From Chloroflexia bacterium (GTDB lineage Bacteria; Chloroflexota; Chloroflexia; Chloroheliales; Chloroheliaceae), in the NCBI GenBank assembly GCA_038207495.1, contig JBBQZS010000012.1:41699-105698 (forward strand): a stretch of DNA of 64,000 bases, written 5' to 3'. Within the stretch, counting starts at the first letter, position 1; the number at the start of each line of letters is the position of its first letter. The position numbers and the translations under genes are program-made. A model generated the notes under the pieces. That model saw only the letters and a list, made by a program, of their open reading frames with translations. It did not search any database and was not told the origin of the DNA. Shown here in pieces: positions 1 through 64,000 of this stretch.

Positions 1-1507
1 TAGTATAGATGTGTTGGATATGATGGTCAGTGGTTTTGCGGGAAATAGTAAGGGCATTAGCGATTTCGGCGGTAGAATTACCCCGCGCAATCAGGCGTAA
101 AACCTCCACTTCGCGCTCACTCAAGCCTGCTAGGTTACGCGGGCGGGTCTTTTGAATTGGTAGTCCGGCAGCTTCCAGTACCGCCTGACAGGAAGCAGAA
201 TCTATTCTTCCAGCTTTAACCTCAGTTCTTAGGGTTTCGGCAGCCTGTTCGGGTGACATTGCTGGACGGTGGGGGCGGGGTTCGGTCATAGCTTGGAAAA
301 TATCCGCTGCCGCCAGTAATTTAGCCTGGACTGGTAGCATTTGCCCGACCAACCCGCGATGATAACCGCTACTATCCAGCCGTTCATGGTGCAGGGCGGC
401 GATTTCCCCTAGTTTAGCGAGTGCTGCCGACCTTGCCAGAATCCGATTGGTGTAGTAAGGATGCAACCGCACTTTTTCCCAATCGCTCTCGGTCAGGGGG
501 CCTTGCTTCCCCCAGATTCCGGCAGAAATGCCCACCCGTCCAACGTCATGCAAAAGGGCGGCGCGTCTCAGGTTGGTAATATCGGTTTCAGGAAGGCCAA
601 AACAGTGACCCGCTTCCGCTGCCAGTTGGGCTACCCCGCTGGAATGCCCGATGGTATAGGGTGATTTCAGGTCGGTAAAATCGGCTATTACCTGGCATGC
701 CTCATCTAATAGAGTTTCGGAAAGAATTATACAGGGCGTTGGTTCAAGGGCTATTACACTATCCCAGGCTGGTTCGGTTTCCATTCCCGCCATTAACTCA
801 GGGGCGTGGGTGGCGAAGTGTTCCACAATTTTGGGGTGGTAAACGGTGCCGTTACGCGCCTGAATAATATTTCGGGCGGCTTCGGCTCCTTCCAACCGAG
901 TAAGCACCACCATATCCCCCGCCAGCGTTACTATTTGCACCGTAAAGGATATATTCTCACCTTTGAGCCTGGCGGGTAAGCCTTTTCCATCCCACCGCTC
1001 GAAAACCTGACCCAGCGACTGAATCAAACTACCGCTAAACCCTAGTCGTTCAGCCAGCCGTTGCCCTACCTCGCAGAACCCGGCAAATTCTTCCTTCATC
1101 AAACCGGGCATAGTCGCCATATCCTGAGCAATAATGCCTGCCAAACGTAAAGGTGAGGTACCCACGCTTGCCTGTCGAATATAGCGCAGTAGTAGGCCCA
1201 TAACTTTAGAGGTTTGGGCCATGTCAATCGGCGCAATGTCAGTGCGAAAGGCCAACTCGTCCCCTACCACCTCCGCCATGCGGTAGGTCTCGGCATTGCA
1301 ACCGATATGGCGCAGCAGGGAAAGATAATAGACCTCCCGAAGTTCATCCGCCCCCAACTTTAGCGACTCCCCTAGCCGCACCGCTAACTGGCAGGTACTG
1401 AGGGCATATTCCAGGGGCTGGCCCATCGCAAGGTCGGTTGCCATTGAGAGGGTGGCTACTACTTCGGATAACCGGGCGTTAGTTTCGGGGTTTTGGGCTG
1501 TTGCCAT
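1..1507 (-). CDS. HD-GYP-type phosphohydrolase with C-terminal LuxR HTH (3' end runs off the window; missing from the ORF track)
   Basis: Manual translation from ATG at 1507: MATAQNPETNARLSEVVATLSMATDLAMGQPLEY...ALLHDVGRVGI...HHERLDSSGYHRGL...LAAADIFQAMTEPRPHRPA...GLSEREVEVLRLIARGNSTAEIANALTISRKTTDHHIQHIYT. The frame stays open to base 2. Confidence 0.85.
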   Translation of the reverse strand, partial: MATAQNPETNARLSEVVATLSMATDLAMGQPLEYALSTCQLAVRLGESLKLGADELREVYYLSLLRHIGCNAETYRMAEVVGDELAFRTDIAPIDMAQTSKVMGLLLRYIRQASVGTSPLRLAGIIAQDMATMPGLMKEEFAGFCEVGQRLAERLGFSGSLIQSLGQVFERWDGKGLPARLKGENISFTVQIVTLAGDMVVLTRLEGAEAARNIIQARNGTVYHPKIVEHFATHAPELMAGMETEPAWDSVIALEPTPCIILSETLLDEACQVIADFTDLKSPYTIGHSSGVAQLAAEAGHCFGLPETDITNLRRAALLHDVGRVGISAGIWGKQGPLTESDWEKVRLHPYYTNRILARSAALAKLGEIAALHHERLDSSGYHRGLVGQMLPVQAKLLAAADIFQAMTEPRPHRPAMSPEQAAETLRTEVKAGRIDSASCQAVLEAAGLPIQKTRPRNLAGLSEREVEVLRLIARGNSTAEIANALTISRKTTDHHIQHIYT

Positions 1508-1677
1508 TGCCTGTTACCTGTTTTAGTCTGGTTTGGACTCGGTTTTGAGATAAGAAAAGGGAAACGATTTTACCCAAATATTATAGCAGAAAATGGTTTG
1601 TGTCTAGCCATTAAAAAAATTCTACGGGTATTTTCTGGGTGACATATCGCAAAATACGAACATTTATCTGACAAATA

Positions 1678-1686
1678 TGTTATAAT
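1678..1686 (+). promoter_or_regulatory. extended -10 promoter (TGnTATAAT) upstream of gyrB
   Basis: TGTTATAAT at 1678-1686, about 50 bp before the GTG start. Confidence 0.5.
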
Positions 1687-1736
1687 GAAGCGATTAACTA
1701 ATCCGACATAGTTTCAGAAGTTGGGAGGGCTTTGGG

Positions 1737-3647
1737 GTGTCTCAAGAAATAGAAAATTATAATGCCAGTAGCATTCGGGTGATGGACGACCGTGAGCATG
1801 TGCGCGCCCGTCCGAGTATGTACATTGGCAGCCCCGATATACAGGGCTTGCACCATCTGGTCTACGAAATTTTTGATAACAGCGTAGACGAGGCCATGAA
1901 TGGTGGCGCAACCCGCATCGAAGTTATTATTCATAAAGATAATCAGGTTACGGTTTCCGATAACGGGCGCGGTATCCCCACCGATATGCACCCCGGCGAA
2001 GGTCGTCCGGCTCTCGAAGTAGCGATGACCAAGCTTCGGGCTGGCGGCAAGTTCGGTGATGGCGGGTACAAGGTTTCGGGTGGTTTGCACGGGGTGGGCG
2101 CAAGTGTGGTGAATGCTCTTAGCACCTTTATGCGGGTGGAAGTCCGGCGCAGTGGTCTGTTGCATTACCAGGAATATGACCAGGGTCGCCCGCTATTCGA
2201 TATGAAGACCGAGGAAATTGGTGGCGATGAACGCGGCACTACCACCACTTTTGCGGCAGACGGCTCTATTTTTATCGATGGCATCGACTACATTTATGAG
2301 ACTCTGGCCCAGCGTTTTCGCGAGACCGCCTTTCTCACCAAAGCCCTGTTTATTCGGTTAGTGGACGAGCGCACCGATAAGGAGCAGAGTTTTTATTTCG
2401 AGGGCGGAATTGTTTCGTTCGTGCGGCAACTAAACCGTGCTCGTGGGGCAATTCAGCAACGCCCCTTCTACGTGGATAAAACCGTTGGTAATACTAAAGT
2501 CGAAGTGGCCTTGCAGTACAACGATGGCTATAGCGAGTCGGTTTACGCCTTTGCCAACAATATCAATAACGTGGACGGTGGTACTCACCTGACGGGCTTC
2601 CGGGCCGCCCTGACCCGCACTATCAACAAATATGCCCGCAAGGTTGGCGCCTTAAAGGAAAAAGACGAGAATTTCACTAATGATGATATTCGGCAGGGTT
2701 TGTGCGCGATTATCAGTGTGAAGCTGACCAATCCGCAGTTCCAGAGCCAGACCAAAGTTAAGTTGACTAATGCCGATGTGAAAACGACGGTGGAGTCGGT
2801 GGTCAGCGATGGCCTTGAGGAGTATCTGGAGCAGAACCCCAATGATGCCAAGCGGATTATTGACAAGTGCGCGATGGCCCAGCGGGTGCGCGAGGCTCAG
2901 AGCAAAATCAAGGAAAATATCATCCGCAAGGGGGCTTTTGATGGGATGTCGCTGCCGGGTAAGCTGGCTGACTGCTCCGAGAAAGACCCAGGCCGTAGCG
3001 AAATCTTTATTGTCGAGGGTGATAGCGCAGGTGGTACGGCTAAACAGGGCCGTGACCGTCGTTTCCAGGCCATTCTGCCGTTGCGTGGTAAGATTTTGAA
3101 CGTGGAACGGGCCGCTCTGGATAAGATGCTGGCGAATAACGAGGTTAAGGCTCTGATTACGGCGTTAGGGGCGGGTCTGGGCGACCAATTTGAGGTCGGC
3201 AAGTTGCGCTACCATCGCATTGTGATTATGACCGATGCTGACGTGGACGGTAGCCACATTCGGACGCTGCTGCTGACTTTCTTCTTCCGCCATATGGAGG
3301 AGATTATCACCAACGGGCATTTGTATATCGCCCAACCGCCGCTCTACCGGGTGGCGCACGGCAAGCAGGTGGTCTATGCCTATAACGAAGTCGAGCGCGA
3401 TATCGCAATCAAGAAGATGAACTCCGACAAGGTGGGTATCCAGCGTTACAAAGGTTTGGGCGAGATGAACGCCGAGCAGTTGTGGGAAACGACTATGGAT
3501 CCCCATAACCGCACCTTGCTTCAGGTGACAATTGACGATGCTGCCCGCGTTGACGAGACTTTCCAGATGCTGATGGGCGATGAAGTGCCACCCCGCAAAA
3601 GCTTCATCACCACCCACGCCAAGAACGTCAAAAATCTGGATATTTAG
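1737..3647 (+). CDS. gyrB: type IIA topoisomerase B subunit (DNA gyrase subunit B-like)
   Basis: RPSMYIG, EIFDNSVDE, DNGRGIP, SGGLHGVGASVVNALS, TOPRIM EGDSAGG, PLRGKILNV, IMTDADVDGSHI, QRYKGLGEMN. A ParE-like paralog is not excluded. Confidence 0.9.
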   Translation: MSQEIENYNASSIRVMDDREHVRARPSMYIGSPDIQGLHHLVYEIFDNSVDEAMNGGATRIEVIIHKDNQVTVSDNGRGIPTDMHPGEGRPALEVAMTKLRAGGKFGDGGYKVSGGLHGVGASVVNALSTFMRVEVRRSGLLHYQEYDQGRPLFDMKTEEIGGDERGTTTTFAADGSIFIDGIDYIYETLAQRFRETAFLTKALFIRLVDERTDKEQSFYFEGGIVSFVRQLNRARGAIQQRPFYVDKTVGNTKVEVALQYNDGYSESVYAFANNINNVDGGTHLTGFRAALTRTINKYARKVGALKEKDENFTNDDIRQGLCAIISVKLTNPQFQSQTKVKLTNADVKTTVESVVSDGLEEYLEQNPNDAKRIIDKCAMAQRVREAQSKIKENIIRKGAFDGMSLPGKLADCSEKDPGRSEIFIVEGDSAGGTAKQGRDRRFQAILPLRGKILNVERAALDKMLANNEVKALITALGAGLGDQFEVGKLRYHRIVIMTDADVDGSHIRTLLLTFFFRHMEEIITNGHLYIAQPPLYRVAHGKQVVYAYNEVERDIAIKKMNSDKVGIQRYKGLGEMNAEQLWETTMDPHNRTLLQVTIDDAARVDETFQMLMGDEVPPRKSFITTHAKNVKNLDI

Positions 3648-3675
3648 CTACTACTATTTAAGTTTGGTATAAGCT

Positions 3676-3712
3676 AATGTAGGTAGTCAATATTATTTTG
3701 ACTACCTACATT
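3676..3712. terminator. perfect 15-bp hairpin after gyrB
   Basis: AATGTAGGTAGTCAA-tattatt-TTGACTACCTACATT. Confidence 0.7.
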
Positions 3713-3746
3713 CTTAAACCCTGTTAAATAATTAGGAGAACCCAAT

Positions 3747-4973
3747 TTGGCAGTAGTTTTAAAGAATGGGAAATTAGTAATTCAGTATTTCCAAGATGCC
3801 GCTCTACAAGTTCAAACTGAGCTAAAAAAGATGCCAGATGATAATGTTCTTGCAAATGATGAAGAAGTATTAAGCAAATACTTTATAACCAAATGGGAGT
3901 TAGAGCCTGTTACCCAAGATTTTTCACGAAATATTAAAGCTTTACAAGAAAAGGATTTTCAACAAAGACGTTCTGGTGATTTTTTTGATGGACCAAAAGA
4001 AATAGAACTAATTTATTCTGTTATTGAAATACCTTTAGAGCCTCGCTCAACCAATTCCCTATCTTTACAACTAAGGGCTAACCCTTGGCCGATTTATAGT
4101 CCAATTGAAGCAAGGGGCGTACAATTTCGTGACGTTGACCATATGTTAATCTTAAGAGTGTTTGCAGATCAAGTGAAAACCAGTATTGAAACAATCAAGC
4201 AAATGCTAAACAGTATAAATGTGGACCTTCTTCAGCAACAGCCTGCGTTTAAGTCTCGCGTTTTAGAGATTGTGCGCCAACGTAAATTAGAAGTAAGCAA
4301 AAACAATAACTATTTTGAGCAGCAAATGAAGGAATTAGGAATCGAGATTAAAAAACGCTCTGATGCAATTGAGCCTATTAATGTTCAAGTCAAACACTCT
4401 GTTCAAATACTTCGTGAAAAAACCCCCCAAAGTTCGACTCCAAGTGAACCACAATTAACATACAAATCAGTAACGGATATAGTTGGTTTGATTGATCAAT
4501 CCGGCAAAGGATTTGAAACCTCACCTTCAACCTATTCGACATTAGCTGAAGAACAACTAAGAGATATTATTGTGGGTCATCTCAATGCTGTTTTTGAAAT
4601 TAATGCTGCAACTAGGGAGACTTTTTCCAAAAAAGGTAAAACTGATATTTTCCTTAATACTCCAGGAGGGGTAGTATTAATTGCTGAATGCAAAATTTGG
4701 GGAGGGCAAAAACTTTACAGCGAAACAATTGACCAACTTTTTGGTTATTTAACTTGGCGCCACACCATAGGTATCATGATTACTTTTTCACGTAATAAAG
4801 GTTTAACTAAAGTTTATAATGAGGCAGCTGAATCCACCAAATGTCACCCTTCGTTTCGGAACGACTTTTCACTGAAAACCCAAACTTACTTTATTTCAAA
4901 TCACGAACACCCCAACGATTTAGAAAAAACTATCGAAGTACACCACTTATTTTTTGATTTGTATCCTGGATAA
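3747..4973 (+). CDS. AT-rich hypothetical protein with C-terminal PD-(D/E)XK restriction-endonuclease-like domain
   Basis: TTG start with AGGAGA RBS; C-terminal ...EEQLRDIIVGHLN...KGKTDIFL...LIAECKIWGG...IDQLFGYLTWR (D...ExK spacing); visibly more AT-rich than gyrB. Confidence 0.6.
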   Translation: MAVVLKNGKLVIQYFQDAALQVQTELKKMPDDNVLANDEEVLSKYFITKWELEPVTQDFSRNIKALQEKDFQQRRSGDFFDGPKEIELIYSVIEIPLEPRSTNSLSLQLRANPWPIYSPIEARGVQFRDVDHMLILRVFADQVKTSIETIKQMLNSINVDLLQQQPAFKSRVLEIVRQRKLEVSKNNNYFEQQMKELGIEIKKRSDAIEPINVQVKHSVQILREKTPQSSTPSEPQLTYKSVTDIVGLIDQSGKGFETSPSTYSTLAEEQLRDIIVGHLNAVFEINAATRETFSKKGKTDIFLNTPGGVVLIAECKIWGGQKLYSETIDQLFGYLTWRHTIGIMITFSRNKGLTKVYNEAAESTKCHPSFRNDFSLKTQTYFISNHEHPNDLEKTIEVHHLFFDLYPG

Positions 4974-5009
4974 AATTTTAAAAGTCTATTAGTGAAGTGT
5001 GTGGGAATT

Positions 5010-5585
5010 ATGCCGCCTACTACTCAAATACTTTATACTCCGGCGGAATATCTGGCTCTGGAAGAAGCCGCTACCTATAAAAGCGAGTATTATCAGGGTG
5101 AGATATTTCAGATGGCGGGTGGTTCGTATAACCACAACGTCATATCCAGCAATATCAACGCTCTGCTGAATAACGCTCTGGATAATAAGCCGTGCGTGGT
5201 ATTTAGTAGGGATATGCGGCTGAATGTAAAGAAAAACGGCCTTTTCACCTACCCCGATGCAATGGTGGTGTGTGGCACACCGCAGTTTTTTGAAGGGCGC
5301 ACCGACACACTTACCAACCCGGTTTTAATCGTGGAAGTATTGTCCCCCTCCACTGAAACCTATGACCGCAAGGGCAAATTCACCCTCTACAAAGCTATTT
5401 CTACCCTACAGGATTACGTGCTGGTAGACCAGGATGAAGCCTTAGTGGCATACTATCACCGCCTCGAACCGCGCAAGTGGTTGCTTGAAACCTGTGAGGG
5501 TTTGGAGAGTGTGGTTAGTTTGAATTCAATAGAGGTAGAGCTACCCCTGCAAAAAATCTATCGCAAGGTGCTGTTTAATCACTAA
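5010..5585 (+). CDS. Uma2 (DUF820) family endonuclease-like protein
   Basis: EYLALEE...KSEYYQGEIFQMAGGS..HN.I, YPDAMVVC, NPVLIVEVLSPSTETYDRKGKF.LY, L.DYVLVDQ; likely ATG at 5010. Confidence 0.9.
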   Translation: MPPTTQILYTPAEYLALEEAATYKSEYYQGEIFQMAGGSYNHNVISSNINALLNNALDNKPCVVFSRDMRLNVKKNGLFTYPDAMVVCGTPQFFEGRTDTLTNPVLIVEVLSPSTETYDRKGKFTLYKAISTLQDYVLVDQDEALVAYYHRLEPRKWLLETCEGLESVVSLNSIEVELPLQKIYRKVLFNH

Positions 5586-5591
5586 TCGCCC

Positions 5592-6293
5592 CTACAAACC
5601 CCAGAGGTTATTCTTGTGTAACATCGAGTAGAAGCGTTGCTCGATCAGGGGGTCAACCTTTGGCCCCATCCGCACCATAAACATATTGGCCGAGTCCATC
5701 ATCACATTCGGCTCGTCGGTATCCATCTTGATAAACCCGGCACTCTCGATCACCTTTTTGAGCATATTCCGATAGTTGAACTTGGTCATGCCCAACTCCT
5801 CGTTGTCCCAATGCCAGGAAAATTCCACCGAAGTAACAATTTTATCGTCAAACCAATCGTCCCCCTCGAAGGCCGCTTGCATCAGCCCCTTGCTAACGCC
5901 CAGCCCTCGCCAGTTACGCCCCACCTCAATCGCCCCAAAATCGTAGGCACGAACCGGGCCATCCGGCTCGTTCAAAACACTCCAACGGTCATGCTCGTCG
6001 GTCAGGTGCATACTGATATAACCCGCGATTAAATCATCGGCGGTGTGGGCCAGCACCAGATTACCGTATTCCATCCGGGCCAGCCTGAGCATATTATCTT
6101 TTTGACGTTCCAGGTCGTAGCGAAAGAAAATCCCCAGCCCCTCGTCCAGCCGCATCATTTCTAACCGGCTGGCGGGAACTCGGCGGCGGAAATAGAGGGG
6201 GCCACGCGGTGTTTGTTTGGTAGCCTCCTCAATCAAGATACCGTCCGGCTCCACCGCCAGCTTATTATGCTCGCCGCCCTTCAAAAGTTCCAT
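5592..6293 (-). CDS. acuA: AcuA-like GNAT protein acetyltransferase
   Basis: GAIEVGRNWRGLGVSKGLM, EFSWHWD, TDEPN...ANMFMVRMGP resemble Bacillus AcuA motifs; 2 bp downstream of glpX. Confidence 0.7.
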   Translation of the reverse strand: MELLKGGEHNKLAVEPDGILIEEATKQTPRGPLYFRRRVPASRLEMMRLDEGLGIFFRYDLERQKDNMLRLARMEYGNLVLAHTADDLIAGYISMHLTDEHDRWSVLNEPDGPVRAYDFGAIEVGRNWRGLGVSKGLMQAAFEGDDWFDDKIVTSVEFSWHWDNEELGMTKFNYRNMLKKVIESAGFIKMDTDEPNVMMDSANMFMVRMGPKVDPLIEQRFYSMLHKNNLWGL

Positions 6294-6295
6294 TA

Positions 6296-7300
6296 TTACT
6301 TAATGGTGATCTTGCCCTGGTACTCAACCTCGCTGTAGGTCATCAGTTTATCCAGACGGTGACGGGCGCGCACATCTCGCACCGTGCCGGATTTACTGCG
6401 CATCACTAGCGAATGAGTTTCCACGCCATGTTCGTAATATTTCACCCCGTCCACCAGTTCGCCGTTGGTAATCCCGGTTAGCGATACAAAGACGTTATCG
6501 GATTTGACCAGATCATCCATCGTGTAAAGCTTGGTGAGGTCGGCCCCCATAGCCAAAGCTTTGCGGCGGTCTTCCTCGTTGCGCGGGTAGGGTCGGCACT
6601 GCATATCACCCCCGATGCACTTCAGGGCGCAGGCCGAGACCACCGCTTCGGGGGCACCACCGATACCCATCAACACATCCACCCCCGTATCTTCGAGCGC
6701 GGTCATAATAGCCCCGGCAATATCGCCATCGGTAATCATTTTGATACGCGCCCCAGCATCCCGTATTTCGCGGATGAGGTGTTCGTGGCGGGGACGGTCA
6801 AGCACCACCACAGTAAGACCTTCCACTTCCATCTTCTTGGCGGCGGCAATACTTTTCAGGTTCCAATCCACCGGGCGGTCAAGGTCAATCGCCCCTCGTG
6901 CGGCGGGGCCAACCGCGATTTTATTCATATAGAAAATGCCGGGGCTAGTATACATTGTGCCTTCTTCGGCCAGAGCTACCACCGAAATGGCGTTGGGCAA
7001 CCCCAGCGATAAAAGACGGGTGCCGTCAATCGGGTCAACCGCAATATCCACTTTGGGGTCTTCGCCCGTGCCGATTTTCTCCCCAATATAAAGCATCGGG
7101 GCTTCGTCTTTTTCGCCCTCACCGATTACAACTGTACCATCCATCCGCAGGTTCGTCATCGCTATCCGCATAGCATGAACCGCCGCATCATCGGCCTTAT
7201 GTTTGTCGCCGCGCCCCATCAGCCGGGCGGCTGCCATCGCCGCTGCCTCGGTAACACGCACCAATTCCAGGGAAAGGTTTCGGTCAATCTTCTCCGGCAT
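6296..7300 (-). CDS. glpX: class II fructose-1,6-bisphosphatase
   Basis: RNLSLELVRVTEAAA, VIGEGEKDEAPMLYIGE, DPIDGT, MITDGDIAG, GIGGAPE. Confidence 0.95.
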   Translation of the reverse strand: MPEKIDRNLSLELVRVTEAAAMAAARLMGRGDKHKADDAAVHAMRIAMTNLRMDGTVVIGEGEKDEAPMLYIGEKIGTGEDPKVDIAVDPIDGTRLLSLGLPNAISVVALAEEGTMYTSPGIFYMNKIAVGPAARGAIDLDRPVDWNLKSIAAAKKMEVEGLTVVVLDRPRHEHLIREIRDAGARIKMITDGDIAGAIMTALEDTGVDVLMGIGGAPEAVVSACALKCIGGDMQCRPYPRNEEDRRKALAMGADLTKLYTMDDLVKSDNVFVSLTGITNGELVDGVKYYEHGVETHSLVMRSKSGTVRDVRARHRLDKLMTYSEVEYQGKITIK

Positions 7301-7507
7301 ACAAGTCTCCTTCCAGCACTCTCCATTGAGTAACTAACTCTCTTCGATTATTCCATTGTTACATGCAAGTTTACCCATGCAGTACCGCACAACAAAGCCT
7401 CTTGCTATTAGTTGCTATATAATACCCTTAATGGGGCTAAACAAGCAATCCAAAAAGGTTAATCGGTTGGCGGTAGTCGATAAAAAGAGGGGGGATTTTA
7501 CAAAATA

Positions 7508-8953
7508 ATGGTTAGGCGGCACAAACTCAATTTAAAGCTGGTTACACTGATTCTTACCCTGTTGCTGGTGGCTTGCGGGGAAGAAAATACCCCTACCCCT
7601 TATGCCTTGCCTACGGTGGTATTTCCGACTCCCACTCTAGCCCCGCTTACCCCTCTACCCGTACAATCGTTGCCCGGTGTTACCTTTGCCGCGCCAACTA
7701 CCGCCCCAATTACAACCAGGACTGTGCCCCCGACCCCCACCTATCGGCCTAGCCCCACCCCTCAACTTCCAAATCTGCCCGCAATTCCGACTTTTAGCCC
7801 GGCCAAACCAGAGGGGCTAGTTAAAACAGTTACGACCTGGTTGAATCAACAAAAAGATGCCCTACCCGCCGCCGAAAATGGCCCGGAAAATGCGCGGGTC
7901 AGGCTGCGCGATTTGCTGGTAAACTGGAAATTCATTGGGGCGGAAGTTCCACTTTTTACGGGCGACCTGGATGGCGACGGTAAGCTGGAAATTGTGGCTA
8001 CAGTGGCGGACGACTGGACGCGCTTCCCTTCCAGTATTTCAGGGTACGGCCTGGTGTTGGTGTTAAAGAGTAACAACAATGGATGGGCTGGTTCTACCCT
8101 AAAACAGGCCGATTTAAAACCTCAAAAAAATCCTAACCGGGATGAGTTTGTCTACCCCAAGCTGGAAAAAGTAGACGATTTGAATAGCGACAAGAAGGCC
8201 GAAATCGTCTTTAGCGAGCTTTATTGTGGCGCAAGCACATGTACTACTACTTTGCACGTTTTGGATTGGGCCAGCAGCAAATTTACCGATCTGACCCCGG
8301 AAGTGCCGGTTATGCCAAGTGCTAAAGTTAGTTTTGAGCCAGGTGATATTGGCACCACAATTTTATTTTCAGGTGGCGGATTTGGTTCGGTGGGGGCGGG
8401 GTTACAACGAGGCCGTACTGAATATTGGCGGTGGGATGCTGCCAGCAAAACCTTCAAGCTGGTCGAAACTAAATATGAAGTTTCCTATTACCTGTTTCAT
8501 CGGGTAATTGATGGTAATCTGGCATTAGATAAAGCAAATTATCCAACCGCGATTACTCTTTACTCCGGGGCTTTGACCGACTCGACCCTGAAACTTTGGT
8601 TTAACGAGAGTCAGGGAACACCCCAACAAATTCAGGATGAAAAGGATATTTTGACCGCCTTTGCTCGCTTTCGGCTGGCCCTGGCCTATGCCTTGAGCGA
8701 AGACCGTGCGAATGCAACCCAGACTTTGCAGACGGCTATCGCCAAAGATGGCAAGTATAGCGGTTGGGCTACGGCTTTTTCCGGAGCATTTCAGGCTAGC
8801 AAAGCCCCTACAGCCTCGGCGGCGGCAAAAGAAGGTTGTGTGGAGGCGGTGAAATTTTCCAAACAAAACCCTGGTTTGATTGAAGGACTAAACCAGTTTG
8901 GTTATGCCAACCCCACCTTTAAACCGGAAGACATTTGCCCCACTTTAAAATAA
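7508..8953 (+). CDS. lipoprotein with Pro/Thr-rich linker, DxDxDG Ca-binding-like motifs and helical C-terminus
   Basis: Lipobox LVAC; PTP/PT-rich residues ~25-100; DLDGDGKLEI and DLNSDKKAEI. Confidence 0.7.
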   Translation: MVRRHKLNLKLVTLILTLLLVACGEENTPTPYALPTVVFPTPTLAPLTPLPVQSLPGVTFAAPTTAPITTRTVPPTPTYRPSPTPQLPNLPAIPTFSPAKPEGLVKTVTTWLNQQKDALPAAENGPENARVRLRDLLVNWKFIGAEVPLFTGDLDGDGKLEIVATVADDWTRFPSSISGYGLVLVLKSNNNGWAGSTLKQADLKPQKNPNRDEFVYPKLEKVDDLNSDKKAEIVFSELYCGASTCTTTLHVLDWASSKFTDLTPEVPVMPSAKVSFEPGDIGTTILFSGGGFGSVGAGLQRGRTEYWRWDAASKTFKLVETKYEVSYYLFHRVIDGNLALDKANYPTAITLYSGALTDSTLKLWFNESQGTPQQIQDEKDILTAFARFRLALAYALSEDRANATQTLQTAIAKDGKYSGWATAFSGAFQASKAPTASAAAKEGCVEAVKFSKQNPGLIEGLNQFGYANPTFKPEDICPTLK

Positions 8954-8956
8954 AAT

Positions 8957-8984
8957 ATCCCCGCTCTAGATAGGAAGCGGGGAT
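8957..8984. terminator. probable bidirectional terminator
   Basis: ATCCCCGCT...AGCGGGGAT between convergent genes. Confidence 0.6.
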
Positions 8985-9028
8985 AACCAATTCATCCTCA
9001 AACTTGTTCAGGCAAAGACTGCTATAAA

Positions 9029-9625
9029 TTACCCGCGGGCAGCTTTGGCCTGTCGAACAACCTCGGCTACCTGGGCATAGTGGCTGTCCAGATGGAGCAT
9101 TCCTACCAGAAACCTGGCTACCGGGTTGATTTTACCCTGCAAAAAGCCAAATTCCACGAATATTTCAAGATGGGGTTCGTCCGGCCACATCTCCAGCGAG
9201 GCCAATTGCATCCGGCGGCTTTCTTCCAGGCGGTGTCGGCACTGGGCAATGGTGGTGACCGTTTCCCAATGTACTTCGCTGCGGGAACGTCCGTGATTTT
9301 CTACACCCCGCGCCATTTCTGCCGCCAGAAAAGCCGCCTCCTCTGACCCTGCGGTAAAATGGACAATTACATGGCCCAGGGTCCAGGCAATTTCCGCTTC
9401 CGCCTCATTAGCAGCAAAAGTGTCTTTGGCATTGGGGTCACTTGGCATAAATATCACATCGGCGTCGGTGCAATCTTCAATCATATTAAGCACTCTATCA
9501 ATGGACTCGTTGGTAAAAGCCCGCAGGTCGGCAGTGGTCAGGTTAGCGGCTAACTCCGCGATTGTCTGAGTCTTTTGGCGAATTGGGGTAAAATCCAGGG
9601 TACGTACCGGGGTAACGTCAAGCAT
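9029..9625 (-). CDS. DinB/YfiT-like metal-dependent protein
   Basis: WTLGHVIVH and HLDSHYAQ histidine motifs typical of DinB_2. Confidence 0.75.
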
Positions 9626-9797
9626 AATATCCTACCTTTTCTAATATGGAAAATATGTGTTGTGAGTTTTTTATATAAGCAGCGTGCCCAAAGGCCTGGA
9701 CATTATAGCAGAAGTGCAGCCCAGCGCAATTCGCGGTACAATATAGCTGGCAAAACCCCTAATTTTCACACAGCCAGATATTTCAAGGAGAAGATTG

Positions 9798-10640
9798 ATG
9801 TCACTCGAAGCAATGACGCGGAAGGGTCGCGGGATTATTGACCCGCTAATTACTATGATTTATTTTGTGCCGGAAGGGCCGGAACACTACACCAAAATTG
9901 GGTTTGAATCGCCTCGCGTCTCGAGCCAGGCTTATTTTTGTACTCGCGGCGCACCCCTGGGCACATCGGCGGAGTTGGTCGCTTCCACTTTTTACAATTT
10001 TAATCCGGCAGGGGTAGTGCCGTTGGTGCATGCTGGTTGGCAAAAAACTACCCCCGAAGCCGCCATTGCCGCCCGTAATCAGGCCGTGATTGCCTCTCTT
10101 TCCCGTTTGTTAGCTGGCGAGGATAATGTTACTCTACCCAATGTTACCCGCGAAATTGAGCTGGTAAAAAAAGCTACTGACAACCTGAAATACGAGGGTC
10201 GCCCCCTGTTTACGGCGCATTACGCCCAGCCCTGGCCCGAAGAGCATCCACTATTGAGCCTGTGGTGGGGTTTGAACCTGATGCGCGAATACCGGGGCGA
10301 TGGACATATTGCCGCGCTGGTGACAGCCGAGATTTCGGGGATTGAGTCGAGCCTTATTTCTGGCCCCTGGCAAAATAACCCCAAATATACTTCCTTTATG
10401 ATAAAAAGCCGTCTCTGGTCGGAGGCCGATATTGCAGTGGCTTACGAAGGGTTGGCAGCGCGCGATATTATGAAAGACGGGGAGTTGACTACGGCAGGAC
10501 GAGCTTTGCGAGATGAGATTGAAGCCACCACCGACCGCCTCGATCTAACCCCCTGGCGCAACCTCGGCGACGACCTGGAAGAGTTCCTGACCCGCATGCA
10601 AACTCTTGGGGCAGTTCTCGCCACCCGCTACCGAAGATAG
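9798..10640 (+). CDS. SCO6745-family hypothetical protein
   Basis: IYFVPE...YFCTRGAPLG...VASTFYNFNP...W...REYRGDGHIAALV. Confidence 0.7.
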   Translation: MSLEAMTRKGRGIIDPLITMIYFVPEGPEHYTKIGFESPRVSSQAYFCTRGAPLGTSAELVASTFYNFNPAGVVPLVHAGWQKTTPEAAIAARNQAVIASLSRLLAGEDNVTLPNVTREIELVKKATDNLKYEGRPLFTAHYAQPWPEEHPLLSLWWGLNLMREYRGDGHIAALVTAEISGIESSLISGPWQNNPKYTSFMIKSRLWSEADIAVAYEGLAARDIMKDGELTTAGRALRDEIEATTDRLDLTPWRNLGDDLEEFLTRMQTLGAVLATRYRR

Positions 10641-10724
10641 AAGTTAGGCTAGTTATTGTATTCTAGGGCGTGACTCTCGCGCCCTATACAGAAAAACAAT
10701 TGCCAAGAACTGGTTCTCCAGAAA

Positions 10725-11516
10725 TTACCACAGTTTTCTGTAACTACCTCCGCCTAGAAATTCAATTATGCCCAAATCCCGAAGATATTGTAGTTGTTGG
10801 CGAATTTTTTCTTGTATATTATTATTGGCTGGGTACTTTTTTTGCAAACTACTTTCAAACGTGTACATATCTGCAAGGGTAAAGTCTTGAAAGGGAATTT
10901 GCTCAAGGCACTGAAGTATTGATAATTTCCAACCAGTCAAAGCCTGCAGAATAGGATCGATTCCACCTACAAAACTATCTGAAATTTCATTTGTATCTAT
11001 TTCTATTTTGGAAAATTTAACGGTAATTTCCCTAGGAGTCGCCTCAAGAATTTTGCTAACTTCTTCTATTTTGGCTGCCGTAATTACCCCAGTTGATAAA
11101 TCATTATAGACATCTTCAAAATCCTTAATAACATCTTGCACAAAAGTAGGCTCAGTTACAAAAACTCCGTATTCATGATTGTGTTTTAAGCCATTCCAGG
11201 TGAGATTTCCCGAAGTTATAATTGCCTTCGAGTCATCGAATATATAAATTTTTGAATGTAAGCGTGGTAAATTTCGTACTGTTCCTTTATTGTTAAGTAT
11301 AGCGGTTAATGCCGATAAATCGGAAACTCCAGAATAGAAATGTTGAGATTTGAAGCTGTTCAAATATTTGATAGAAACTTTGTGGGATTTTTTCTCGATT
11401 AAACGACTAGTAACCCCTTCCTTTATAAAAGGGCTGGCGATTCGGATTACCTGATTGCTTTGTTTTACACAATCAAAAAATAACTCATCCCAGGGGCTTA
11501 TAATTTTTGTGAACAA
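10725..11516 (-). CDS. phospholipase D (HKD) nuclease fused to DpnI-type winged-helix domain; candidate modification-dependent restriction endonuclease
   Basis: RLHSKIYIFD (HxKxxxxD)...ITSGNLT...NHEYG; C-terminal FTLADMYTFE..L..KYP.NNNIQEKIRQQLQYLRDLGIIEFLGGGSYR matches the DpnI C-terminal wH; AT-rich. Confidence 0.75.
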   Translation of the reverse strand: MFTKIISPWDELFFDCVKQSNQVIRIASPFIKEGVTSRLIEKKSHKVSIKYLNSFKSQHFYSGVSDLSALTAILNNKGTVRNLPRLHSKIYIFDDSKAIITSGNLTWNGLKHNHEYGVFVTEPTFVQDVIKDFEDVYNDLSTGVITAAKIEEVSKILEATPREITVKFSKIEIDTNEISDSFVGGIDPILQALTGWKLSILQCLEQIPFQDFTLADMYTFESSLQKKYPANNNIQEKIRQQLQYLRDLGIIEFLGGGSYRKLW

Positions 11517-11768
11517 TTGAGTTCATTCTCCATAGAAATTTTTAGGGTAAATTAAAGTATAAAGCCTCAATAAAATATTTACTTTTGGTAATTCTCCAGA
11601 TTTCTTACAGTCCCACAAAATTGCAGATAGATTTTATTATAGCATTTTTTACCTTGCCCAAATCCCCAACTCGTGATAGTATATACAGGTAAGCAATTAT
11701 AGATGGGTATTAGGTATTTTGCTAACACCTAAAACCTGAAAGCTGACTTGAAGAGGGTTAGGGTAAGA

Positions 11769-13514
11769 ATGAAAATTCCGTTACGGCAATATTGGAAATT
11801 GCTGGTAAATTATTTGAAGCCGCAAAAAGGCCGGGTATTTTTACTCGGCTTACTTTTGTTTAGCAACCTGGGCTTGCAACTTCTCAATCCCCAGATTGTC
11901 CGGCAGTTTATAGATCGGGCGGTGGCGGGTGACGGAGTGGACAAGCTCTTGCCAATAGCCGGAATATTTATCGGGCTGGCTCTGGTAGTACAGATTTTAG
12001 GGGTGCTGGCGACCTACATCAGCGAGAACGTGGGCCTGACCGCCACCAATGCCCTGCGCCTGGATTTAGCCAAACATTGTCTAAGTCTGGATTTGCCCTT
12101 TCACAACGAACATACACCGGGGGAGCTTATCGAACGGATTGAGGGCGATATCACGGCGATGGCGGCCTTCTTTTCCCAATTTGTAATTCAGGTATTGGGA
12201 AATTTCCTACTGCTAATAGGAATACTAATCGTGTTATGGGGTGAGGATTGGCGCATTGGGCTGGCTCTCACCCTTTTTGCGGCCTTTGCTATTTTTGCTA
12301 TCAACAAAACGCGTGATTTGGCGGTGGGGCCGATGGCAAAGGAAAGTAAAGCGCGAGCGGGGCTATTCAGCTTTATCGAGGAACGATTGGGCGGCACCGA
12401 GGATATTCGGGCGAGTGGGGCGCGGCCCCATGTGATGGGTGGTTTGCACAAAGCCTTACGGGAGGTGTTTCGGCAGGGGCGCAAGTCGGGGATTTATCTC
12501 TCGGTAATTTGGACGATTAGCAACGGCCTCTTTTTAGCCAGCAATTTGCTGGTGTTTGGGGTAGGAGCCTGGCTATTTAGTAGTGGGGCGGTAACGCTGG
12601 GCACGGTTTACCTGGTTTATCAGTATACCGATATGCTGCGTTCCCCCCTGGAGCAAATGAGCCGCCAGATTCAGGATTTGCAGAAGGCGGGGGCGGGAAT
12701 TAGCCGGGTGCAGGAATTATATTTTACCCAGCCCCAGATTTCGGATGGCCCTGGCAAACCCATACCGAGTGGTGCGCTTTCGGTAGAATTTGATGAGGTT
12801 TCCTTCAGCTATAACGAGCTGGATAATGTGTTGAAGGAGTTGAATTTTCGGCTGGAACCGGGCAAGGTGCTAGGGTTATTGGGGCGAACCGGGAGCGGCA
12901 AGACTTCTACCACCCGCTTGCTTTTTCGGCTCTATGATGTCAGCGCAGGGGCAATTCGCCTCGGTGGGGTAGATATTCGGGAGGCTAAATTGGCGGATTT
13001 GCGCCAACGAGTGGCGATGGTGACGCAGGAAGTCCAGATTTTCCACGCCAGTGTCCGTGATAACCTAACCCTCTTTAACCCAGCAATTAAGAATGCGCGG
13101 ATTTTGGAGGTTATCTACGAATTGGGGCTGGGCGATTGGTTTGATCGTTTGCCGAATGGTCTGGATACCGAGTTAAAGTCGCATGGGACAGGGCTTTCGG
13201 CGGGTGAGGCTCAATTATTGGCTTTTGCGCGGGTGTTCCTGGAAGAACCGGGCCTGGTTATTATGGATGAGGCCAGTTCGCGGCTAGACCCTGCCACCGA
13301 GCGCAAGTTAGAGGAGGCGGTGGATAAATTGCTGGAAAATCGCACCGGGATTATTATCGCCCATCGCCTCGCCACCGTCCAACGCGCCGACGATATTATT
13401 ATTCTGGAAAACGGGCGAGTGCTTGAATATGGCCCGCGTGCCGAGTTGGCCCGTGACCCCGACTCCCGTTTCTACCAACTCCTTCAAACCGGCCTGGAAG
13501 AAGCCCTTGCTTGA
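11769..13514 (+). CDS. ABC exporter, fused TMD-NBD subunit A
   Basis: Walker A GRTGSGKT, signature LSAGEAQ, Walker B VIMDEA; N-terminal TM helices; likely ATG at 11769. Confidence 0.9.
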   Translation: MKIPLRQYWKLLVNYLKPQKGRVFLLGLLLFSNLGLQLLNPQIVRQFIDRAVAGDGVDKLLPIAGIFIGLALVVQILGVLATYISENVGLTATNALRLDLAKHCLSLDLPFHNEHTPGELIERIEGDITAMAAFFSQFVIQVLGNFLLLIGILIVLWGEDWRIGLALTLFAAFAIFAINKTRDLAVGPMAKESKARAGLFSFIEERLGGTEDIRASGARPHVMGGLHKALREVFRQGRKSGIYLSVIWTISNGLFLASNLLVFGVGAWLFSSGAVTLGTVYLVYQYTDMLRSPLEQMSRQIQDLQKAGAGISRVQELYFTQPQISDGPGKPIPSGALSVEFDEVSFSYNELDNVLKELNFRLEPGKVLGLLGRTGSGKTSTTRLLFRLYDVSAGAIRLGGVDIREAKLADLRQRVAMVTQEVQIFHASVRDNLTLFNPAIKNARILEVIYELGLGDWFDRLPNGLDTELKSHGTGLSAGEAQLLAFARVFLEEPGLVIMDEASSRLDPATERKLEEAVDKLLENRTGIIIAHRLATVQRADDIIILENGRVLEYGPRAELARDPDSRFYQLLQTGLEEALA

Positions 13515-13594
13515 AGCAGGGGTTGGGGGATTGGGAAATCATAATAGTGACTTTCGACTTTTGACCGATAACCAGGAACTAATAACTAATAACT

Positions 13595-15388
13595 ATGAAT
13601 AAAAACCGACAACCGACAACCGACAACTCCGAACTGACCACCCGGCAGTTTATTTTTAGGATGATTACCTACCGACCCTGGCTATTTCTGGCTAACTGTG
13701 TGGCCTGGACTTTGGTGCATAGTTTGCCGCTAGGGGTCGGGCTGGCAGCGCAATGGTTCTTTGACGAACTAAGCCACTCCGCCCCGGCCCAACTTAACCT
13801 GTGGGGAGTATTCGTGCTGCTGATTGGGGTGGAGTTATCTCGAATTGGGATAATCTTCGGAGGTGAGTTTATCTGGCGAACGTATTATATGTCGCTGGAA
13901 GCCCTGTTGCGGCGCAATTTGTTGGCGGCTTTGCTCGAAAGGCCAGGGGCAGCAACCCTGCCCGACTCACCGGGCGAGGCAATTAACCACTTCCGTGAGG
14001 ATGTGCAGGAGGCGGTGCGCTTTCTGGAGAATTTTGTGGATGGTGGGGGTTTTGTGCTTTATATGGGTATCGGGCTGGGGGTAATGTTCAGTATTAGCCC
14101 GCTGATTACCCTGATTTTGTGCGTGCCATTATTGGTAATATTTTTCCTGACCCGGCTACTAAGTTCAAAAATCCGCATCTATCGCCGTCGTAACCGTACG
14201 GCTACCGGGCATATCACCGATTTTATCGGCGAGATGTTTGGGGCAGTGCAGACCGTCAAGGTGGCTTCTGCCGAGGAGCATACCATCCGCCATTTTGCGC
14301 GGCTGAATGAGGTACGCCGCAAGGCCGCTCTGAGAGATAGCCTGCTGACCGAAATTCAGAAGTCGCTGACCCAGAACGTGACCAGCCTGAGTACCGGGCT
14401 AGTGCTGCTGCTTTCGGCGGGGGCGATTGAGGGTGGCACTTTTACGATTGGCGATTTTGCCCTGTTTGTGGCTTTCTTGCCACGCATCAGTAATAGCCTG
14501 ACTTTTATCGGGGGCTGGATTATTCAATATCGGCGAGCGGGGGTTTCGTTCGAGCGCATGCGTGAGTTGTTGCAGGATATTCCCTCCCAAAAACTGGTGG
14601 AGCATGCCCCGCTTTATCTTTATTCCGACCCGCCGCCAATTGAGACCCCCCTTAAAACTACCGCTGACCGCCTGGAACGGTTAGAGGTTCGCAACCTGAC
14701 CTACCACTACCCCGGCACAGAGCGGGGTATAGAGAATGTGAACTTGCGACTAGAACGGGGCTCGTTTTTGGTGATTACCGGGCGGGTGGGGTCGGGCAAA
14801 ACTACCCTGTTACGGGCTTTGTTGGGCCTCTTGCCAAAGGAGTCTGGTGAAATTCGTTGGAACGGGCAATTAATAGCGCAACCCGCCGAATTTTTAGTGC
14901 CGCCCCGTACTGCATATACGGGGCAGGTGCCGCGCCTGTTCAGCGAGAGTCTACGCGATAATATTCTGATGGGTCTGCCGAATGATTCGGTGAGGTTAGA
15001 GGCCGCCATCCAGCACAGCGTTTTAGAGCGGGACATAACCGAGCTTGAGGCCGGGCTAGAAACGCTGGTAGGGCCACGCGGGGTTAAACTTTCGGGTGGG
15101 CAGATTCAGCGTGGCGCAGCGGCCCGCATGTTCGTGCGCCAGGCGGAGTTGCTGGTGTTTGACGACCTTTCCAGCGCGCTGGACGTGGAAACGGAACAGC
15201 AACTCTGGGCGCGCATTTTTGCCGACCAGGATTCGGCGGCCTGTCTGGTGGTCTCGCACCGTCGCCCCGCTTTGCAACGAGCCGACCATATTATCGTGTT
15301 GAAGGACGGACGGGTTGAGGCCGAGGGTAGCCTTTCCGAACTTCTTGCCACCTCCACCGAGATGCGCTTCCTCTGGAATCTGGGTTAG
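13595..15388 (+). CDS. ABC exporter, fused TMD-NBD subunit B (heterodimer partner)
   Basis: [19 protein letters not shown]; tandem with the previous gene. Confidence 0.9.
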
Positions 15389-15635
15389 TCTTGATTTTCA
15401 AATAAAATACTCCTGGTAAAGGGTAAACAGAGCGAAGCCTCCCCTTTGGGGACAAGGTTTGCCTATACAAATCCACCTCTCGCCTGAAAATTGTAACATG
15501 TAGAAACCAACCTTCAACCAGTTCATCAACATTAGGGTGAACTGGTTTATATATTCCGAATATACCAATTGAGTAAAATAGAGTCATATTTATGAGATAA
15601 CTTTCTGGTTCGAGCCGTTAGTAGAAAGCAAAACT

Positions 15636-16082
15636 ATGACTCCAGAGCAAATAAGTCTGGTGCAGCGCACCTTTGAAAATATCAAGCCAGTATCCGACCT
15701 TGCTGCCGGGCTGTTTTATACCCGTCTTTTTTGGTTACAACCTTCATTAAAGAATTTATTTAATCTTGACCCCGCGACCCAACGGCGCAAATTTATCCAA
15801 ATGGTCGAAGCGATAGTATGCAGTCTGGATTACCCTGGTCAGTTTATGGTGATTTTAAGCAAATTGGGGGAGCAACACGCAGCCTTCGGCTTGACTTCAG
15901 AGTATTTTGAGCTAGCAGAAGAAGCCTTGTTGTGGATGTTGGAACGCTGCTTGCGCGAAGAGTATACCGAAGAAATCGAAACTGCCTGGAAGGAAGTTTA
16001 TCAGGTTAGCGTTAATATTATGCAAAAAAGTAATGCCCCTATTTCCGGGACAGCCGAGATGAGCCTCTTAAAGTTTATCTAA
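15636..16082 (+). CDS. single-domain globin
   Basis: LVQRTF...FYTRLFWLQPSLKNLF...QRRKF...LGEQHAAFG (proximal His)...AWKEVY. Confidence 0.8.
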   Translation: MTPEQISLVQRTFENIKPVSDLAAGLFYTRLFWLQPSLKNLFNLDPATQRRKFIQMVEAIVCSLDYPGQFMVILSKLGEQHAAFGLTSEYFELAEEALLWMLERCLREEYTEEIETAWKEVYQVSVNIMQKSNAPISGTAEMSLLKFI

Positions 16083-16287
16083 CGGTTGACGGTTGTCGGT
16101 GGGAATTCGTAGGGATAGACTTCTGTGTCTATCCTTTTTTATTCTTGCTCCTTGCTCCTTAATTCTAAATTCTAACCCCATTTTGAGCTCATGCAACCAT
16201 TTTCAAGGCCGTGCGTTATATAGCATGAGGTTGAATATCAGCGCTGGAATAACCTCCGATTACTTACAAGGATAACGGAGGATATCA

Positions 16288-17775
16288 ATGAAAAATCAAA
16301 AATTAGGCAGAAAGTCTGGCTGGTTTGGACGGTTTGCTATGGCCGTCCTCGTATTATTTATGCCGTTGCTGGTGGTTGTGCCTGGTTCGGCTCTGGCGGG
16401 GCCCTACACTGACCCTAACGTTGACAAGACCTGGGAACGCACCGATTTATCAGTAGCTACTGGGCAAATCGCGCGTTCGTGGCTATGGGGGCCAAATACT
16501 TTTTACGCTGGATTTGAGGATTACACCGGGGCTTCGGGTGGCTATGGCCAGCCTGTGGGCAATCGGCTCGTTTTTTACTTCGATAAGTCGCGCATGGAGA
16601 TTAATAATCTCAATGGCGACCGCCTGAGCAAGTGGTTTATCACCAACGGCTTGCTGGTTAAAGAGCTGATTAGTGGTAAGCGGGCTACGGGCGATTTCAC
16701 TTCTACCCCTTATCTTCCAGCCTCCCAGATTCCGGTGGCGGGAGATGAAGACCCGAGTGCCCAGGATGCCGCTCCGAGCTATGCGGCCTTCTATAGTGTA
16801 ACTTCCTTTGCACCCGGTCAGAACGCTTCCCCCGACCGCACCGGACAGTGGGCAACTCTGACTCTAGACAAAGCGGGTAACGCCGGGAACGACTTATCTC
16901 GCACTGGTCAGGTCAAGCTTGCCAATTATGACCCGGTTTTCGGACACAATATCCCCCAACCGTTCTGGGATTTTATGAACAAGCAGGGGAAGGTCTACGA
17001 GAATGGTAAGCTGGTGGATGGCCCGGTAGTGGATTGGGCTTACAGTATGGGTTACCCGATTGCGGAAGCTTACTGGACGCGGGCGATGGTGGCGGGTGTG
17101 TCCCGTGATGTACTGGTGCAACCTTTCGAGCGGCGCGTTTTGACCTACACCCCCGGCAATCCGGCGGGCTGGGAAGTCGAGATGGGCAATGTGGGCCGTC
17201 ACTATTACAAATGGCGTTACCAGACTCCTTTGCCGGTTTGCGATTCTACTCCGGTGCGCGGCTTTGGTAAAGTTTGGGCTAATAATCCCTCAGTACAGGT
17301 GCGTTTGGGCTGTGCCTACGCCTGGACTAATGGCGAATTGGCAACCAATACTGCGGTCCAAAATTTTGAACACGGCAAGATGATCTGGAATGACACCAGC
17401 CCTTCACCGCAGTTCTATCCTTATAACGGCTGGCAAAAGACGGTGTACGTTCTGTTTGACGATGGGACTTATGCCCAATTCCAGGACACCTGGGATGGCA
17501 GTCAACCTGTCAATAGCAGCTTGACTCCGCCAACGGGCCTCTATGAGCCTAGCCGGGGCTTTGGGAAGGTCTGGCGAGATGCTACCGGGGCTAAGGTACG
17601 GGAACGCCTGGGCTGGGCCACTGAGCCTATCGAGCGGGGCGGCAAGGGCGCAATTCAGGGTTTCTGGAATGGTCAGATGGTCTGGATTGAAGCCAGTAAC
17701 GAGGTTATGGTGAACTATCGTTACTATAATCAGAATAATATTTACGAGATTTACAAGGACGATTTCAAGTCCTGA
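16288..17775 (+). CDS. secreted protein with Chloroflexota-type extracellular domain and two RGFGKVW repeats
   Basis: Signal peptide ending ALA; WERTD...RSWLWGP...YFDKSRMEIN...TNGLLVKELISG...QPFERRVLTYTP...VEMGNVGRHYY; RGFGKVW occurs twice. Confidence 0.7.
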   Translation: MKNQKLGRKSGWFGRFAMAVLVLFMPLLVVVPGSALAGPYTDPNVDKTWERTDLSVATGQIARSWLWGPNTFYAGFEDYTGASGGYGQPVGNRLVFYFDKSRMEINNLNGDRLSKWFITNGLLVKELISGKRATGDFTSTPYLPASQIPVAGDEDPSAQDAAPSYAAFYSVTSFAPGQNASPDRTGQWATLTLDKAGNAGNDLSRTGQVKLANYDPVFGHNIPQPFWDFMNKQGKVYENGKLVDGPVVDWAYSMGYPIAEAYWTRAMVAGVSRDVLVQPFERRVLTYTPGNPAGWEVEMGNVGRHYYKWRYQTPLPVCDSTPVRGFGKVWANNPSVQVRLGCAYAWTNGELATNTAVQNFEHGKMIWNDTSPSPQFYPYNGWQKTVYVLFDDGTYAQFQDTWDGSQPVNSSLTPPTGLYEPSRGFGKVWRDATGAKVRERLGWATEPIERGGKGAIQGFWNGQMVWIEASNEVMVNYRYYNQNNIYEIYKDDFKS

Positions 17776-17951
17776 CCTAACCCCTCAGCCCCCTTCCTAT
17801 AAAGGGAGGGGGAATCTATAAGTCATTATCTTCTATTCCTTATATCAGGATAACGCCAGGGGTCTGCCTCTTACCAGATCCCTTTATTTTTTTATAGCTA
17901 TCAGCCGTCAGCTTTTAGGTATAAGTCACTGTGTCGGGTATTTTTGAATTG

Positions 17952-18069
17952 GTAAGCGTTCACCACAATTGTCACCCTGAGCTTGCGAAGGGTCTTGTTT
18001 AAAACATTGAGATTCTTCGCTTACGCTTACACCCCATAAAGGGGCGTGACAGGTTTCGTGAACAGTTAC
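17952..18069 (+). mobile_element. 118-bp MITE-like element with imperfect TIRs and 8-bp target-site duplication
   Basis: Ends GTAAGCGTTCAC / GTGAACAGTTAC (10/12 complementary); TTGAATTG directly repeated at 17944-17951 and 18070-18077. Confidence 0.75.
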
Positions 18070-18226
18070 TTGAATTGAACTAATAAGACACTAGGACACC
18101 AATATTTAAAGTTTTCTCTGTGTTCTTTGTGCCTCTGGGTTAAATAATCTTAGCAACGGTTCTTGGATGAAGGAGCATCCACCTACATGTTTCTCCCAAC
18201 CTCCGACTCCTATCCCTTGACCCCTA

Positions 18227-18347
18227 CCCTACAACATGTAGAGGTTTATACACATCATACCCCAATATGTGGATAAAATGTAGCACATAACCCTTGACAA
18301 CCACTAGGGATTGTGCTAGAATTTCCCCACAACTACAAGATTTAGTA
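18227..18347 (+). promoter_or_regulatory. sigma70 promoter with three NrdR-box-like operators upstream of nrdR
   Basis: TTGACA 18294-18299, 17 bp, (TGc)TAGAAT 18317-18322; boxes CCCTACAACATGTAGAGG (18227), ATACCCCAATATGTGGAT (18257), AACTACAAGATTTAGTA (18331). Confidence 0.7.
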
Positions 18348-18458
18348 TGTTATGACAAGTATTCACTTGGATAAGCACTAAATCAGCTCGCTGACGTGAG
18401 CGCCTTCAGATGTGGGGGTACGAGAAAAATTGGATAGTGGGAGAGAGCGCACTGCCTA

Positions 18459-18980
18459 GTGAAGTGTCCTTATTGCCATCAAAACGATAGTAAGGTTATA
18501 GATTCACGAGACTTACGTGGGGGTGAGAATATCCGCCGCCGCCGTGAGTGTCTTAAATGTGGGCATCGTTTTACCACTTACGAACGGGTCGAACCGATTA
18601 ATATTCTGGTCATCAAGAAGGATGGCGTACGCGAAGAATACAATCGCCAAAAACTCAGCCGGGGCATTTTTACCGCTTTTACCAAGCGACCAATCCCCGC
18701 CTCGGAAATTGAGCAACTGGTGGATGAGGTAGAGGCGGAAGTTTTCCGCAACGGCGAACTGGAACTGAGCAGCCGCACGATTGGCGAACTGGTGATGGAA
18801 AAGCTTCGCCAGCGCGACTCAGTGGCCTATATCCGTTTCGCCAGTGTCTACCGCGAGTATGCCGACCTGGGTGAGATGTTGCGCGAAATCGAAAAACTGG
18901 CCGCATTGGAACGCCAGGAACGCGCCCGCCAGAATGGGCTTCCCCTTACCGAAGTCGCCAATTTAGACCCTACGACCTAA
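18459..18980 (+). CDS. nrdR: transcriptional repressor NrdR
   Basis: MKCPYC...VIDSR...IRRRRECLKCGHRFTTYER, ATP cone, VAYIRFASVYR. Confidence 0.97.
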   Translation: MKCPYCHQNDSKVIDSRDLRGGENIRRRRECLKCGHRFTTYERVEPINILVIKKDGVREEYNRQKLSRGIFTAFTKRPIPASEIEQLVDEVEAEVFRNGELELSSRTIGELVMEKLRQRDSVAYIRFASVYREYADLGEMLREIEKLAALERQERARQNGLPLTEVANLDPTT

Positions 18981-19131
18981 TCCCAGTTCTCCAGATGGCA
19001 GCCTTAAATATTTCATCCCAAGATTAATTTGCAGGGACTTTTTTCCAGCCCCGTGCTTTCCCGCCTGGGCTAGAGGTTTATTTCGTTTTGGGTTTTTTCT
19101 AGTTAAATTTCGAGGAGTTTCAGAATCAATT

Positions 19132-19647
19132 ATGGTAGTCAATCAAATTTCAAAAACCAAGGCCCTAGAAATACTTGATAAAAAAATTTCACATTTTCAA
19201 GAGCTTATTAGTAATGCAAATTATAACAATGATTTTAGTGGAAAATATGAGGATTCTGTAAAAAGCACTAAAAGAATATTAACTATCTTATTTCCTACCG
19301 ATTTGGAAGCCCAAAAATTTGATACTAATATATCTGAACCTCGCATTAGACGTATTGGTAGTTATATAGACCCCGAAGAAGAGTTGACAAGATATAAAAG
19401 ATGCCTCGAAAAAGGTATAAATCAACTTTCAGCATATAAGGAAGTTATCCAGGAGCTTTGGTCTGATGAAAGTAATGAAGGCGTTCTGGTAGATCGATTA
19501 ATTGTAGCCCGTGAGCACAAAGCTCGTTTAGAAGAGCAACTAGCAGCATTTGGGCCGCTCTATGCACCTGTTTATAAATTAATTGAATTGGATTCTGTTA
19601 AGGAAAAAATAAGCGAATTAGAAAAGCTCTCTATAGAAAAATGCTAA
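19132..19647 (+). CDS. AT-rich hypothetical protein inserted between nrdR and nrdJ
   Basis: 171-aa ORF with GAGGAG RBS; helical; AT-rich. Confidence 0.7.
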   Translation: MVVNQISKTKALEILDKKISHFQELISNANYNNDFSGKYEDSVKSTKRILTILFPTDLEAQKFDTNISEPRIRRIGSYIDPEEELTRYKRCLEKGINQLSAYKEVIQELWSDESNEGVLVDRLIVAREHKARLEEQLAAFGPLYAPVYKLIELDSVKEKISELEKLSIEKC

Positions 19648-19786
19648 CTGTACAGGCAAATTTTGTGCCTGTCTAGGGCGAACACAAGGTTCGCCCCTAC
19701 GGAATACCTGAAATCCGTAATATCGGAATACACAGCAACTCCAACGACCACCACACCATCAATGACGATGGAGCGCAGTAAGAAAG

Positions 19787-19878
19787 GTAAACATTCACCC
19801 TGTCATCCTGAACAAAGTGAAGGATCTTGCCCAAAATAAGTAGATTCTTCGCGTTCGCTCAGAATGACAGGTTTCGGG
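19787..19878 (+). repeat. degenerate relative of the MITE-like element
   Basis: GTAAACATTCAC..TGTCATCCTGAAC..GTGAAGGATC...AGATTCTTCGCGTTCGCTCAGAATGACAGGTTTCG. Confidence 0.6.
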
Positions 19879-19944
19879 AATGAAAAATGCAATTCTAGTA
19901 AGTATAATTTGTTGAATGTCCATCAATGAAAGGGGACTGACCTT

Positions 19945-22257
19945 ATGACCGACATACTTTCCGCACCAAACGGGCGGGTATCATCTGTAACCGAACGCTT
20001 TCCTGGCTTCACCAAGTTGCCGCCGCCCGAAACAATTCTAAAACGCGACGGACGCTTAGTGCCGTTTGACATAGAGCGCATCGAGAACGCCCTGGAACGC
20101 TGCTTTGATAGTTTTGGTCGCACGCCTGTAACCCCCGTGACGGAACTGGCCCAGCGCGTGGTCAACATCATGGTTGCCAAAGACCTTGACATGACGGTGG
20201 AAGGAGTCCAGGACATCGTTGAAATGGTGTTGCAAGCGGCGGGCGAATTTGAAGCCGCCAAACGCTACATTCTGTATCGGGCCGAACACGCCCGTAAGCG
20301 CGAACAACGCCCCGTGCCGGAAAGAGTGCGCGCCGCTTTCGCCGAGTCAGCCACCTATTTCCCAACGGTGTTGCAGCAGTTCCAGTTCTTTGATAAATAT
20401 GCCCGCTTTAACTACGAATTAGGTCGCCGCGAAACCTGGGTCGAAACCGTAGACCGCACAGTCAGCTTCTTGCACGAACTGGCCGGGCCACGCCTGGAAG
20501 CCGAAACCTACGAACGAGTCCGCCGGGGCATTCTGGAAATGAAAGTTATGCCCAGCATGCGGATGCTGGCGATGGCTGGCCCTGCCGCCCGTCGCAGCAA
20601 CATCACCATCTACAACTGCTCCTACCAGCCCGTAGACGGCATACAGTCGTTTGTAGAGGCTCTGATAATCTCGATGAGTGGCTGTGGAGTTGGTTTCTCG
20701 GTAGAGCGCGAATATATTGAAAACTTCCCGCGCATCCGTCGCCAGACCGGGCGAATGGCTCCTACCTACATCGTGCCAGACTCGGCGGAAGGTTGGTCTG
20801 ACGCTTTGCGCATGGGCCTGGAAACCTGGTTCGATGGTGGTGATATTCGGTTTGACCTTTCGCAACTACGGCCCGCCGGAGTACCGCTCCAGACCAAAGG
20901 TGGTCGGGCTTCCGGGCCGGAACCGCTACGGGCGATGCTGGAATTTGTGCGCTCCCGCTTGCTCTCCCGCCAGGGTACTTTCCTGCGCCCGATTGATGCT
21001 CACGACATTATGTGCATCGTTGGCAACGCCGCAGTATCGGGTGGCGTGCGCCGTACCGCCATGATTTCGCTATTTGATTATGATGATCTGGAAATGCGCC
21101 AATCCAAAAATGGCGACTTTGAACACGAAAACAGCCAGCGTTGGAATGCCAATAACTCGGCGGTCTGGCCCGAAGGTGGCCTGAGCCAGGTAGAAGTGGC
21201 ACAGCAGGTTCTGGATATGGTACAGTCTGGTCGGGGCGAACCCGGTATCTTCAATCGGCAAGCTGCCCTGGACATGGCTCCTGCTCGCCGCCAACTGTTG
21301 GACGAGAATGGCAAGAATATCAAGTTCGGTACAAATCCCTGTGGCGAAATAATTTTGAGGCCGTTCCAGTTCTGCAACCTGTCCGCCGCGATTGCCCGTC
21401 AGGAAGACACCCTCGAAAGCATGCGTGAGAAAATCGAACTGGCGACTATCATCGGCTCAATCCAGTCAATGGCGACCAATTTCCCCGGTTTGCGTCCGCA
21501 ATGGGCCAAGAACTGCCAGGACGAACGATTGCTTGGAGTTGACATAACTGGACAGTTGGACAGCCCAGCGGCTCAGAATGCTGAAATCAAGGCCGAGTTG
21601 CGTGGCTACGCAATTGAGGTTAACAAGGAAATCGCGGGCAAGCTGGTTATCAATCACTCCGCCTCGATCACCTGCGTCAAACCGAGTGGCAACACCTCCC
21701 AACTGGTGGACTGCTCCTCTGGTTTGCACGCGCGGTGGGCACCTTATTACATCCGCAACGTACGGGTGGCTACTCACTCGCCCCTGTTCAAAGTGCTAAA
21801 GGATGCTGGCGTGCCGATGGACCCCGAAAACGGTCAGACCGAGGAAAACGCTAATACCTATGTTATTCACTTCCCGGTCAAAGCCCCCGAAGGCGCGGTT
21901 ACTCGCAACGGACGCACCGCCATCGAGCAGTGCGATTACTGGCTGCAAAACAAGCTGCACTGGACGGAGCACAACCCATCGGTGACTATTACCTATCGCC
22001 CTGACGAAGTTTTGGGCTTGCTTAACTGGATCTGGGAACATCGCGGACAGCTTGGCGGCATGGCCTTCCTGCCGACCTTCGATGCTCAATATGCCCAGTT
22101 GCCCTACATTGAAATCACCAAAGAGGAGTTCGAGAAGCTGGCACCCCAGTTCCCCGAAGTGGATTTCTCCAAGCTCTATCGTTACGAGAGCGAGGATTTC
22201 ACCAAGGCCGCGCAGGAGTTAGCTTGCTCGGCGGGCACCTGCGAGATTGATATGTAG
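19945..22257 (+). CDS. nrdJ: class II (adenosylcobalamin-dependent) ribonucleotide reductase, monomeric type, with N-terminal ATP cone
   Basis: ILKRDGRLVPFD ATP cone; MPSMR, NCSY, GGRASGPEPL, VSGGVRRTAMI, TNPCGEI (thiyl Cys), KPSGNTS, C-terminal ACSAGTCE. Confidence 0.92.
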   Translation: MTDILSAPNGRVSSVTERFPGFTKLPPPETILKRDGRLVPFDIERIENALERCFDSFGRTPVTPVTELAQRVVNIMVAKDLDMTVEGVQDIVEMVLQAAGEFEAAKRYILYRAEHARKREQRPVPERVRAAFAESATYFPTVLQQFQFFDKYARFNYELGRRETWVETVDRTVSFLHELAGPRLEAETYERVRRGILEMKVMPSMRMLAMAGPAARRSNITIYNCSYQPVDGIQSFVEALIISMSGCGVGFSVEREYIENFPRIRRQTGRMAPTYIVPDSAEGWSDALRMGLETWFDGGDIRFDLSQLRPAGVPLQTKGGRASGPEPLRAMLEFVRSRLLSRQGTFLRPIDAHDIMCIVGNAAVSGGVRRTAMISLFDYDDLEMRQSKNGDFEHENSQRWNANNSAVWPEGGLSQVEVAQQVLDMVQSGRGEPGIFNRQAALDMAPARRQLLDENGKNIKFGTNPCGEIILRPFQFCNLSAAIARQEDTLESMREKIELATIIGSIQSMATNFPGLRPQWAKNCQDERLLGVDITGQLDSPAAQNAEIKAELRGYAIEVNKEIAGKLVINHSASITCVKPSGNTSQLVDCSSGLHARWAPYYIRNVRVATHSPLFKVLKDAGVPMDPENGQTEENANTYVIHFPVKAPEGAVTRNGRTAIEQCDYWLQNKLHWTEHNPSVTITYRPDEVLGLLNWIWEHRGQLGGMAFLPTFDAQYAQLPYIEITKEEFEKLAPQFPEVDFSKLYRYESEDFTKAAQELACSAGTCEIDM

Positions 22258-22305
22258 TTTTTTGGACTGACTTCCCTCCTTCCGCGCGGCCTTGATAGGC
22301 CATTC

Positions 22306-22346
22306 AGGGTCGCTACTTCTATCCAGTAGCGGCCCTTCATTATTTT
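22306..22346 (+). terminator. intrinsic terminator after nrdJ
   Basis: AGGGTCGCTACT / AGTAGCGGCCCT stem followed by a T-rich tail. Confidence 0.65.
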
Positions 22347-22485
22347 AGTTCACAATTATATTGTAGTTTTATTCACAGACTACTTAAGCTCATCGTGATA
22401 CCATAAACTCGCTATTGATAATAGTAAAATATGGGTACATAATTAAAGTATCTAAAACCAGGGTTTAAAATAGCGAGAAAGGAAA

Positions 22486-23121
22486 ATGCCATCAATGCAA
22501 CCACCTAACCAACAACCACCGCAAGGTCAACCCCCGCAATATCCTAACCAACCACCGATGCAGGGTCAACCCCCGCCATATCCTTACCAGCAACAACCGC
22601 AAGGTCAATACCCTTATCAACAACCCCCGCCGCAGGGTCAGTATCCCTATCAACAGCCGGGCTATCCCCCGACTCCCGCGCCCAAAAAGGGAGGGTTCCC
22701 GGTGTGGGGTTGGTTTGCCATTATCCTGGTGGTACTTCTCCTGTTAACTGGTGGTGGCTATCTTGTGACTTTTGGTTTTGGCGACCCCAGCATTAAAACT
22801 GCGGTAATGGCTAAAGGTTTCAAGGATAACAAAGCCGTAGATGAAACTAAGGTCTTTAGTCCGAAGGATAATCCCTTTAACTGTGTGGTAAATCTAACTA
22901 ACCCGAAGATTGATACTAAAGTAAAAGCGGTCTGGTTTGCGGTTGATGCTGATGGTGTTCAGAACAAGAAAATCCTGGACAAAGAGGTTACTACCGAGAA
23001 CCGGGAGTCAGTAATCCAGTTTACTCTAACCCTGCCCCAGGACTGGCCTGTTGGTAAATATAAGGTTGACCTTTATCTTAACAATAAGCTAGACCGAACC
23101 CTTGAGTTTAGTGTCAGCTAG
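22486..23121 (+). CDS. membrane protein with Pro/Gln/Tyr-rich N-terminus, one TM helix and a beta-rich C-terminal domain
   Basis: QPPPQGQ(Y)PY repeats; hydrophobic residues ~72-97; WPVGKYKVDLYLN. Confidence 0.7.
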   Translation: MPSMQPPNQQPPQGQPPQYPNQPPMQGQPPPYPYQQQPQGQYPYQQPPPQGQYPYQQPGYPPTPAPKKGGFPVWGWFAIILVVLLLLTGGGYLVTFGFGDPSIKTAVMAKGFKDNKAVDETKVFSPKDNPFNCVVNLTNPKIDTKVKAVWFAVDADGVQNKKILDKEVTTENRESVIQFTLTLPQDWPVGKYKVDLYLNNKLDRTLEFSVS

Positions 23122-23252
23122 GTATTAGGTAAAAAACCAAAATCTAGTCTTGTTGAGCGAAGTTGATTTCAAACCTCGCCCCAAACCGGGCGGTTCGCAA
23201 ACCGCCCCTACGAATTTCCCCTTGCTCTGATTTATGGAAGGTGGGCAGGGGG

Positions 23253-23663
23253 TTAGGTTTTCGAGGCTAGAACTTCCAAATAATGCGGGTTATACATTAT
23301 GCCCAGGATGTTGCCGAAAGGGTCAGCTACCGAAGCAGTGATGAAACCGCCACCCCGCTCTCGGATAGATTCAAGCTGTTTCGCCCCCACCGCTAGTAAT
23401 CGGTCAAAGGTTGCGTTTACATCGTCCACATGCCAGTACAATATCGCGCCGCCAGGACTGCCCGTGGCGAAGTTTGGCGCGTACTTGCTATCAATCAGAC
23501 CCAACTCTTGTTGGTAGTCACCCAGGCGAAATTCGGCATAGCCGGGGCGTTCAAAGTAGGGTTTAATACCCAGCAATTCCGTATACCACTTTTTTGCTGC
23601 TTCATGGTCAGCCGCGAAAAAACTAATAGTGGCAACTCCTCGTAACATCGGTATATCAGCCAT
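23253..23663 (-). CDS. VOC/glyoxalase family protein
   Basis: AKKWYTELLG, ILYWHVDDV, VADPFGNILGI; ATG at 23663 with AGGAGG RBS. Confidence 0.85.
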   Translation of the reverse strand: MADIPMLRGVATISFFAADHEAAKKWYTELLGIKPYFERPGYAEFRLGDYQQELGLIDSKYAPNFATGSPGGAILYWHVDDVNATFDRLLAVGAKQLESIRERGGGFITASVADPFGNILGIMYNPHYLEVLASKT

Positions 23664-23722
23664 AACAGGATGCCTCCTTGTTAACAATTCCTACACTCAG
23701 CTAACAATGGGTTGTTAGCTTC

Positions 23723-24679
23723 TTACCACCAGAGTTTTTGCTCCATTTCCTCTTCTAGCGAATCCATATCTTTGGTGAAAAGGCCCGCGCTCAAGTATTT
23801 CCAGCCACCCTCCGCCAGCAGCACCACTACTTTGCCAGATTTACCCGCCGCGCCCCATTCTTTGGCAACTCGCATCGCCCCGTAAACCGCCGCGCCGCAA
23901 GATACGCCAGCGAAAATTCCGGTTCTTTCCAGCAAGACCCGTTGACTTAAGACCGATTGGGCGTTGGTGACCACTAACTTGCGGTCAAGGCGGGTCAGGT
24001 CAATAATTGGAGGGACATATCCCCCTTCCAGATTGCGCAAACCCTGCACCACCTCGCCCATCATTGGCTCAACTGCCACAATCTGGATATCGGGGTTCTG
24101 CTCCTTGAGGAAGCGGCTCATGCCCATCAGCGTGCCGCCCGTGCCTAGTCCGGCAACGAATGCCGAGATGTCGGGCAGGTCGCGGTATATTTCTGGGCCG
24201 GTGGTAGTGTAGTGGGCGTTGGGGTTGGCGGGGTTAGCGTACTGAAAAGGCATAAAATATTTGGGGTCTTTGGCTCCCATTTCCAGAGCCAGTTCTACCG
24301 AGCCGTTGCTGCCCTTGCTGCCGTCACTCAGCACCACCTCCGCCCCGTAAAGTTCCAGCAGTTGCCGCCGCTCCATCGTAAAGCTGTCGGGCATAACCAC
24401 CGTAACCTTGTAACCCTTGAGGCTGCCAATCATCGCCAGGGCAATCCCGGTATTACCGCTGCTCGGCTCTAGAATATGTTGTCCGCTACCGGGTTTTAAT
24501 TTGCCTTCGCGCTCGGCGGCTTCAATCATAGCCAGGGCGATGCGGTCCTTGACACTGCCAGTGGGGTTTTGCCCTTCCAGTTTGGCGTAAATCCGCACCA
24601 GGTCGGGGTAGGGGCTGAGTTCGCTTATTTCTACCAACGGCGTATTACCAATTGCCGCCAGTAAGCTAGGGTATAACAT
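23723..24679 (-). CDS. cysM: PLP-dependent cysteine synthase, CysM/O-phosphoserine sulfhydrylase type
   Basis: IGNTPLV, NPTGSVKDRIA (PLP Lys), SSGNTG, GLGTGGT; downstream of a sulfur-carrier gene. Confidence 0.9.
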   Translation of the reverse strand: MLYPSLLAAIGNTPLVEISELSPYPDLVRIYAKLEGQNPTGSVKDRIALAMIEAAEREGKLKPGSGQHILEPSSGNTGIALAMIGSLKGYKVTVVMPDSFTMERRQLLELYGAEVVLSDGSKGSNGSVELALEMGAKDPKYFMPFQYANPANPNAHYTTTGPEIYRDLPDISAFVAGLGTGGTLMGMSRFLKEQNPDIQIVAVEPMMGEVVQGLRNLEGGYVPPIIDLTRLDRKLVVTNAQSVLSQRVLLERTGIFAGVSCGAAVYGAMRVAKEWGAAGKSGKVVVLLAEGGWKYLSAGLFTKDMDSLEEEMEQKLWW

Positions 24680-24740
24680 TGGACGACCTAACCCCCTAGC
24701 CCCCTTCCCTACATCTCGGAAGGGGGAACTAATTTCTAAC

Positions 24741-25016
24741 CTACTTGCCGCCGCTCATGGCAGGCAGAATTACAATCGTATCGCTGGTGGCAACGGGCGT
24801 GACCAGACCTTGCAGGTAGCGTACATCCTCATCATTCAGGTAGATGTTAACGAAGCGGGCAATCTGTCCATCTTCAGTCAAAAGCTGGGTTTTAATCGAA
24901 GGATACTGGCGGTCTAAAGCGTCCAGCACTTCGCCAATAGTCTGGCCTTCGGCTTTTACTTCTTTGACTCCACCCGAAAGTTTACGCAACACCGGCGGCA
25001 ATTTTACGGTACTCAT
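24741..25016 (-). CDS. cysO: ubiquitin-like sulfur carrier (CysO/MoaD family) ending GG-K
   Basis: VKLPPVLR...FVNIYLNDEDVRYLQGLVTPV...ILPAMSGGK-stop. Confidence 0.85.
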   Translation of the reverse strand: MSTVKLPPVLRKLSGGVKEVKAEGQTIGEVLDALDRQYPSIKTQLLTEDGQIARFVNIYLNDEDVRYLQGLVTPVATSDTIVILPAMSGGK

Positions 25017-25099
25017 TTATTAACTCATCTCCCTGGCTCTCTTCCCCAGACAGGCACAAGGCCAGTCCCTACGCAGGAAAGGGGAACGATATATATATT

Positions 25100-26284
25100 T
25101 TAGGCTATCCGGCAAGCGGGAATAAGCACATCACCCCGCTTGTGCTGCTCAATCAGGTCATCAATATCGGCATGCTCACCACAGGCCACGCAATGCGGGT
25201 CACGCCGCAGCTTGAGTTCGGTAAACTCGGCTTCCAGGGCATCAAACAACAGGAATCGCCCTGCCAGACTGTTGCCAATCCCCAGAACCTGCTTGATGGC
25301 CTCGTTAGCTTGCAACAGCCCAATAACGCCCGGTAAAACCCCCAACACGCCCGCTTCGGAGCAGTTGGGAGCCATTGCCGCTGGTGGTGGGTCGGAATAG
25401 ATACAGCGATAGCAAGGGCCGTCGTAGGGTAGCAGGGTGGTTAATTGCCCGTCAAACGAAAGGATACTGGCGTGGATAACGGGCTTTCGATATTTCACTG
25501 CAAAGTCATTGACCAGATAGCGCGTCTCAAAATTATCGGTGCCATCCACCACCAAATCGTATTCCGGCAGAATGCGTTCGATGTTTTCGGCGGTCAGCCG
25601 TTCTTTGTAGACCACTACATTCACATCAGGGTTCAGCCCGGCAATGGCTTTAGCGGCACTGTCAGCCTTGTACTGCCCAATCCGATCCATCGTATGGATA
25701 ATCTGACGCTGCAAATTGCTTTCTTCCACCTGGTCGTTATCAATAATGCCAAGCGTGCCAATCCCGGCGGCAGCTAGATAAAAGGCGTTCGGTGCGCCCA
25801 ACCCACCCGCGCCAATCAACAGCACTTTGGCGGCCAGCAACTTTAACTGTCCGGCCTCGCCCACTTCCGGCACTAAAATATGGCGGCTGTAGCGCGATTG
25901 TTGGGCATTAGTCAGGGTTTGGGGTTTGACGGTCTTGAACCCGGCATTTTTCCAGCCGTTATAACCCCCTGCCAACGATACCACGTCGTTATAACCCATC
26001 TCGTGCAGGGTTTTGGTGGCGAAGACGCTCCGTACTCCCCCGGCACAATAAACCACTAACGGGGTATTTTTGTCAGGCACAGTTTCTTCAATCCGGCTTT
26101 CCAGGAAACCGCGCGGCACATGAGTCGCACCTGGAATATAGCCATCATCCCATTCGTATTTTTCGCGCACATCAATCAGACGAACCGCTCGATTATTACA
26201 CAATAGGTCGTCGGCCTGGGTGGCATTAGTTTCCATTATTTCGTTTTTGGTCTGTTTTAACAGCTTATTATAAGTTTCGCCCAT
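25100..26284 (-). CDS. moeB: rhodanese + ThiF/MoeB adenylyltransferase (MoeZ-like)
   Basis: Rhodanese VVYCAGGVRS; RYSRHIL, GAGGLG, SNLQRQ, DGTDNF, PCYRC, CSEAGVLG. Confidence 0.92.
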   Translation of the reverse strand: MGETYNKLLKQTKNEIMETNATQADDLLCNNRAVRLIDVREKYEWDDGYIPGATHVPRGFLESRIEETVPDKNTPLVVYCAGGVRSVFATKTLHEMGYNDVVSLAGGYNGWKNAGFKTVKPQTLTNAQQSRYSRHILVPEVGEAGQLKLLAAKVLLIGAGGLGAPNAFYLAAAGIGTLGIIDNDQVEESNLQRQIIHTMDRIGQYKADSAAKAIAGLNPDVNVVVYKERLTAENIERILPEYDLVVDGTDNFETRYLVNDFAVKYRKPVIHASILSFDGQLTTLLPYDGPCYRCIYSDPPPAAMAPNCSEAGVLGVLPGVIGLLQANEAIKQVLGIGNSLAGRFLLFDALEAEFTELKLRRDPHCVACGEHADIDDLIEQHKRGDVLIPACRIA

Positions 26285-26534
26285 TTTTTTATCCCTCGAA
26301 AGGCATTACTATTTATTAAGGCTATTTGCTTTATTGTCTATTAAGTAAGTCAGGATTGTAGGGCTAATGATAACATTTGAGTAGGGCTATGTCAAGGAAG
26401 GATGGGGGTTGGGGAATTTCGTAGGGGCGGGGGAAATCTAAAATCGAATATCTAAAATCGGGAAATTCGTAGGGGGGTTCGTGAACCGCCCGGCATTAAT
26501 ACTTCCCTACCAACAGACCTCCTTTAATCAGGGT

Positions 26535-26981
26535 TTATTTTTTGGCTCGGCGTTTGGCATATTGCTTGACGTCCTGGGCATAAGCCTCCGCCAGTAGCGG
26601 CTTTACCACCTCCTCAAAAGTGGCTGGGCTGGGGTTCAAAATGCAGACCCAATACATCCGTCCATAAACGGGGTGGGGCATTAATTTATCCAGGGCGGTA
26701 AAATCATATTTGCTATCCAACCCCTTGCTGGCCTCGGACTGTGCGTAGATTTTGTCAAACAGGGAGAGGAAGGTTTGTTTGCTGATGCCCATATTCAGGC
26801 GGAAAACGTCAGGGCGATTGAGGTTTGAAAGTTGGTCGTACTCATCATCTTTGGTAACGATGGTGGCGAAGGTAAACTTTCGGTCATGGTCATAGAAAAA
26901 GAAGGTACTGTCGGGGGTGATGTGCGTATGGATGTCAGCGAAGGTGTCATTGATATATTGGGTAATTGTGTCCTGGTTCAT
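26535..26981 (-). CDS. DUF6194-like hypothetical protein
   Basis: FATIVTKDD..D..SNLNRPDVFRLNMG...LMPHPVYG..YWVCILNPS. Confidence 0.65.
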   Translation of the reverse strand: MNQDTITQYINDTFADIHTHITPDSTFFFYDHDRKFTFATIVTKDDEYDQLSNLNRPDVFRLNMGISKQTFLSLFDKIYAQSEASKGLDSKYDFTALDKLMPHPVYGRMYWVCILNPSPATFEEVVKPLLAEAYAQDVKQYAKRRAKK

Positions 26982-27216
26982 GTTTTGTAATCCTTTCTAA
27001 TTGATATTTTTCACCTTGTGGAATACCCTTGCTGTTAAACTAGAGTTTTGGGTGCTGCGGACGGGGTGTTTATGCTGGTCAGTTTTTTTCTGGATTACAA
27101 GGAGAGCCATTTTACTCTGCGGCAAAAATGGTGTCAAGGGTCGCCCCTGAGAATTGGTGATACGGGCGGTTCGTGAGCCACCCCTCCATATAAACAGGCT
27201 GGCCCAACCCCTGATT

Positions 27217-27813
27217 TCAGCTTTTGTGGAAGATAAGGGCGACCAGGCTGCCGTCCGGTTTGAGTTGGCGGGTTAGCTCCTGAGCGGTGGAGGGGCTGAA
27301 AATGCTCTCCAGCACCGCCGCACTTACCACCACCAGAATAACCTCCCGCTTGCCCGCTGCGGTATAGCCGAGGGCGAAAGTTTGTTCGTTGGAGAAAAAT
27401 TGGTCAAGAGTATCGGGAATATAGCCCGCCGCCAGCAATACCGCCTCGGTAGTTTTGGCGGTATCGTCCCAATCATGGCTGGAGCGATAGAATTGCCCGG
27501 TATGAAATGCGCCGTTGCCCTTGGTGAGCTTGTCTACAATTTCGTTTTCGGTAAGGGGGTCGAAAACCGCCTCGTCCAAACCCTGGGTGGTCGGCAGGTA
27601 GAGGCCGTTGACTGGAGTGAGACGGGAGGCCGGGGCTGGGCTGGGGAGCGGGGATTCGCCACAGGCCGTTAGGAGCAGGAATAGGACCAGCAGCAATAGA
27701 AGGTGGTTGTCGGTCGTCGGTCGTCGGTTGTCTGGGGAAATGCGTAGGGGCGATTCGAGAGCCGCCCGATGCTGGATTTTGGTTTTCGATTCAAGAGATT
27801 TGGGTAGTGCCAT
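27217..27813 (-). CDS. lipoprotein; N-terminal extension built from repeat DNA
   Basis: LLLTAC lipobox; upstream codons overlap a GTAG palindrome and heptamer repeats; start uncertain. Confidence 0.6.
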   Translation of the reverse strand: MALPKSLESKTKIQHRAALESPLRISPDNRRPTTDNHLLLLLVLFLLLTACGESPLPSPAPASRLTPVNGLYLPTTQGLDEAVFDPLTENEIVDKLTKGNGAFHTGQFYRSSHDWDDTAKTTEAVLLAAGYIPDTLDQFFSNEQTFALGYTAAGKREVILVVVSAAVLESIFSPSTAQELTRQLKPDGSLVALIFHKS

Positions 27814-28142
27814 CTTTTAACCTGCCCTTTCCCCGGTGCAATTCCACAAAAAGTCTTGTGCAAGGGATGTTTGACCTATTCCTCAACTCCGCAGGCGGGC
27901 TGGGTGTTAGGTTGGTGTAATAGACAACAACTCTCTTGTTTTTGCACTGAAAATATAGTCCAGAATAAACAGGATAGCCGAGCTTGTCAACTTATCTGCT
28001 CTTCCGTAGTTCAAGTTTTATTTCGTTCGATTTTTTAATAATTTTGTAATCTGAAATGTAAGGTATTTGTATTAAAATTTGGGTTGATAGTAGGGGTTAT
28101 TAGGGTTCAAAGGAATATATTAGATTCTCGCAGGGATAATAA

Positions 28143-29717
28143 ATGAATACTTCCATCAGTGAATTGGCTGGCAAGCGGCAGTTCGAGAGTGGTACAGATT
28201 TTGAACAGGCCGATTATCAGCGCAAATTGCGGCTCCTCAAGATTTATAGCCTGATTTTAGTAGGTTTTGAGCTTTTTTTCTTTACATTTTCGTTTCTTGT
28301 CACCACCATTATGTATTCCCGGCAGGGAGCTTATTACAATTATATTTTTCATGGTGGACTGTTGATAAGCGCGATTGGCAGCTATTATCTGGCGCGGCAG
28401 GGGCGATTGCTGGTAGGGGCCTGGCTGTTAATCGGGGCTGAGTTTATTTTTGTGACCTATATTGACTATTCGGTGGGAATGTTGACCGCGCTGATGGTCA
28501 CTTATATGCTGGTGATTGTGCTGGCGGTGGCTCTGCTAAATACCCGCTCGACCCTCTGGCTGATTGCGGGCGGGATGATGATGTGCGCTTTTTTGAATCT
28601 TGGGCAGAATTTCTTCAAGTTTTATACCCCAAGTGGCCTTTCACTGGAGTCGGCCCGCCCGGTGATACTGCTATTTGTAGATTTGGTGCTTGCGCCGCTA
28701 ATTCTGGTGCTGGTGATTGTGCCGAACCGCAGCCAGACCCGCTTATTAAAGATGCAAAATGAAAATTTGCGAGCGGCTCTGGAAGAATTGAAAAGTCGGC
28801 AGGGCACTAGCCAGCAGGTGGGGCAGGAGGTATTGCGGCAAGCCTCACAGTTGAACGCTACCGCCAGTCAGCAGAGTAGCGGCAGTCAGGAGCAGTTGGC
28901 TAATATTACCCAGATTAATGCTTCGGTGAGCGAGCTTTCGCTTACGGCCCGGAATATTGCCAATTTGTCGGGGCAGGTGACGGAGTTGGTGAGTAAGGCG
29001 GCGGATAACGGCCAGGAAATTGAAGCTACCGCCGCCAAAGTGGTGGATTATGGGGCGCAATGCCTGCATGGGGTGGAGGAAAATATCACTAACACCGAGG
29101 ATGCGGCGGCCTTGTATCAGGAAATGCTGGAAATTATGGTGGATTTGAAGCAGAAGAATGCCAATATGCGGCTGATTCTGGTGGTTTTGAGTGATATTGC
29201 TGGAACGACACATCTTTTGGCTCTTAACGCGGCGATTGAAGCGGCAGGGGCGGGGGAATATGGCGAACGTTTTGGGGTAGTTGCGCAGGAGGTTAAGGCT
29301 CTGGCCCAGCGCAGTGCGGGGGCTAGTAAAGAGGTGGTAGAGATTATTGAGGAGATTGAGGGAACGACACAATCGGCGATAGCGGCGGCGGAGATTGGTT
29401 TTGGGAAGGTCAAGACCATTGGGGTGCAGGCCGGAATCAACGCCCGGATTATTAAGGAGATGCAGGAGTTCAGTCGGCAGTCACAGTCGCAGGTGGAGTT
29501 GATTAGTGGCTCGGTGGACGAGGTGAAGGTTTTAACTGAGTCTATTCGGACTTCGACCTCGCAGCAGTTTTATTTTAGTCAGCAGGTGTTGGTAGCCCTG
29601 AAGGAATTAGGCGTGGTGGCGCAACAGCAGACGGCGGGCAGTCGCCTGGTGGCCCAAACGGCGGTTAGCCTGGAGCAGTTGTCGGAAGATTTGAGCCGAA
29701 GTCTAAGGGAAGGATGA
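28143..29717 (+). CDS. methyl-accepting chemotaxis protein, multi-TM N-terminus
   Basis: [32 protein letters not shown] hairpin tip. Confidence 0.9.
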
Positions 29718-29837
29718 AGAATGAAAACAGCAATTGCGTAGGGGACAGATTGGTCTGCCCCGGCGAGTTTCCCTTCTCCCCCAACCCCGTCTCATATCAC
29801 CTCTTTCTCATCCTACCCCATCACCTTCACCCCCGAT

Positions 29838-31550
29838 TTAGGCGGCAAGTTTGAAGATATTGGCGGAACGCTCCAGATCATGGGCCGAGGAGCTAAGTTG
29901 TTGGGTAGCGATTTCCCCTTGCCGGATACTACCGAGGTTTTGGGCGGTCACGGCCTCAATCGAAAGCATCGTTTGCAAAACTTGCTGGCTGGCGGCCTGT
30001 TGCTGCTGAGTGGAGACTCCGATGCCGGAGGCTAATAAGGTAACCTGATCAATTTGCACAACAATGGCGCGGGCGGCGGTTTTAACCTGCTCACTTAATT
30101 GGCTAATGGTCAGTAAAGTATTATCGGACTGATTGGCCTCGGTAGTGGCCTTCTCGGCCTGCCGCACCCCTTCGATGGCACTCTGGTTGGAGCGTTCCAC
30201 CGCCTCTGCGATACCCTCAAGCGATTTACGCACCTCGTTGGTGGCGTTCACCGAGTTATTAGCCAGTCGTTTGACCTCCCCGGCGATAACCGCGAATCTA
30301 TCGCCAAACTGACCTGCTCCGGCGGCTTCGATGGCGGCGTTCAGGGCCAAAAGGTGGGTTTCGCGGGCAATATTATCAATTATGCCGATAACCTTTTGAA
30401 TTACCTCGGATTGTTGCTTTAGCTCTTGTTGTCGCTCCTCAATTGCCCCAACCTGTTCTTTCAGTTTGTGAAGGGTTTGGATGGTTTGGGCCACATTCGC
30501 CCGCCCAAGCTCCTGGGATTGGGCCATCTCTTCCGAAACCTGACTAACCAGTTGGGCTTGCCGAAGAGCTGTTTCGCTGGCGGAGGTGGTTTCCTGAGCC
30601 TGGCTGGCAATATGGTTGGCCGCCTCGCCCAGTTCCCCCAGGGAATGGGTAATTTCAGTAATGGCCCCGGCTTGCTGGTTGCTGCCCGTCACCTGGTTTT
30701 TGGCTTGCAAGCTCAGTTCGTAAGTGGCGGATGAAACCTGTTGGCTCTGGGTATGAAGCTGTTCAACCAGCATTCGGAGGGCTTGCAGGGCGACATTGTA
30801 GGTTTGGCCCAGTTCACCAAGTTCATCTTTGCCAAGATATTTCACCTCCTGAGTCAGGTCGCCTTGTGCCAGGGCGGTCATAGACTTGCGAATCCTGACC
30901 AAACGGCTGTTAATAGAGTTCGCTATCACAAAAACACTGAGCAAGGTAAATGCGATTAGAAACAAGGAAACAGCACCCAACGCCACCAGCACGGTGGTGA
31001 AGGTTTGGCTGGCAATTGCATGGGGCTCATCCCGGTTAAGCTCGATAACTTTTTGTAGACTATCTCTCAGGTCATCAAATTCTTCCTGACTCTCCAGAGC
31101 AATAGCCTCTTTTTTGGTTTCAAGGGTATTTGCCTCGATTAATTTTAGTGCATTGTCAATCTTAACCTGCCACGCCTCGAAACCACTCTTCATAGATTTA
31201 ACTACCTCGATTTCGTCGGCGGAGTGGGCGGAGGAGTTGAGGTAAGCTTTCACGTTCTTCTGGACAATTTGAATGCTTGCTTTGGATTTGTTTAGATACT
31301 TTTCAATCGCGGCTGGTTCAGTTTGAAGGAGGGCTAAATGTAAGCTGGATTCATTGGCCTCTATTTCAGTAATCGTCTCACCAATGCTGATAAGTTCGGG
31401 AATCTGATCGTTACTCAGGTCGTCCACCACCTCCCGGATTCGAGAGGTTCCCCACACACCAACGACCCCGAGACTCAGGAGAAAAAACAAGATGATGACG
31501 GATAATAAGAGGAATTTTTTGTAAATTCTGAGATTGTTTAACCAGGTCAT
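29838..31550 (-). CDS. methyl-accepting chemotaxis protein (TM - 4-helix sensor - TM - HAMP - signalling domain)
   Basis: KDELGEL HAMP; [32 protein letters not shown]. Confidence 0.92.
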   Translation of the reverse strand: MTWLNNLRIYKKFLLLSVIILFFLLSLGVVGVWGTSRIREVVDDLSNDQIPELISIGETITEIEANESSLHLALLQTEPAAIEKYLNKSKASIQIVQKNVKAYLNSSAHSADEIEVVKSMKSGFEAWQVKIDNALKLIEANTLETKKEAIALESQEEFDDLRDSLQKVIELNRDEPHAIASQTFTTVLVALGAVSLFLIAFTLLSVFVIANSINSRLVRIRKSMTALAQGDLTQEVKYLGKDELGELGQTYNVALQALRMLVEQLHTQSQQVSSATYELSLQAKNQVTGSNQQAGAITEITHSLGELGEAANHIASQAQETTSASETALRQAQLVSQVSEEMAQSQELGRANVAQTIQTLHKLKEQVGAIEERQQELKQQSEVIQKVIGIIDNIARETHLLALNAAIEAAGAGQFGDRFAVIAGEVKRLANNSVNATNEVRKSLEGIAEAVERSNQSAIEGVRQAEKATTEANQSDNTLLTISQLSEQVKTAARAIVVQIDQVTLLASGIGVSTQQQQAASQQVLQTMLSIEAVTAQNLGSIRQGEIATQQLSSSAHDLERSANIFKLAA

Positions 31551-32047
31551 GGGTGCATCCTTTCTGGGTCATTGCTACTACGCGGTTTTAAATGCTGGAT
31601 TGGGACAGGTTGACCGTAGAATTTAAAATACTACCATAATATTAAACCATATAAGAGCTGAAGAAACAATTATCTTTAACTCTCCAATACTATTAAACTT
31701 TAATAATTAAACTTATTTAATACATTTTGATGTAAGATATTCGGATTCCCTATCCCCAGTTTGTGCTCCTACGAATTTCCCTGAAATATTATAGATTTGA
31801 AGAAAAGATGTGTAATTTTATATATTGCCCGGTTGGTTGGCCTGGATTCATGCATCTAGGTTGGCGAAACTGGCTATTTTTAACTTATTTTATTGTTCCC
31901 TGGCAAATGTGTAATTTTATAGATGTATTAATAATCAAATTGGGTTAAATATTAAGGGCTATACAGGTAGCGTCAGGGGGTACGAGGCTATGCCACCTTG
32001 TCCCCTATTATTTTTTAAAAAAGTTATGAATAGGGGTTACAATTATT

Positions 32048-32656
32048 ATGAAAAGTTCCAGATTAAGTTCAAATGCTAATGTTTTGCGCCGGGGGTTGGT
32101 TGGCTGGCTGTTAATGCTGGTGGTGCTGGCGGCCTGTGGCGACCCGACCACCGGGCCTGTTCCCAAAACGCCTTTGGAGGGGTTGGCCGCTATCAGTGGG
32201 GTTAAAATGGTGGAGTTTGATCAGGCTTTATTTGCCGATGTCCTGAAGCAGTTTTCCAATACCACGATTAATATTTACGTTTCGGACGACGATTATACCA
32301 AATTGTTCCCAAAAGCTGAGGAGGCGGTTACGGCTACTGGTTACCAAAAGCTGGATTCGCCTACGGTCAGTAAATTAATCACAGGTGATACACTGGGTGG
32401 GATTTATGCCAGGGGTAGCACGGCAGATGTATTAATGGCGGTGGTGGCGGTACCCAGCGACTCGGCGGGGTTAGCCAAATCGCTGAACCTACCGGGCGCG
32501 ACCGAGGCCCAGATTGCTAATCTGGCGCGTCAAATTAAGGGTAAGAAGTCGGCGATTGTGGTTTATTCCACGCCTGGGATTTTTAGTGCCCAGTTTAAGG
32601 GGCAAACGCTACTCCCACCACCAAACCGTAGGGGAAATCTAAAATCGAAGCCCTAA
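32048..32656 (+). CDS. lipoprotein of unknown function
   Basis: VLAAC lipobox. Confidence 0.65.
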   Translation: MKSSRLSSNANVLRRGLVGWLLMLVVLAACGDPTTGPVPKTPLEGLAAISGVKMVEFDQALFADVLKQFSNTTINIYVSDDDYTKLFPKAEEAVTATGYQKLDSPTVSKLITGDTLGGIYARGSTADVLMAVVAVPSDSAGLAKSLNLPGATEAQIANLARQIKGKKSAIVVYSTPGIFSAQFKGQTLLPPPNRRGNLKSKP

Positions 32657-32744
32657 ATCCAAAAATAGGGCATTTGTAGGGGCAAGCTCCATACTGCGAT
32701 TATGGGTTGGCGGAGCAGCTTCCTACGAATTTCACCGATAACCT

Positions 32745-32948
32745 TTAATGATGGGTTTCGCGGCGTAAAGTAGTTATCAGGGTAAGGAGCAGACCTAGAA
32801 TAAGAATGTAGCCACCTGCTCCTTTTAATCCGCTAAAGGTTTCGACATTTTCCAGCAAGGCTACTACCACCACCGTAATCGCTACCCCGATTAGAATTAT
32901 CCAATCGCCCACAAAAAAGTTAAAAATCCCTTTAAGCAAACCTATCAT
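32745..32948 (-). CDS. small two-TM membrane protein
   Basis: Hydrophobic 67-aa ORF immediately downstream of, and co-oriented with, the COG4280-like gene. Confidence 0.55.
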   Translation of the reverse strand: MIGLLKGIFNFFVGDWIILIGVAITVVVVALLENVETFSGLKGAGGYILILGLLLTLITTLRRETHH

Positions 32949-32996
32949 TTAAATCTTTATCCTGTCCATCCTTGTTAATTTTCTTCCGACCACCGC

Positions 32997-33770
32997 CTAA
33001 ACCACTGGGGCCTTGGTAGGCTTGCGGGCGTAGGAGCGCAGCCATGTCACCAGCACGAAACTTAACAGCAGATATAGCCCGACCAATACTAACAAAAACA
33101 AATCCTCTCCAGGCCATTCCAGTCCTAGCCCCTCACCACCCCAGAAAGTGCCAAAGCTGGTGAGCATAACCCCCACCACAAACTTAAGAGTATTTTCTGG
33201 CACACGAGTCAACGGGCCACGAATGATAACCCCGGCTACAATCACCAGCACGGCGGCGGTTGTCGCCCCCAGCGTCGCGGCTAACAGCGCGGAGCCTTTT
33301 TCCTGTTCGCTGCGGGCGGCGGAAGTGCCAAAAGTTACCACAATAAAAGCCACTTCTAACCCCTCCAGTAATACGCTTTTGAAGGCGGTGGCAAAACCAA
33401 ACCCGTCAATTTTATTGGGCAGCGACTCACCCCGTTCCTTCATCTGGCGCAGCCCTTCTTCGTAAATCGCTTCTTCATCATGCATAGCTTTCAGGCCGCT
33501 ATAGCGCAGAATCGCCTTTTTGAGCCATTTCAAGCCAAACATCATCAGAATCAGCCCGACAATTAGCCTTAATGCTTCAATCGGGATAACCGTGACCAGC
33601 GTAACCCCGAAAATTGCAATCAAGGCTGCCAGAGCCGCCGTCGCCGCTACAGTGCCAGCCAGAGCCGATTTCCAGTTGATAGTTACTCCGACCACTAGCA
33701 CAATCGTTAGGGCTTCTACGAATTCAACAATTGAGGCCAGGAAAGCCGAAAGAACCGAAGACCAAATCAC
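32997..33770 (-). CDS. COG4280-like uncharacterised membrane protein
   Basis: LASIVEFVEALTIV...WLKKAILRYSGLKAMHDE...LLEGLEVAFIVVTFG...VPENTLKF.VG. Confidence 0.7.
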   Translation of the reverse strand: MIWSSVLSAFLASIVEFVEALTIVLVVGVTINWKSALAGTVAATAALAALIAIFGVTLVTVIPIEALRLIVGLILMMFGLKWLKKAILRYSGLKAMHDEEAIYEEGLRQMKERGESLPNKIDGFGFATAFKSVLLEGLEVAFIVVTFGTSAARSEQEKGSALLAATLGATTAAVLVIVAGVIIRGPLTRVPENTLKFVVGVMLTSFGTFWGGEGLGLEWPGEDLFLLVLVGLYLLLSFVLVTWLRSYARKPTKAPVV

Positions 33771-33910
33771 AATATATGTCCTTTCCAGTTTTTTGAGCAG
33801 TAGCGGTACTGATTATACTATGTCTGATGCACGTTCGCCGCAAGGAAGTGGTAAAATTAAAGCAAGCGATAAGATGAGAGTAAAATCACGACCATTTAAA
33901 GTGTAGAGCT

Positions 33911-34741
33911 ATGAAACAACCTGAGTTAAAGCTAGGGCTAATTGGATTTGGCACCATCGGCAAAGGTTTGGCACGGGCTATTGCGGGGGGAGTTGCCGGA
34001 CGCACCCAACTAAGCACCGTTTTGGTAAAACCTTCTAACCTTGAAACTGCCGTAATATGCCTGGATGAGCTTGGCCTGAAAACCCAAATAACTACCGACC
34101 CGGAGGAATTTTTTGCCATAGAAACCGACCTGATTGTGGAAGCCGCCGGACAGCAGGTGGTGCGGGAATACGCTGCCAGAGCCTTGCAGAGCGGACGCGA
34201 TTTGCTGGTATGTGCTAGTGGCGCGTTTACCGATGATGTTTTGTATGGGCAACTGGTAGAGTTGGCGGAGCAACATGGTGGCAGATTGCTAATGCCTTCT
34301 GGGGCGTTGGCGGGAATAGATGCCCTGTCTGGTATGGCTCTGGCGGGAGTCGAGGAAGTTACAATTACCACCCGCAAGCCGCCCCACGCCTGGTTTGGCA
34401 CTCCCGCCGAAAAACTGGTAGATTTGTCCAGTATCACCCAGCCTATTTGTTTATTTGAAGGTTCGGCGCGGGAAGCGGCTAATCTCTTTCCTCAGAATGT
34501 GAATGTTGCTGCAACCCTGGCCTGGGCGGGCATTGGTCTAGACCGCACTATCTCCCGCGTTTTTGCTGACCCCAGCGTTAGCCGTAATGTTCACCAGATT
34601 ACCTTGCGGGGAGTTTGTGGCGAAATTTCGATTGAGGTTTGCGGCAAACCCTCCCCCGATAATCCGCGCACCTCGGCCCTGACCGCCTACAGTGTTATCA
34701 AAACCATCCGCAACCTGACCGCCAGTGTGGTTATTGGTTGA
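33911..34741 (+). CDS. nadX: L-aspartate dehydrogenase
   Basis: GLIGFGTIG, EAAG, PSGALAGID, FPQNVNVAA, NP.TS.LTA.S. Confidence 0.88.
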   Translation: MKQPELKLGLIGFGTIGKGLARAIAGGVAGRTQLSTVLVKPSNLETAVICLDELGLKTQITTDPEEFFAIETDLIVEAAGQQVVREYAARALQSGRDLLVCASGAFTDDVLYGQLVELAEQHGGRLLMPSGALAGIDALSGMALAGVEEVTITTRKPPHAWFGTPAEKLVDLSSITQPICLFEGSAREAANLFPQNVNVAATLAWAGIGLDRTISRVFADPSVSRNVHQITLRGVCGEISIEVCGKPSPDNPRTSALTAYSVIKTIRNLTASVVIG

Positions 34742-34854
34742 AAGTAATCGGTAATCAGTAATCAGCATTTTTGTGTTAAAATTGGGATACATTAATTATT
34801 ACAACTTATTAAAATGTTTTGAAGTACATTTATTAAGAAAGGTATGACTAATAT

Positions 34855-35739
34855 ATGAGCGCGACTAAATTAACTTTGATGGCGGTTCACGCCCACCCCG
34901 ATGACGAGGCTACCAGTGGCGGCGGGGCTTTGATGCGGTATCAGGCCGAAGGGGTGCAGACCGTGCTGGTGACTTGCACCAACGGCGAGGAAGGCGAAAT
35001 CCACGACCCCGCTTTGGTAGAAGAAGAAGCCCGTCCCCGCCTGGGTGAGATTCGGCAGGAGGAATTGCGCCGTGCTACCGAAATCATGAAAATCTCGGTG
35101 GTGGAGTTGCTGCACTATCGGGATAGCGGGATGGTTGGCACGCCACCCAACGAAAACCCCGAATCTTTCCACAAAGCCGATATGCGCGAGGCTACCGGGA
35201 AGCTAATCAAACTGGTGCGGAAGTATCAGCCGCAGGTGATGTTCACCTATAACTCTTTTGGGGGCTACGGTCATCCCGACCATATCAAGGCCCACAAAAT
35301 CAGCATCGCCGCTTTTGACGATGCCGCCAATACCCGCAAATATCCCGAAGAAGAATTTGGCCCGGCCTGGCAGCCTAGCAAACTTTACACTTCGGCTTTT
35401 GGTCGTAGCAGTTGGCTAAGGGTTTGGGAAATGTTGATGGAGCAGGGGCGGCCCTGGCCTTTCCAGCGTGAGGGTATGCCTACCATTGACCAGAATAATC
35501 CGCCTGAGTTTGGCTCGCCCGACAACGAAATTACCACCCGGATTGACGTTTCGGATTATTTCAAGGATTTGCGGCGGGCTTTGTTTGAGCATCGCACCCA
35601 GATTGACCCCAACAACCCCTGGGTCAAGACCCGCGAGGAGTTTTCCAGTATCCTGAACACCATTGATTCGTTTATCTTGTTTAAATCCACCGTCCCCGCC
35701 CAGCGTCCCGAATACGATTTGTTCGCGGGCTTACGGTAG
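34855..35739 (+). CDS. PIG-L/LmbE family deacetylase (MshB/Mca-like)
   Basis: AVHAHPDDE, VTCTNGEEGEI, DSGM.G, GYGHPDHI. Confidence 0.85.
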   Translation: MSATKLTLMAVHAHPDDEATSGGGALMRYQAEGVQTVLVTCTNGEEGEIHDPALVEEEARPRLGEIRQEELRRATEIMKISVVELLHYRDSGMVGTPPNENPESFHKADMREATGKLIKLVRKYQPQVMFTYNSFGGYGHPDHIKAHKISIAAFDDAANTRKYPEEEFGPAWQPSKLYTSAFGRSSWLRVWEMLMEQGRPWPFQREGMPTIDQNNPPEFGSPDNEITTRIDVSDYFKDLRRALFEHRTQIDPNNPWVKTREEFSSILNTIDSFILFKSTVPAQRPEYDLFAGLR

Positions 35740-35995
35740 TCGGTGGTCAGTGGGAGGTTGTCGGAAAATTCGTAGGGGTTGGCCAATGTGTCTCCCCTGG
35801 TTGCCCGGACAACCAGAGTGTAGCCTCCCCTTTAGGGACAAGGGTTGTGCTTACGAATTCGGTTCAATTATTTATAGCCAACTTTCCATTAATTAAAACG
35901 GGACAACCACAAGGATTGTCCCCACATTGGCTGCCGGAGCAGTATTGTCTATCCCCCATCCCTACCAACAACTTACCACCGACAACTTACCACCG

Positions 35996-38245
35996 CTATA
36001 CCGCCGCTTTTTCTATCTCCGGTGCGCTAAAATCTTCGCTATCATCTGGCAGGCTGTCGTTGCTGGTGAGAATACGAATAGCCGGAACCTCGCGAGTTTC
36101 CTCTTCGGGAATCTCGTATTCGACCACATTTCCACAGCTAGTGCACTTGGCGTTGTGCCGCCCCGACATTACCATCATCCCGCTACAAAGCTCGCAAGGG
36201 ACTGGAATTGGCCTATCCCACGAACTGAACTCACAATCGGGATAGCGGGTGCAACCGTAGAAAATCCGCCGTTTCTTGGTATTCTTGATGATTAACTCGC
36301 CTTCGTGGCAGGTGGGGCATTGAATACCCAGCTTTCTATAAATCGGCTTGGTATTGCGACACTCGGGGAAACCAGAACAGGCCGTAAATCGCCCGAACCG
36401 CCCCAGCCGAATAATCATGGGCCGTCCGCATTTTTCGCAATCTTCGCCCGCCAGCTCCGGGGCAATCTGGACTTTCTCCATCTCCGCCTCGGCTTTTACC
36501 ACTGTAATCTCAAAAGGGCTATAGAAAGCGGCCAGGACGGGTTGCCAGGGCTTTTGACCCCCGGCAATTTCGTCCAGATTATCTTCCATCTGACTGGTGA
36601 AATTGGTATCCACGATATTCGGGAAGAACTCCACCAGTAAATCATTAACCAGCACCCCTAGCTCAGTCGGCTGGAATTTTTTGTCTATTTTGGTCACATA
36701 ATAGCGTTCCTGCACCGTCGCCAGGGTGGGAGCGTAGGTGCTGGGTCGCCCAATTCCAAGTTCCTCCAGAGTTTTCACCAACGTCGCCTCGGTGAAGCGG
36801 GGCGGTGGTTGGGTGAAGTGCTGCTCCGGCAAAAGCTGGGTCAGACCAAGTTGGTCGTTGGCTTCCAGGGCGGGCAAGGCTTTTTTCTTCAGTTCATCTT
36901 CGGCAGAATCATCGTCAGTGCCTTCCTGATAAACCGCCAGGAAGCCCGGAAAGCGGATAACCGAGCCAGTAGCCCGAAAAAGATAACGCATGTCGGCTGG
37001 TGCAAGGCTTATATTTTTATCAGCCTTAACGTCTACCGAGGTACTATCAAGCTGGGCGGGGGCCATCTGACTAGCCACAAAGCGTTGCCAGACCAGACGA
37101 TATAACTTGTATTGTTCCAGGGTCAGGAATTCCTTGATGACATCTGGCTCGCGCATAGCACTGGTCGGACGGATAGCTTCGTGGGCTTCCTGGGCGTTTT
37201 TGGACTTCTTGGTATAAACCGGGGGCTGTTCCGGTACGTAAGTCGCCCCAAATTTTTCGGCAATCAGCTTGCGGGCTTCTTCCTGAGCTACTGTCGCCAC
37301 ATTGGTGCTATCGGTACGCATATAGGTAATCAGACCAACGGTGCCCTCTTTACCGATTTCTACGCCCTCGTAGAGCCCCTGGGCGACCCCCATCGTCCGT
37401 TTGCTGGTGAAATTAAGCTTACGGCTGGATTCCTGCTGCATGGTGCTGGTAGTGAAAGGAGCGGCAGGGTTTCGAGTGGTCTGGCGTTGGCGCACCTCTC
37501 CCACCACGTAAACCGCTCCATCCAGCTCTTTCAAAACCGCATTAGCCTCGGCTTCATTGCTCAGCTCGGCCTTTTTACCCTCAATACTGTGCAAACCGGC
37601 CTTGAATTGTTCCAGGCGTTTGGTTTTGGATTTGGTCTGGCGCAAGTCAGCTTCAATTGTCCAGTATTCCTCCGGCACAAAGGCCTCAACCTCCCGTTCG
37701 CGATCAACAATCAGCCGCACCGCCACGCTTTGTACCCGTCCGGCACTCAGGCCGCGCTTAACCTTTTTCCATAATATAGGGCTGATTTTGTAACCCACCA
37801 GGCGGTCTAGAATACGGCGGGCTTGCTGGGCATTAACCAGGTTCATGTCAATATCGCGGGGGTGTTTAATAGCTTCCTTGATGGCCTCTTTGGTAATTTC
37901 GTGGAATACGACCCTACCCACCTTTTTAGTGGTGTTTTCCAGCCCCGTGGCCCCTACCAGATGCCAGGCAATTGCCTCGCCCTCACGGTCAGGGTCAGTT
38001 GCCAGCAAAATTTCATCCGCCGCCTTTACCTCTTTCTTGAGGTCTTTGACTGTGGCACTTTTATCGCGGGGGATTAAATATTGGGGGATAAAATCATGTT
38101 CAGTGTCTACCCCTAGTTTACTTTTGGGCAAATCGCGCACATGCCCGAAACTGGCTTTAACAACATAGCCCTTGCCCAGATATTTGCCGATAGTTTTGGC
38201 TTTGGTGGGGCTTTCTACAATTACCAGTTTTGTTTTTACCGCCAT
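35996..38245 (-). CDS. topA: DNA topoisomerase I with C-terminal zinc ribbons
   Basis: IVESPTKAKTI, ATDPDREGE, SAGRVQS, LITYMRTDS (catalytic Tyr), GIGRPSTYA, CxxC repeats. Confidence 0.97.
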   Translation of the reverse strand: MAVKTKLVIVESPTKAKTIGKYLGKGYVVKASFGHVRDLPKSKLGVDTEHDFIPQYLIPRDKSATVKDLKKEVKAADEILLATDPDREGEAIAWHLVGATGLENTTKKVGRVVFHEITKEAIKEAIKHPRDIDMNLVNAQQARRILDRLVGYKISPILWKKVKRGLSAGRVQSVAVRLIVDREREVEAFVPEEYWTIEADLRQTKSKTKRLEQFKAGLHSIEGKKAELSNEAEANAVLKELDGAVYVVGEVRQRQTTRNPAAPFTTSTMQQESSRKLNFTSKRTMGVAQGLYEGVEIGKEGTVGLITYMRTDSTNVATVAQEEARKLIAEKFGATYVPEQPPVYTKKSKNAQEAHEAIRPTSAMREPDVIKEFLTLEQYKLYRLVWQRFVASQMAPAQLDSTSVDVKADKNISLAPADMRYLFRATGSVIRFPGFLAVYQEGTDDDSAEDELKKKALPALEANDQLGLTQLLPEQHFTQPPPRFTEATLVKTLEELGIGRPSTYAPTLATVQERYYVTKIDKKFQPTELGVLVNDLLVEFFPNIVDTNFTSQMEDNLDEIAGGQKPWQPVLAAFYSPFEITVVKAEAEMEKVQIAPELAGEDCEKCGRPMIIRLGRFGRFTACSGFPECRNTKPIYRKLGIQCPTCHEGELIIKNTKKRRIFYGCTRYPDCEFSSWDRPIPVPCELCSGMMVMSGRHNAKCTSCGNVVEYEIPEEETREVPAIRILTSNDSLPDDSEDFSAPEIEKAAV

Positions 38246-38377
38246 GAATATCTAACCTCTTGTTTCAAAGCTTTTGATTTCTATCCCGGTAATATCGCCT
38301 TTTAGGCAAAAACAGATTTGCTTTTTATTGGGGATAGTAGTTGTGGAATGAATATATATTTCCCTCAATGCTGTGAG

Positions 38378-38407
38378 ACTATAGCGCAATGATAAGAGTT
38401 GTGTCAA
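38378..38407 (-). promoter_or_regulatory. sigma70-like promoter for topA
   Basis: Minus strand TTGACA (38407-38402), 18 bp, TATAGT (38383-38378). Confidence 0.55.
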
Positions 38408-38452
38408 GAGAGCATTTGCAAGCTATCGGTTGGCGGAGCAACCTCCCACCTA

Positions 38453-38513
38453 TTGACAGAAATTTCACAAACTGCTATCATAGTTGTTGTAGACGTTTAG
38501 AATTTTCTGAACG
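38453..38513 (+). promoter_or_regulatory. sigma70 promoter and palindromic operator for the gbsR-like operon
   Basis: TTGACA 38453-38458, 17 bp, (TGc)TATCAT 38476-38481; palindrome CGTTTAGAATTTTCTGAACG at 38494-38513. Confidence 0.7.
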
Positions 38514-38578
38514 ATGTGAACGACTAATCCAGGTTTGCAGAATCCGCCTGCACTAGATTTCAGGAGCTAGGGAAAAGT

Positions 38579-39244
38579 ATGCTAGATAGCCGACTCTATC
38601 AAAGCAAATCCCAGAGTGAAGTTGGCGAAAGCCCCTCCACCGCTAACCAGCTTGACGAACTGGCAAAGGAATTTATTAATAATTTGGGCCGCGTGGCTGA
38701 CTTTTTTGGCTTTAATCGCCTGATGGGGCAGCTTTATGCGGTGCTTTTTCTGAGCCCGGATCCCCTTACCCTGGATGATATGGTGAAACGCCTCGATAGT
38801 AGCAAAGGCAACGTTAGCATCAACATCCGCAACCTGGAACGCTGGGGACTGGTGCGTCAGATTTATAAATGGGCTGATCGCAAGAACTATTACGAAGCCG
38901 AAACCGACATCTGGAAAGCTATTAGCGGAATCCTGCAAGAGCGCGAACGCAAAGAGAATCAGCAAATTTTGCGCTCCCTTTCCCAGAGCATGAAAAAGTT
39001 AGAGGAAGTTGGAGCCGCCGCCAGTGGTGAGGAAGCCGATGTGGCCAATTTCTACCTGAAACGGATGGAAGTCTTGCGCCAACTCCTGCAATTTGGCGAC
39101 CAACTACTGGAAATGATGGTCAGGGGCGGGGCGGTAGATTTTGCCCGCGCTCAACAAATGGCCCATACGGTGGCAAACGCTGACAAATCGCCCCAAGTCG
39201 AAGCCACATTTGAGGTCATAGATGAAGAAGACACCCTAAATTAA
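38579..39244 (+). CDS. GbsR/MarR-family transcriptional regulator
   Basis: FFGFNRLMGQLYAVLFL...LTLDDM...SKGNVS..IRNLERWGLV...RKNYYEAE.D. Confidence 0.85.
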   Translation: MLDSRLYQSKSQSEVGESPSTANQLDELAKEFINNLGRVADFFGFNRLMGQLYAVLFLSPDPLTLDDMVKRLDSSKGNVSINIRNLERWGLVRQIYKWADRKNYYEAETDIWKAISGILQERERKENQQILRSLSQSMKKLEEVGAAASGEEADVANFYLKRMEVLRQLLQFGDQLLEMMVRGGAVDFARAQQMAHTVANADKSPQVEATFEVIDEEDTLN

Positions 39245-39309
39245 GAAACATGAAATTTAAAGAACTTTGATTTACTTACATAAAATAAATTTTAGAAGGA
39301 TATTGGCTT

Positions 39310-40302
39310 ATGAATACCCTGGAAATGCCTAAATCGCAAATCAGCCTTGATGATGAAGTTGAAGAAGTTAGTAAAATGCTGGTGGAAGCAGCTTCGCTAA
39401 ACTATCCACTATTATCCGGAATACTACAAGCGATTATCCAGGCTGGTGGCAAGCGTTTACGCCCCCGAATGGCTTTGCTTTCGGCGGGAGTAGCTGGTCA
39501 TCCCGAAGCGGTTGACCACTTAAAATTAAAACAGGTGGCGGCGGCGGTTGAAATGCTCCATACCGCAACGCTGGTTCACGATGATACGATTGACGAGGCT
39601 TTGCTGCGGCGGGGCTCGGCTACTCTAAATTCGATGTTAAGCGGGGGCACGGTTATTCTGGTGGGCGATTATCTCTTTGCCCAATCTGCTATCCTGATTA
39701 CCCGTCCTGGCAACCCGCGTGTAGTGCAAATTTTTGCCGAGTGTCTGGCGACCATCTGTGACGGCGAGTTGACCCAGATTTTCAGTACCCGCCAGTGGAA
39801 ACAGTCCCGCGAAGAATATTACAAACGAATTTACAGCAAAACTGCCGCTTTATTTGCTACCGCCTGTGAATTAGGGGCAATTATGGGCGGCTCTGATGAA
39901 GAATTAGTTGGGCGGTTACGGCGTTTTGGGCATTTGCTGGGAATGGGTTTCCAAATCGTTGATGATATAATTGATTTCCAGTCCAGCGAGGTAACGGGCA
40001 AGGCTACCGGGGGCGACTTGCGCCAGGGTATCGTTACCCTGCCTACGATGCTTTTCTTTGAAACTGCCGCGCCTCAAGATGCCGACTTTGTGAAAAAAGT
40101 GGTGCAGAACACCTCTGCCAGCGATGCCGATATTGAGAAGGCGGTTGAACTTATTCGCAATAGTGGGGTTTTTGAAGTGGCCTATACCGAGGCCCACGAT
40201 TTTATTCAACGCGCTAAAGATTGTTTGGCTGACGAAGCCGATAACGAGGCCGTGCGCAGCTTGCTCCAGATTGCTGATTACGCTCTGGGTCGTGAAAAAT
40301 AG
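39310..40302 (+). CDS. long-chain trans-polyprenyl diphosphate synthase
   Basis: GGKRLRP, HTATLVHDDTID, RRG, GDYL, KTA, FQIVDDIID; small residues before the FARM suggest a long-chain product. Confidence 0.9.
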   Translation: MNTLEMPKSQISLDDEVEEVSKMLVEAASLNYPLLSGILQAIIQAGGKRLRPRMALLSAGVAGHPEAVDHLKLKQVAAAVEMLHTATLVHDDTIDEALLRRGSATLNSMLSGGTVILVGDYLFAQSAILITRPGNPRVVQIFAECLATICDGELTQIFSTRQWKQSREEYYKRIYSKTAALFATACELGAIMGGSDEELVGRLRRFGHLLGMGFQIVDDIIDFQSSEVTGKATGGDLRQGIVTLPTMLFFETAAPQDADFVKKVVQNTSASDADIEKAVELIRNSGVFEVAYTEAHDFIQRAKDCLADEADNEAVRSLLQIADYALGREK

Positions 40303-40322
40303 AGTTTCTGGAACTTACTAAA

Positions 40323-40350
40323 GGGAGCGGTAATTGCCGCGCCCTTTTTT
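40323..40350 (+). terminator. intrinsic terminator
   Basis: GGGAGCGG-taattg-CCGCGCCC followed by TTTTTT. Confidence 0.65.
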
Positions 40351-40454
40351 GTTATAAAATGGGACTATACAAATGTCCGAAATCTGGTAAACTCAATGTT
40401 AACATCATATCTCTGGATTGACCGTCTTACTGAGTGGAAGTGTTAGTATAGATA

Positions 40455-43382
40455 ATGTTGTTTGATAGAATATTAGCCGGAAATAGCGGCCCACCCGAAA
40501 CCCTGCCCGGCTTTAATATCCTTGATAATCTACCGGATGAGGCTTTTGATACCATTACCGAATTAGCCGCCCGCACTTTTAACGTTCCTATTGCCCTGAT
40601 TGTCCTGACCGACCCCACTCACCTCTGGGTTAAATCCGCCTATGGTCTGAAAATCTCCGAGAAAGTTCTTGAGCCTGAGACCTGGGATAATATAATTCGC
40701 ACCAACCAGCTTTATTTCATCCCTGATGCTTCCCAGGATTCCAACCTGACTGATAATCCCCTGGTAATGGAGGTAGGTTTGCGGTTTTATGCCGCCGCGC
40801 CTTTGATGACCCAGGATGGTTATAACCTCGGCACAATTTGTCTGATTGATAAAAACCCGCGCTTTTTGACAGATAAAGATTTACGACTTTTAAGTAACCT
40901 GACCCGAATGACGGTTGACCAACTGGAATTATATAATTTTCGCCAGTTTGTAAACCTCCATTCCAGCCCAACCCCGGCATCGTTAGCCGAACAGCAACCC
41001 TATTCGGATTTAAGTCGGCAGGTTTTTTTGTTTGACCAGATTCGCTCGGCGATTGCGCTGGAGGTTGACCTTAAAGAGCTTTGCCGGATTGCGGTTCAAT
41101 CAGTCGCCAAAACTTTTGGTTATAGCCTGGTCAGTTTGTATCTTATTGAAAATGATTGGATGGTTATGCAGTATCAGGTTGGCTATAACCTGGATACCTC
41201 CTATATTCCTCTTAGCCGGGGCGTGATGGGACGAGCGGCCCGCACCGGGCAGGCTACCCTGGTGCCAGATGTTAATACTGACCCGGATTACATTGAAGCT
41301 ATTCCCGGCGTTTGCTCCGAAATCTGCGTTCCTATTTTCGATCAGGGACATGTTATTGGGGTGCTAAATATTGAAACCACCCAAAATGTTGTGCTGACTG
41401 CTGCCGATTTTCAGTTGATTTTAGCCTTGAGTGAACATATTAACCCGGCGTTTGGGCGGGCGCGTCTTTTTAAGGAAGCCTTAGCCCGTGAACAATTTTT
41501 GAGTAGTATTTATAACGGGGTTGAGGAAGTCATTTTTGTGGTGGATATAATGGAGGATGGTACTTTCCGTTATGCTGGCCTGAATCCGGCGGCGGAAAAA
41601 GTTGGTGACACTACCTCCGCCGAATGGCAGGGCAAAACTCTGGAAGAAGTCTGGCCGACCTCTACCGCCCGTGAAATTATGCAACGTTATTCTGAATGTG
41701 TAGCGGCTAAGGAGACCCTTAATTTTGAAGAATATCTTCCGATTAAAGATGGGTTTCGCTGGCGGCTAACCAAATTTACCCCGCTATTGAACGCCGAGGG
41801 GCGAGTTTACCGGGTAATCGGCACAGGCACCGATATTACGCTCCTCAAAGAAATCGAGGAACAATTATCGGCTGAAAAAGAACGGTTAAGCGTTACCTTG
41901 AGTTCCATTGGGGACGGGGTAGTTACTACTGATAATGTTGGCAAAATTACCCTGCTAAATGAAGTAGCTGAAGATTTAATCGGATCTTCCCAGAGTTTGG
42001 CTCTGGGCAAACCGCTAAATGAACTATTCCAGCTATTGGATCAAAAATCTAATGAACTGCTAGAAAGCCCCCTGAAACAGGTATTGGAGCAGGATAATGT
42101 TATCCTTTTCCCTGACGATACGCTCTTACTCAGTCATAAACACCAGGAGTTATTTATAGCTGGTAGTGCCGCCCCTATCCACGATAAGGACGGGAAAATT
42201 ATTGGGTTGGTTTTAGTCTTCCGCGATATAACTGAAAAACGACGGTTGGCGGACGAACAGCTAAAAGCCAGTAAACTTGAGTCGTTAGGAATCCTGGCGG
42301 GTGGAATTGCCCACGACTTTAATAATATTCTGACGGCAATTCTAGGCAATCTTTCTCTGGCGGCGGACTCGACCCAACCGGGCGAGGAGTTACATATGAT
42401 TCTGGAGGAAGCCGAAAAAGCCAGTATCCGGGCTAAAGGGCTGACGCAGCAACTTCTAACCTTTGCCAAGGGCGGTTCCCCCATAAAAACTACCGCTCTC
42501 TTACCTGAGATTATTCGTGAGTCAGCCCAATTTGCCTCACGGGGTTCAGGAGTTGAATGTGATATTTACCTGCCGGAAAATTTGTGGCCGGTAGAGGTAG
42601 ACCAGGGGCAACTTAGCCAGGTGGTTCATAACCTGATAATCAATTCTATTCAGGCAATGAAAAATAGTGGGATGATTAAAATCTCGGCCAAGAACTTTTA
42701 CATAAACGAAGGTTCAAACATTCCGTTGAAACCCGGCAAGCATATCCAGTTAATTTTCCAGGATAATGGTTCCGGCATTAGCCCCGAAAATGTGTCCCGT
42801 ATATTCGACCCATATTACACCACCAAGCCCCAGGGAAGCGGTTTGGGGCTGGCTATCTGTTACTCAATTATTAAAAAGCACGACGGGCATATTGCGGTTA
42901 AGTCGCAGTTAGGCAAGGGGACTATTTTCTATATTTATTTGCCAGCCTCGCAAAAAGCGGCAGTTACCCTGGAAGATAAGTCCCAACCTATCCCAAAGGG
43001 GCATGGGCGTATTCTGATTATGGATGATGAGCCAAGTATCCGACAAATTGTTACCAAAATCCTGCTAAAGCTGGGCTATGAGGCCGAGGCTGTACCGGAC
43101 GGTAATGATGCAATCCGTCGCTACGCTGATGCCCTCAAGGAAAATAAGCCTTTTGATGCCGTCATTATGGATTTGACTATTCCCGGCGGGATGGGCGGCC
43201 AGGAGGCAGTAAAATATATCCTGGAGCAAAATTCCGGGGCTAAGGTTTTGGTTTCAAGCGGCTATAATAATGACCCAGTTTTAGCTGATTTTAAGACGCA
43301 TGGTTTTGCTGGGGTTGTTATCAAACCTTATACTCAACAGACCCTTTCGAGGGTTTTGCATCAACTTCTAAAAGTAGAATGA
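40455..43382 (+). CDS. hybrid sensor histidine kinase (GAF-GAF-PAS-PAS-HisKA-HATPase-REC)
   Basis: RFYAAAPL GAF; LAGGIAHDFNNIL H-box; DNGSGI, GSGLGL; REC ILIMDDE...IMDLTIPG...KPY. Confidence 0.93.
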   Translation: MLFDRILAGNSGPPETLPGFNILDNLPDEAFDTITELAARTFNVPIALIVLTDPTHLWVKSAYGLKISEKVLEPETWDNIIRTNQLYFIPDASQDSNLTDNPLVMEVGLRFYAAAPLMTQDGYNLGTICLIDKNPRFLTDKDLRLLSNLTRMTVDQLELYNFRQFVNLHSSPTPASLAEQQPYSDLSRQVFLFDQIRSAIALEVDLKELCRIAVQSVAKTFGYSLVSLYLIENDWMVMQYQVGYNLDTSYIPLSRGVMGRAARTGQATLVPDVNTDPDYIEAIPGVCSEICVPIFDQGHVIGVLNIETTQNVVLTAADFQLILALSEHINPAFGRARLFKEALAREQFLSSIYNGVEEVIFVVDIMEDGTFRYAGLNPAAEKVGDTTSAEWQGKTLEEVWPTSTAREIMQRYSECVAAKETLNFEEYLPIKDGFRWRLTKFTPLLNAEGRVYRVIGTGTDITLLKEIEEQLSAEKERLSVTLSSIGDGVVTTDNVGKITLLNEVAEDLIGSSQSLALGKPLNELFQLLDQKSNELLESPLKQVLEQDNVILFPDDTLLLSHKHQELFIAGSAAPIHDKDGKIIGLVLVFRDITEKRRLADEQLKASKLESLGILAGGIAHDFNNILTAILGNLSLAADSTQPGEELHMILEEAEKASIRAKGLTQQLLTFAKGGSPIKTTALLPEIIRESAQFASRGSGVECDIYLPENLWPVEVDQGQLSQVVHNLIINSIQAMKNSGMIKISAKNFYINEGSNIPLKPGKHIQLIFQDNGSGISPENVSRIFDPYYTTKPQGSGLGLAICYSIIKKHDGHIAVKSQLGKGTIFYIYLPASQKAAVTLEDKSQPIPKGHGRILIMDDEPSIRQIVTKILLKLGYEAEAVPDGNDAIRRYADALKENKPFDAVIMDLTIPGGMGGQEAVKYILEQNSGAKVLVSSGYNNDPVLADFKTHGFAGVVIKPYTQQTLSRVLHQLLKVE

Positions 43383-44746
43383 TGAACAATTTTCAATCGC
43401 TACAACTTCTGGACAGCTATGTCCAAATACCCACTATTTCCAGCCAGATTACCCCTGAAATTGTGGCGCAGGTTCAAACTTTCTGGCACAATCTGGGCCT
43501 GGAATTTGAGCAACTCTGGCCCCAGACTCCCGGCTCTGGCAATATCCGAAATCCGGCCCTGTTTTGTGAAATTCCGGCGGATGTGTTGGATGCTCATAGC
43601 CTGCTACTCTATGGACATTGGGATGTCCAACCCACTGGGGATGTGAACCAATGGGTCTGGCACGGGCAGCCTTGCCCGCCCTTCCAGCCCACCTATTTTC
43701 TGGATACTAACTATCTTGGCAGCAGCCCGACGGAAATTCAAAGTAAAATTGACCCGCAAAACTTAGCTCAATTATTGATGGTGGCACGGGGCGCGGCTGA
43801 CAATAAGGGTCAACATCTGGCGAATATTCTAGGGGTGTTAGGGGCTAAACAGGCCGGAACTTTGCAATGGAATATCAAAATCCTGCTGGACGGCGAGGAA
43901 GAAGTGGGCAGTCCCAACCTGCGGGCTATCGTCCATAATCACCGCCATAAATTGACCGCCGATTTTATGGTGGGCAGCGACGGCCCCAAAAGCGATAATT
44001 TCCCGACCCTGTTATTAGGGGTTCGCGGTTTATTGGCTCTGACGGTGCGTTGCCAGAACGGTTCGGGCCGCATGCTCCATAGCGGCAACTACGGCAACAT
44101 TACCCCAAACCCTACCTTACCCCTGGCCCATCTTTTGGACGATATGGAGGCGGCAGTTGTGGAAATGGGGCAGACCAGCACCGCCTTCCGGGATGAGGTG
44201 GATAGCTTTTTTGGCAAAGTTTCGCCAGACCGCGCCCGGTTTGAGCCCTTTTTGTACCCCACTTTTAATATCAATTCGCTGATGACCGAAGGGGCTACCG
44301 GGGGCCAACGCCGTACTATTATTCCTAGTTGGGTGGAGGCCAGCGTGGATGTTCGCCTGATTCCCGGTCTCCATCCGCAGGAGGTTTACCAGCGTCTGGC
44401 CTCTATCGTAGAAAAAGCCAATCGCAGTCAGGTGGGTCTGAGTTTTGTTATTGCGCAGGGTTCCGCCACCGCTGCTTCTTATACTTCACCCCAACGCGAG
44501 GGTTATGCCTGGTTAAAGCAGGTCGTGGATAATTTTTGGGGTGAAGGGACGCGCCTGATTCCGATTCTGGGTGGCACGCTCCCCAACGATATTTTTACGG
44601 AGGATTTGAGTCTCGCTTCCTACTGGTTGCCCGCCGCCAATAGCCATAACCGCCAGCACGACACCAACGAGCATTTTATCCTGGAGCATTTCTTCCGCCA
44701 GCAAGAATTTTATCAGGTTCTGGCCTCCACTCCCAATCAGAAATAG
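43379..44746 (+). CDS. M20/M25/M40 family metallopeptidase
   Basis: YGHWDVQP, ARGAADNKG, DGEEEVGS, QHDTNE; ATGA overlap with the kinase. Confidence 0.85.
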   Translation: MMNNFQSLQLLDSYVQIPTISSQITPEIVAQVQTFWHNLGLEFEQLWPQTPGSGNIRNPALFCEIPADVLDAHSLLLYGHWDVQPTGDVNQWVWHGQPCPPFQPTYFLDTNYLGSSPTEIQSKIDPQNLAQLLMVARGAADNKGQHLANILGVLGAKQAGTLQWNIKILLDGEEEVGSPNLRAIVHNHRHKLTADFMVGSDGPKSDNFPTLLLGVRGLLALTVRCQNGSGRMLHSGNYGNITPNPTLPLAHLLDDMEAAVVEMGQTSTAFRDEVDSFFGKVSPDRARFEPFLYPTFNINSLMTEGATGGQRRTIIPSWVEASVDVRLIPGLHPQEVYQRLASIVEKANRSQVGLSFVIAQGSATAASYTSPQREGYAWLKQVVDNFWGEGTRLIPILGGTLPNDIFTEDLSLASYWLPAANSHNRQHDTNEHFILEHFFRQQEFYQVLASTPNQK

Positions 44747-44797
44747 GGTCAGGTTCCTATGCCTGCCCAAGTTATCTTCTGATTTAATCAAATGAGT

Positions 44798-45613
44798 TTA
44801 TTCCTTTTCCAATACACATATCGATTGTCCAAAAGCATGGGTGCCTTTATTAATTACACGACCATCCTCGAGTGATAGAGGGTTGGGGATATCAATGAAA
44901 AGGTGATCGCCTTTGTGAATGAGCACAACTTTCATACCCAAATGTTTGGCAAAAGTTTGCACACCATCGGTACTAAGGAACATGTTGAGAGGGTGTTCGG
45001 TATTATCAATGGATTGCTGAATCATATTCTCAAAAATATTCCATTGTAAATCGACACTGAATTCCAAAAACGAAAATATAATACGTCCACCGGGTTTTAG
45101 TACCCGCTTGGCGTCTTGCAAATAACGATAGCTTTCCTCATGTAGCAGGTGAGTAAGTACGGAGAAAAAGCAGACTATATCTGCTTGGCCATCGCCTTCG
45201 GGGATGGCAAGGCCGGTAATAGGTTCAAACTTCCAATCGCTACGGGCACAACGTTTGTCGGCGTATTGCAGGAGTTCGGGTACCACGTCAATCCCCAGGT
45301 AACGCAGGTTGGGCATATCCTTCAGCGCATACGCAAGACGTCCACTACCTGCTCCAACATCAATTAAATATGAATCGTCCTTCATGCCGCATTGTACCAG
45401 TACTTCACGTTCCAATGCACCTATCAAGTAATATTCCCCACCAACGGCCAAAGACATAGCTTTGTCGTAATCGTATTGCACTTTCAGTTTATCCGTCAGA
45501 TTTTGGTAGTTACTAGCATAATCAAATCGCCCGGGTGTATCGGCAACTTTCGGGCGTACAGGTGCGTTGGCAACAGCTGGGGTAGATTGAAACAACTTTT
45601 TCAGGACGTTCAT
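44798..45613 (-). CDS. class I SAM-dependent methyltransferase
   Basis: LIDVGAGSGRLA, LGIDVV, FSVLTHL, LKPGGR. Confidence 0.85.
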   Translation of the reverse strand: MNVLKKLFQSTPAVANAPVRPKVADTPGRFDYASNYQNLTDKLKVQYDYDKAMSLAVGGEYYLIGALEREVLVQCGMKDDSYLIDVGAGSGRLAYALKDMPNLRYLGIDVVPELLQYADKRCARSDWKFEPITGLAIPEGDGQADIVCFFSVLTHLLHEESYRYLQDAKRVLKPGGRIIFSFLEFSVDLQWNIFENMIQQSIDNTEHPLNMFLSTDGVQTFAKHLGMKVVLIHKGDHLFIDIPNPLSLEDGRVINKGTHAFGQSICVLEKE

Positions 45614-45756
45614 AGGCTACCTTTCGTTTTGTAATGTGGGCGGGCTGGTGTTACACTAGCCTTTCTTTCTGTTTTAATTATTCAGCAGTCCTAACCGAAT
45701 GTGTAAAACCTGCACTTGAATTCAACTAAACCAACCCAGGCTTTCAACGACTTACT

Positions 45757-45873
45757 GTAACTAATCACGAAACATGTCACACCCGAAAGCGGCGTGAAGC
45801 GAAGCCGAAGAATCTCAATGTTATCGGCAAAGCCCTTCGCGAGCTCAGGGTGACAATTGTGGTGTATGTTTAC
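45757..45873 (-). mobile_element. second, inverted copy of the MITE-like element (117 bp)
   Basis: Reverse complement aligns with 17952-18069 (CACCACAATTGTCACCCTGAGC.GCGAAGGG...AACATTGAGATTCTTCG...GTGACA.GTTTCGTGA..AGTTAC); flanks GACTTACT / GATTTCCT match 6/8. Confidence 0.7.
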
Positions 45874-46261
45874 GATTTCCTCAACTATCAAGGATAGTAT
45901 AACATAAGAGGTTAAGCCTATTCTAGAAAAGTCTTGGAAATCATTTCAAGCTGTAGCTGAAAGAAATCTCTAGAACTAAAAATTGGAGGATTCAATTAAC
46001 AAATTTAGCGGTCATATAACTGCTGGTTTTAGGATAAACACCGGTAGCGCAACCTGAAATGGGTGGCTGGTATCCAAAATCGAATATCTAAAATCGCAAA
46101 ACTGCCAGCCCTCAGCAAATTCTTATCTCGTTACTCGTTACTTTTCAATAACCTGTTTATCCTTGTTAATCTTTTCTATTGGGCGGGGAGACCTCGACCC
46201 TACTCGGCACTTTTAACTCGTTACTTTCTTCTGACAACCGACCACTGACCACCGACAACCG

Positions 46262-47065
46262 TTATATCGGCGGTAGCTCGGCACTGATTTGTCTGGCGGT
46301 TTGAATCAGCAGCGGTAATAATTCTCCCTTGAGTTGTTCCAGGCTGGTGCGATTCACCTGGGTAGAAAGATTCAGGGCAGCAATTACCGAGCCGCGACGG
46401 TCACAAATCGGGGCGGAAATTGAGCGTAGCCCCTCCTCCAACTCCTGGTCAATCAAAGCCCAGCCCTGCATTCTAACCTCTGCCAGCATTTCCCGTAACT
46501 TGGGGGGGTCGGTCACGGTATAGGGGGTGCGGGGTATTAATTCGGCTTTCTTGAAGAAATTATCCAGGGCTTCGGGCGACAAATCCGCCAGTAACACCCG
46601 CCCCAACGAGGTAGTGAAGGCGGGCAGACGCGACCCCAGTGCCAGCGAAATGTTCATAATCCGTTTGGTAGGCACCCGCGCCACATAGACAATATCCACC
46701 CCATCCAGCACCGCCGCCGAGCAAGACTCGCGAACCTTCTCGGTTAATACTTCCATATGCGGTTGGGCCACCTCCGGGAAAGAGAGGGTCGAAAGATAGG
46801 CATAACCCAGGCATAGCACGCTGGGGCGCAAAGTAAATTTCCGCTCGTTCTGGGCCACATAGCCCAATTCTTCCAGGGTAATCAGGAAACGACGGGCGGC
46901 GGCTCTGGTCATACCCGTTTCTTTGGCTACTTCGCTCAAAGTCAGCGAAGGTTTTTCCCTGGAAAATGCCTTGATTACCGCCAGACCCCGCTCTAAAGAA
47001 TTGACAAAATCAGGGTTCTTGTCCTTTTCCACTTTTATATCGTTTTCCCCTAGCATTACACTCAT
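46262..47065 (-). CDS. pcaR: IclR-family regulator, PcaR/PobR subgroup
   Basis: FVNSLERGLAVI, LTLSEVA..TG.TRAAARRFL.TL, GSRLPA..TSLGRVLLA, DQELEEGLRSI. Confidence 0.88.
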   Translation of the reverse strand: MSVMLGENDIKVEKDKNPDFVNSLERGLAVIKAFSREKPSLTLSEVAKETGMTRAAARRFLITLEELGYVAQNERKFTLRPSVLCLGYAYLSTLSFPEVAQPHMEVLTEKVRESCSAAVLDGVDIVYVARVPTKRIMNISLALGSRLPAFTTSLGRVLLADLSPEALDNFFKKAELIPRTPYTVTDPPKLREMLAEVRMQGWALIDQELEEGLRSISAPICDRRGSVIAALNLSTQVNRTSLEQLKGELLPLLIQTARQISAELPPI

Positions 47066-47130
47066 AGCCTAAAATCCTAACTGTGTGGTTAACGGTTGTT
47101 ATACTAAGTCCTGGTAAGTAGTGATTAAAG

Positions 47131-47180
47131 GTAGGGGTGGGTTTATAACCCACCCGGACGGGTTTGAAACCCGCCCCTAC
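47131..47180. repeat. REP-like palindrome doublet (GTAG...CTAC)
   Basis: GTAGGGGTGGGTTTATAACCCACCC-GGACGGGTTTGAAACCCGCCCCTAC. Confidence 0.75.
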
Positions 47181-47348
47181 CCATCTTTTCGTATTGTAGT
47201 CAGCCGTACTTAGTATTAGTCGTTGGTTGTCGGTATTATCACTAACAACTATATAGTATAACCTAAAATAATGAACCAGATTCGTAGGGACGGTGGTCGT
47301 GTTAACCAGGGCGACAGAGTGGAGCCTCCCCTTTCCTGTGCATCCTTG

Positions 47349-48377
47349 TTAATTCTTTTCCGACGACTTTACAGGCAACCAGCGACTAATCGGGAAAACC
47401 TCTAGACTGAATTGCCGCTTGAGCAAGCCCCACAGCCCTTCCGGGGCGAACAACATCGTAATAACGGCGATAGCTCCCAGGATTATCAAAGCCCACTCGC
47501 TCAGGTCGGTCAAACCCTCGCGCAGGAAGTAAAAAACTATAGTGCCGACAATTGGCCCCTCGATAGTACCAATACCACCAATAACCACAATAAAAATCAT
47601 GAAAGCCGTCCACTGTGGGCTAAAGGCGGCATCCGGCGTAATCCGCAACTGGTTCAGGTATATCAACGCGCCCACCACGCCCGTCACCCCGGCGCATAAA
47701 ACATATACGAATAACTTCATCCGATTTGTATTAATTCCCAGGCTTCCGGCGGCAACCTCGGCATCCCGAATAGCGGTCAGACCCAAACCCACCCGCGAAC
47801 GCATCAACCAGAACACCAGAGCGGTGGCCCCAATCCCGATTGCTACCGCCAACATATAGGTCACAAGCTCGCGGGTGTCAGGGTCAAAATCGGCGACATT
47901 CAGGGTGCGCCCATAACCACCGCGTAACCACTCCACATTATTTGTCACCAGCAGCCGAAAGACCTCGGCAATTACCCAGGTTCCAACCGCAAAATAACCC
48001 CCCCGCAGCCGAAACAATAGCCAGGAAGCGGGCAGAGCCAGCACCGCCGCCACTATCCCCGCCATCACAAAACCAAGAATCAAGGGTAACTGCAAATCGT
48101 CTGCCACCACAAACAGGCTATAGCCACCCAGCCCAATCCAGGCCTGTTGCCCAATTGAAAGCATTCCGGCATAGCCCGCCAGCAAATTCCACATCTGGGC
48201 CAGGGCCAAATAGCTCAGAAAATCCACCGCATTCCGCATCAGGCCCGCCCCCGCCCAGAGTGGCCCGGTAAGTAGCACTACTACCACTATCCCACTGATT
48301 AGGGCGAACCACCTCTCCGGTATCCGGCGAAGTTTAGGAATATCTGTCACTACTGGCGTTATTTCCGATTTAAGCAT
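47349..48377 (-). CDS. HAAT-type ABC transporter permease (LivM-like)
   Basis: WNLLAGYAGMLSIGQ, LRGGYFAVGT, AIRDAE.AA..LGI, GGIGTIEGP. Confidence 0.9.
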   Translation of the reverse strand: MLKSEITPVVTDIPKLRRIPERWFALISGIVVVVLLTGPLWAGAGLMRNAVDFLSYLALAQMWNLLAGYAGMLSIGQQAWIGLGGYSLFVVADDLQLPLILGFVMAGIVAAVLALPASWLLFRLRGGYFAVGTWVIAEVFRLLVTNNVEWLRGGYGRTLNVADFDPDTRELVTYMLAVAIGIGATALVFWLMRSRVGLGLTAIRDAEVAAGSLGINTNRMKLFVYVLCAGVTGVVGALIYLNQLRITPDAAFSPQWTAFMIFIVVIGGIGTIEGPIVGTIVFYFLREGLTDLSEWALIILGAIAVITMLFAPEGLWGLLKRQFSLEVFPISRWLPVKSSEKN

Positions 48378-48386
48378 CCCTAACTC

Positions 48387-49259
48387 CTAAGCTTCGCGGG
48401 TGCGGGCAAACAACCCGGTTGGGCGCACCACCAATACCAATAAAGTGAGCAAATGCCCGGTAAGCTGAAACCAGCCGGGATTAATCTGCGCCCCGATACT
48501 CTGGGCCAGCCCCAACAATAGCCCACCCACAAAACTGCCCCACAAGCTGCCTAAACCACCAATAATTACCGCCTCGAAAGCGAAAATCAGGCGAGCGGGG
48601 CCGTCCGAAGGGGCAAAGGTGGTGCGAATCCCCAGCAATACCCCGGCAATCGAAACCAGGGCCAGCGAAATCCCCATCGCAATCGCGTACATCTTGCGGC
48701 TGTCAATCCCCATAATTTCGGCGGTAGCGGCATCGTCCGAAGTCGCCCGCAAAGCCCGCCCTAAACTGGTACGCCCCAGCAAGGCTTGCATCCCAAACAT
48801 CACCGCCACCGTTATCGAAAGAGTTATCAGGGGTAGAATTCCCACCGCGATATTGCCGCCAAGTTGCAGGCTGGCAGTCTCGACGCTTCCGGCATCCAGC
48901 CGTTTGTTATCGGCCTTGAAGCCTAATAGCAGGGCATTTTGCAGAATAACCGAAAGGCCAAATGTTACTAATAGCGGCGGGAGCGGCCCTTTGCCCAACG
49001 TGCGATTGAGCATGCCAACCTGGAACAGCATTCCGATGCCGAAGAAGGCCGGAATAACGATTATCAGGCTCAAGAAGGGCGAGATGCCTAGCGATTGGGT
49101 TAAAACCAATCCGAGATAGGCCGCACAGATTATCAAATCGCCATGCGCCAGATTGACCAGCCGCATCACCCCGAAGATTAGCGATAAACCCATCGCAAAC
49201 AGGGCATACAGGCTACCCAGCAAAATCCCCTGTAACACTACCGTAATTACTGTCTCCAT
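48387..49259 (-). CDS. HAAT-type ABC transporter permease (LivH-like)
   Basis: GLSLIFGVMRLVNLAHG, GRALRAT, IIGGLGS; likely ATG at 49259. Confidence 0.9.
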   Translation of the reverse strand: METVITVVLQGILLGSLYALFAMGLSLIFGVMRLVNLAHGDLIICAAYLGLVLTQSLGISPFLSLIIVIPAFFGIGMLFQVGMLNRTLGKGPLPPLLVTFGLSVILQNALLLGFKADNKRLDAGSVETASLQLGGNIAVGILPLITLSITVAVMFGMQALLGRTSLGRALRATSDDAATAEIMGIDSRKMYAIAMGISLALVSIAGVLLGIRTTFAPSDGPARLIFAFEAVIIGGLGSLWGSFVGGLLLGLAQSIGAQINPGWFQLTGHLLTLLVLVVRPTGLFARTREA

Positions 49260-49264
49260 CCAAG

Positions 49265-49990
49265 CTATACTCCAAAATATGCCTGAGAAATTTGTTCCGG
49301 CCTCAAGTCGGCAGGTTGCCCCTGCAAGCTCACGCGCCCCTCCAGCAAACAATACACTCGGTCAGCCACTTGCAAGCTGCGGCTAACGTCCTGCTCCACG
49401 ATTATCAGGGTCGTACCGGAACGGGCGATGTCTTTGACCACGTTATAGATATCTTTCACAATAATCGGGGCTAAACCGAGCGAGATTTCGTCCATCAACA
49501 GCAAGTCTGGGTTGTTCATCAAAGCCCGCCCAATCGCCAACATCTGCTGCTGCCCGCCCGAAAGGTTAGTCCCCGAAACATTAGCCCGTTCTCTGAGTAC
49601 CGGAAAAAGCTGATAAACTTTTTCGAGGTTCCAGGGGCCTTTACGGTTGCTATAGGCTCCGATTTTAAGATTTTCGCTGACCGACAGGCTCGGAAATATT
49701 TTGCGACCTTCCGGCACTAACGAAATCCCTAATTTGGTTAGTTGGTGGGCGGCTACTCCTCTGGTGGCCTTATTCTGATAGTTAATCTGACCCTGTTTGA
49801 CGGGCACTTCGCCCGAAATCGCCCGTAACAGGGTGGTTTTACCCGCCCCGTTAGCCCCGATTATAGCGATAGTTTCGCCCTGCCCTACCTGAATACTAAC
49901 CTCAAACAAGGCTTGAAGCTCCCCATAAAATACGTTGACTTGCTCTACCGTTAGAAGTTGTTGGTTATTGGTTGTTGGTTGTTGGTTCAC
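49265..49990 (-). CDS. HAAT-type ABC ATPase (LivF-like)
   Basis: GANGAGKTT, LSGGQQQMLAIGRALM. Confidence 0.92.
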   Translation of the reverse strand: MNQQPTTNNQQLLTVEQVNVFYGELQALFEVSIQVGQGETIAIIGANGAGKTTLLRAISGEVPVKQGQINYQNKATRGVAAHQLTKLGISLVPEGRKIFPSLSVSENLKIGAYSNRKGPWNLEKVYQLFPVLRERANVSGTNLSGGQQQMLAIGRALMNNPDLLLMDEISLGLAPIIVKDIYNVVKDIARSGTTLIIVEQDVSRSLQVADRVYCLLEGRVSLQGQPADLRPEQISQAYFGV

Positions 49991-49992
49991 CC

Positions 49993-50712
49993 TTATTCCA
50001 CCCCCAGATAGATTTCCTGCAATTCGCGGCTGGCTAAAACTTCGGCGGGGGCACCTTCGGTTAACTTCTTACCGAAATTTATCACCACAATTCGGTCAAC
50101 CGCCGAGGCCAAAGCCTGGATAATATGTTCAATCCAGATAATAGTCACGCCCGTTTTCTTTATATTGTCTATTACTACCAGTAGTTCCTGGACTTCGTGC
50201 TGGGTGAGGCCACCCGCAATTTCGTCCAGTAGCAACAATTTTGGGGCAGTTGCCAGGGCGCGAGCCAGTTCCAGCCGTTTGCGTTCCAACAGGCGTAATT
50301 TGCTGGCAGGAAGGTTGGCTTTATCCAGCAAATCGGTAGTGCTTAGAACTTCCTGACACAAGTCCCGCGACTCATGAATAGATTTATTCCGCCCGTAAGT
50401 TGCTCCCACCAGCACATTCTCGTAAACGCTCATGCCGGAAAAGGGGCGGGGTATCTGGTAGGTGCGCCCGATACCGCCCCGACAACGTTGGTAGGCGGGA
50501 ATATTGGTTACGTCCTGTCCCTCATAGAGGATGCGCCCCGCCGACACCGGGAAATCCCCCGTAATCAGGCTGAACATGGTGGTTTTGCCCGCCCCGTTCG
50601 GCCCCAGGATACCCAACGCCTCCCCCGGCGCAACGCTAAAGGATAGCCCGTCTATAACCTGTAGTTTTCCAAAGGCTTTGGAAACTTCGTGTAATTCTAA
50701 TAAAGGAGCCAA
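49993..50712 (-). CDS. HAAT-type ABC ATPase (LivG-like)
   Basis: GPNGAGKTT, LELARALA, LLDEIAGGL; probable TTG start at 50712 (the longer ORF-track start is repeat DNA). Confidence 0.88.
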   Translation of the reverse strand: MAPLLELHEVSKAFGKLQVIDGLSFSVAPGEALGILGPNGAGKTTMFSLITGDFPVSAGRILYEGQDVTNIPAYQRCRGGIGRTYQIPRPFSGMSVYENVLVGATYGRNKSIHESRDLCQEVLSTTDLLDKANLPASKLRLLERKRLELARALATAPKLLLLDEIAGGLTQHEVQELLVVIDNIKKTGVTIIWIEHIIQALASAVDRIVVINFGKKLTEGAPAEVLASRELQEIYLGVE

Positions 50713-50789
50713 ACCTAACCCCCTGACCCCCTTCCCGGATACAGGGAAGGGGGAACTCGAACAACTAACAACCAATAACGAACAACCAA

Positions 50790-52079
50790 CTACCGCGACC
50801 AGCCCATCAGTTGGGCTTTGCCCGTCGCCGGAATATTACTGGCGGTAGTGTTATTAACAATGCTTAAATCCCAGGGAAACTCTGTCCCCTTGCCCCATTG
50901 CCCACCGACCAGCGGGGTTTTGGCGACGTTCGGGGTTGGCCCTTTGTCCCACGAAACCGGGCCGACGATAGTGTTAAGGTTGGTGGCCTTGAGAGCATCC
51001 CGGATGAGTTTCTTGTCGTCTACATTGCTGGTGCGGGACAGCACATCCGCCGCTACCTCGAACAGCGAATGCACATAGCCAAGCGGCTGCGTCCACTGCT
51101 TGCTGGTATCCTTTTTGTAGGCGGCAGCCAGGTCAGCCGAGCTTGCCCCGGTAAGCGAGGATTTGAAGGGATGGCTGGGACTCCACCAGACTTCGGTAGA
51201 AATACCATCGCCCAAACCGCCGCTCAAGCTGGTGACCGCCGAGGGGAACAGGGCGGCTTTGGCTACCGTGACCATCTTGGGTTTAAAGCCTTGCTGGGCC
51301 GCCTGAGTCATAAAGGTTTGGAGGTCGGGCGGAATAACCACCCCTGTGACAATCTCGACCCCGGCACTTTTGAAGGCACTAATCTGGGCCGAGAAGTTAT
51401 CGGTCAGGTTCTGGTAACGACCTGGGTCAACTATCTTATAACCTGCGGCGGTTAAAGCGGGCGGGAAGCCAAGTTTGGCATCGCTCCAGGCAAGACCGTC
51501 ACTGTCGTTGGGCCATAACGCCCCCACCACTTTGTTAGTTGAGACACTTGCCCAAATATTGGTAAACACCGCGATTATATCTTCCAGACCCCAGAAGTAG
51601 TGATAGGTCCAGCTATAACCTTTATCGCTTACCTTTGGGTTGCGGAACATCCAGGGCTGCCAGGGAGCCATCGTGGAGATACAGGGTACGCCGTTGGCCT
51701 CACAGGTGTCGCTGACCGGGTTGGTGGTTTCGGGGGTAGATGCCACCAACACCAGGTCCACTTTGTCTTTGAGAATCAGGTCGGCGGTAACAGTTCCGGC
51801 CCGGTTGGTATCGGATTGGGTATCTTTGACGATAATCTGAACTTTACGCCCGTTCAGTTTTTTCTCCATTGCGTCCTGCACGCCTTTGGTGATAAAGGCA
51901 TCGGCCTCGCCAAACCCGGCTAATGGCCCGGTTTGAGGGCTGACATAGCCGATTTTTATAGCTCGGCTACCGCCAGAACTACTGTCGTCACCACAGGCGG
52001 CGAGAGTTCCGGCCAGGGTCAGGGCAGCGGTTGCCCCGGCGGATGTCTTGATAAAAGACCGACGTGAAAAATAGCTCAT
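50790..52079 (-). CDS. ABC substrate-binding lipoprotein (HAAT family), Tat signal
   Basis: SRRSFIK twin-arginine motif plus LAAC lipobox; IKIGYVSPQTGPLAGFG. Confidence 0.9.
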   Translation of the reverse strand: MSYFSRRSFIKTSAGATAALTLAGTLAACGDDSSSGGSRAIKIGYVSPQTGPLAGFGEADAFITKGVQDAMEKKLNGRKVQIIVKDTQSDTNRAGTVTADLILKDKVDLVLVASTPETTNPVSDTCEANGVPCISTMAPWQPWMFRNPKVSDKGYSWTYHYFWGLEDIIAVFTNIWASVSTNKVVGALWPNDSDGLAWSDAKLGFPPALTAAGYKIVDPGRYQNLTDNFSAQISAFKSAGVEIVTGVVIPPDLQTFMTQAAQQGFKPKMVTVAKAALFPSAVTSLSGGLGDGISTEVWWSPSHPFKSSLTGASSADLAAAYKKDTSKQWTQPLGYVHSLFEVAADVLSRTSNVDDKKLIRDALKATNLNTIVGPVSWDKGPTPNVAKTPLVGGQWGKGTEFPWDLSIVNNTTASNIPATGKAQLMGWSR

Positions 52080-52215
52080 CTTCGCGCTCCTCCATTTGCG
52101 TTCGTTGTACTTCGTTATACAGTTGTTGTCGAAAGTCAGAATAAAGAAAAAAGAATAAAGGAGTAAGAATAGAAAGACTTTAACTCGTTACTCGTTACTC
52201 GGCACTCGTTACTTC

Positions 52216-53427
52216 CTAGAGTCTCTCCACTACCAACGCCACCCCCTGCCCGACCCCAATGCACATAGTAGCCAGACCGTAGCGGCCTTTGCGCCGCCCC
52301 AGCTCATAAATCAGGGTTGTAGCCAAACGCGCCCCACTGCAACCGAGCGGGTGTCCCAGGGCAATCGCGCCGCCGTTGACGTTTACCTTTTCGGGGTCTA
52401 GCCCTAATTCGCGCACACAGGCCAAACTCTGGCTGGCGAAGGCTTCGTTTAGCTCGATTAAATCCAGATCATCGGCGGTCAGTCCGGCGCGGGCCAGGGC
52501 TTTACGGCTGGCGGGTATCGGGCCTAGCCCCATTACTGAAGGGTCAACCCCGGCAACGGCGGTTGAGACTATGCGCGCCAGTGGTTTTAAGCCCAACTCT
52601 GCCGCTCTGGTAGCTGACATTAGCACTAAAGCCGCCGCCCCGTCGTTAATGCCGCTGCTGTTCCCGGCGGTGACTGAGCCATCCTTGCGGAAGGCGGGTT
52701 TGAGTTTGTTCAGGGCTTCCAGGGTGGTAGAGGGGCGGGGATGCTCGTCCTGGGCGAAAAGTAGCGGTTCGCCCTTCTTTTGCGGCACTTTGACCGGGAC
52801 AATTTCAGCCTCGAATTTGCCTTCAGCCATCGCTTTACCCGCTTTTTGTTGCGATTGATAAGCAAAAATATCCTGGTCTTCCCGGCTGACCTTGTGCTGT
52901 TCGGCGACGTTCTCGGCGGTTTCGCCCATAGTGTAGGGGTAATATAGCTCTGACAGCCGCGAGTTGATAAAACGCCAGCCCAGAGTAGTATCCTGTAAAA
53001 CTGGATTGCCGCGCTGATAGGCTTCCTCGGCCTTGCCCATTACAAAGGGGGCGCGGGTCATGCTCTCCACCCCACCCGCAATAAAAATCTCGCCGTCCCC
53101 GCTCATAATGGCACGGGCGGCATCGTTAATCGCCTGTAAACCACTGCCGCACAGCCGATTGACCGTCACCCCCGCCACGCTGGTGGGCAGTCCGGCTAAC
53201 AACAGACTCATGCGGGCCACGTTGCGATTGTCTTCCCCGGCCTGATTGGCACAACCAAAATAAACGTCCTCGATAGCGGCAGGGTCAATTCCGGCGCGTT
53301 TGACCGCCTCGGCAATCGCCACCGCCCCCAGGTCGTCGGGTCGCACCGTTGCCAACGTCCCGCCATATTTGCCGATTGGAGTGCGGGCAGCGGATACGAT
53401 TACGGCTTCCTCAAGCTGTTTATTCAT
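52216..53427 (-). CDS. pcaF: 3-oxoadipyl-CoA thiolase
   Basis: [55 protein letters not shown]. Confidence 0.9.
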
Positions 53428-54478
53428 TTTGTTTCCCCTCAAAACTTCTAATCAGAATTTCCCTGACCCCGGCAAGGTCTACGGTTTTGGGATTCCAGGG
53501 CGGCGGACTCATCACCAACCGGGCGGCCTCGTCAATCCCACTTTCGGGCATACCCAACGCCGCCAGATTATTTGGCGCACCCAACCGAGCGGTCAGGTTA
53601 AAAATACCAGTGACAGCATCGGAGGCATTCAGCGAACGGGCTATCTTCGCCATCGCTTCACGGGCGGTCTTGCGGTTGTACCAGACCACCTGCGGCAATA
53701 CTACCGAGTGGGTTTCGGAATGAGGCAGGTTAAAAGTGCCACCCAGAACGTGACAGATACGATGATGCAGAGCCGTCCCGACTGTGGCTAACACAACGCC
53801 CCCCAGATAGGCCCCGTATAGAGCTTGTTCGTACCCTTCGTGGTCTTGATTATCATCCACAATGCGGGTTAAACCTTGCGCCAGAGCCCGACTACCTTCC
53901 TCCGCCATAATATCGGATATGGGGTTGGCGGCCTTGCCATAAAGGGCCTCCACGCAATGAGCCAGCGCGTTCAGACCACTGGTCACTGCCAGGGCGGGCG
54001 GCATACTGTAGGTCAGTTCCGGGTCATAAATTACGGTTTTGGGTAAGGCCCGCAAATCGCGCCCGGTTTTCTTGCGCCCCTCACTGGTCAGGCCAAAAAT
54101 CGGGGTCATTTCCGAGCCGGAAAAGGTGGTGGGAATAGCAATCAGGGGTAGCTCAGTTGCCACTGCCAACGCTTTGCCCAAACCTATCGCCGAGCCGCCG
54201 CCCAATGTCACGAAGCAATCAGCCTGAACTTCGCTCACAATTCCCAGATTGGCTTGCACCGTTTCGGTGGGAACGTGCTGCACCACTTTGTCAATTAATC
54301 CGGCGTAGCGAGGGCCGAGTTGCTGCGAAACTTCCGCCACATATTTACTCGCCGACCCGGTGGCGATAAGAATGACCCGTTTGCCCTCTAACCGATCCAC
54401 CTCTTCGGCTAACTTGCTCAACATGCCAGTCCCGAACAGCACTCGACCCGGCAAGGCCTCGTAAGTAAAATTTTTCAT
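53420..54478 (-). CDS. maleylacetate reductase (Fe-ADH family)
   Basis: [54 protein letters not shown]. Confidence 0.9.
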
Positions 54479-55245
54479 TTGCGCCCTTCACTGCGGCTTT
54501 GTAAAGCCCGTAATATTTCCAACTCTTCGGAATTTGGCGGTTGAGTTTCGCGTAAATCGCTGGCAATTTTCAAATCCCAGGCAGTGGCGGCTTTTACCTG
54601 CTCGACGGTTATACCCGGATGCAAATCGGTCAAAGTCAATTCTTTGGTTTCAGGGTCAGGCCGCAAAATCCCCAACTGGGTAATAACGGCGGTTGGCCCT
54701 TTGGTGTGGATGCCCAACTTCTGGCGCGAGTCCCCGCCCGTGAGGTGGCCCACCGAAGTCATAAAATCCAGCTTTTCCACAAAAGCGCGAGGATTCTGGC
54801 GCAAGATTATAATCACCTCTTTGGTGCAGGTGGCGATTTCGGGCGCACCACCCGCCCCCGGCAAGCGCACCTGGGGCTTATCGTAAGAGCCGATTACGGT
54901 TGTGTTGATGTTGGCGAAGCGGTCAACCTGAGCCGCCCCCAAAAAGCCCACGTCAATCCGCCCCGCCTGTAGCCAGTAGTTAAAAACTTCAGGTAGGGGA
55001 ATAACAAAATCGGCGGTCTCGGCTAACTCCCCGTCGCCAATCGAAAGCGGCAGGCGGGTAGGTTTCGCCCCCATCGTGCCGGACTCGTAAATCAGCACGC
55101 ACTTTGGGGCATGGGTGGCGCGGGCCAGATTCGCGGCGGCACTCGGCAAGCCAATCCCCACAAAACAGAGCGTATTATTTTTTAGCATCTGGGCGGCGGC
55201 TACCGTCATCATCTCATCGGAAGTATAGGTCAGGGTTTGCGCCAT
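54475..55245 (-). CDS. pcaJ: 3-oxoadipate CoA-transferase beta subunit (GctB/CatJ type)
   Basis: FVGIGLPS, LIYESG, GAAQVDRFANINTT, RLPGAGGAPEIA. Confidence 0.88.
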   Translation of the reverse strand: MAQTLTYTSDEMMTVAAAQMLKNNTLCFVGIGLPSAAANLARATHAPKCVLIYESGTMGAKPTRLPLSIGDGELAETADFVIPLPEVFNYWLQAGRIDVGFLGAAQVDRFANINTTVIGSYDKPQVRLPGAGGAPEIATCTKEVIIILRQNPRAFVEKLDFMTSVGHLTGGDSRQKLGIHTKGPTAVITQLGILRPDPETKELTLTDLHPGITVEQVKAATAWDLKIASDLRETQPPNSEELEILRALQSRSEGRK

Positions 55246-55361
55246 AAAAAGCTCCTGGAAAATAGTTGTTGGTTACTAGTTGTTGGATTATAGTTGTCAG
55301 AAAAACTGGTAGCCAGTAGCTTCTAGGATAAGTTTTTCGATTTCCTACTAACAACCAATAA

Positions 55362-56195
55362 CTAAGAACCAACAACCGAGATACTTTCTGCTTCTGACAT
55401 AATATGTTCCTGCATCCAGGCCAGAAAAGTTTCGCGCTCTTTGCTGATGTTTTCCCAATCCTGATAGAAGCGGTTATTTCGGACGGTATAATCCTGGGCA
55501 TAAGAGGGGAAGCTACCCCCTGGCACATGAGCAATTGCCGTAACCACCCAACTCGGTAGTATTACCGCGCCGGGGCGAATTTCGAGCTTTTCGACCACTT
55601 CCTCCACCGTAATTATCGAGCGGCGGGCGGCTAATATCGCTTCCTTCTGGATGCCCACGATGCCCCAAATCATCACGTTCCCGGCTTTGTCGGCCTGTTG
55701 AGCGTGAATAATGCTGACATCGGGATTGACTGCCGGAACCGCCGCCAGCTTTTCCCCGGTGAAGGGACATTCTACCGTAGCTATACGACTATTATATTTC
55801 GGCAAATCGGTGCCTGAATAACCCCGCAAAATAGCGAAAGGCAAGTTACTGGCTCCGGCAACGTAGGCGTTGGCTAACCCGGCGTGGCTATGTTCTTCGA
55901 TTTCGAGCGGGCGGGGCCAACCGTTTTCGATAGCATCCCGAAAGCGATACAACGAACCAACCCCCGGATTACCACCCCACGAAAATATCAGCTTACGAAC
56001 GCAGCCCATCCCGATTAGCTGGTCGTAAATCAGGTCGGGGGTCATTCGAATCAGGGTCAAATCTCGCTTTTGTTGGCGGATGATTTCGTGTCCGGCGGCG
56101 AAAGGAATCAGGTGGGTAAAGCCTTCCAATGCTACCTTATCACCATCATTTATTAGACTGCGAACCGCTTCGGAGAGCGCGAGAAATTCTGCCAT
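55362..56195 (-). CDS. pcaI: 3-oxoadipate CoA-transferase alpha subunit (GctA/CatI type)
   Basis: EGFTHLIPFAAGHEIIRQ, RMTPDLIYDQLIG, WGGNPGVGSL. Confidence 0.88.
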   Translation of the reverse strand: MAEFLALSEAVRSLINDGDKVALEGFTHLIPFAAGHEIIRQQKRDLTLIRMTPDLIYDQLIGMGCVRKLIFSWGGNPGVGSLYRFRDAIENGWPRPLEIEEHSHAGLANAYVAGASNLPFAILRGYSGTDLPKYNSRIATVECPFTGEKLAAVPAVNPDVSIIHAQQADKAGNVMIWGIVGIQKEAILAARRSIITVEEVVEKLEIRPGAVILPSWVVTAIAHVPGGSFPSYAQDYTVRNNRFYQDWENISKERETFLAWMQEHIMSEAESISVVGS

Positions 56196-56383
56196 ATTTT
56201 GGCCTCACTAACGGTTTTTGGTTATTAGTTGTTGGTTGTCGGAAAAAGATTAACAAGGATAAACAGGATATTTTCAGATTTCTTATTCTTACTCTTTTAT
56301 TCTGACTCCTAAATCTTAACTACCTCAACTCAGCTCTTTTATTTCGTTACGTTTTCTAATAACGAACAACTAATAACGAACAA

Positions 56384-57847
56384 CTATCTTGGATAATAGG
56401 GCGGAATATTGGCATCCACATTTACCCAGACGGATTTAACTTCGGTATATTGATGCATAACCTCAAAGCCCATTTCGCGCCCGTAGCCGCTAGAGCCCAC
56501 TCCCCCAAAGGGTGAGCCTGGGTTGGCCCGTTTGTAACAGTTTATCCAGACCATCCCGCTGCGCATTGCTCCGGCAATTTTGTGGGCGCGTTGCAAATCG
56601 CGTGTCCAGAGTCCACCGCCCAGGCCATATTCGGTGCCGTTGGCGATTGCCAGGGCTTCCTCGTCGGTTTTGAAGGTCGTGACCGATACAAACGGCCCGA
56701 AAACTTCTTCCTGTGATACCCGGTCAGTCGGTTTGGCGCGGACTACGGTTGGCTCGATATAGTAACCCTTCGCCAGTTCGGGACGGTCAGGGGCTTTACC
56801 GCCGATGATAATCTCGCCGCCCTGCTCCTGGGCAATCTGGCAATAACTCATTACCCGGTCACGGTGTTGGGCCGAAGTTACCGGGCCCATCTCGGTAGTG
56901 GGGTCGAGCGGGTTGCCAATTTTAATGGATTTAGCCAGAGTAATAAATCTTTCCAGAAACTCTTCGGCGATAGATTCGTGCAACACCAGCCGCGACCCGG
57001 CGATACAGGCTTGCCCCTGATTATGGAAAATAGCAAAGGCCGAACCGTTCACTGCTTCGGTCAGGTTGGCATCGCTAAAAACAATATTCGCCCCTTTGCC
57101 ACCAAGCTCAAGTTGCACCCTTTTCAAGTTCCCGGCAGAAGCCTGAACAATCCGGCGACCCACGGCGGTTGAACCAGTGAAAGCCACCTTGTTGATGTTA
57201 GGATGCTCGGCGATATACTGCCCCGCCACTCCGCCTAACCCCGGCACGATATTCACCACGCCATCCGGGAAACCCACTTCCGCCATCAACTCGGCCATTC
57301 GCAGGGAAGAAAGCGGGGTGATTTCGGCGGGTTTCATTACCACACAGTTCCCCGCCGCCAGGGCCGGGGCCATCTTCCAACTGGTGAACATCAGGGGGAA
57401 GTTCCAGGGTACGATTTGCCCCACGATGCCCACAGGCTGGCGCAAAAGATAGTTCAGAAATCCGGTATCCACCGGGACAACTGAACCTTCATACTTATCC
57501 GCCATTCCGCCAAAATAACGGAAAGTAGCGGCGGTACGGGGCACATCCAACCCTTTGGAGTCACGCAGGGGGTGCCCGGTGTCCAGGCTTTCCAGGCGGG
57601 CCAATTCATCGGCGTGGGCTTCCACCGCGTCCGCCAGCTTTAGCAGCAAGCGACCACGATCCGCCGCCGAGGTTCTGCTCCATTTCGGGAAAGCAGCCTG
57701 AGCCGCCTTGACCGCTTTATCAATATCGGCAGGCCCCGCCATTGCTACGTCCACAATCTTGCTATTGTCATGCGGATTATAGGTTGGCAGAGTTTCGCCA
57801 TCTTCGGCCTCGACAAATTGACCGTTAATAAAAAGCTTGGATTGCAT
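56384..57847 (-). CDS. aldehyde dehydrogenase, 4-hydroxymuconic semialdehyde dehydrogenase-like (HapE/PnpD type)
   Basis: PWNFP, FTGST, ELGGK, HNQGQACIAGSR, EEVFGP; directly follows the dioxygenase genes; likely ATG at 57847. Confidence 0.85.
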   Translation of the reverse strand: MQSKLFINGQFVEAEDGETLPTYNPHDNSKIVDVAMAGPADIDKAVKAAQAAFPKWSRTSAADRGRLLLKLADAVEAHADELARLESLDTGHPLRDSKGLDVPRTAATFRYFGGMADKYEGSVVPVDTGFLNYLLRQPVGIVGQIVPWNFPLMFTSWKMAPALAAGNCVVMKPAEITPLSSLRMAELMAEVGFPDGVVNIVPGLGGVAGQYIAEHPNINKVAFTGSTAVGRRIVQASAGNLKRVQLELGGKGANIVFSDANLTEAVNGSAFAIFHNQGQACIAGSRLVLHESIAEEFLERFITLAKSIKIGNPLDPTTEMGPVTSAQHRDRVMSYCQIAQEQGGEIIIGGKAPDRPELAKGYYIEPTVVRAKPTDRVSQEEVFGPFVSVTTFKTDEEALAIANGTEYGLGGGLWTRDLQRAHKIAGAMRSGMVWINCYKRANPGSPFGGVGSSGYGREMGFEVMHQYTEVKSVWVNVDANIPPYYPR

Positions 57848-57890
57848 CACTTCCCCCATCAAAATTTTTACCAAGTAAATAATTATCGTC

Positions 57891-57975
57891 GTAGGGACAA
57901 CCCTTGTGGTTGTCCTGTATCAACCCTGGACAGGCAGAGCGAAGCCTCCCCTTTGGGGACAAGGCCAGTCCCTAC
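57891..57975 (+). repeat. 85-bp composite REP-like element
   Basis: GTAGGGACAACCCTTGTGGTTGTCC...CAGGCAGAGCGAAGCCTCCCCTTTGGGGACAAGGCCAGTCCCTAC; close inverted copy at 62873-62955. Confidence 0.8.
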
Positions 57976-58028
57976 AAATTACCCGGTATAGGGCAAACAT
58001 ATTGGTCTGCCCCTACCGAGATAGACTA

Positions 58029-59018
58029 CTAGAAACTAACCGGGTTGATTGGAGTTTCACCCGCCTCGATTTCGTACACGATTTTTGGTGAGCCATTCTC
58101 CCAGACCAATAGCATCGAGCGTTTGGGCGAATACCCCTGGTGGCGGCAGTCGGCGGGCATAGCAGCCATGTCCCCGGCCTTCATAATGACCCTGGCGCGA
58201 GGTGCGCCCGTCATCTTATCGCCCACGTTCCAGTGAATTTCGTCTGACATCTGGAAGAACCACTCCACCCGGTCATTGCCGTGAATAACGGGCAGAATAT
58301 GTTCCTCAGTGGTAGGGCAGCAATAGCTGTACTTGACCACCGAAGTAAACGAGGGATTCCAGGTAACATCGGAGCGTGACAGATAAGCATGCAGGTTGAA
58401 GGCATGCACTTCGCCTTCAAAACCCGGCTCAGGATGCAATTCCGGCTGGTCCTGGGAGACATCGGCAAAAGCCCGGTTGACCGGATAGCCATTCTCATCA
58501 CTTCGCATCGCCAAATCGTCCTTCAGTCCGACGCAGCGAGTAGCTAACTGGCGTACCCGATGGGTAGCGGCGGGGTTCGAGCCGTGTTTGCGACCATAAG
58601 GGCTGCCCGTTTCCTGGGGAGCGGCAAAGGGGTCATAGCCTTCGTTCGTCCAATCTTCCAGCATTTCGGCAAAGGTGTTGCGGATTAAATCGGAAGGATG
58701 GTTTTCCAGGTAATCTACTCCAGATTTAACATAATCGGCGTTGTAACTTCCGGCGTAGATGTCTACGGTGCCGTAGTGGTTGCAAGTGCCAAAAACGGTG
58801 TCGAAATGTACCCAGCCATAGAAAAAGCCCCAGGCCACATCCCGAATAAGCGGGCGCAGGAAGCTACCAATATCTATCGTGTGGCTGCCTTTGGGCCAGC
58901 GGATATGGGCGAAATATTCGTCGCGGTGGAAGGAAAAATTACCCAGTTTGAAATCCCGATAGCCATAAATCTCATGGGGCTCGGAAGCAGTAACATCAAT
59001 AAGAGTCGCGCTCATCAT
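58029..59018 (-). CDS. hydroquinone 1,2-dioxygenase large subunit (HapD/HqdB type)
   Basis: RDEYFAHI.WP.G, RDVAWGFFYGWV.FD, WNPSFTSV, cupin Fe ligands IHGNDRVE...RHQGYS. Confidence 0.88.
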   Translation of the reverse strand: MMSATLIDVTASEPHEIYGYRDFKLGNFSFHRDEYFAHIRWPKGSHTIDIGSFLRPLIRDVAWGFFYGWVHFDTVFGTCNHYGTVDIYAGSYNADYVKSGVDYLENHPSDLIRNTFAEMLEDWTNEGYDPFAAPQETGSPYGRKHGSNPAATHRVRQLATRCVGLKDDLAMRSDENGYPVNRAFADVSQDQPELHPEPGFEGEVHAFNLHAYLSRSDVTWNPSFTSVVKYSYCCPTTEEHILPVIHGNDRVEWFFQMSDEIHWNVGDKMTGAPRARVIMKAGDMAAMPADCRHQGYSPKRSMLLVWENGSPKIVYEIEAGETPINPVSF

Positions 59019-59042
59019 TCTCTCCTTTCAAGAAATTTTGGT

Positions 59043-59552
59043 TTAGCGGGTCTGGCAAATTTCAGCCCATTTTTGCACCGACAGCTCGCCCAGGCAGGTC
59101 TGTAATACCACCACCGCTGGAGCTTCAGTCCGGAACTGATAGGCGGAATTGGCCGGAAGCAGAGCTTGATGGCCGCGTTTAATCTTAATCCAGCCCATCT
59201 TAGCCCCTACTGGCTCGCCACCCACCAGAATTGCGCCGTTTTTCTCGGCGGGGGCCAGGGCGGTGTCCAGCTTAACCAGATGAATTTCGACCTCTTTGTC
59301 CATACAAAGGGCAAATTCATCGTGAGCGCAGGTATACCAGGGGGAAACTCCCTCGGCCCGGATGGCTTCTAGTACGTAAATCTGGTTGATGCCAAAAACT
59401 ACTTTTTCGTAGGGTTTGGAGTTGCTACAAATCTCAAAAACGTTGGAGAAGGCGTAATTTTTCGGGTTGTCATTAATGACCTCTACCCCACCTTTTTCGT
59501 AATGCTCCAGTGAGCCAAATTCGGTCTGGTATCGCTGCTCCGTTGTCAGCAT
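59043..59552 (-). CDS. hydroquinone 1,2-dioxygenase small subunit (HapC/HqdA type)
   Basis: TEFGSLEHYEKGGVEVINDNPKNYAFSNVFE...KPYEKV...KWAEICQ; likely ATG at 59552. Confidence 0.88.
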   Translation of the reverse strand: MLTTEQRYQTEFGSLEHYEKGGVEVINDNPKNYAFSNVFEICSNSKPYEKVVFGINQIYVLEAIRAEGVSPWYTCAHDEFALCMDKEVEIHLVKLDTALAPAEKNGAILVGGEPVGAKMGWIKIKRGHQALLPANSAYQFRTEAPAVVVLQTCLGELSVQKWAEICQTR

Positions 59553-59571
59553 CGTTGGTTCTCCTTTCAAA

Positions 59572-60018
59572 CTACTTGTTATCTTTATTTAGCCAGGGGT
59601 AACGCTCTGTATCTGCCCCGGCATAATCCGGGTCAAGATAAATAAACACCCGTTGGATTTTGAAATCCCGGATTTCAAAAACATCACACCAATTTCCGGC
59701 ATGGGTAACGCCCGCCCTCCATTGTGTGCCATTTTTGGTAGTGCCGTAGCTGGTGCCTTCCACTACCACTGTATCGCCGCTGTGAATGTAATTGAAGTAA
59801 GCGTAATCGTGACGGATGCCACTTAGAATTGAACCTAAATCAATGAAGAGTCGCTCGAACTCGGCCCGCCCGTTTGCCAGACCCCATTTGGGAAAGTAGA
59901 CCTGAGCATCGTCGGCGAACAAATCAAAAATCCCTTCACCTCGGTCTAGCCTTTTCAGGTATTCCAGGGCAATGGCTTTGCGTTGTTCGTCGGTCATCGT
60001 CTGCGTTGACAATGCCAT
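59572..60018 (-). CDS. SnoaL/NTF2-like protein
   Basis: LFADDAQVYFPKWG...VVVEGTSYG...WCDVFEIRDFKIQRVFIYLDPDY. Confidence 0.75.
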   Translation of the reverse strand: MALSTQTMTDEQRKAIALEYLKRLDRGEGIFDLFADDAQVYFPKWGLANGRAEFERLFIDLGSILSGIRHDYAYFNYIHSGDTVVVEGTSYGTTKNGTQWRAGVTHAGNWCDVFEIRDFKIQRVFIYLDPDYAGADTERYPWLNKDNK

Positions 60019-60127
60019 AATACACCTCCAGATTGTGTTTTAGTTGAATTACCAGAGTAATCCAGGGCAAAAAATCGCCGGGAAAGGTAATACCGTTGAA
60101 TATCCAGCAGGGTTATATTGGTTTAAT

Positions 60128-60197
60128 TTTGTTCGTATAGCGGACAAATGTGCGTATATCGTACTTTAATTTTAGGGCATGAATTTTGGTTTGTCAA
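60128..60197 (-). promoter_or_regulatory. sigma70 promoter with tandem PcaR/PobR-like IclR operators
   Basis: Minus strand TTGACA (60197-60192), 17 bp, TAAAAT (60174-60169); boxes GTGCGTATATCGTAC (60150-60164) and TTTGTTCGTATAGCGGACAAA (60128-60148). Confidence 0.75.
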
Positions 60198-60579
60198 TAG
60201 GAACAACGGAATAAAAAGGGTTTCTGGTTGTTAGTTGTTGGTTGTTAGTTGTTGGTTGTTAGTTTGTAGGGGTAGACCATGTGTCTACCCTGAGAATGAC
60301 TCATACAAAGGCAGACATGTCCCCTACCGTTAAATTCCTGCGAACCTATCAATTACATCCAGGCTTTATTTAATTGTTCACCAAAGAGGCAGAGCGTAAG
60401 CTTCCAACTTGTTAGACAGAGTACACAGGGAAAATTAAACCGCCAAGTCGCCAAGAACTCCAAGTAATTTCATTTTTTCTTGGTGACCTGGTGACCTGGC
60501 GGTTTGTACACTTATTTTCAGGAGTCAGGGGGAGGGCTAAAGGTTTTATTCAGCCTTCATCCCTCCTCCTTCGTCCTTC

Positions 60580-61959
60580 TTAGCTATTAGTCGTGATGTT
60601 AGCCCCATCCTGTGGTTTGGTGCCGTTCTCAACCCAACCCCGAACCGAGTTCCAGGCGGAATTAATTTGGCCGGGGGCAAAGTAACAGTGGGCTGGGCCG
60701 CTCTTGGAGAGGTCAGCCAGGTTTACCGGAGCAGCGTCTACCACCTGTTGGGCAAAGTTCCCCAGATTATTCTGGGCGGCTACTTTGGCCCGAAGTAGCG
60801 GCTCTTGCTCGTAGGGAACGAGCGGGTCAATGGTGTTGTGGATACTGAGTAGTTTGGTAGCAAAGCTGCCGGAAGGGGTAAACCAGTTGTTGATGTAATT
60901 TAGTGCGCCAGAACTAGCCTCAAAGCGTTGGATTCCGGCGTTCAAAGCCACATCATCATCCGAACCCTTGTATTCCTTGCCAACGTTAGAGTAGGGCAAA
61001 CCCCCTGACGTTTCAAGTAAATCAACCGTGCCCGAACTATCCCCGCCCAGGGCTGTAATGAAAGAAATAGGGTCGGGATTTGCCCCGGTTATGACCGAAA
61101 TCTGGCGGATAATATTGGCAAATTGAGGGTTTTTGGCCGCAACCGTAAAAAGGGACACTACCGAAGTGACGGTGTTAGTCAGACTGGAGTCAGGGTTAGG
61201 GGTAACTACATCGTCGGCGTTTGGTAACTTAAACGGCGCGCCTAGCGGTTTGGTGAAATAGCTATAGACCAGCGCGAAATCGGTGAGATAACGGATTTCC
61301 TCGTACCAACCTGCGACTACCCCACACAAAGTAATTGTTCCGGTGTAATCGTTGGGATATTTCTCCACCAGACCCATACTTATATTCCCACCCATCGAAA
61401 CACCGACCAGATATGTTCGCTTTGTACCCATATAGCTAACCAGCCGATGTAACAGATTGGTATGGAACATTCCGTCCTTGACGGCATAACCCAACTTGCT
61501 ATATTCGGAATGACCAGTGGCAAAGCCCTGGAGGAAAGCCGACTGGGTAAAAAACAACTCCTCATTGGCATGTCTTGCCAGCTTTAAGCCAGTTGGCCCC
61601 TCGGTTGGCCCGGTGTAGCCGTGTGCATATAATACGAACTGGCGATTCCAGTTTGCCGGGAAGCGCAGGGAAAACTCCGCTCCTTCCAGTTTGCCCGCAA
61701 TATAAACGGTGCCCTTGGCATCATAGGATATTGCGACGTTGGTAACCTGTAGTCCAGGGCGCAAAATAAGGCCCGGTTTATCAAGTTCCATCTGGTCAGA
61801 AGGTGGCAGATTAGTCAAAGTCAGGTGGGTCACGGCCTGGGAAAAGAGTTCCTCAATGCTGAATTGCTCAGATTCCTGGGCCTGGGCAATTGGCAGCACG
61901 AACAGGGACATCATAAACAATATGACCCAGAATAACCTTTGTGGTTTATATTTCAACAT
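60580..61959 (-). CDS. secreted alpha/beta hydrolase (esterase-like)
   Basis: Signal peptide ending AQA; YAHGY oxyanion segment, GVSMGG nucleophile, HNTIDPLV, AHCYF. Confidence 0.75.
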   Translation of the reverse strand: MLKYKPQRLFWVILFMMSLFVLPIAQAQESEQFSIEELFSQAVTHLTLTNLPPSDQMELDKPGLILRPGLQVTNVAISYDAKGTVYIAGKLEGAEFSLRFPANWNRQFVLYAHGYTGPTEGPTGLKLARHANEELFFTQSAFLQGFATGHSEYSKLGYAVKDGMFHTNLLHRLVSYMGTKRTYLVGVSMGGNISMGLVEKYPNDYTGTITLCGVVAGWYEEIRYLTDFALVYSYFTKPLGAPFKLPNADDVVTPNPDSSLTNTVTSVVSLFTVAAKNPQFANIIRQISVITGANPDPISFITALGGDSSGTVDLLETSGGLPYSNVGKEYKGSDDDVALNAGIQRFEASSGALNYINNWFTPSGSFATKLLSIHNTIDPLVPYEQEPLLRAKVAAQNNLGNFAQQVVDAAPVNLADLSKSGPAHCYFAPGQINSAWNSVRGWVENGTKPQDGANITTNS

Positions 61960-62005
61960 AGCTTCTCCTTAATTTTTGGGGTGGCAACGCTGCCTTCCTC
62001 ACTCA

Positions 62006-62701
62006 CTAAATTTTGTCGGCGTTGAAGCTTACTACCGCGAATTGACCGCTAATGTTGCCATAGGCCGTAACCTTGTAGGTGCCAGAGGTCCCTGGGAAGT
62101 AAAAACCTATCCAGGGAGAGGCTGGCATCGTGCCATCACCATTGGCGTAGTAATAGCCTACGCCCAACACTGAGCCAATTCCATCGGTAATCCAGGTTGA
62201 AATTTTCTCACCGGGCGACCAGTTTGCCCCGTTAAAGGTTACAACTACTATCGATTCGTCCAGGTTAAAGCTACGGGTTACTTCCATCGTGGGTTTTAGC
62301 AGGGTAAAGTTGACGATTCCCTGATTGCCAGAATTGTCCCCTTGTACCGTAACCGCCCAGGCTCCAGGAGTACCTGCCAAAATTGTAGTAGCGGGGGTGA
62401 AACCACTGAAGGAACCGTCACCTCCGGCGTTAAGATAGCCCAGATCTATTACGGTTCTACCCGGACCGGAAGCCCAGATTGCAATTCTCTCTCCACCACT
62501 AAAACCGCTCCCACTAAGACTGAGCGGTTGACCATAGCGAACCGTGCTACTGGCAAGACTAAACGAAGCCGCCGCGTGGGCAGGTTTGGCAGTAAAAGTT
62601 ACTAGAAACAGACCCACTAGCAAGACCATAACGAACAGCAAATTCAGGCCCCGACCTTGCCCGACTCGTGAAGGTTGGCGAAATAAACTTTGGTGCATCA
62701 T
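62006..62701 (-). CDS. secreted protein with two beta-rich repeats
   Basis: Signal peptide ending AHA; repeated GSGFSGGERIAIW / GANWSPGEKISTW. Confidence 0.7.
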   Translation of the reverse strand: MMHQSLFRQPSRVGQGRGLNLLFVMVLLVGLFLVTFTAKPAHAAASFSLASSTVRYGQPLSLSGSGFSGGERIAIWASGPGRTVIDLGYLNAGGDGSFSGFTPATTILAGTPGAWAVTVQGDNSGNQGIVNFTLLKPTMEVTRSFNLDESIVVVTFNGANWSPGEKISTWITDGIGSVLGVGYYYANGDGTMPASPWIGFYFPGTSGTYKVTAYGNISGQFAVVSFNADKI

Positions 62702-62872
62702 TGCTCCTTTCTGTTTTCGCAGATTTCAAATGACTGGTATTTTGGTAGTCGCGCCACTGTGAGGTGCACACAGGGTATTAATGATTCTTTAATGTGATAA
62801 AAATATTATAGCACAGGATGTTGGAGAAAGGATGAAGGATGAGGGATGAAGAATGAAAAAGCAGGGAATTTC

Positions 62873-62955
62873 GTTGGGGCTGGCCTTGTCCCCAAAGGGG
62901 AGGCTTCGCGCTGCCTGGGCGGGGTTAACCGGACAACCACAAGGGTAGTCCCTAC
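62873..62955 (-). repeat. inverted copy of the 85-bp REP-like element
   Basis: Reverse complement GTAGGGACTACCCTTGTGGTTGTCC...CAGGCAGCGCGAAGCCTCCCCTTTGGGGACAAGGCCAGCCCCAAC. Confidence 0.8.
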
Positions 62956-62964
62956 GACCTGGAT

Positions 62965-64000
62965 TCAATCCGGCAAACTGGAAGAAGGAAATATCAGGCT
63001 AAAGGTCGAACCGAGGTTAGGAGTGCTTTGTAATTCTATGCGGCCTCCCTGCGCTTCTACGGCCATTTTGCAAAAAGTCAGGCCTAGCCCGCTATCGGTG
63101 CGCGAACCACCCTGCCGCACCGTAGCCTGGGTATATCGCTCGAAAATCCGCTTCTGGTCTTCCATAGCGATGCCTTCGCCCTCGTCCTTTACCGCAATCA
63201 GGAGGCCAGGTTTGAGGGAGTTAGCAATTCCTTGAGTTTTGAGGGTAACATTCCCCCCGTGTACACTATGCTTGATTGCATTTGTTACCAGATTTACCAG
63301 CACCCGGCTCATCAGACCCCAATCCAGGGTATAGACCAATTCTGGCTGGGGACATTCGAGCTGAATGTTCACTCCATAACTCTGGGCCATCCAGTTCAAA
63401 TTTTCGGCGACCTGTTGCAGCACCTCACAGGCGGAGTTTTCAGACAGATTCAGAGCTAATTTGCCTTCCTCCATGCGCTGGAGGTCTAGAATCATATTGG
63501 TCATATCAAGTAAGCTACGCCCATTACGCTGGATTCGCTGCAAAATATCCAGTTGATTAATGGGGATTGAGTCGTCAATCTCTTCTTCCAGAATAATATC
63601 AACATAGCTGGAAATAGCCATCAGGGGGGTTTTCATATCATGAACAATCATGTGGGTCAGGTCGCTACGGATTTTCTCAAGGTGGCGGGCGGCTAATAAC
63701 CGCCGCACCCGTTGGCGCAACACCGCCCAATGAATCGGCTTGGTAATATAATCGGTAGCACCAGCCGCAAAGGCCTTGTCTACCGAGGTATTATCCTCTA
63801 ACGCCGTAACCATCAAAATGGGTAATTGTTCACCCTGGGGTAATTGGCGGAGTTGGGCACAGGCCTCGAACCCGTCCAGAATCGGCATCATTCCATCCAG
63901 CAAAACCAAATCCGGGCGAAATTTGTTATATTTTTCCAGGCAATCCTCGCCATCTTCAGCTTCAATGACCTCATATCCCTCCCGCTCCATCACTCGGCGG
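62965..64000 (-). CDS. response regulator-histidine kinase hybrid (REC-HisKA-HATPase), 5' end outside the window
   Basis: LVLLDGMMP...YITKP; MIVHDMKTPL; DEGEGI, GLGLTF. Confidence 0.9.
   Translation of the reverse strand, partial: RRVMEREGYEVIEAEDGEDCLEKYNKFRPDLVLLDGMMPILDGFEACAQLRQLPQGEQLPILMVTALEDNTSVDKAFAAGATDYITKPIHWAVLRQRVRRLLAARHLEKIRSDLTHMIVHDMKTPLMAISSYVDIILEEEIDDSIPINQLDILQRIQRNGRSLLDMTNMILDLQRMEEGKLALNLSENSACEVLQQVAENLNWMAQSYGVNIQLECPQPELVYTLDWGLMSRVLVNLVTNAIKHSVHGGNVTLKTQGIANSLKPGLLIAVKDEGEGIAMEDQKRIFERYTQATVRQGGSRTDSGLGLTFCKMAVEAQGGRIELQSTPNLGSTFSLIFPSSSLPD

Follow-up and report, generated by a model that had tools for sequence, protein, structure and literature searches.

A predicted hydroquinone degradation operon on the chromosome of an uncultured sediment Chloroflexota bacterium

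The best described relatives of the gene cluster analysed here are PnpCDEF(G) of Pseudomonas sp. WBC-3 (4zxa, 4go3), which forms the hydroquinone branch of 4-nitrophenol degradation, and the HqdAB and HapCDEF systems of Sphingomonas sp. TTNP3 (5m21) and Pseudomonas fluorescens ACB, which serve alkylphenol or 4-hydroxyacetophenone degradation and are found beside hydroquinone-generating enzymes. The logic of this pathway has been reviewed (PMC3727088, PMC3222310). In agreement with the original prediction that the operon had not been described in this phylum, our literature search found no paper in which Chloroflexi or Chloroflexota are linked with either hydroquinone dioxygenase or maleylacetate reductase. 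The cluster is nevertheless a close copy of one that is common in Burkholderiales, and we therefore describe a new host for a known pathway rather than new biochemistry.

Within the window, by which we mean the whole 64-kb stretch of DNA analysed, 14 intact genes lie on the minus strand at 46262-60018, exactly where 14 co-oriented genes had been claimed, and every family assigned to them in that first reading was reproduced in domain, profile and structure-sequence matches. Overlapping stop and start codons had been reported for several genes; only two pairs truly overlap, CoA-transferase B with maleylacetate reductase (4 nt) and maleylacetate reductase with the thiolase (8-23 nt), while three further pairs abut within 1-9 nt and larger gaps separate others (four of 116-188 nt and one of 283 nt). 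We consider it quite probable that, through this chromosomal operon, hydroquinone and probably also simple substituted hydroquinones enter central metabolism. The substrate would be imported by a Liv-type ABC transporter with a lipid-anchored binding protein, after which HqdAB, a two-subunit Fe(II) dioxygenase, would open the ring to 4-hydroxymuconic semialdehyde, a PnpE-type dehydrogenase would convert this to maleylacetate, maleylacetate reductase would yield 3-oxoadipate, a glutaconate-type two-subunit CoA-transferase would form 3-oxoadipyl-CoA, and the PcaF thiolase would release succinyl-CoA and acetyl-CoA. The operon had also been called complete and self-contained. This is accurate from hydroquinone onward to central metabolites; since no hydroquinone-producing enzyme is encoded within the 64-kb window, the word complete has to be read in that sense.

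The small dioxygenase subunit (HqdA/PnpC/HapC type; 59043..59570, with the ATG at 59552 as its likely true start) matches 5m21_A at 193 bits and 4zxa_A at 188 bits, and is 54.7% identical to the solved TTNP3 HqdA over 159 aligned residues. Its partner, the large catalytic subunit of 328 aa (HqdB/PnpD/HapD type; 58029..59015), matches 4zxa_W at 438 bits and 5m21_B at 429 bits, scores 181.9 bits against the PnpCD_PnpD_N profile (PF18191), whose cutoff is 25 bits, and shares 62.4% identity with the solved PnpD. The H-x5-E...H iron triad noticed at first reading is present as H246, E252 and H293, accompanied by N248, and H246, N248, E252 and H293 align with the PnpD iron ligands H256, N258, E262 and H303. 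The two subunits are of full length and orthologous to PnpCD and HqdAB (438 and 193 bits for the large and small subunit), which agrees with their proposed place in the HapCD clade, and judged by sequence the pair is predicted to act as a type II hydroquinone 1,2-dioxygenase. The operon's first gene (59572..60018) encodes a SnoaL-like protein of the NTF2 fold (148 aa; Pfam SnoaL_2, E 5e-10), with 87-93% identity to its counterparts in sister contigs and 66% to the one encoded in the Variovorax cluster; its PDB sequence matches are weak only, to polyether epoxide hydrolases.

The remaining catabolic genes follow the same pattern. The predicted 4-hydroxymuconic semialdehyde dehydrogenase (PnpE/HapE type; 56384..57874), which likely starts at the ATG at 57847 to give 487 aa, carries an Aldedh domain (E 1.5e-179) and matches PnpE 4go3 at 802 bits and 4o6r at 820 bits, against 468 bits for the next aldehyde dehydrogenase class. 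Similarly, the putative maleylacetate reductase (Fe-ADH family; 53420..54478) matches 3jzd at 348 bits and the solved maleylacetate reductases 3w5s and 3hl0 at 301 and 294 bits, whereas other Fe-ADHs reach at most 111 bits. The thiolase (52216..53442, likely start ATG at 53427) passes two models for 3-oxoadipyl-CoA thiolase (PcaF), TIGR02430 (605.6 bits, cutoff 597) and NF006551 (613.6 bits, cutoff 605). The CoA-transferase is of a different kind. Subunit A (55362..56195; CoA_trans domain, match to 1poi_A) belongs to a glutaconate-CoA-transferase-like family and, like subunit B (54475..55245; CoA_trans, E 8.5e-43), falls under the cutoff of its canonical model in our model search, PcaI for A and PcaJ for B. 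We therefore infer its substrate from context and from the names given in other genomes, where relatives about 70% identical to subunit A are called 3-oxoadipate CoA-transferase in Azospirillum and Streptosporangium, and a 3-oxoadipate:succinyl-CoA transferase is the predicted role.

The importer comprises a substrate-binding lipoprotein with a Tat signal and a LAAC lipobox (50790..52079; Peripla_BP_6, TAT_signal), two ABC ATPases (49993-50775 and 49265-49990; ABC_tran in both) and two Liv-type permeases (48387-49352, likely start 49259, and 47349-48377; BPD_transp_2 in both). Its gene order is syntenic with loci L090, L082, L001 and L084 and with more than 60 Burkholderiales loci. The lipobox occurs in all six low-GC homologues of the binding protein and is absent from the Burkholderiales homologues, where an AxA site for signal peptidase I takes its place; a lipoprotein form is what would be expected of a cell without an outer membrane. 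Hydroquinone is the ligand we favour, and in more than 60 species the ABC genes are syntenic with HqdAB, which suggests uptake of the dioxygenase substrate by this transporter. It is possible, at a distinctly lower probability, that the true substrate is a substituted p-diphenol such as a methyl-, chloro- or alkylhydroquinone, or that what the transporter imports is a precursor or an acid further down the route (4-hydroxybenzoate, maleylacetate or 3-oxoadipate, for example). An uncharged molecule such as hydroquinone may need no importer, and the nearest solved relatives of the binding protein (E 1e-9 or weaker) bind amino acids and aromatic acids. Moreover, type II enzymes are known to accept chlorinated and alkylated hydroquinones (PMC3222310). 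Against these points stand the tight synteny just described and the fact that no enzyme leading from a precursor to hydroquinone was found nearby.

Expression of this hydroquinone operon probably begins at a single sigma-70-like promoter upstream of the SnoaL-like gene. The sequencing runs that match the window are DNA runs only, and promoter-like and terminator-like sites in the region are as frequent as expected by chance, so that conservation becomes the argument for a promoter. The best promoter-like site in the region, TTGACA-17 nt-TAAAAT (60169..60197, minus strand, 11 of 12 consensus positions), precedes the first gene by about 150 nt and is kept in L090 and L082. Directly after its -10 hexamer, two tandem 15-mers 4 nt apart, GTACGATATACGCAC and GTCCGCTATACGAAC (60131..60164, minus strand), form a putative PcaR-type operator; they are the sole two matches in the window and agree with the P. 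putida PcaR operator, GTTCGATAATCGCAC (PMC12455658), at 12 and 10 of 15 positions. From CGCAC to the end of the second 15-mer, the sequence hardly varies among the window, L090, L082 and L089; the first 15-mer is kept in the window, L090 and L082, the L089 sequence beginning after it. The ribosome-binding site is conserved in the same comparison, and PcaR-like boxes also stand at the cluster heads of L001, L084, L085 and L007. A candidate regulator is encoded at the far end (46262..47065), an IclR-family protein of the PcaR/PcaU/PobR subfamily (TIGR02431, 338.4 bits, cutoff 284.75) that matches 2ia2 at 254 bits and the Pca regulon regulator 8eju at 220 bits. It probably controls the operon through the two boxes, with a pathway intermediate such as 3-oxoadipate as its likely effector. 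Between the last permease gene and iclR lies a high-copy double-hairpin element (47125..47198, minus strand), with a word depth of 286x against about 25x in its flanks in the source run and an RNA fold of -37.6 kcal/mol (z = -4.87), possibly a transcript end. Further promoters could hide inside the internal gaps of 116-188 nt.

The host was predicted to belong to Chloroflexota, and gyrB (1737-3647), on the same 111-kb contig as the cluster, bears this out: its product matches Chloroflexota best, the best named relatives are Chloroflexota/Chloroflexia MAGs (69-70%) and Sphaerobacter (65%), and 15 of the 17 matches carrying an organism name are from this phylum. The catabolic genes have other affinities. 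HqdAB-ALDH-MAR-ABC (ALDH, aldehyde dehydrogenase; MAR, maleylacetate reductase), often with SnoaL, IclR or thiolase genes, recurs in the 80 nearest GTDB species, and each of the best 80 among at least 536 GTDB loci bears a Proteobacteria label, mostly Burkholderiales, with shared synteny; no GTDB representative among these loci exceeds 78% identity for the gene searched. HqdA, HqdB and the dehydrogenase reach 78-82% identity to Burkholderiales, well above the cross-phylum expectation from GyrB (below 62%; none of the GyrB matches at or above 62% carries a credible proteobacterial label), which makes an old horizontal transfer likely. Since this architecture, with its importer, is found widely among Burkholderiales at 55-82% identity, the Chloroflexota copy was probably acquired as a module of that type and not invented independently. 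The opposite history, in which the cluster is ancestral in the Chloroflexota lineage or passed from there to Burkholderiales, seems improbable to us, even though its composition is fully host-like and several diverged low-GC lineages have it at 72-96% identity. A neighbour-joining distance tree nests the window clade inside the Burkholderiales radiation, weakly (bootstrap 52-61%), but the identities and the labels of the nearest loci speak against vertical descent or reverse transfer. Burkholderiales-like bacteria were probably the source of the hqdAB-ALDH-MAR-ABC core, which would have been acquired long ago and domesticated since, with host-like codon usage, host-type heptamer repeats in its gaps, a binding protein turned into a lipoprotein and a CoA-transferase of a different type.

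Close relatives differ by whole genes. A hydroxyquinol-type intradiol dioxygenase, absent from the 64-kb window, is encoded in addition on sister contigs of 96% identity; in L090/L091, which share 87-97% identity per protein and the same flanking genes, it sits exactly at the window's 136-nt gap, and the hydroquinone branch alone would have been kept here. Such whole-gene deletions, together with the missing thiolase and transporter of L092 and the small subunit that gene callers split into two ORFs in L090, could be read as decay of an eroding, non-working remnant, but we regard this as very unlikely, as all 14 window ORFs are full length against solved or curated homologues, the catalytic residues are intact, and promoter, putative operator and ribosome-binding site are conserved. 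Least credible of all is a chimeric assembly joining a proteobacterial cluster to Chloroflexota genes. The window does come from a sediment metagenome, and the nearest relatives with a name, for the catabolic genes, all bear proteobacterial labels, mostly Burkholderiales. However, when the source run was assembled independently, unitigs with k-1 overlaps over 35-55 kb covered the stretch from topA through the cluster at a uniform depth of 20-25x. GC3 in the cluster (0.53-0.645) equals that of gyrB, topA and the ribonucleotide reductase gene (0.58-0.65), and overall GC is near 0.53, compared with 0.54-0.74 (mostly at least 0.60) in the proteobacterial loci. The density of heptamer repeats is 3.4 per 10 kb within the cluster as well as outside it, but 0.38 per 10 kb in Burkholderiales loci. 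The lipoprotein fits a monoderm host, and assemblies of two further metagenomes contain this cluster together with its upstream flank.

Like the Pnp system of WBC-3, the operon has a two-subunit Fe(II) dioxygenase, in which the large subunits are 62% identical and the iron ligands the same; a dehydrogenase of the PnpE type and a maleylacetate reductase come next, in the same chemical order. In contrast, the operon is without pnpA, pnpB and the PnpG hydroxyquinol dioxygenase, it has an IclR/PcaR-type regulator where Pnp uses the LysR regulators PnpR and PnpM (PMC5603801), and it adds an ABC importer, a CoA-transferase, a thiolase and a SnoaL-like gene in a Chloroflexota host. With the Hqd system of TTNP3 and the Hap system of ACB it shares the type II α2β2 enzyme and the adjacent genes for small and large subunits, but the window has no hydroquinone-generating partner genes. 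From the beta-ketoadipate lower pathway it has PcaF and PcaR, which pass NCBIfam equivalog/subfamily cutoffs, and operator half-sites resembling the P. putida box; its CoA-transferase, however, is of the glutaconate-CoA-transferase-like family and falls below the PcaI and PcaJ cutoffs, and maleylacetate feeds the route in place of protocatechuate or catechol. Closest are the uncharacterised hqdAB-ALDH-(SnoaL)-MAR-ABC clusters of Burkholderiales (Variovorax, Ramlibacter, Pusillimonas, Piscinibacter and many MAGs), which share the core genes and their order, the five-gene Liv-type importer, often the SnoaL-like, IclR and thiolase genes and in some cases PcaR-like boxes, at 45-82% identity by protein. 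They differ in a soluble periplasmic binding protein with the AxA cleavage site, in a canonical PcaIJ-type CoA-transferase where one is present (for example in L003), and in a GC content of 0.54-0.74 (mostly at least 0.60) without the heptamer repeats that mark the Chloroflexota copy.

The hydroquinone cluster occupies 46262-60018 and consists of 14 intact open reading frames, all on the minus strand. In transcription order, a SnoaL-like protein comes first (59572-60018), followed by the small (59043-59570) and large (58029-59015) dioxygenase subunits, an aldehyde dehydrogenase (56384-57874), CoA-transferase subunits A (55362-56195) and B (54475-55245), a reductase of the iron-containing alcohol dehydrogenase (Fe-ADH) type (53420-54478), a thiolase (52216-53442), a binding protein (50790-52079), two ABC ATPases (49993-50775 and 49265-49990), two permeases (48387-49352 and 47349-48377) and, last, an IclR regulator (46262-47065). 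Profile searches recovered every gene family named in the original prediction. Its description of several overlapping genes holds for two junctions, CoA-transferase B with the reductase and the reductase with the thiolase; no other pair overlaps, and three pairs merely abut (1-9 nt). Larger internal gaps are found at five places, four of 116-188 nt and one of 283 nt ahead of iclR. Neither Rfam nor tRNA scanning gave a match anywhere in the window.

As had been proposed, both subunits of the ring-cleavage enzyme are homologous over their full length to the solved two-subunit hydroquinone dioxygenases PnpCD and HqdAB. The two reading frames, on the same strand with 24 nt between them, encode 175 and 328/329 aa, for expected sizes of about 170 and 330-340 aa. 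The large subunit carries the PnpD N-terminal domain (PF18191, 181.9 bits; cutoff 25) and aligns end to end, over residues 8-329, with PnpD from Pseudomonas WBC-3 (4zxa_W, 438 bits) and HqdB from Sphingomonas TTNP3 (5m21_B, 429 bits), while the small subunit scores 193 bits to HqdA and 188 to PnpC. The large subunit is 62.4% identical to its solved counterpart, and the small subunit 54.7%. The iron motif already noticed in the large subunit is indeed kept: His246, Asn248, Glu252 and His293 align with PnpD His256, Asn258, Glu262 and His303, which Liu et al. reportedly identified in 2015 as the cupin Fe(II) ligands. By homology, the two proteins are predicted to form an alpha2beta2 enzyme that cleaves hydroquinone to 4-hydroxymuconic semialdehyde.

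The enzymes needed further down were assigned by comparison with solved proteins and profile models. The aldehyde dehydrogenase, encoded directly downstream of hqdB, scores 802 bits to PnpE (4go3) versus 468 for the next aldehyde dehydrogenase class; it reaches no equivalog cutoff among the NCBIfam models. Among solved proteins, the reductase is closest to the maleylacetate reductases (348 bits to 3jzd, 301 to 3w5s and 294 to 3hl0), with at most 111 bits to other Fe-ADH proteins, and the thiolase passes the PcaF equivalog models (TIGR02430, 605.6 against 597; NF006551, 613.6 against 605). The CoA-transferase falls below the cutoffs of the PcaIJ models TIGR02429 and TIGR02428 (37.5 against 128.5 and 45.1 against 243.55 bits) and belongs to a glutaconate-CoA-transferase-like family. 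Its relatives from Azospirillum and Streptosporangium, about 70% identical, are labelled 3-oxoadipate CoA-transferase by their sources, and it is probably PcaIJ-like in function though outside the PcaIJ subfamily. Taken together, the cluster would encode the established route from hydroquinone through 4-hydroxymuconic semialdehyde, maleylacetate, 3-oxoadipate and 3-oxoadipyl-CoA to succinyl-CoA and acetyl-CoA (PMC3727088, PMC3222310).

Among the promoter-like sites in this region, TTGACA-17-TAAAAT at 60197-60169 ranks best; it precedes the first gene by about 150 nt and is conserved in the sister contigs. Directly after its -10 element, at 60164-60131, stand two tandem 15-mers, GTACGATATACGCAC and GTCCGCTATACGAAC, the only such matches within the 64-kb window. 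They equal the published Pseudomonas putida PcaR operator GTTCGATAATCGCAC (PMC12455658) at 12/15 and 10/15 positions, respectively. Four related sequences hardly differ in the second 15-mer or in the last part of the first, the full first 15-mer is kept in the three sequences that cover it, and comparable boxes are present at the heads of related clusters. Moreover, the IclR regulator passes the PcaR/PcaU/PobR model TIGR02431 (338.4 against 284.75 bits) and resembles solved Pca regulators. The tandem 15-mers are a putative PcaR-type operator. No recognisable promoters were found in the internal gaps, which hold heptamer repeats and hairpin elements, and we infer from sequence conservation that 13 genes form one operon and that iclR is transcribed on its own, with a single PcaR-type operator in control.

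The importer is a complete transporter of the HAAT/Liv type, in which a Peripla_BP_6 binding protein is joined by a pair of BPD_transp_2 permeases and a pair of ATPases. The N-terminus of the binding protein carries a Tat signal and then an LAAC lipobox, both in the window and in each of the five low-GC relatives, with a Ser/Gly linker in all of these relatives. In every properly started Burkholderiales binding protein, in contrast, the Tat signal is followed at this position by an AxA site for signal peptidase I. The lipobox is consistent with a host without an outer membrane, and the two forms would represent an envelope-specific refit of one transporter. For the SnoaL-like protein, a single-sequence structure model gave a mean pLDDT of 39.9, too low for fold comparison. 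Variovorax clusters encode an additional flavoprotein (582 aa, FAD_binding_2) between hqdB and the SnoaL-like gene (11046-12794 of locus L019), which may hint at an extra oxidative step tied to the SnoaL-like protein in that lineage.

Intergenic gaps across the window are occupied by heptanucleotide tandem repeats, often with a 14-nt superperiod (for example AACAACC/AACTAAC, CTCGTTA and GACCACC), at 13577-13627, 16082-16175, 27705-27732, 34743-34765, 35964-35995, 46127-46261, 49957-49987, 50760-50794, 52138-52213, 55262-55376, 56213-56386, 60227-60264, 60549-60579 and 62828-62857. The repeats are equally dense within the cluster and beyond it, at 3.4 per 10 kb, compared with 0.38 in 80 Burkholderiales loci, and they are present too in five related metagenome contigs (L090, L082, L001, L089 and L092). 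They resemble the cyanobacterial STRR repeats; a literature search gave no report of heptamer repeats in Chloroflexi. The gap between the last permease gene and iclR holds a second kind of repeat, a 74-nt double-hairpin element (47125-47198) whose RNA fold has an energy of -37.6 kcal/mol (z = -4.87). Similar GTAGGG...CCCTAC hairpins lie at 57895-57985, 60265-60330 and 35804-35925; these elements are palindromic and REP- or MITE-like, with ends GTAGGGG...CCCCTAC. In the source run the word depth of the 74-nt element is 286x, compared with 25x in its flanks; it is probably repeated many times in the genome and may serve to terminate or stabilise transcripts. Within the reading frame 22486-23121, a 39-nt tandem repeat (22504-22608, 2.7 copies) codes for a repeat rich in Pro, Gln and Asn; the protein of this frame has no family match.

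The assignment of the host to Chloroflexota withstood a check with GyrB. The window that holds the cluster also includes gyrB (1737-3647) and topA (35996-38245), and GyrB and HqdB are recorded on a single contig of 111,097 bp. The best named relatives of GyrB are Chloroflexota/Chloroflexia MAGs (69-70% identity) and Sphaerobacter (65%), and among the 17 GyrB hits with an organism name, 15 are Chloroflexota. The GC3 of the cluster (0.53-0.645) equals the values for gyrB, topA and the gene of the ribonucleotide reductase. Unitigs assembled independently from the source run, a sediment metagenome, tile the stretch 35-55 kb at a depth of 20-25x, and GC3, depth and repeats are all uniform. The runs in which the sequence occurs are all DNA runs.

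About 3,300 homologues of HqdB were counted at an E value of 1e-20 or lower. Among GTDB species representatives, the 80 best loci are without exception labelled as Proteobacteria, most of them as Burkholderiales (Variovorax, Ramlibacter, Pusillimonas and Piscinibacter among them, with many MAGs), and show at most 78% HqdB identity. Their usual gene order is hqdA-hqdB-(SnoaL)-ALDH-MAR-binding protein-ATPases-permeases, to which some add IclR and thiolase, and one MAG cluster has canonical PcaIJ genes at the corresponding position. In these loci, HqdA, HqdB and the aldehyde dehydrogenase are 66-82% identical to the window proteins, the binding protein 57-69% and the remaining proteins 45-60%. 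Since no GyrB hit of at least 62% identity has a credible proteobacterial label, the identities of the catabolic proteins clearly exceed what the distance between the phyla would lead one to expect. In a neighbour-joining tree rooted on PnpD, the window and the low-GC metagenome contigs fall inside the Burkholderiales radiation, with modest support (52-81%). These comparisons are most economically explained if the core module came from Burkholderiales-like bacteria by an old transfer, which would have been followed by full amelioration and envelope refitting. A chimeric assembly, which would place a Burkholderiales-like cluster on a Chloroflexota contig by error, is very unlikely given the co-location on one contig, the GC3, the unitig tiling, the heptamers and the lipobox.

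Relatives closer than the best 80 GTDB loci come from metagenomes only; wetland and mat sites are among the places where relatives occur. Two sister contigs from independent assemblies, L090 and L091, are 87-97% identical per protein and have upstream flanking genes in common with the window. In L090, the small dioxygenase subunit (6688-7197) is called as two reading frames of 66 and 86 aa, while tblastn covers all 175 residues at 94% identity; the split may reflect an in-frame stop, a frameshift or an assembly error. Both sister contigs encode, between the thiolase and the binding protein, an intradiol dioxygenase of the hydroxyquinol/catechol type (291 aa, Dioxygenase_N plus Dioxygenase_C; L090 13924-14799). 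The same gene occurs in four further contigs (L082, L084, L085 and L001), whose lineage was judged only indirectly, by GC, heptamer repeats and lipobox, while a related contig, L092, lacks both thiolase and transporter. At the equivalent position the window has 136 nt (52080-52215), of which about 100 nt are unrelated spacer, and neither an intradiol gene nor a remnant of one. A hydroxyquinol pathway was considered for the window and rejected, as no intradiol dioxygenase homologue was detectable anywhere in the 64 kb. The presence of this gene in these relatives and its absence here, together with the reduced version in L092, suggest that the locus of this lineage is modular for hydroquinone and hydroxyquinol, the window representing a hydroquinone-only version.

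Two co-oriented genes upstream of the operon promoter encode a 459-aa protein (60580-61959), for which a signal peptide is predicted and which weakly matches alpha/beta-hydrolases (GVSMGG motif), and a 231-aa protein without a family (62006-62701). We rejected them as operon members because they lie upstream of the conserved promoter and are syntenic only in L090, the closest relative (82-84% identity), not in L082; that they release hydroquinone from esters is conceivable but unsupported. Elsewhere in the window, three reading frames (3747-4973, 10725-11516 and 19132-19647) are probably recent foreign insertions, as their GC of 0.33-0.36 and GC3 of 0.23-0.30 depart from a GC background of about 0.52. 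The first has no family and adjoins a Uma2 nuclease gene (4992-5585), the second combines a PLD-family nuclease with a DpnI_C domain and resembles a methyl-directed restriction enzyme, and the third separates nrdR from the gene for the B12-dependent ribonucleotide reductase.

The conserved trio of type II hydroquinone dioxygenase, Liv-type importer and SnoaL-like protein is shared by more than 60 Burkholderiales species and this Chloroflexota lineage, where the binding protein takes the lipoprotein form. It is tempting to speculate, as a long shot, that this trio defines an unstudied, high-affinity system for scavenging free hydroquinones in soils and sediments. If so, hydroquinone would have its first dedicated receptor in the binding protein, and the SnoaL-like protein would perform an unrecognised step, for instance by tautomerising or isomerising the ring-fission product or by shielding the self-inactivating dioxygenase. 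Transfer across phyla with envelope refitting would then indicate that the trait is ecologically valuable outside Proteobacteria.

Chloroflexota are abundant in sediments, wetlands and sludge, and to our knowledge few aerobic pathways for aromatic degradation have been documented in them. In agreement with the view that this pathway is uncharacterised in the phylum, full-text searches for hydroquinone dioxygenase, or for hydroquinone with maleylacetate reductase, together with Chloroflexi or Chloroflexota found no paper, the nearest match being a mere mention of incomplete aromatic pathways in sponge Chloroflexi. Our results extend the known host range of two-subunit hydroquinone ring cleavage from Proteobacteria to Chloroflexota, which become candidate sinks for hydroquinone from arbutin, nitrophenol, paracetamol, alkylphenols and humic matter. 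They also offer an example of a catabolic module that would have crossed phyla and then been refitted to its new host, with a lipoprotein binding protein, a swapped CoA-transferase type and host repeats in the gaps, while the PcaR-type operator appears to have been retained. The points of some interest are the cross-phylum transfer with lipoprotein conversion, the ligand of the importer and the conserved SnoaL-like protein; the last two concern the Burkholderiales homologues just as much, and those are far more tractable. The architecture is common in another phylum, the best 80 GTDB loci all being labelled as proteobacterial. Because the enzymes are, in addition, close orthologues of solved proteins, what we describe is a new host for a known system and not a new system; the chemistry is not new either, and homologues in Variovorax and Burkholderia have been on record since 2011-2013 (PMC3222310, PMC3727088).
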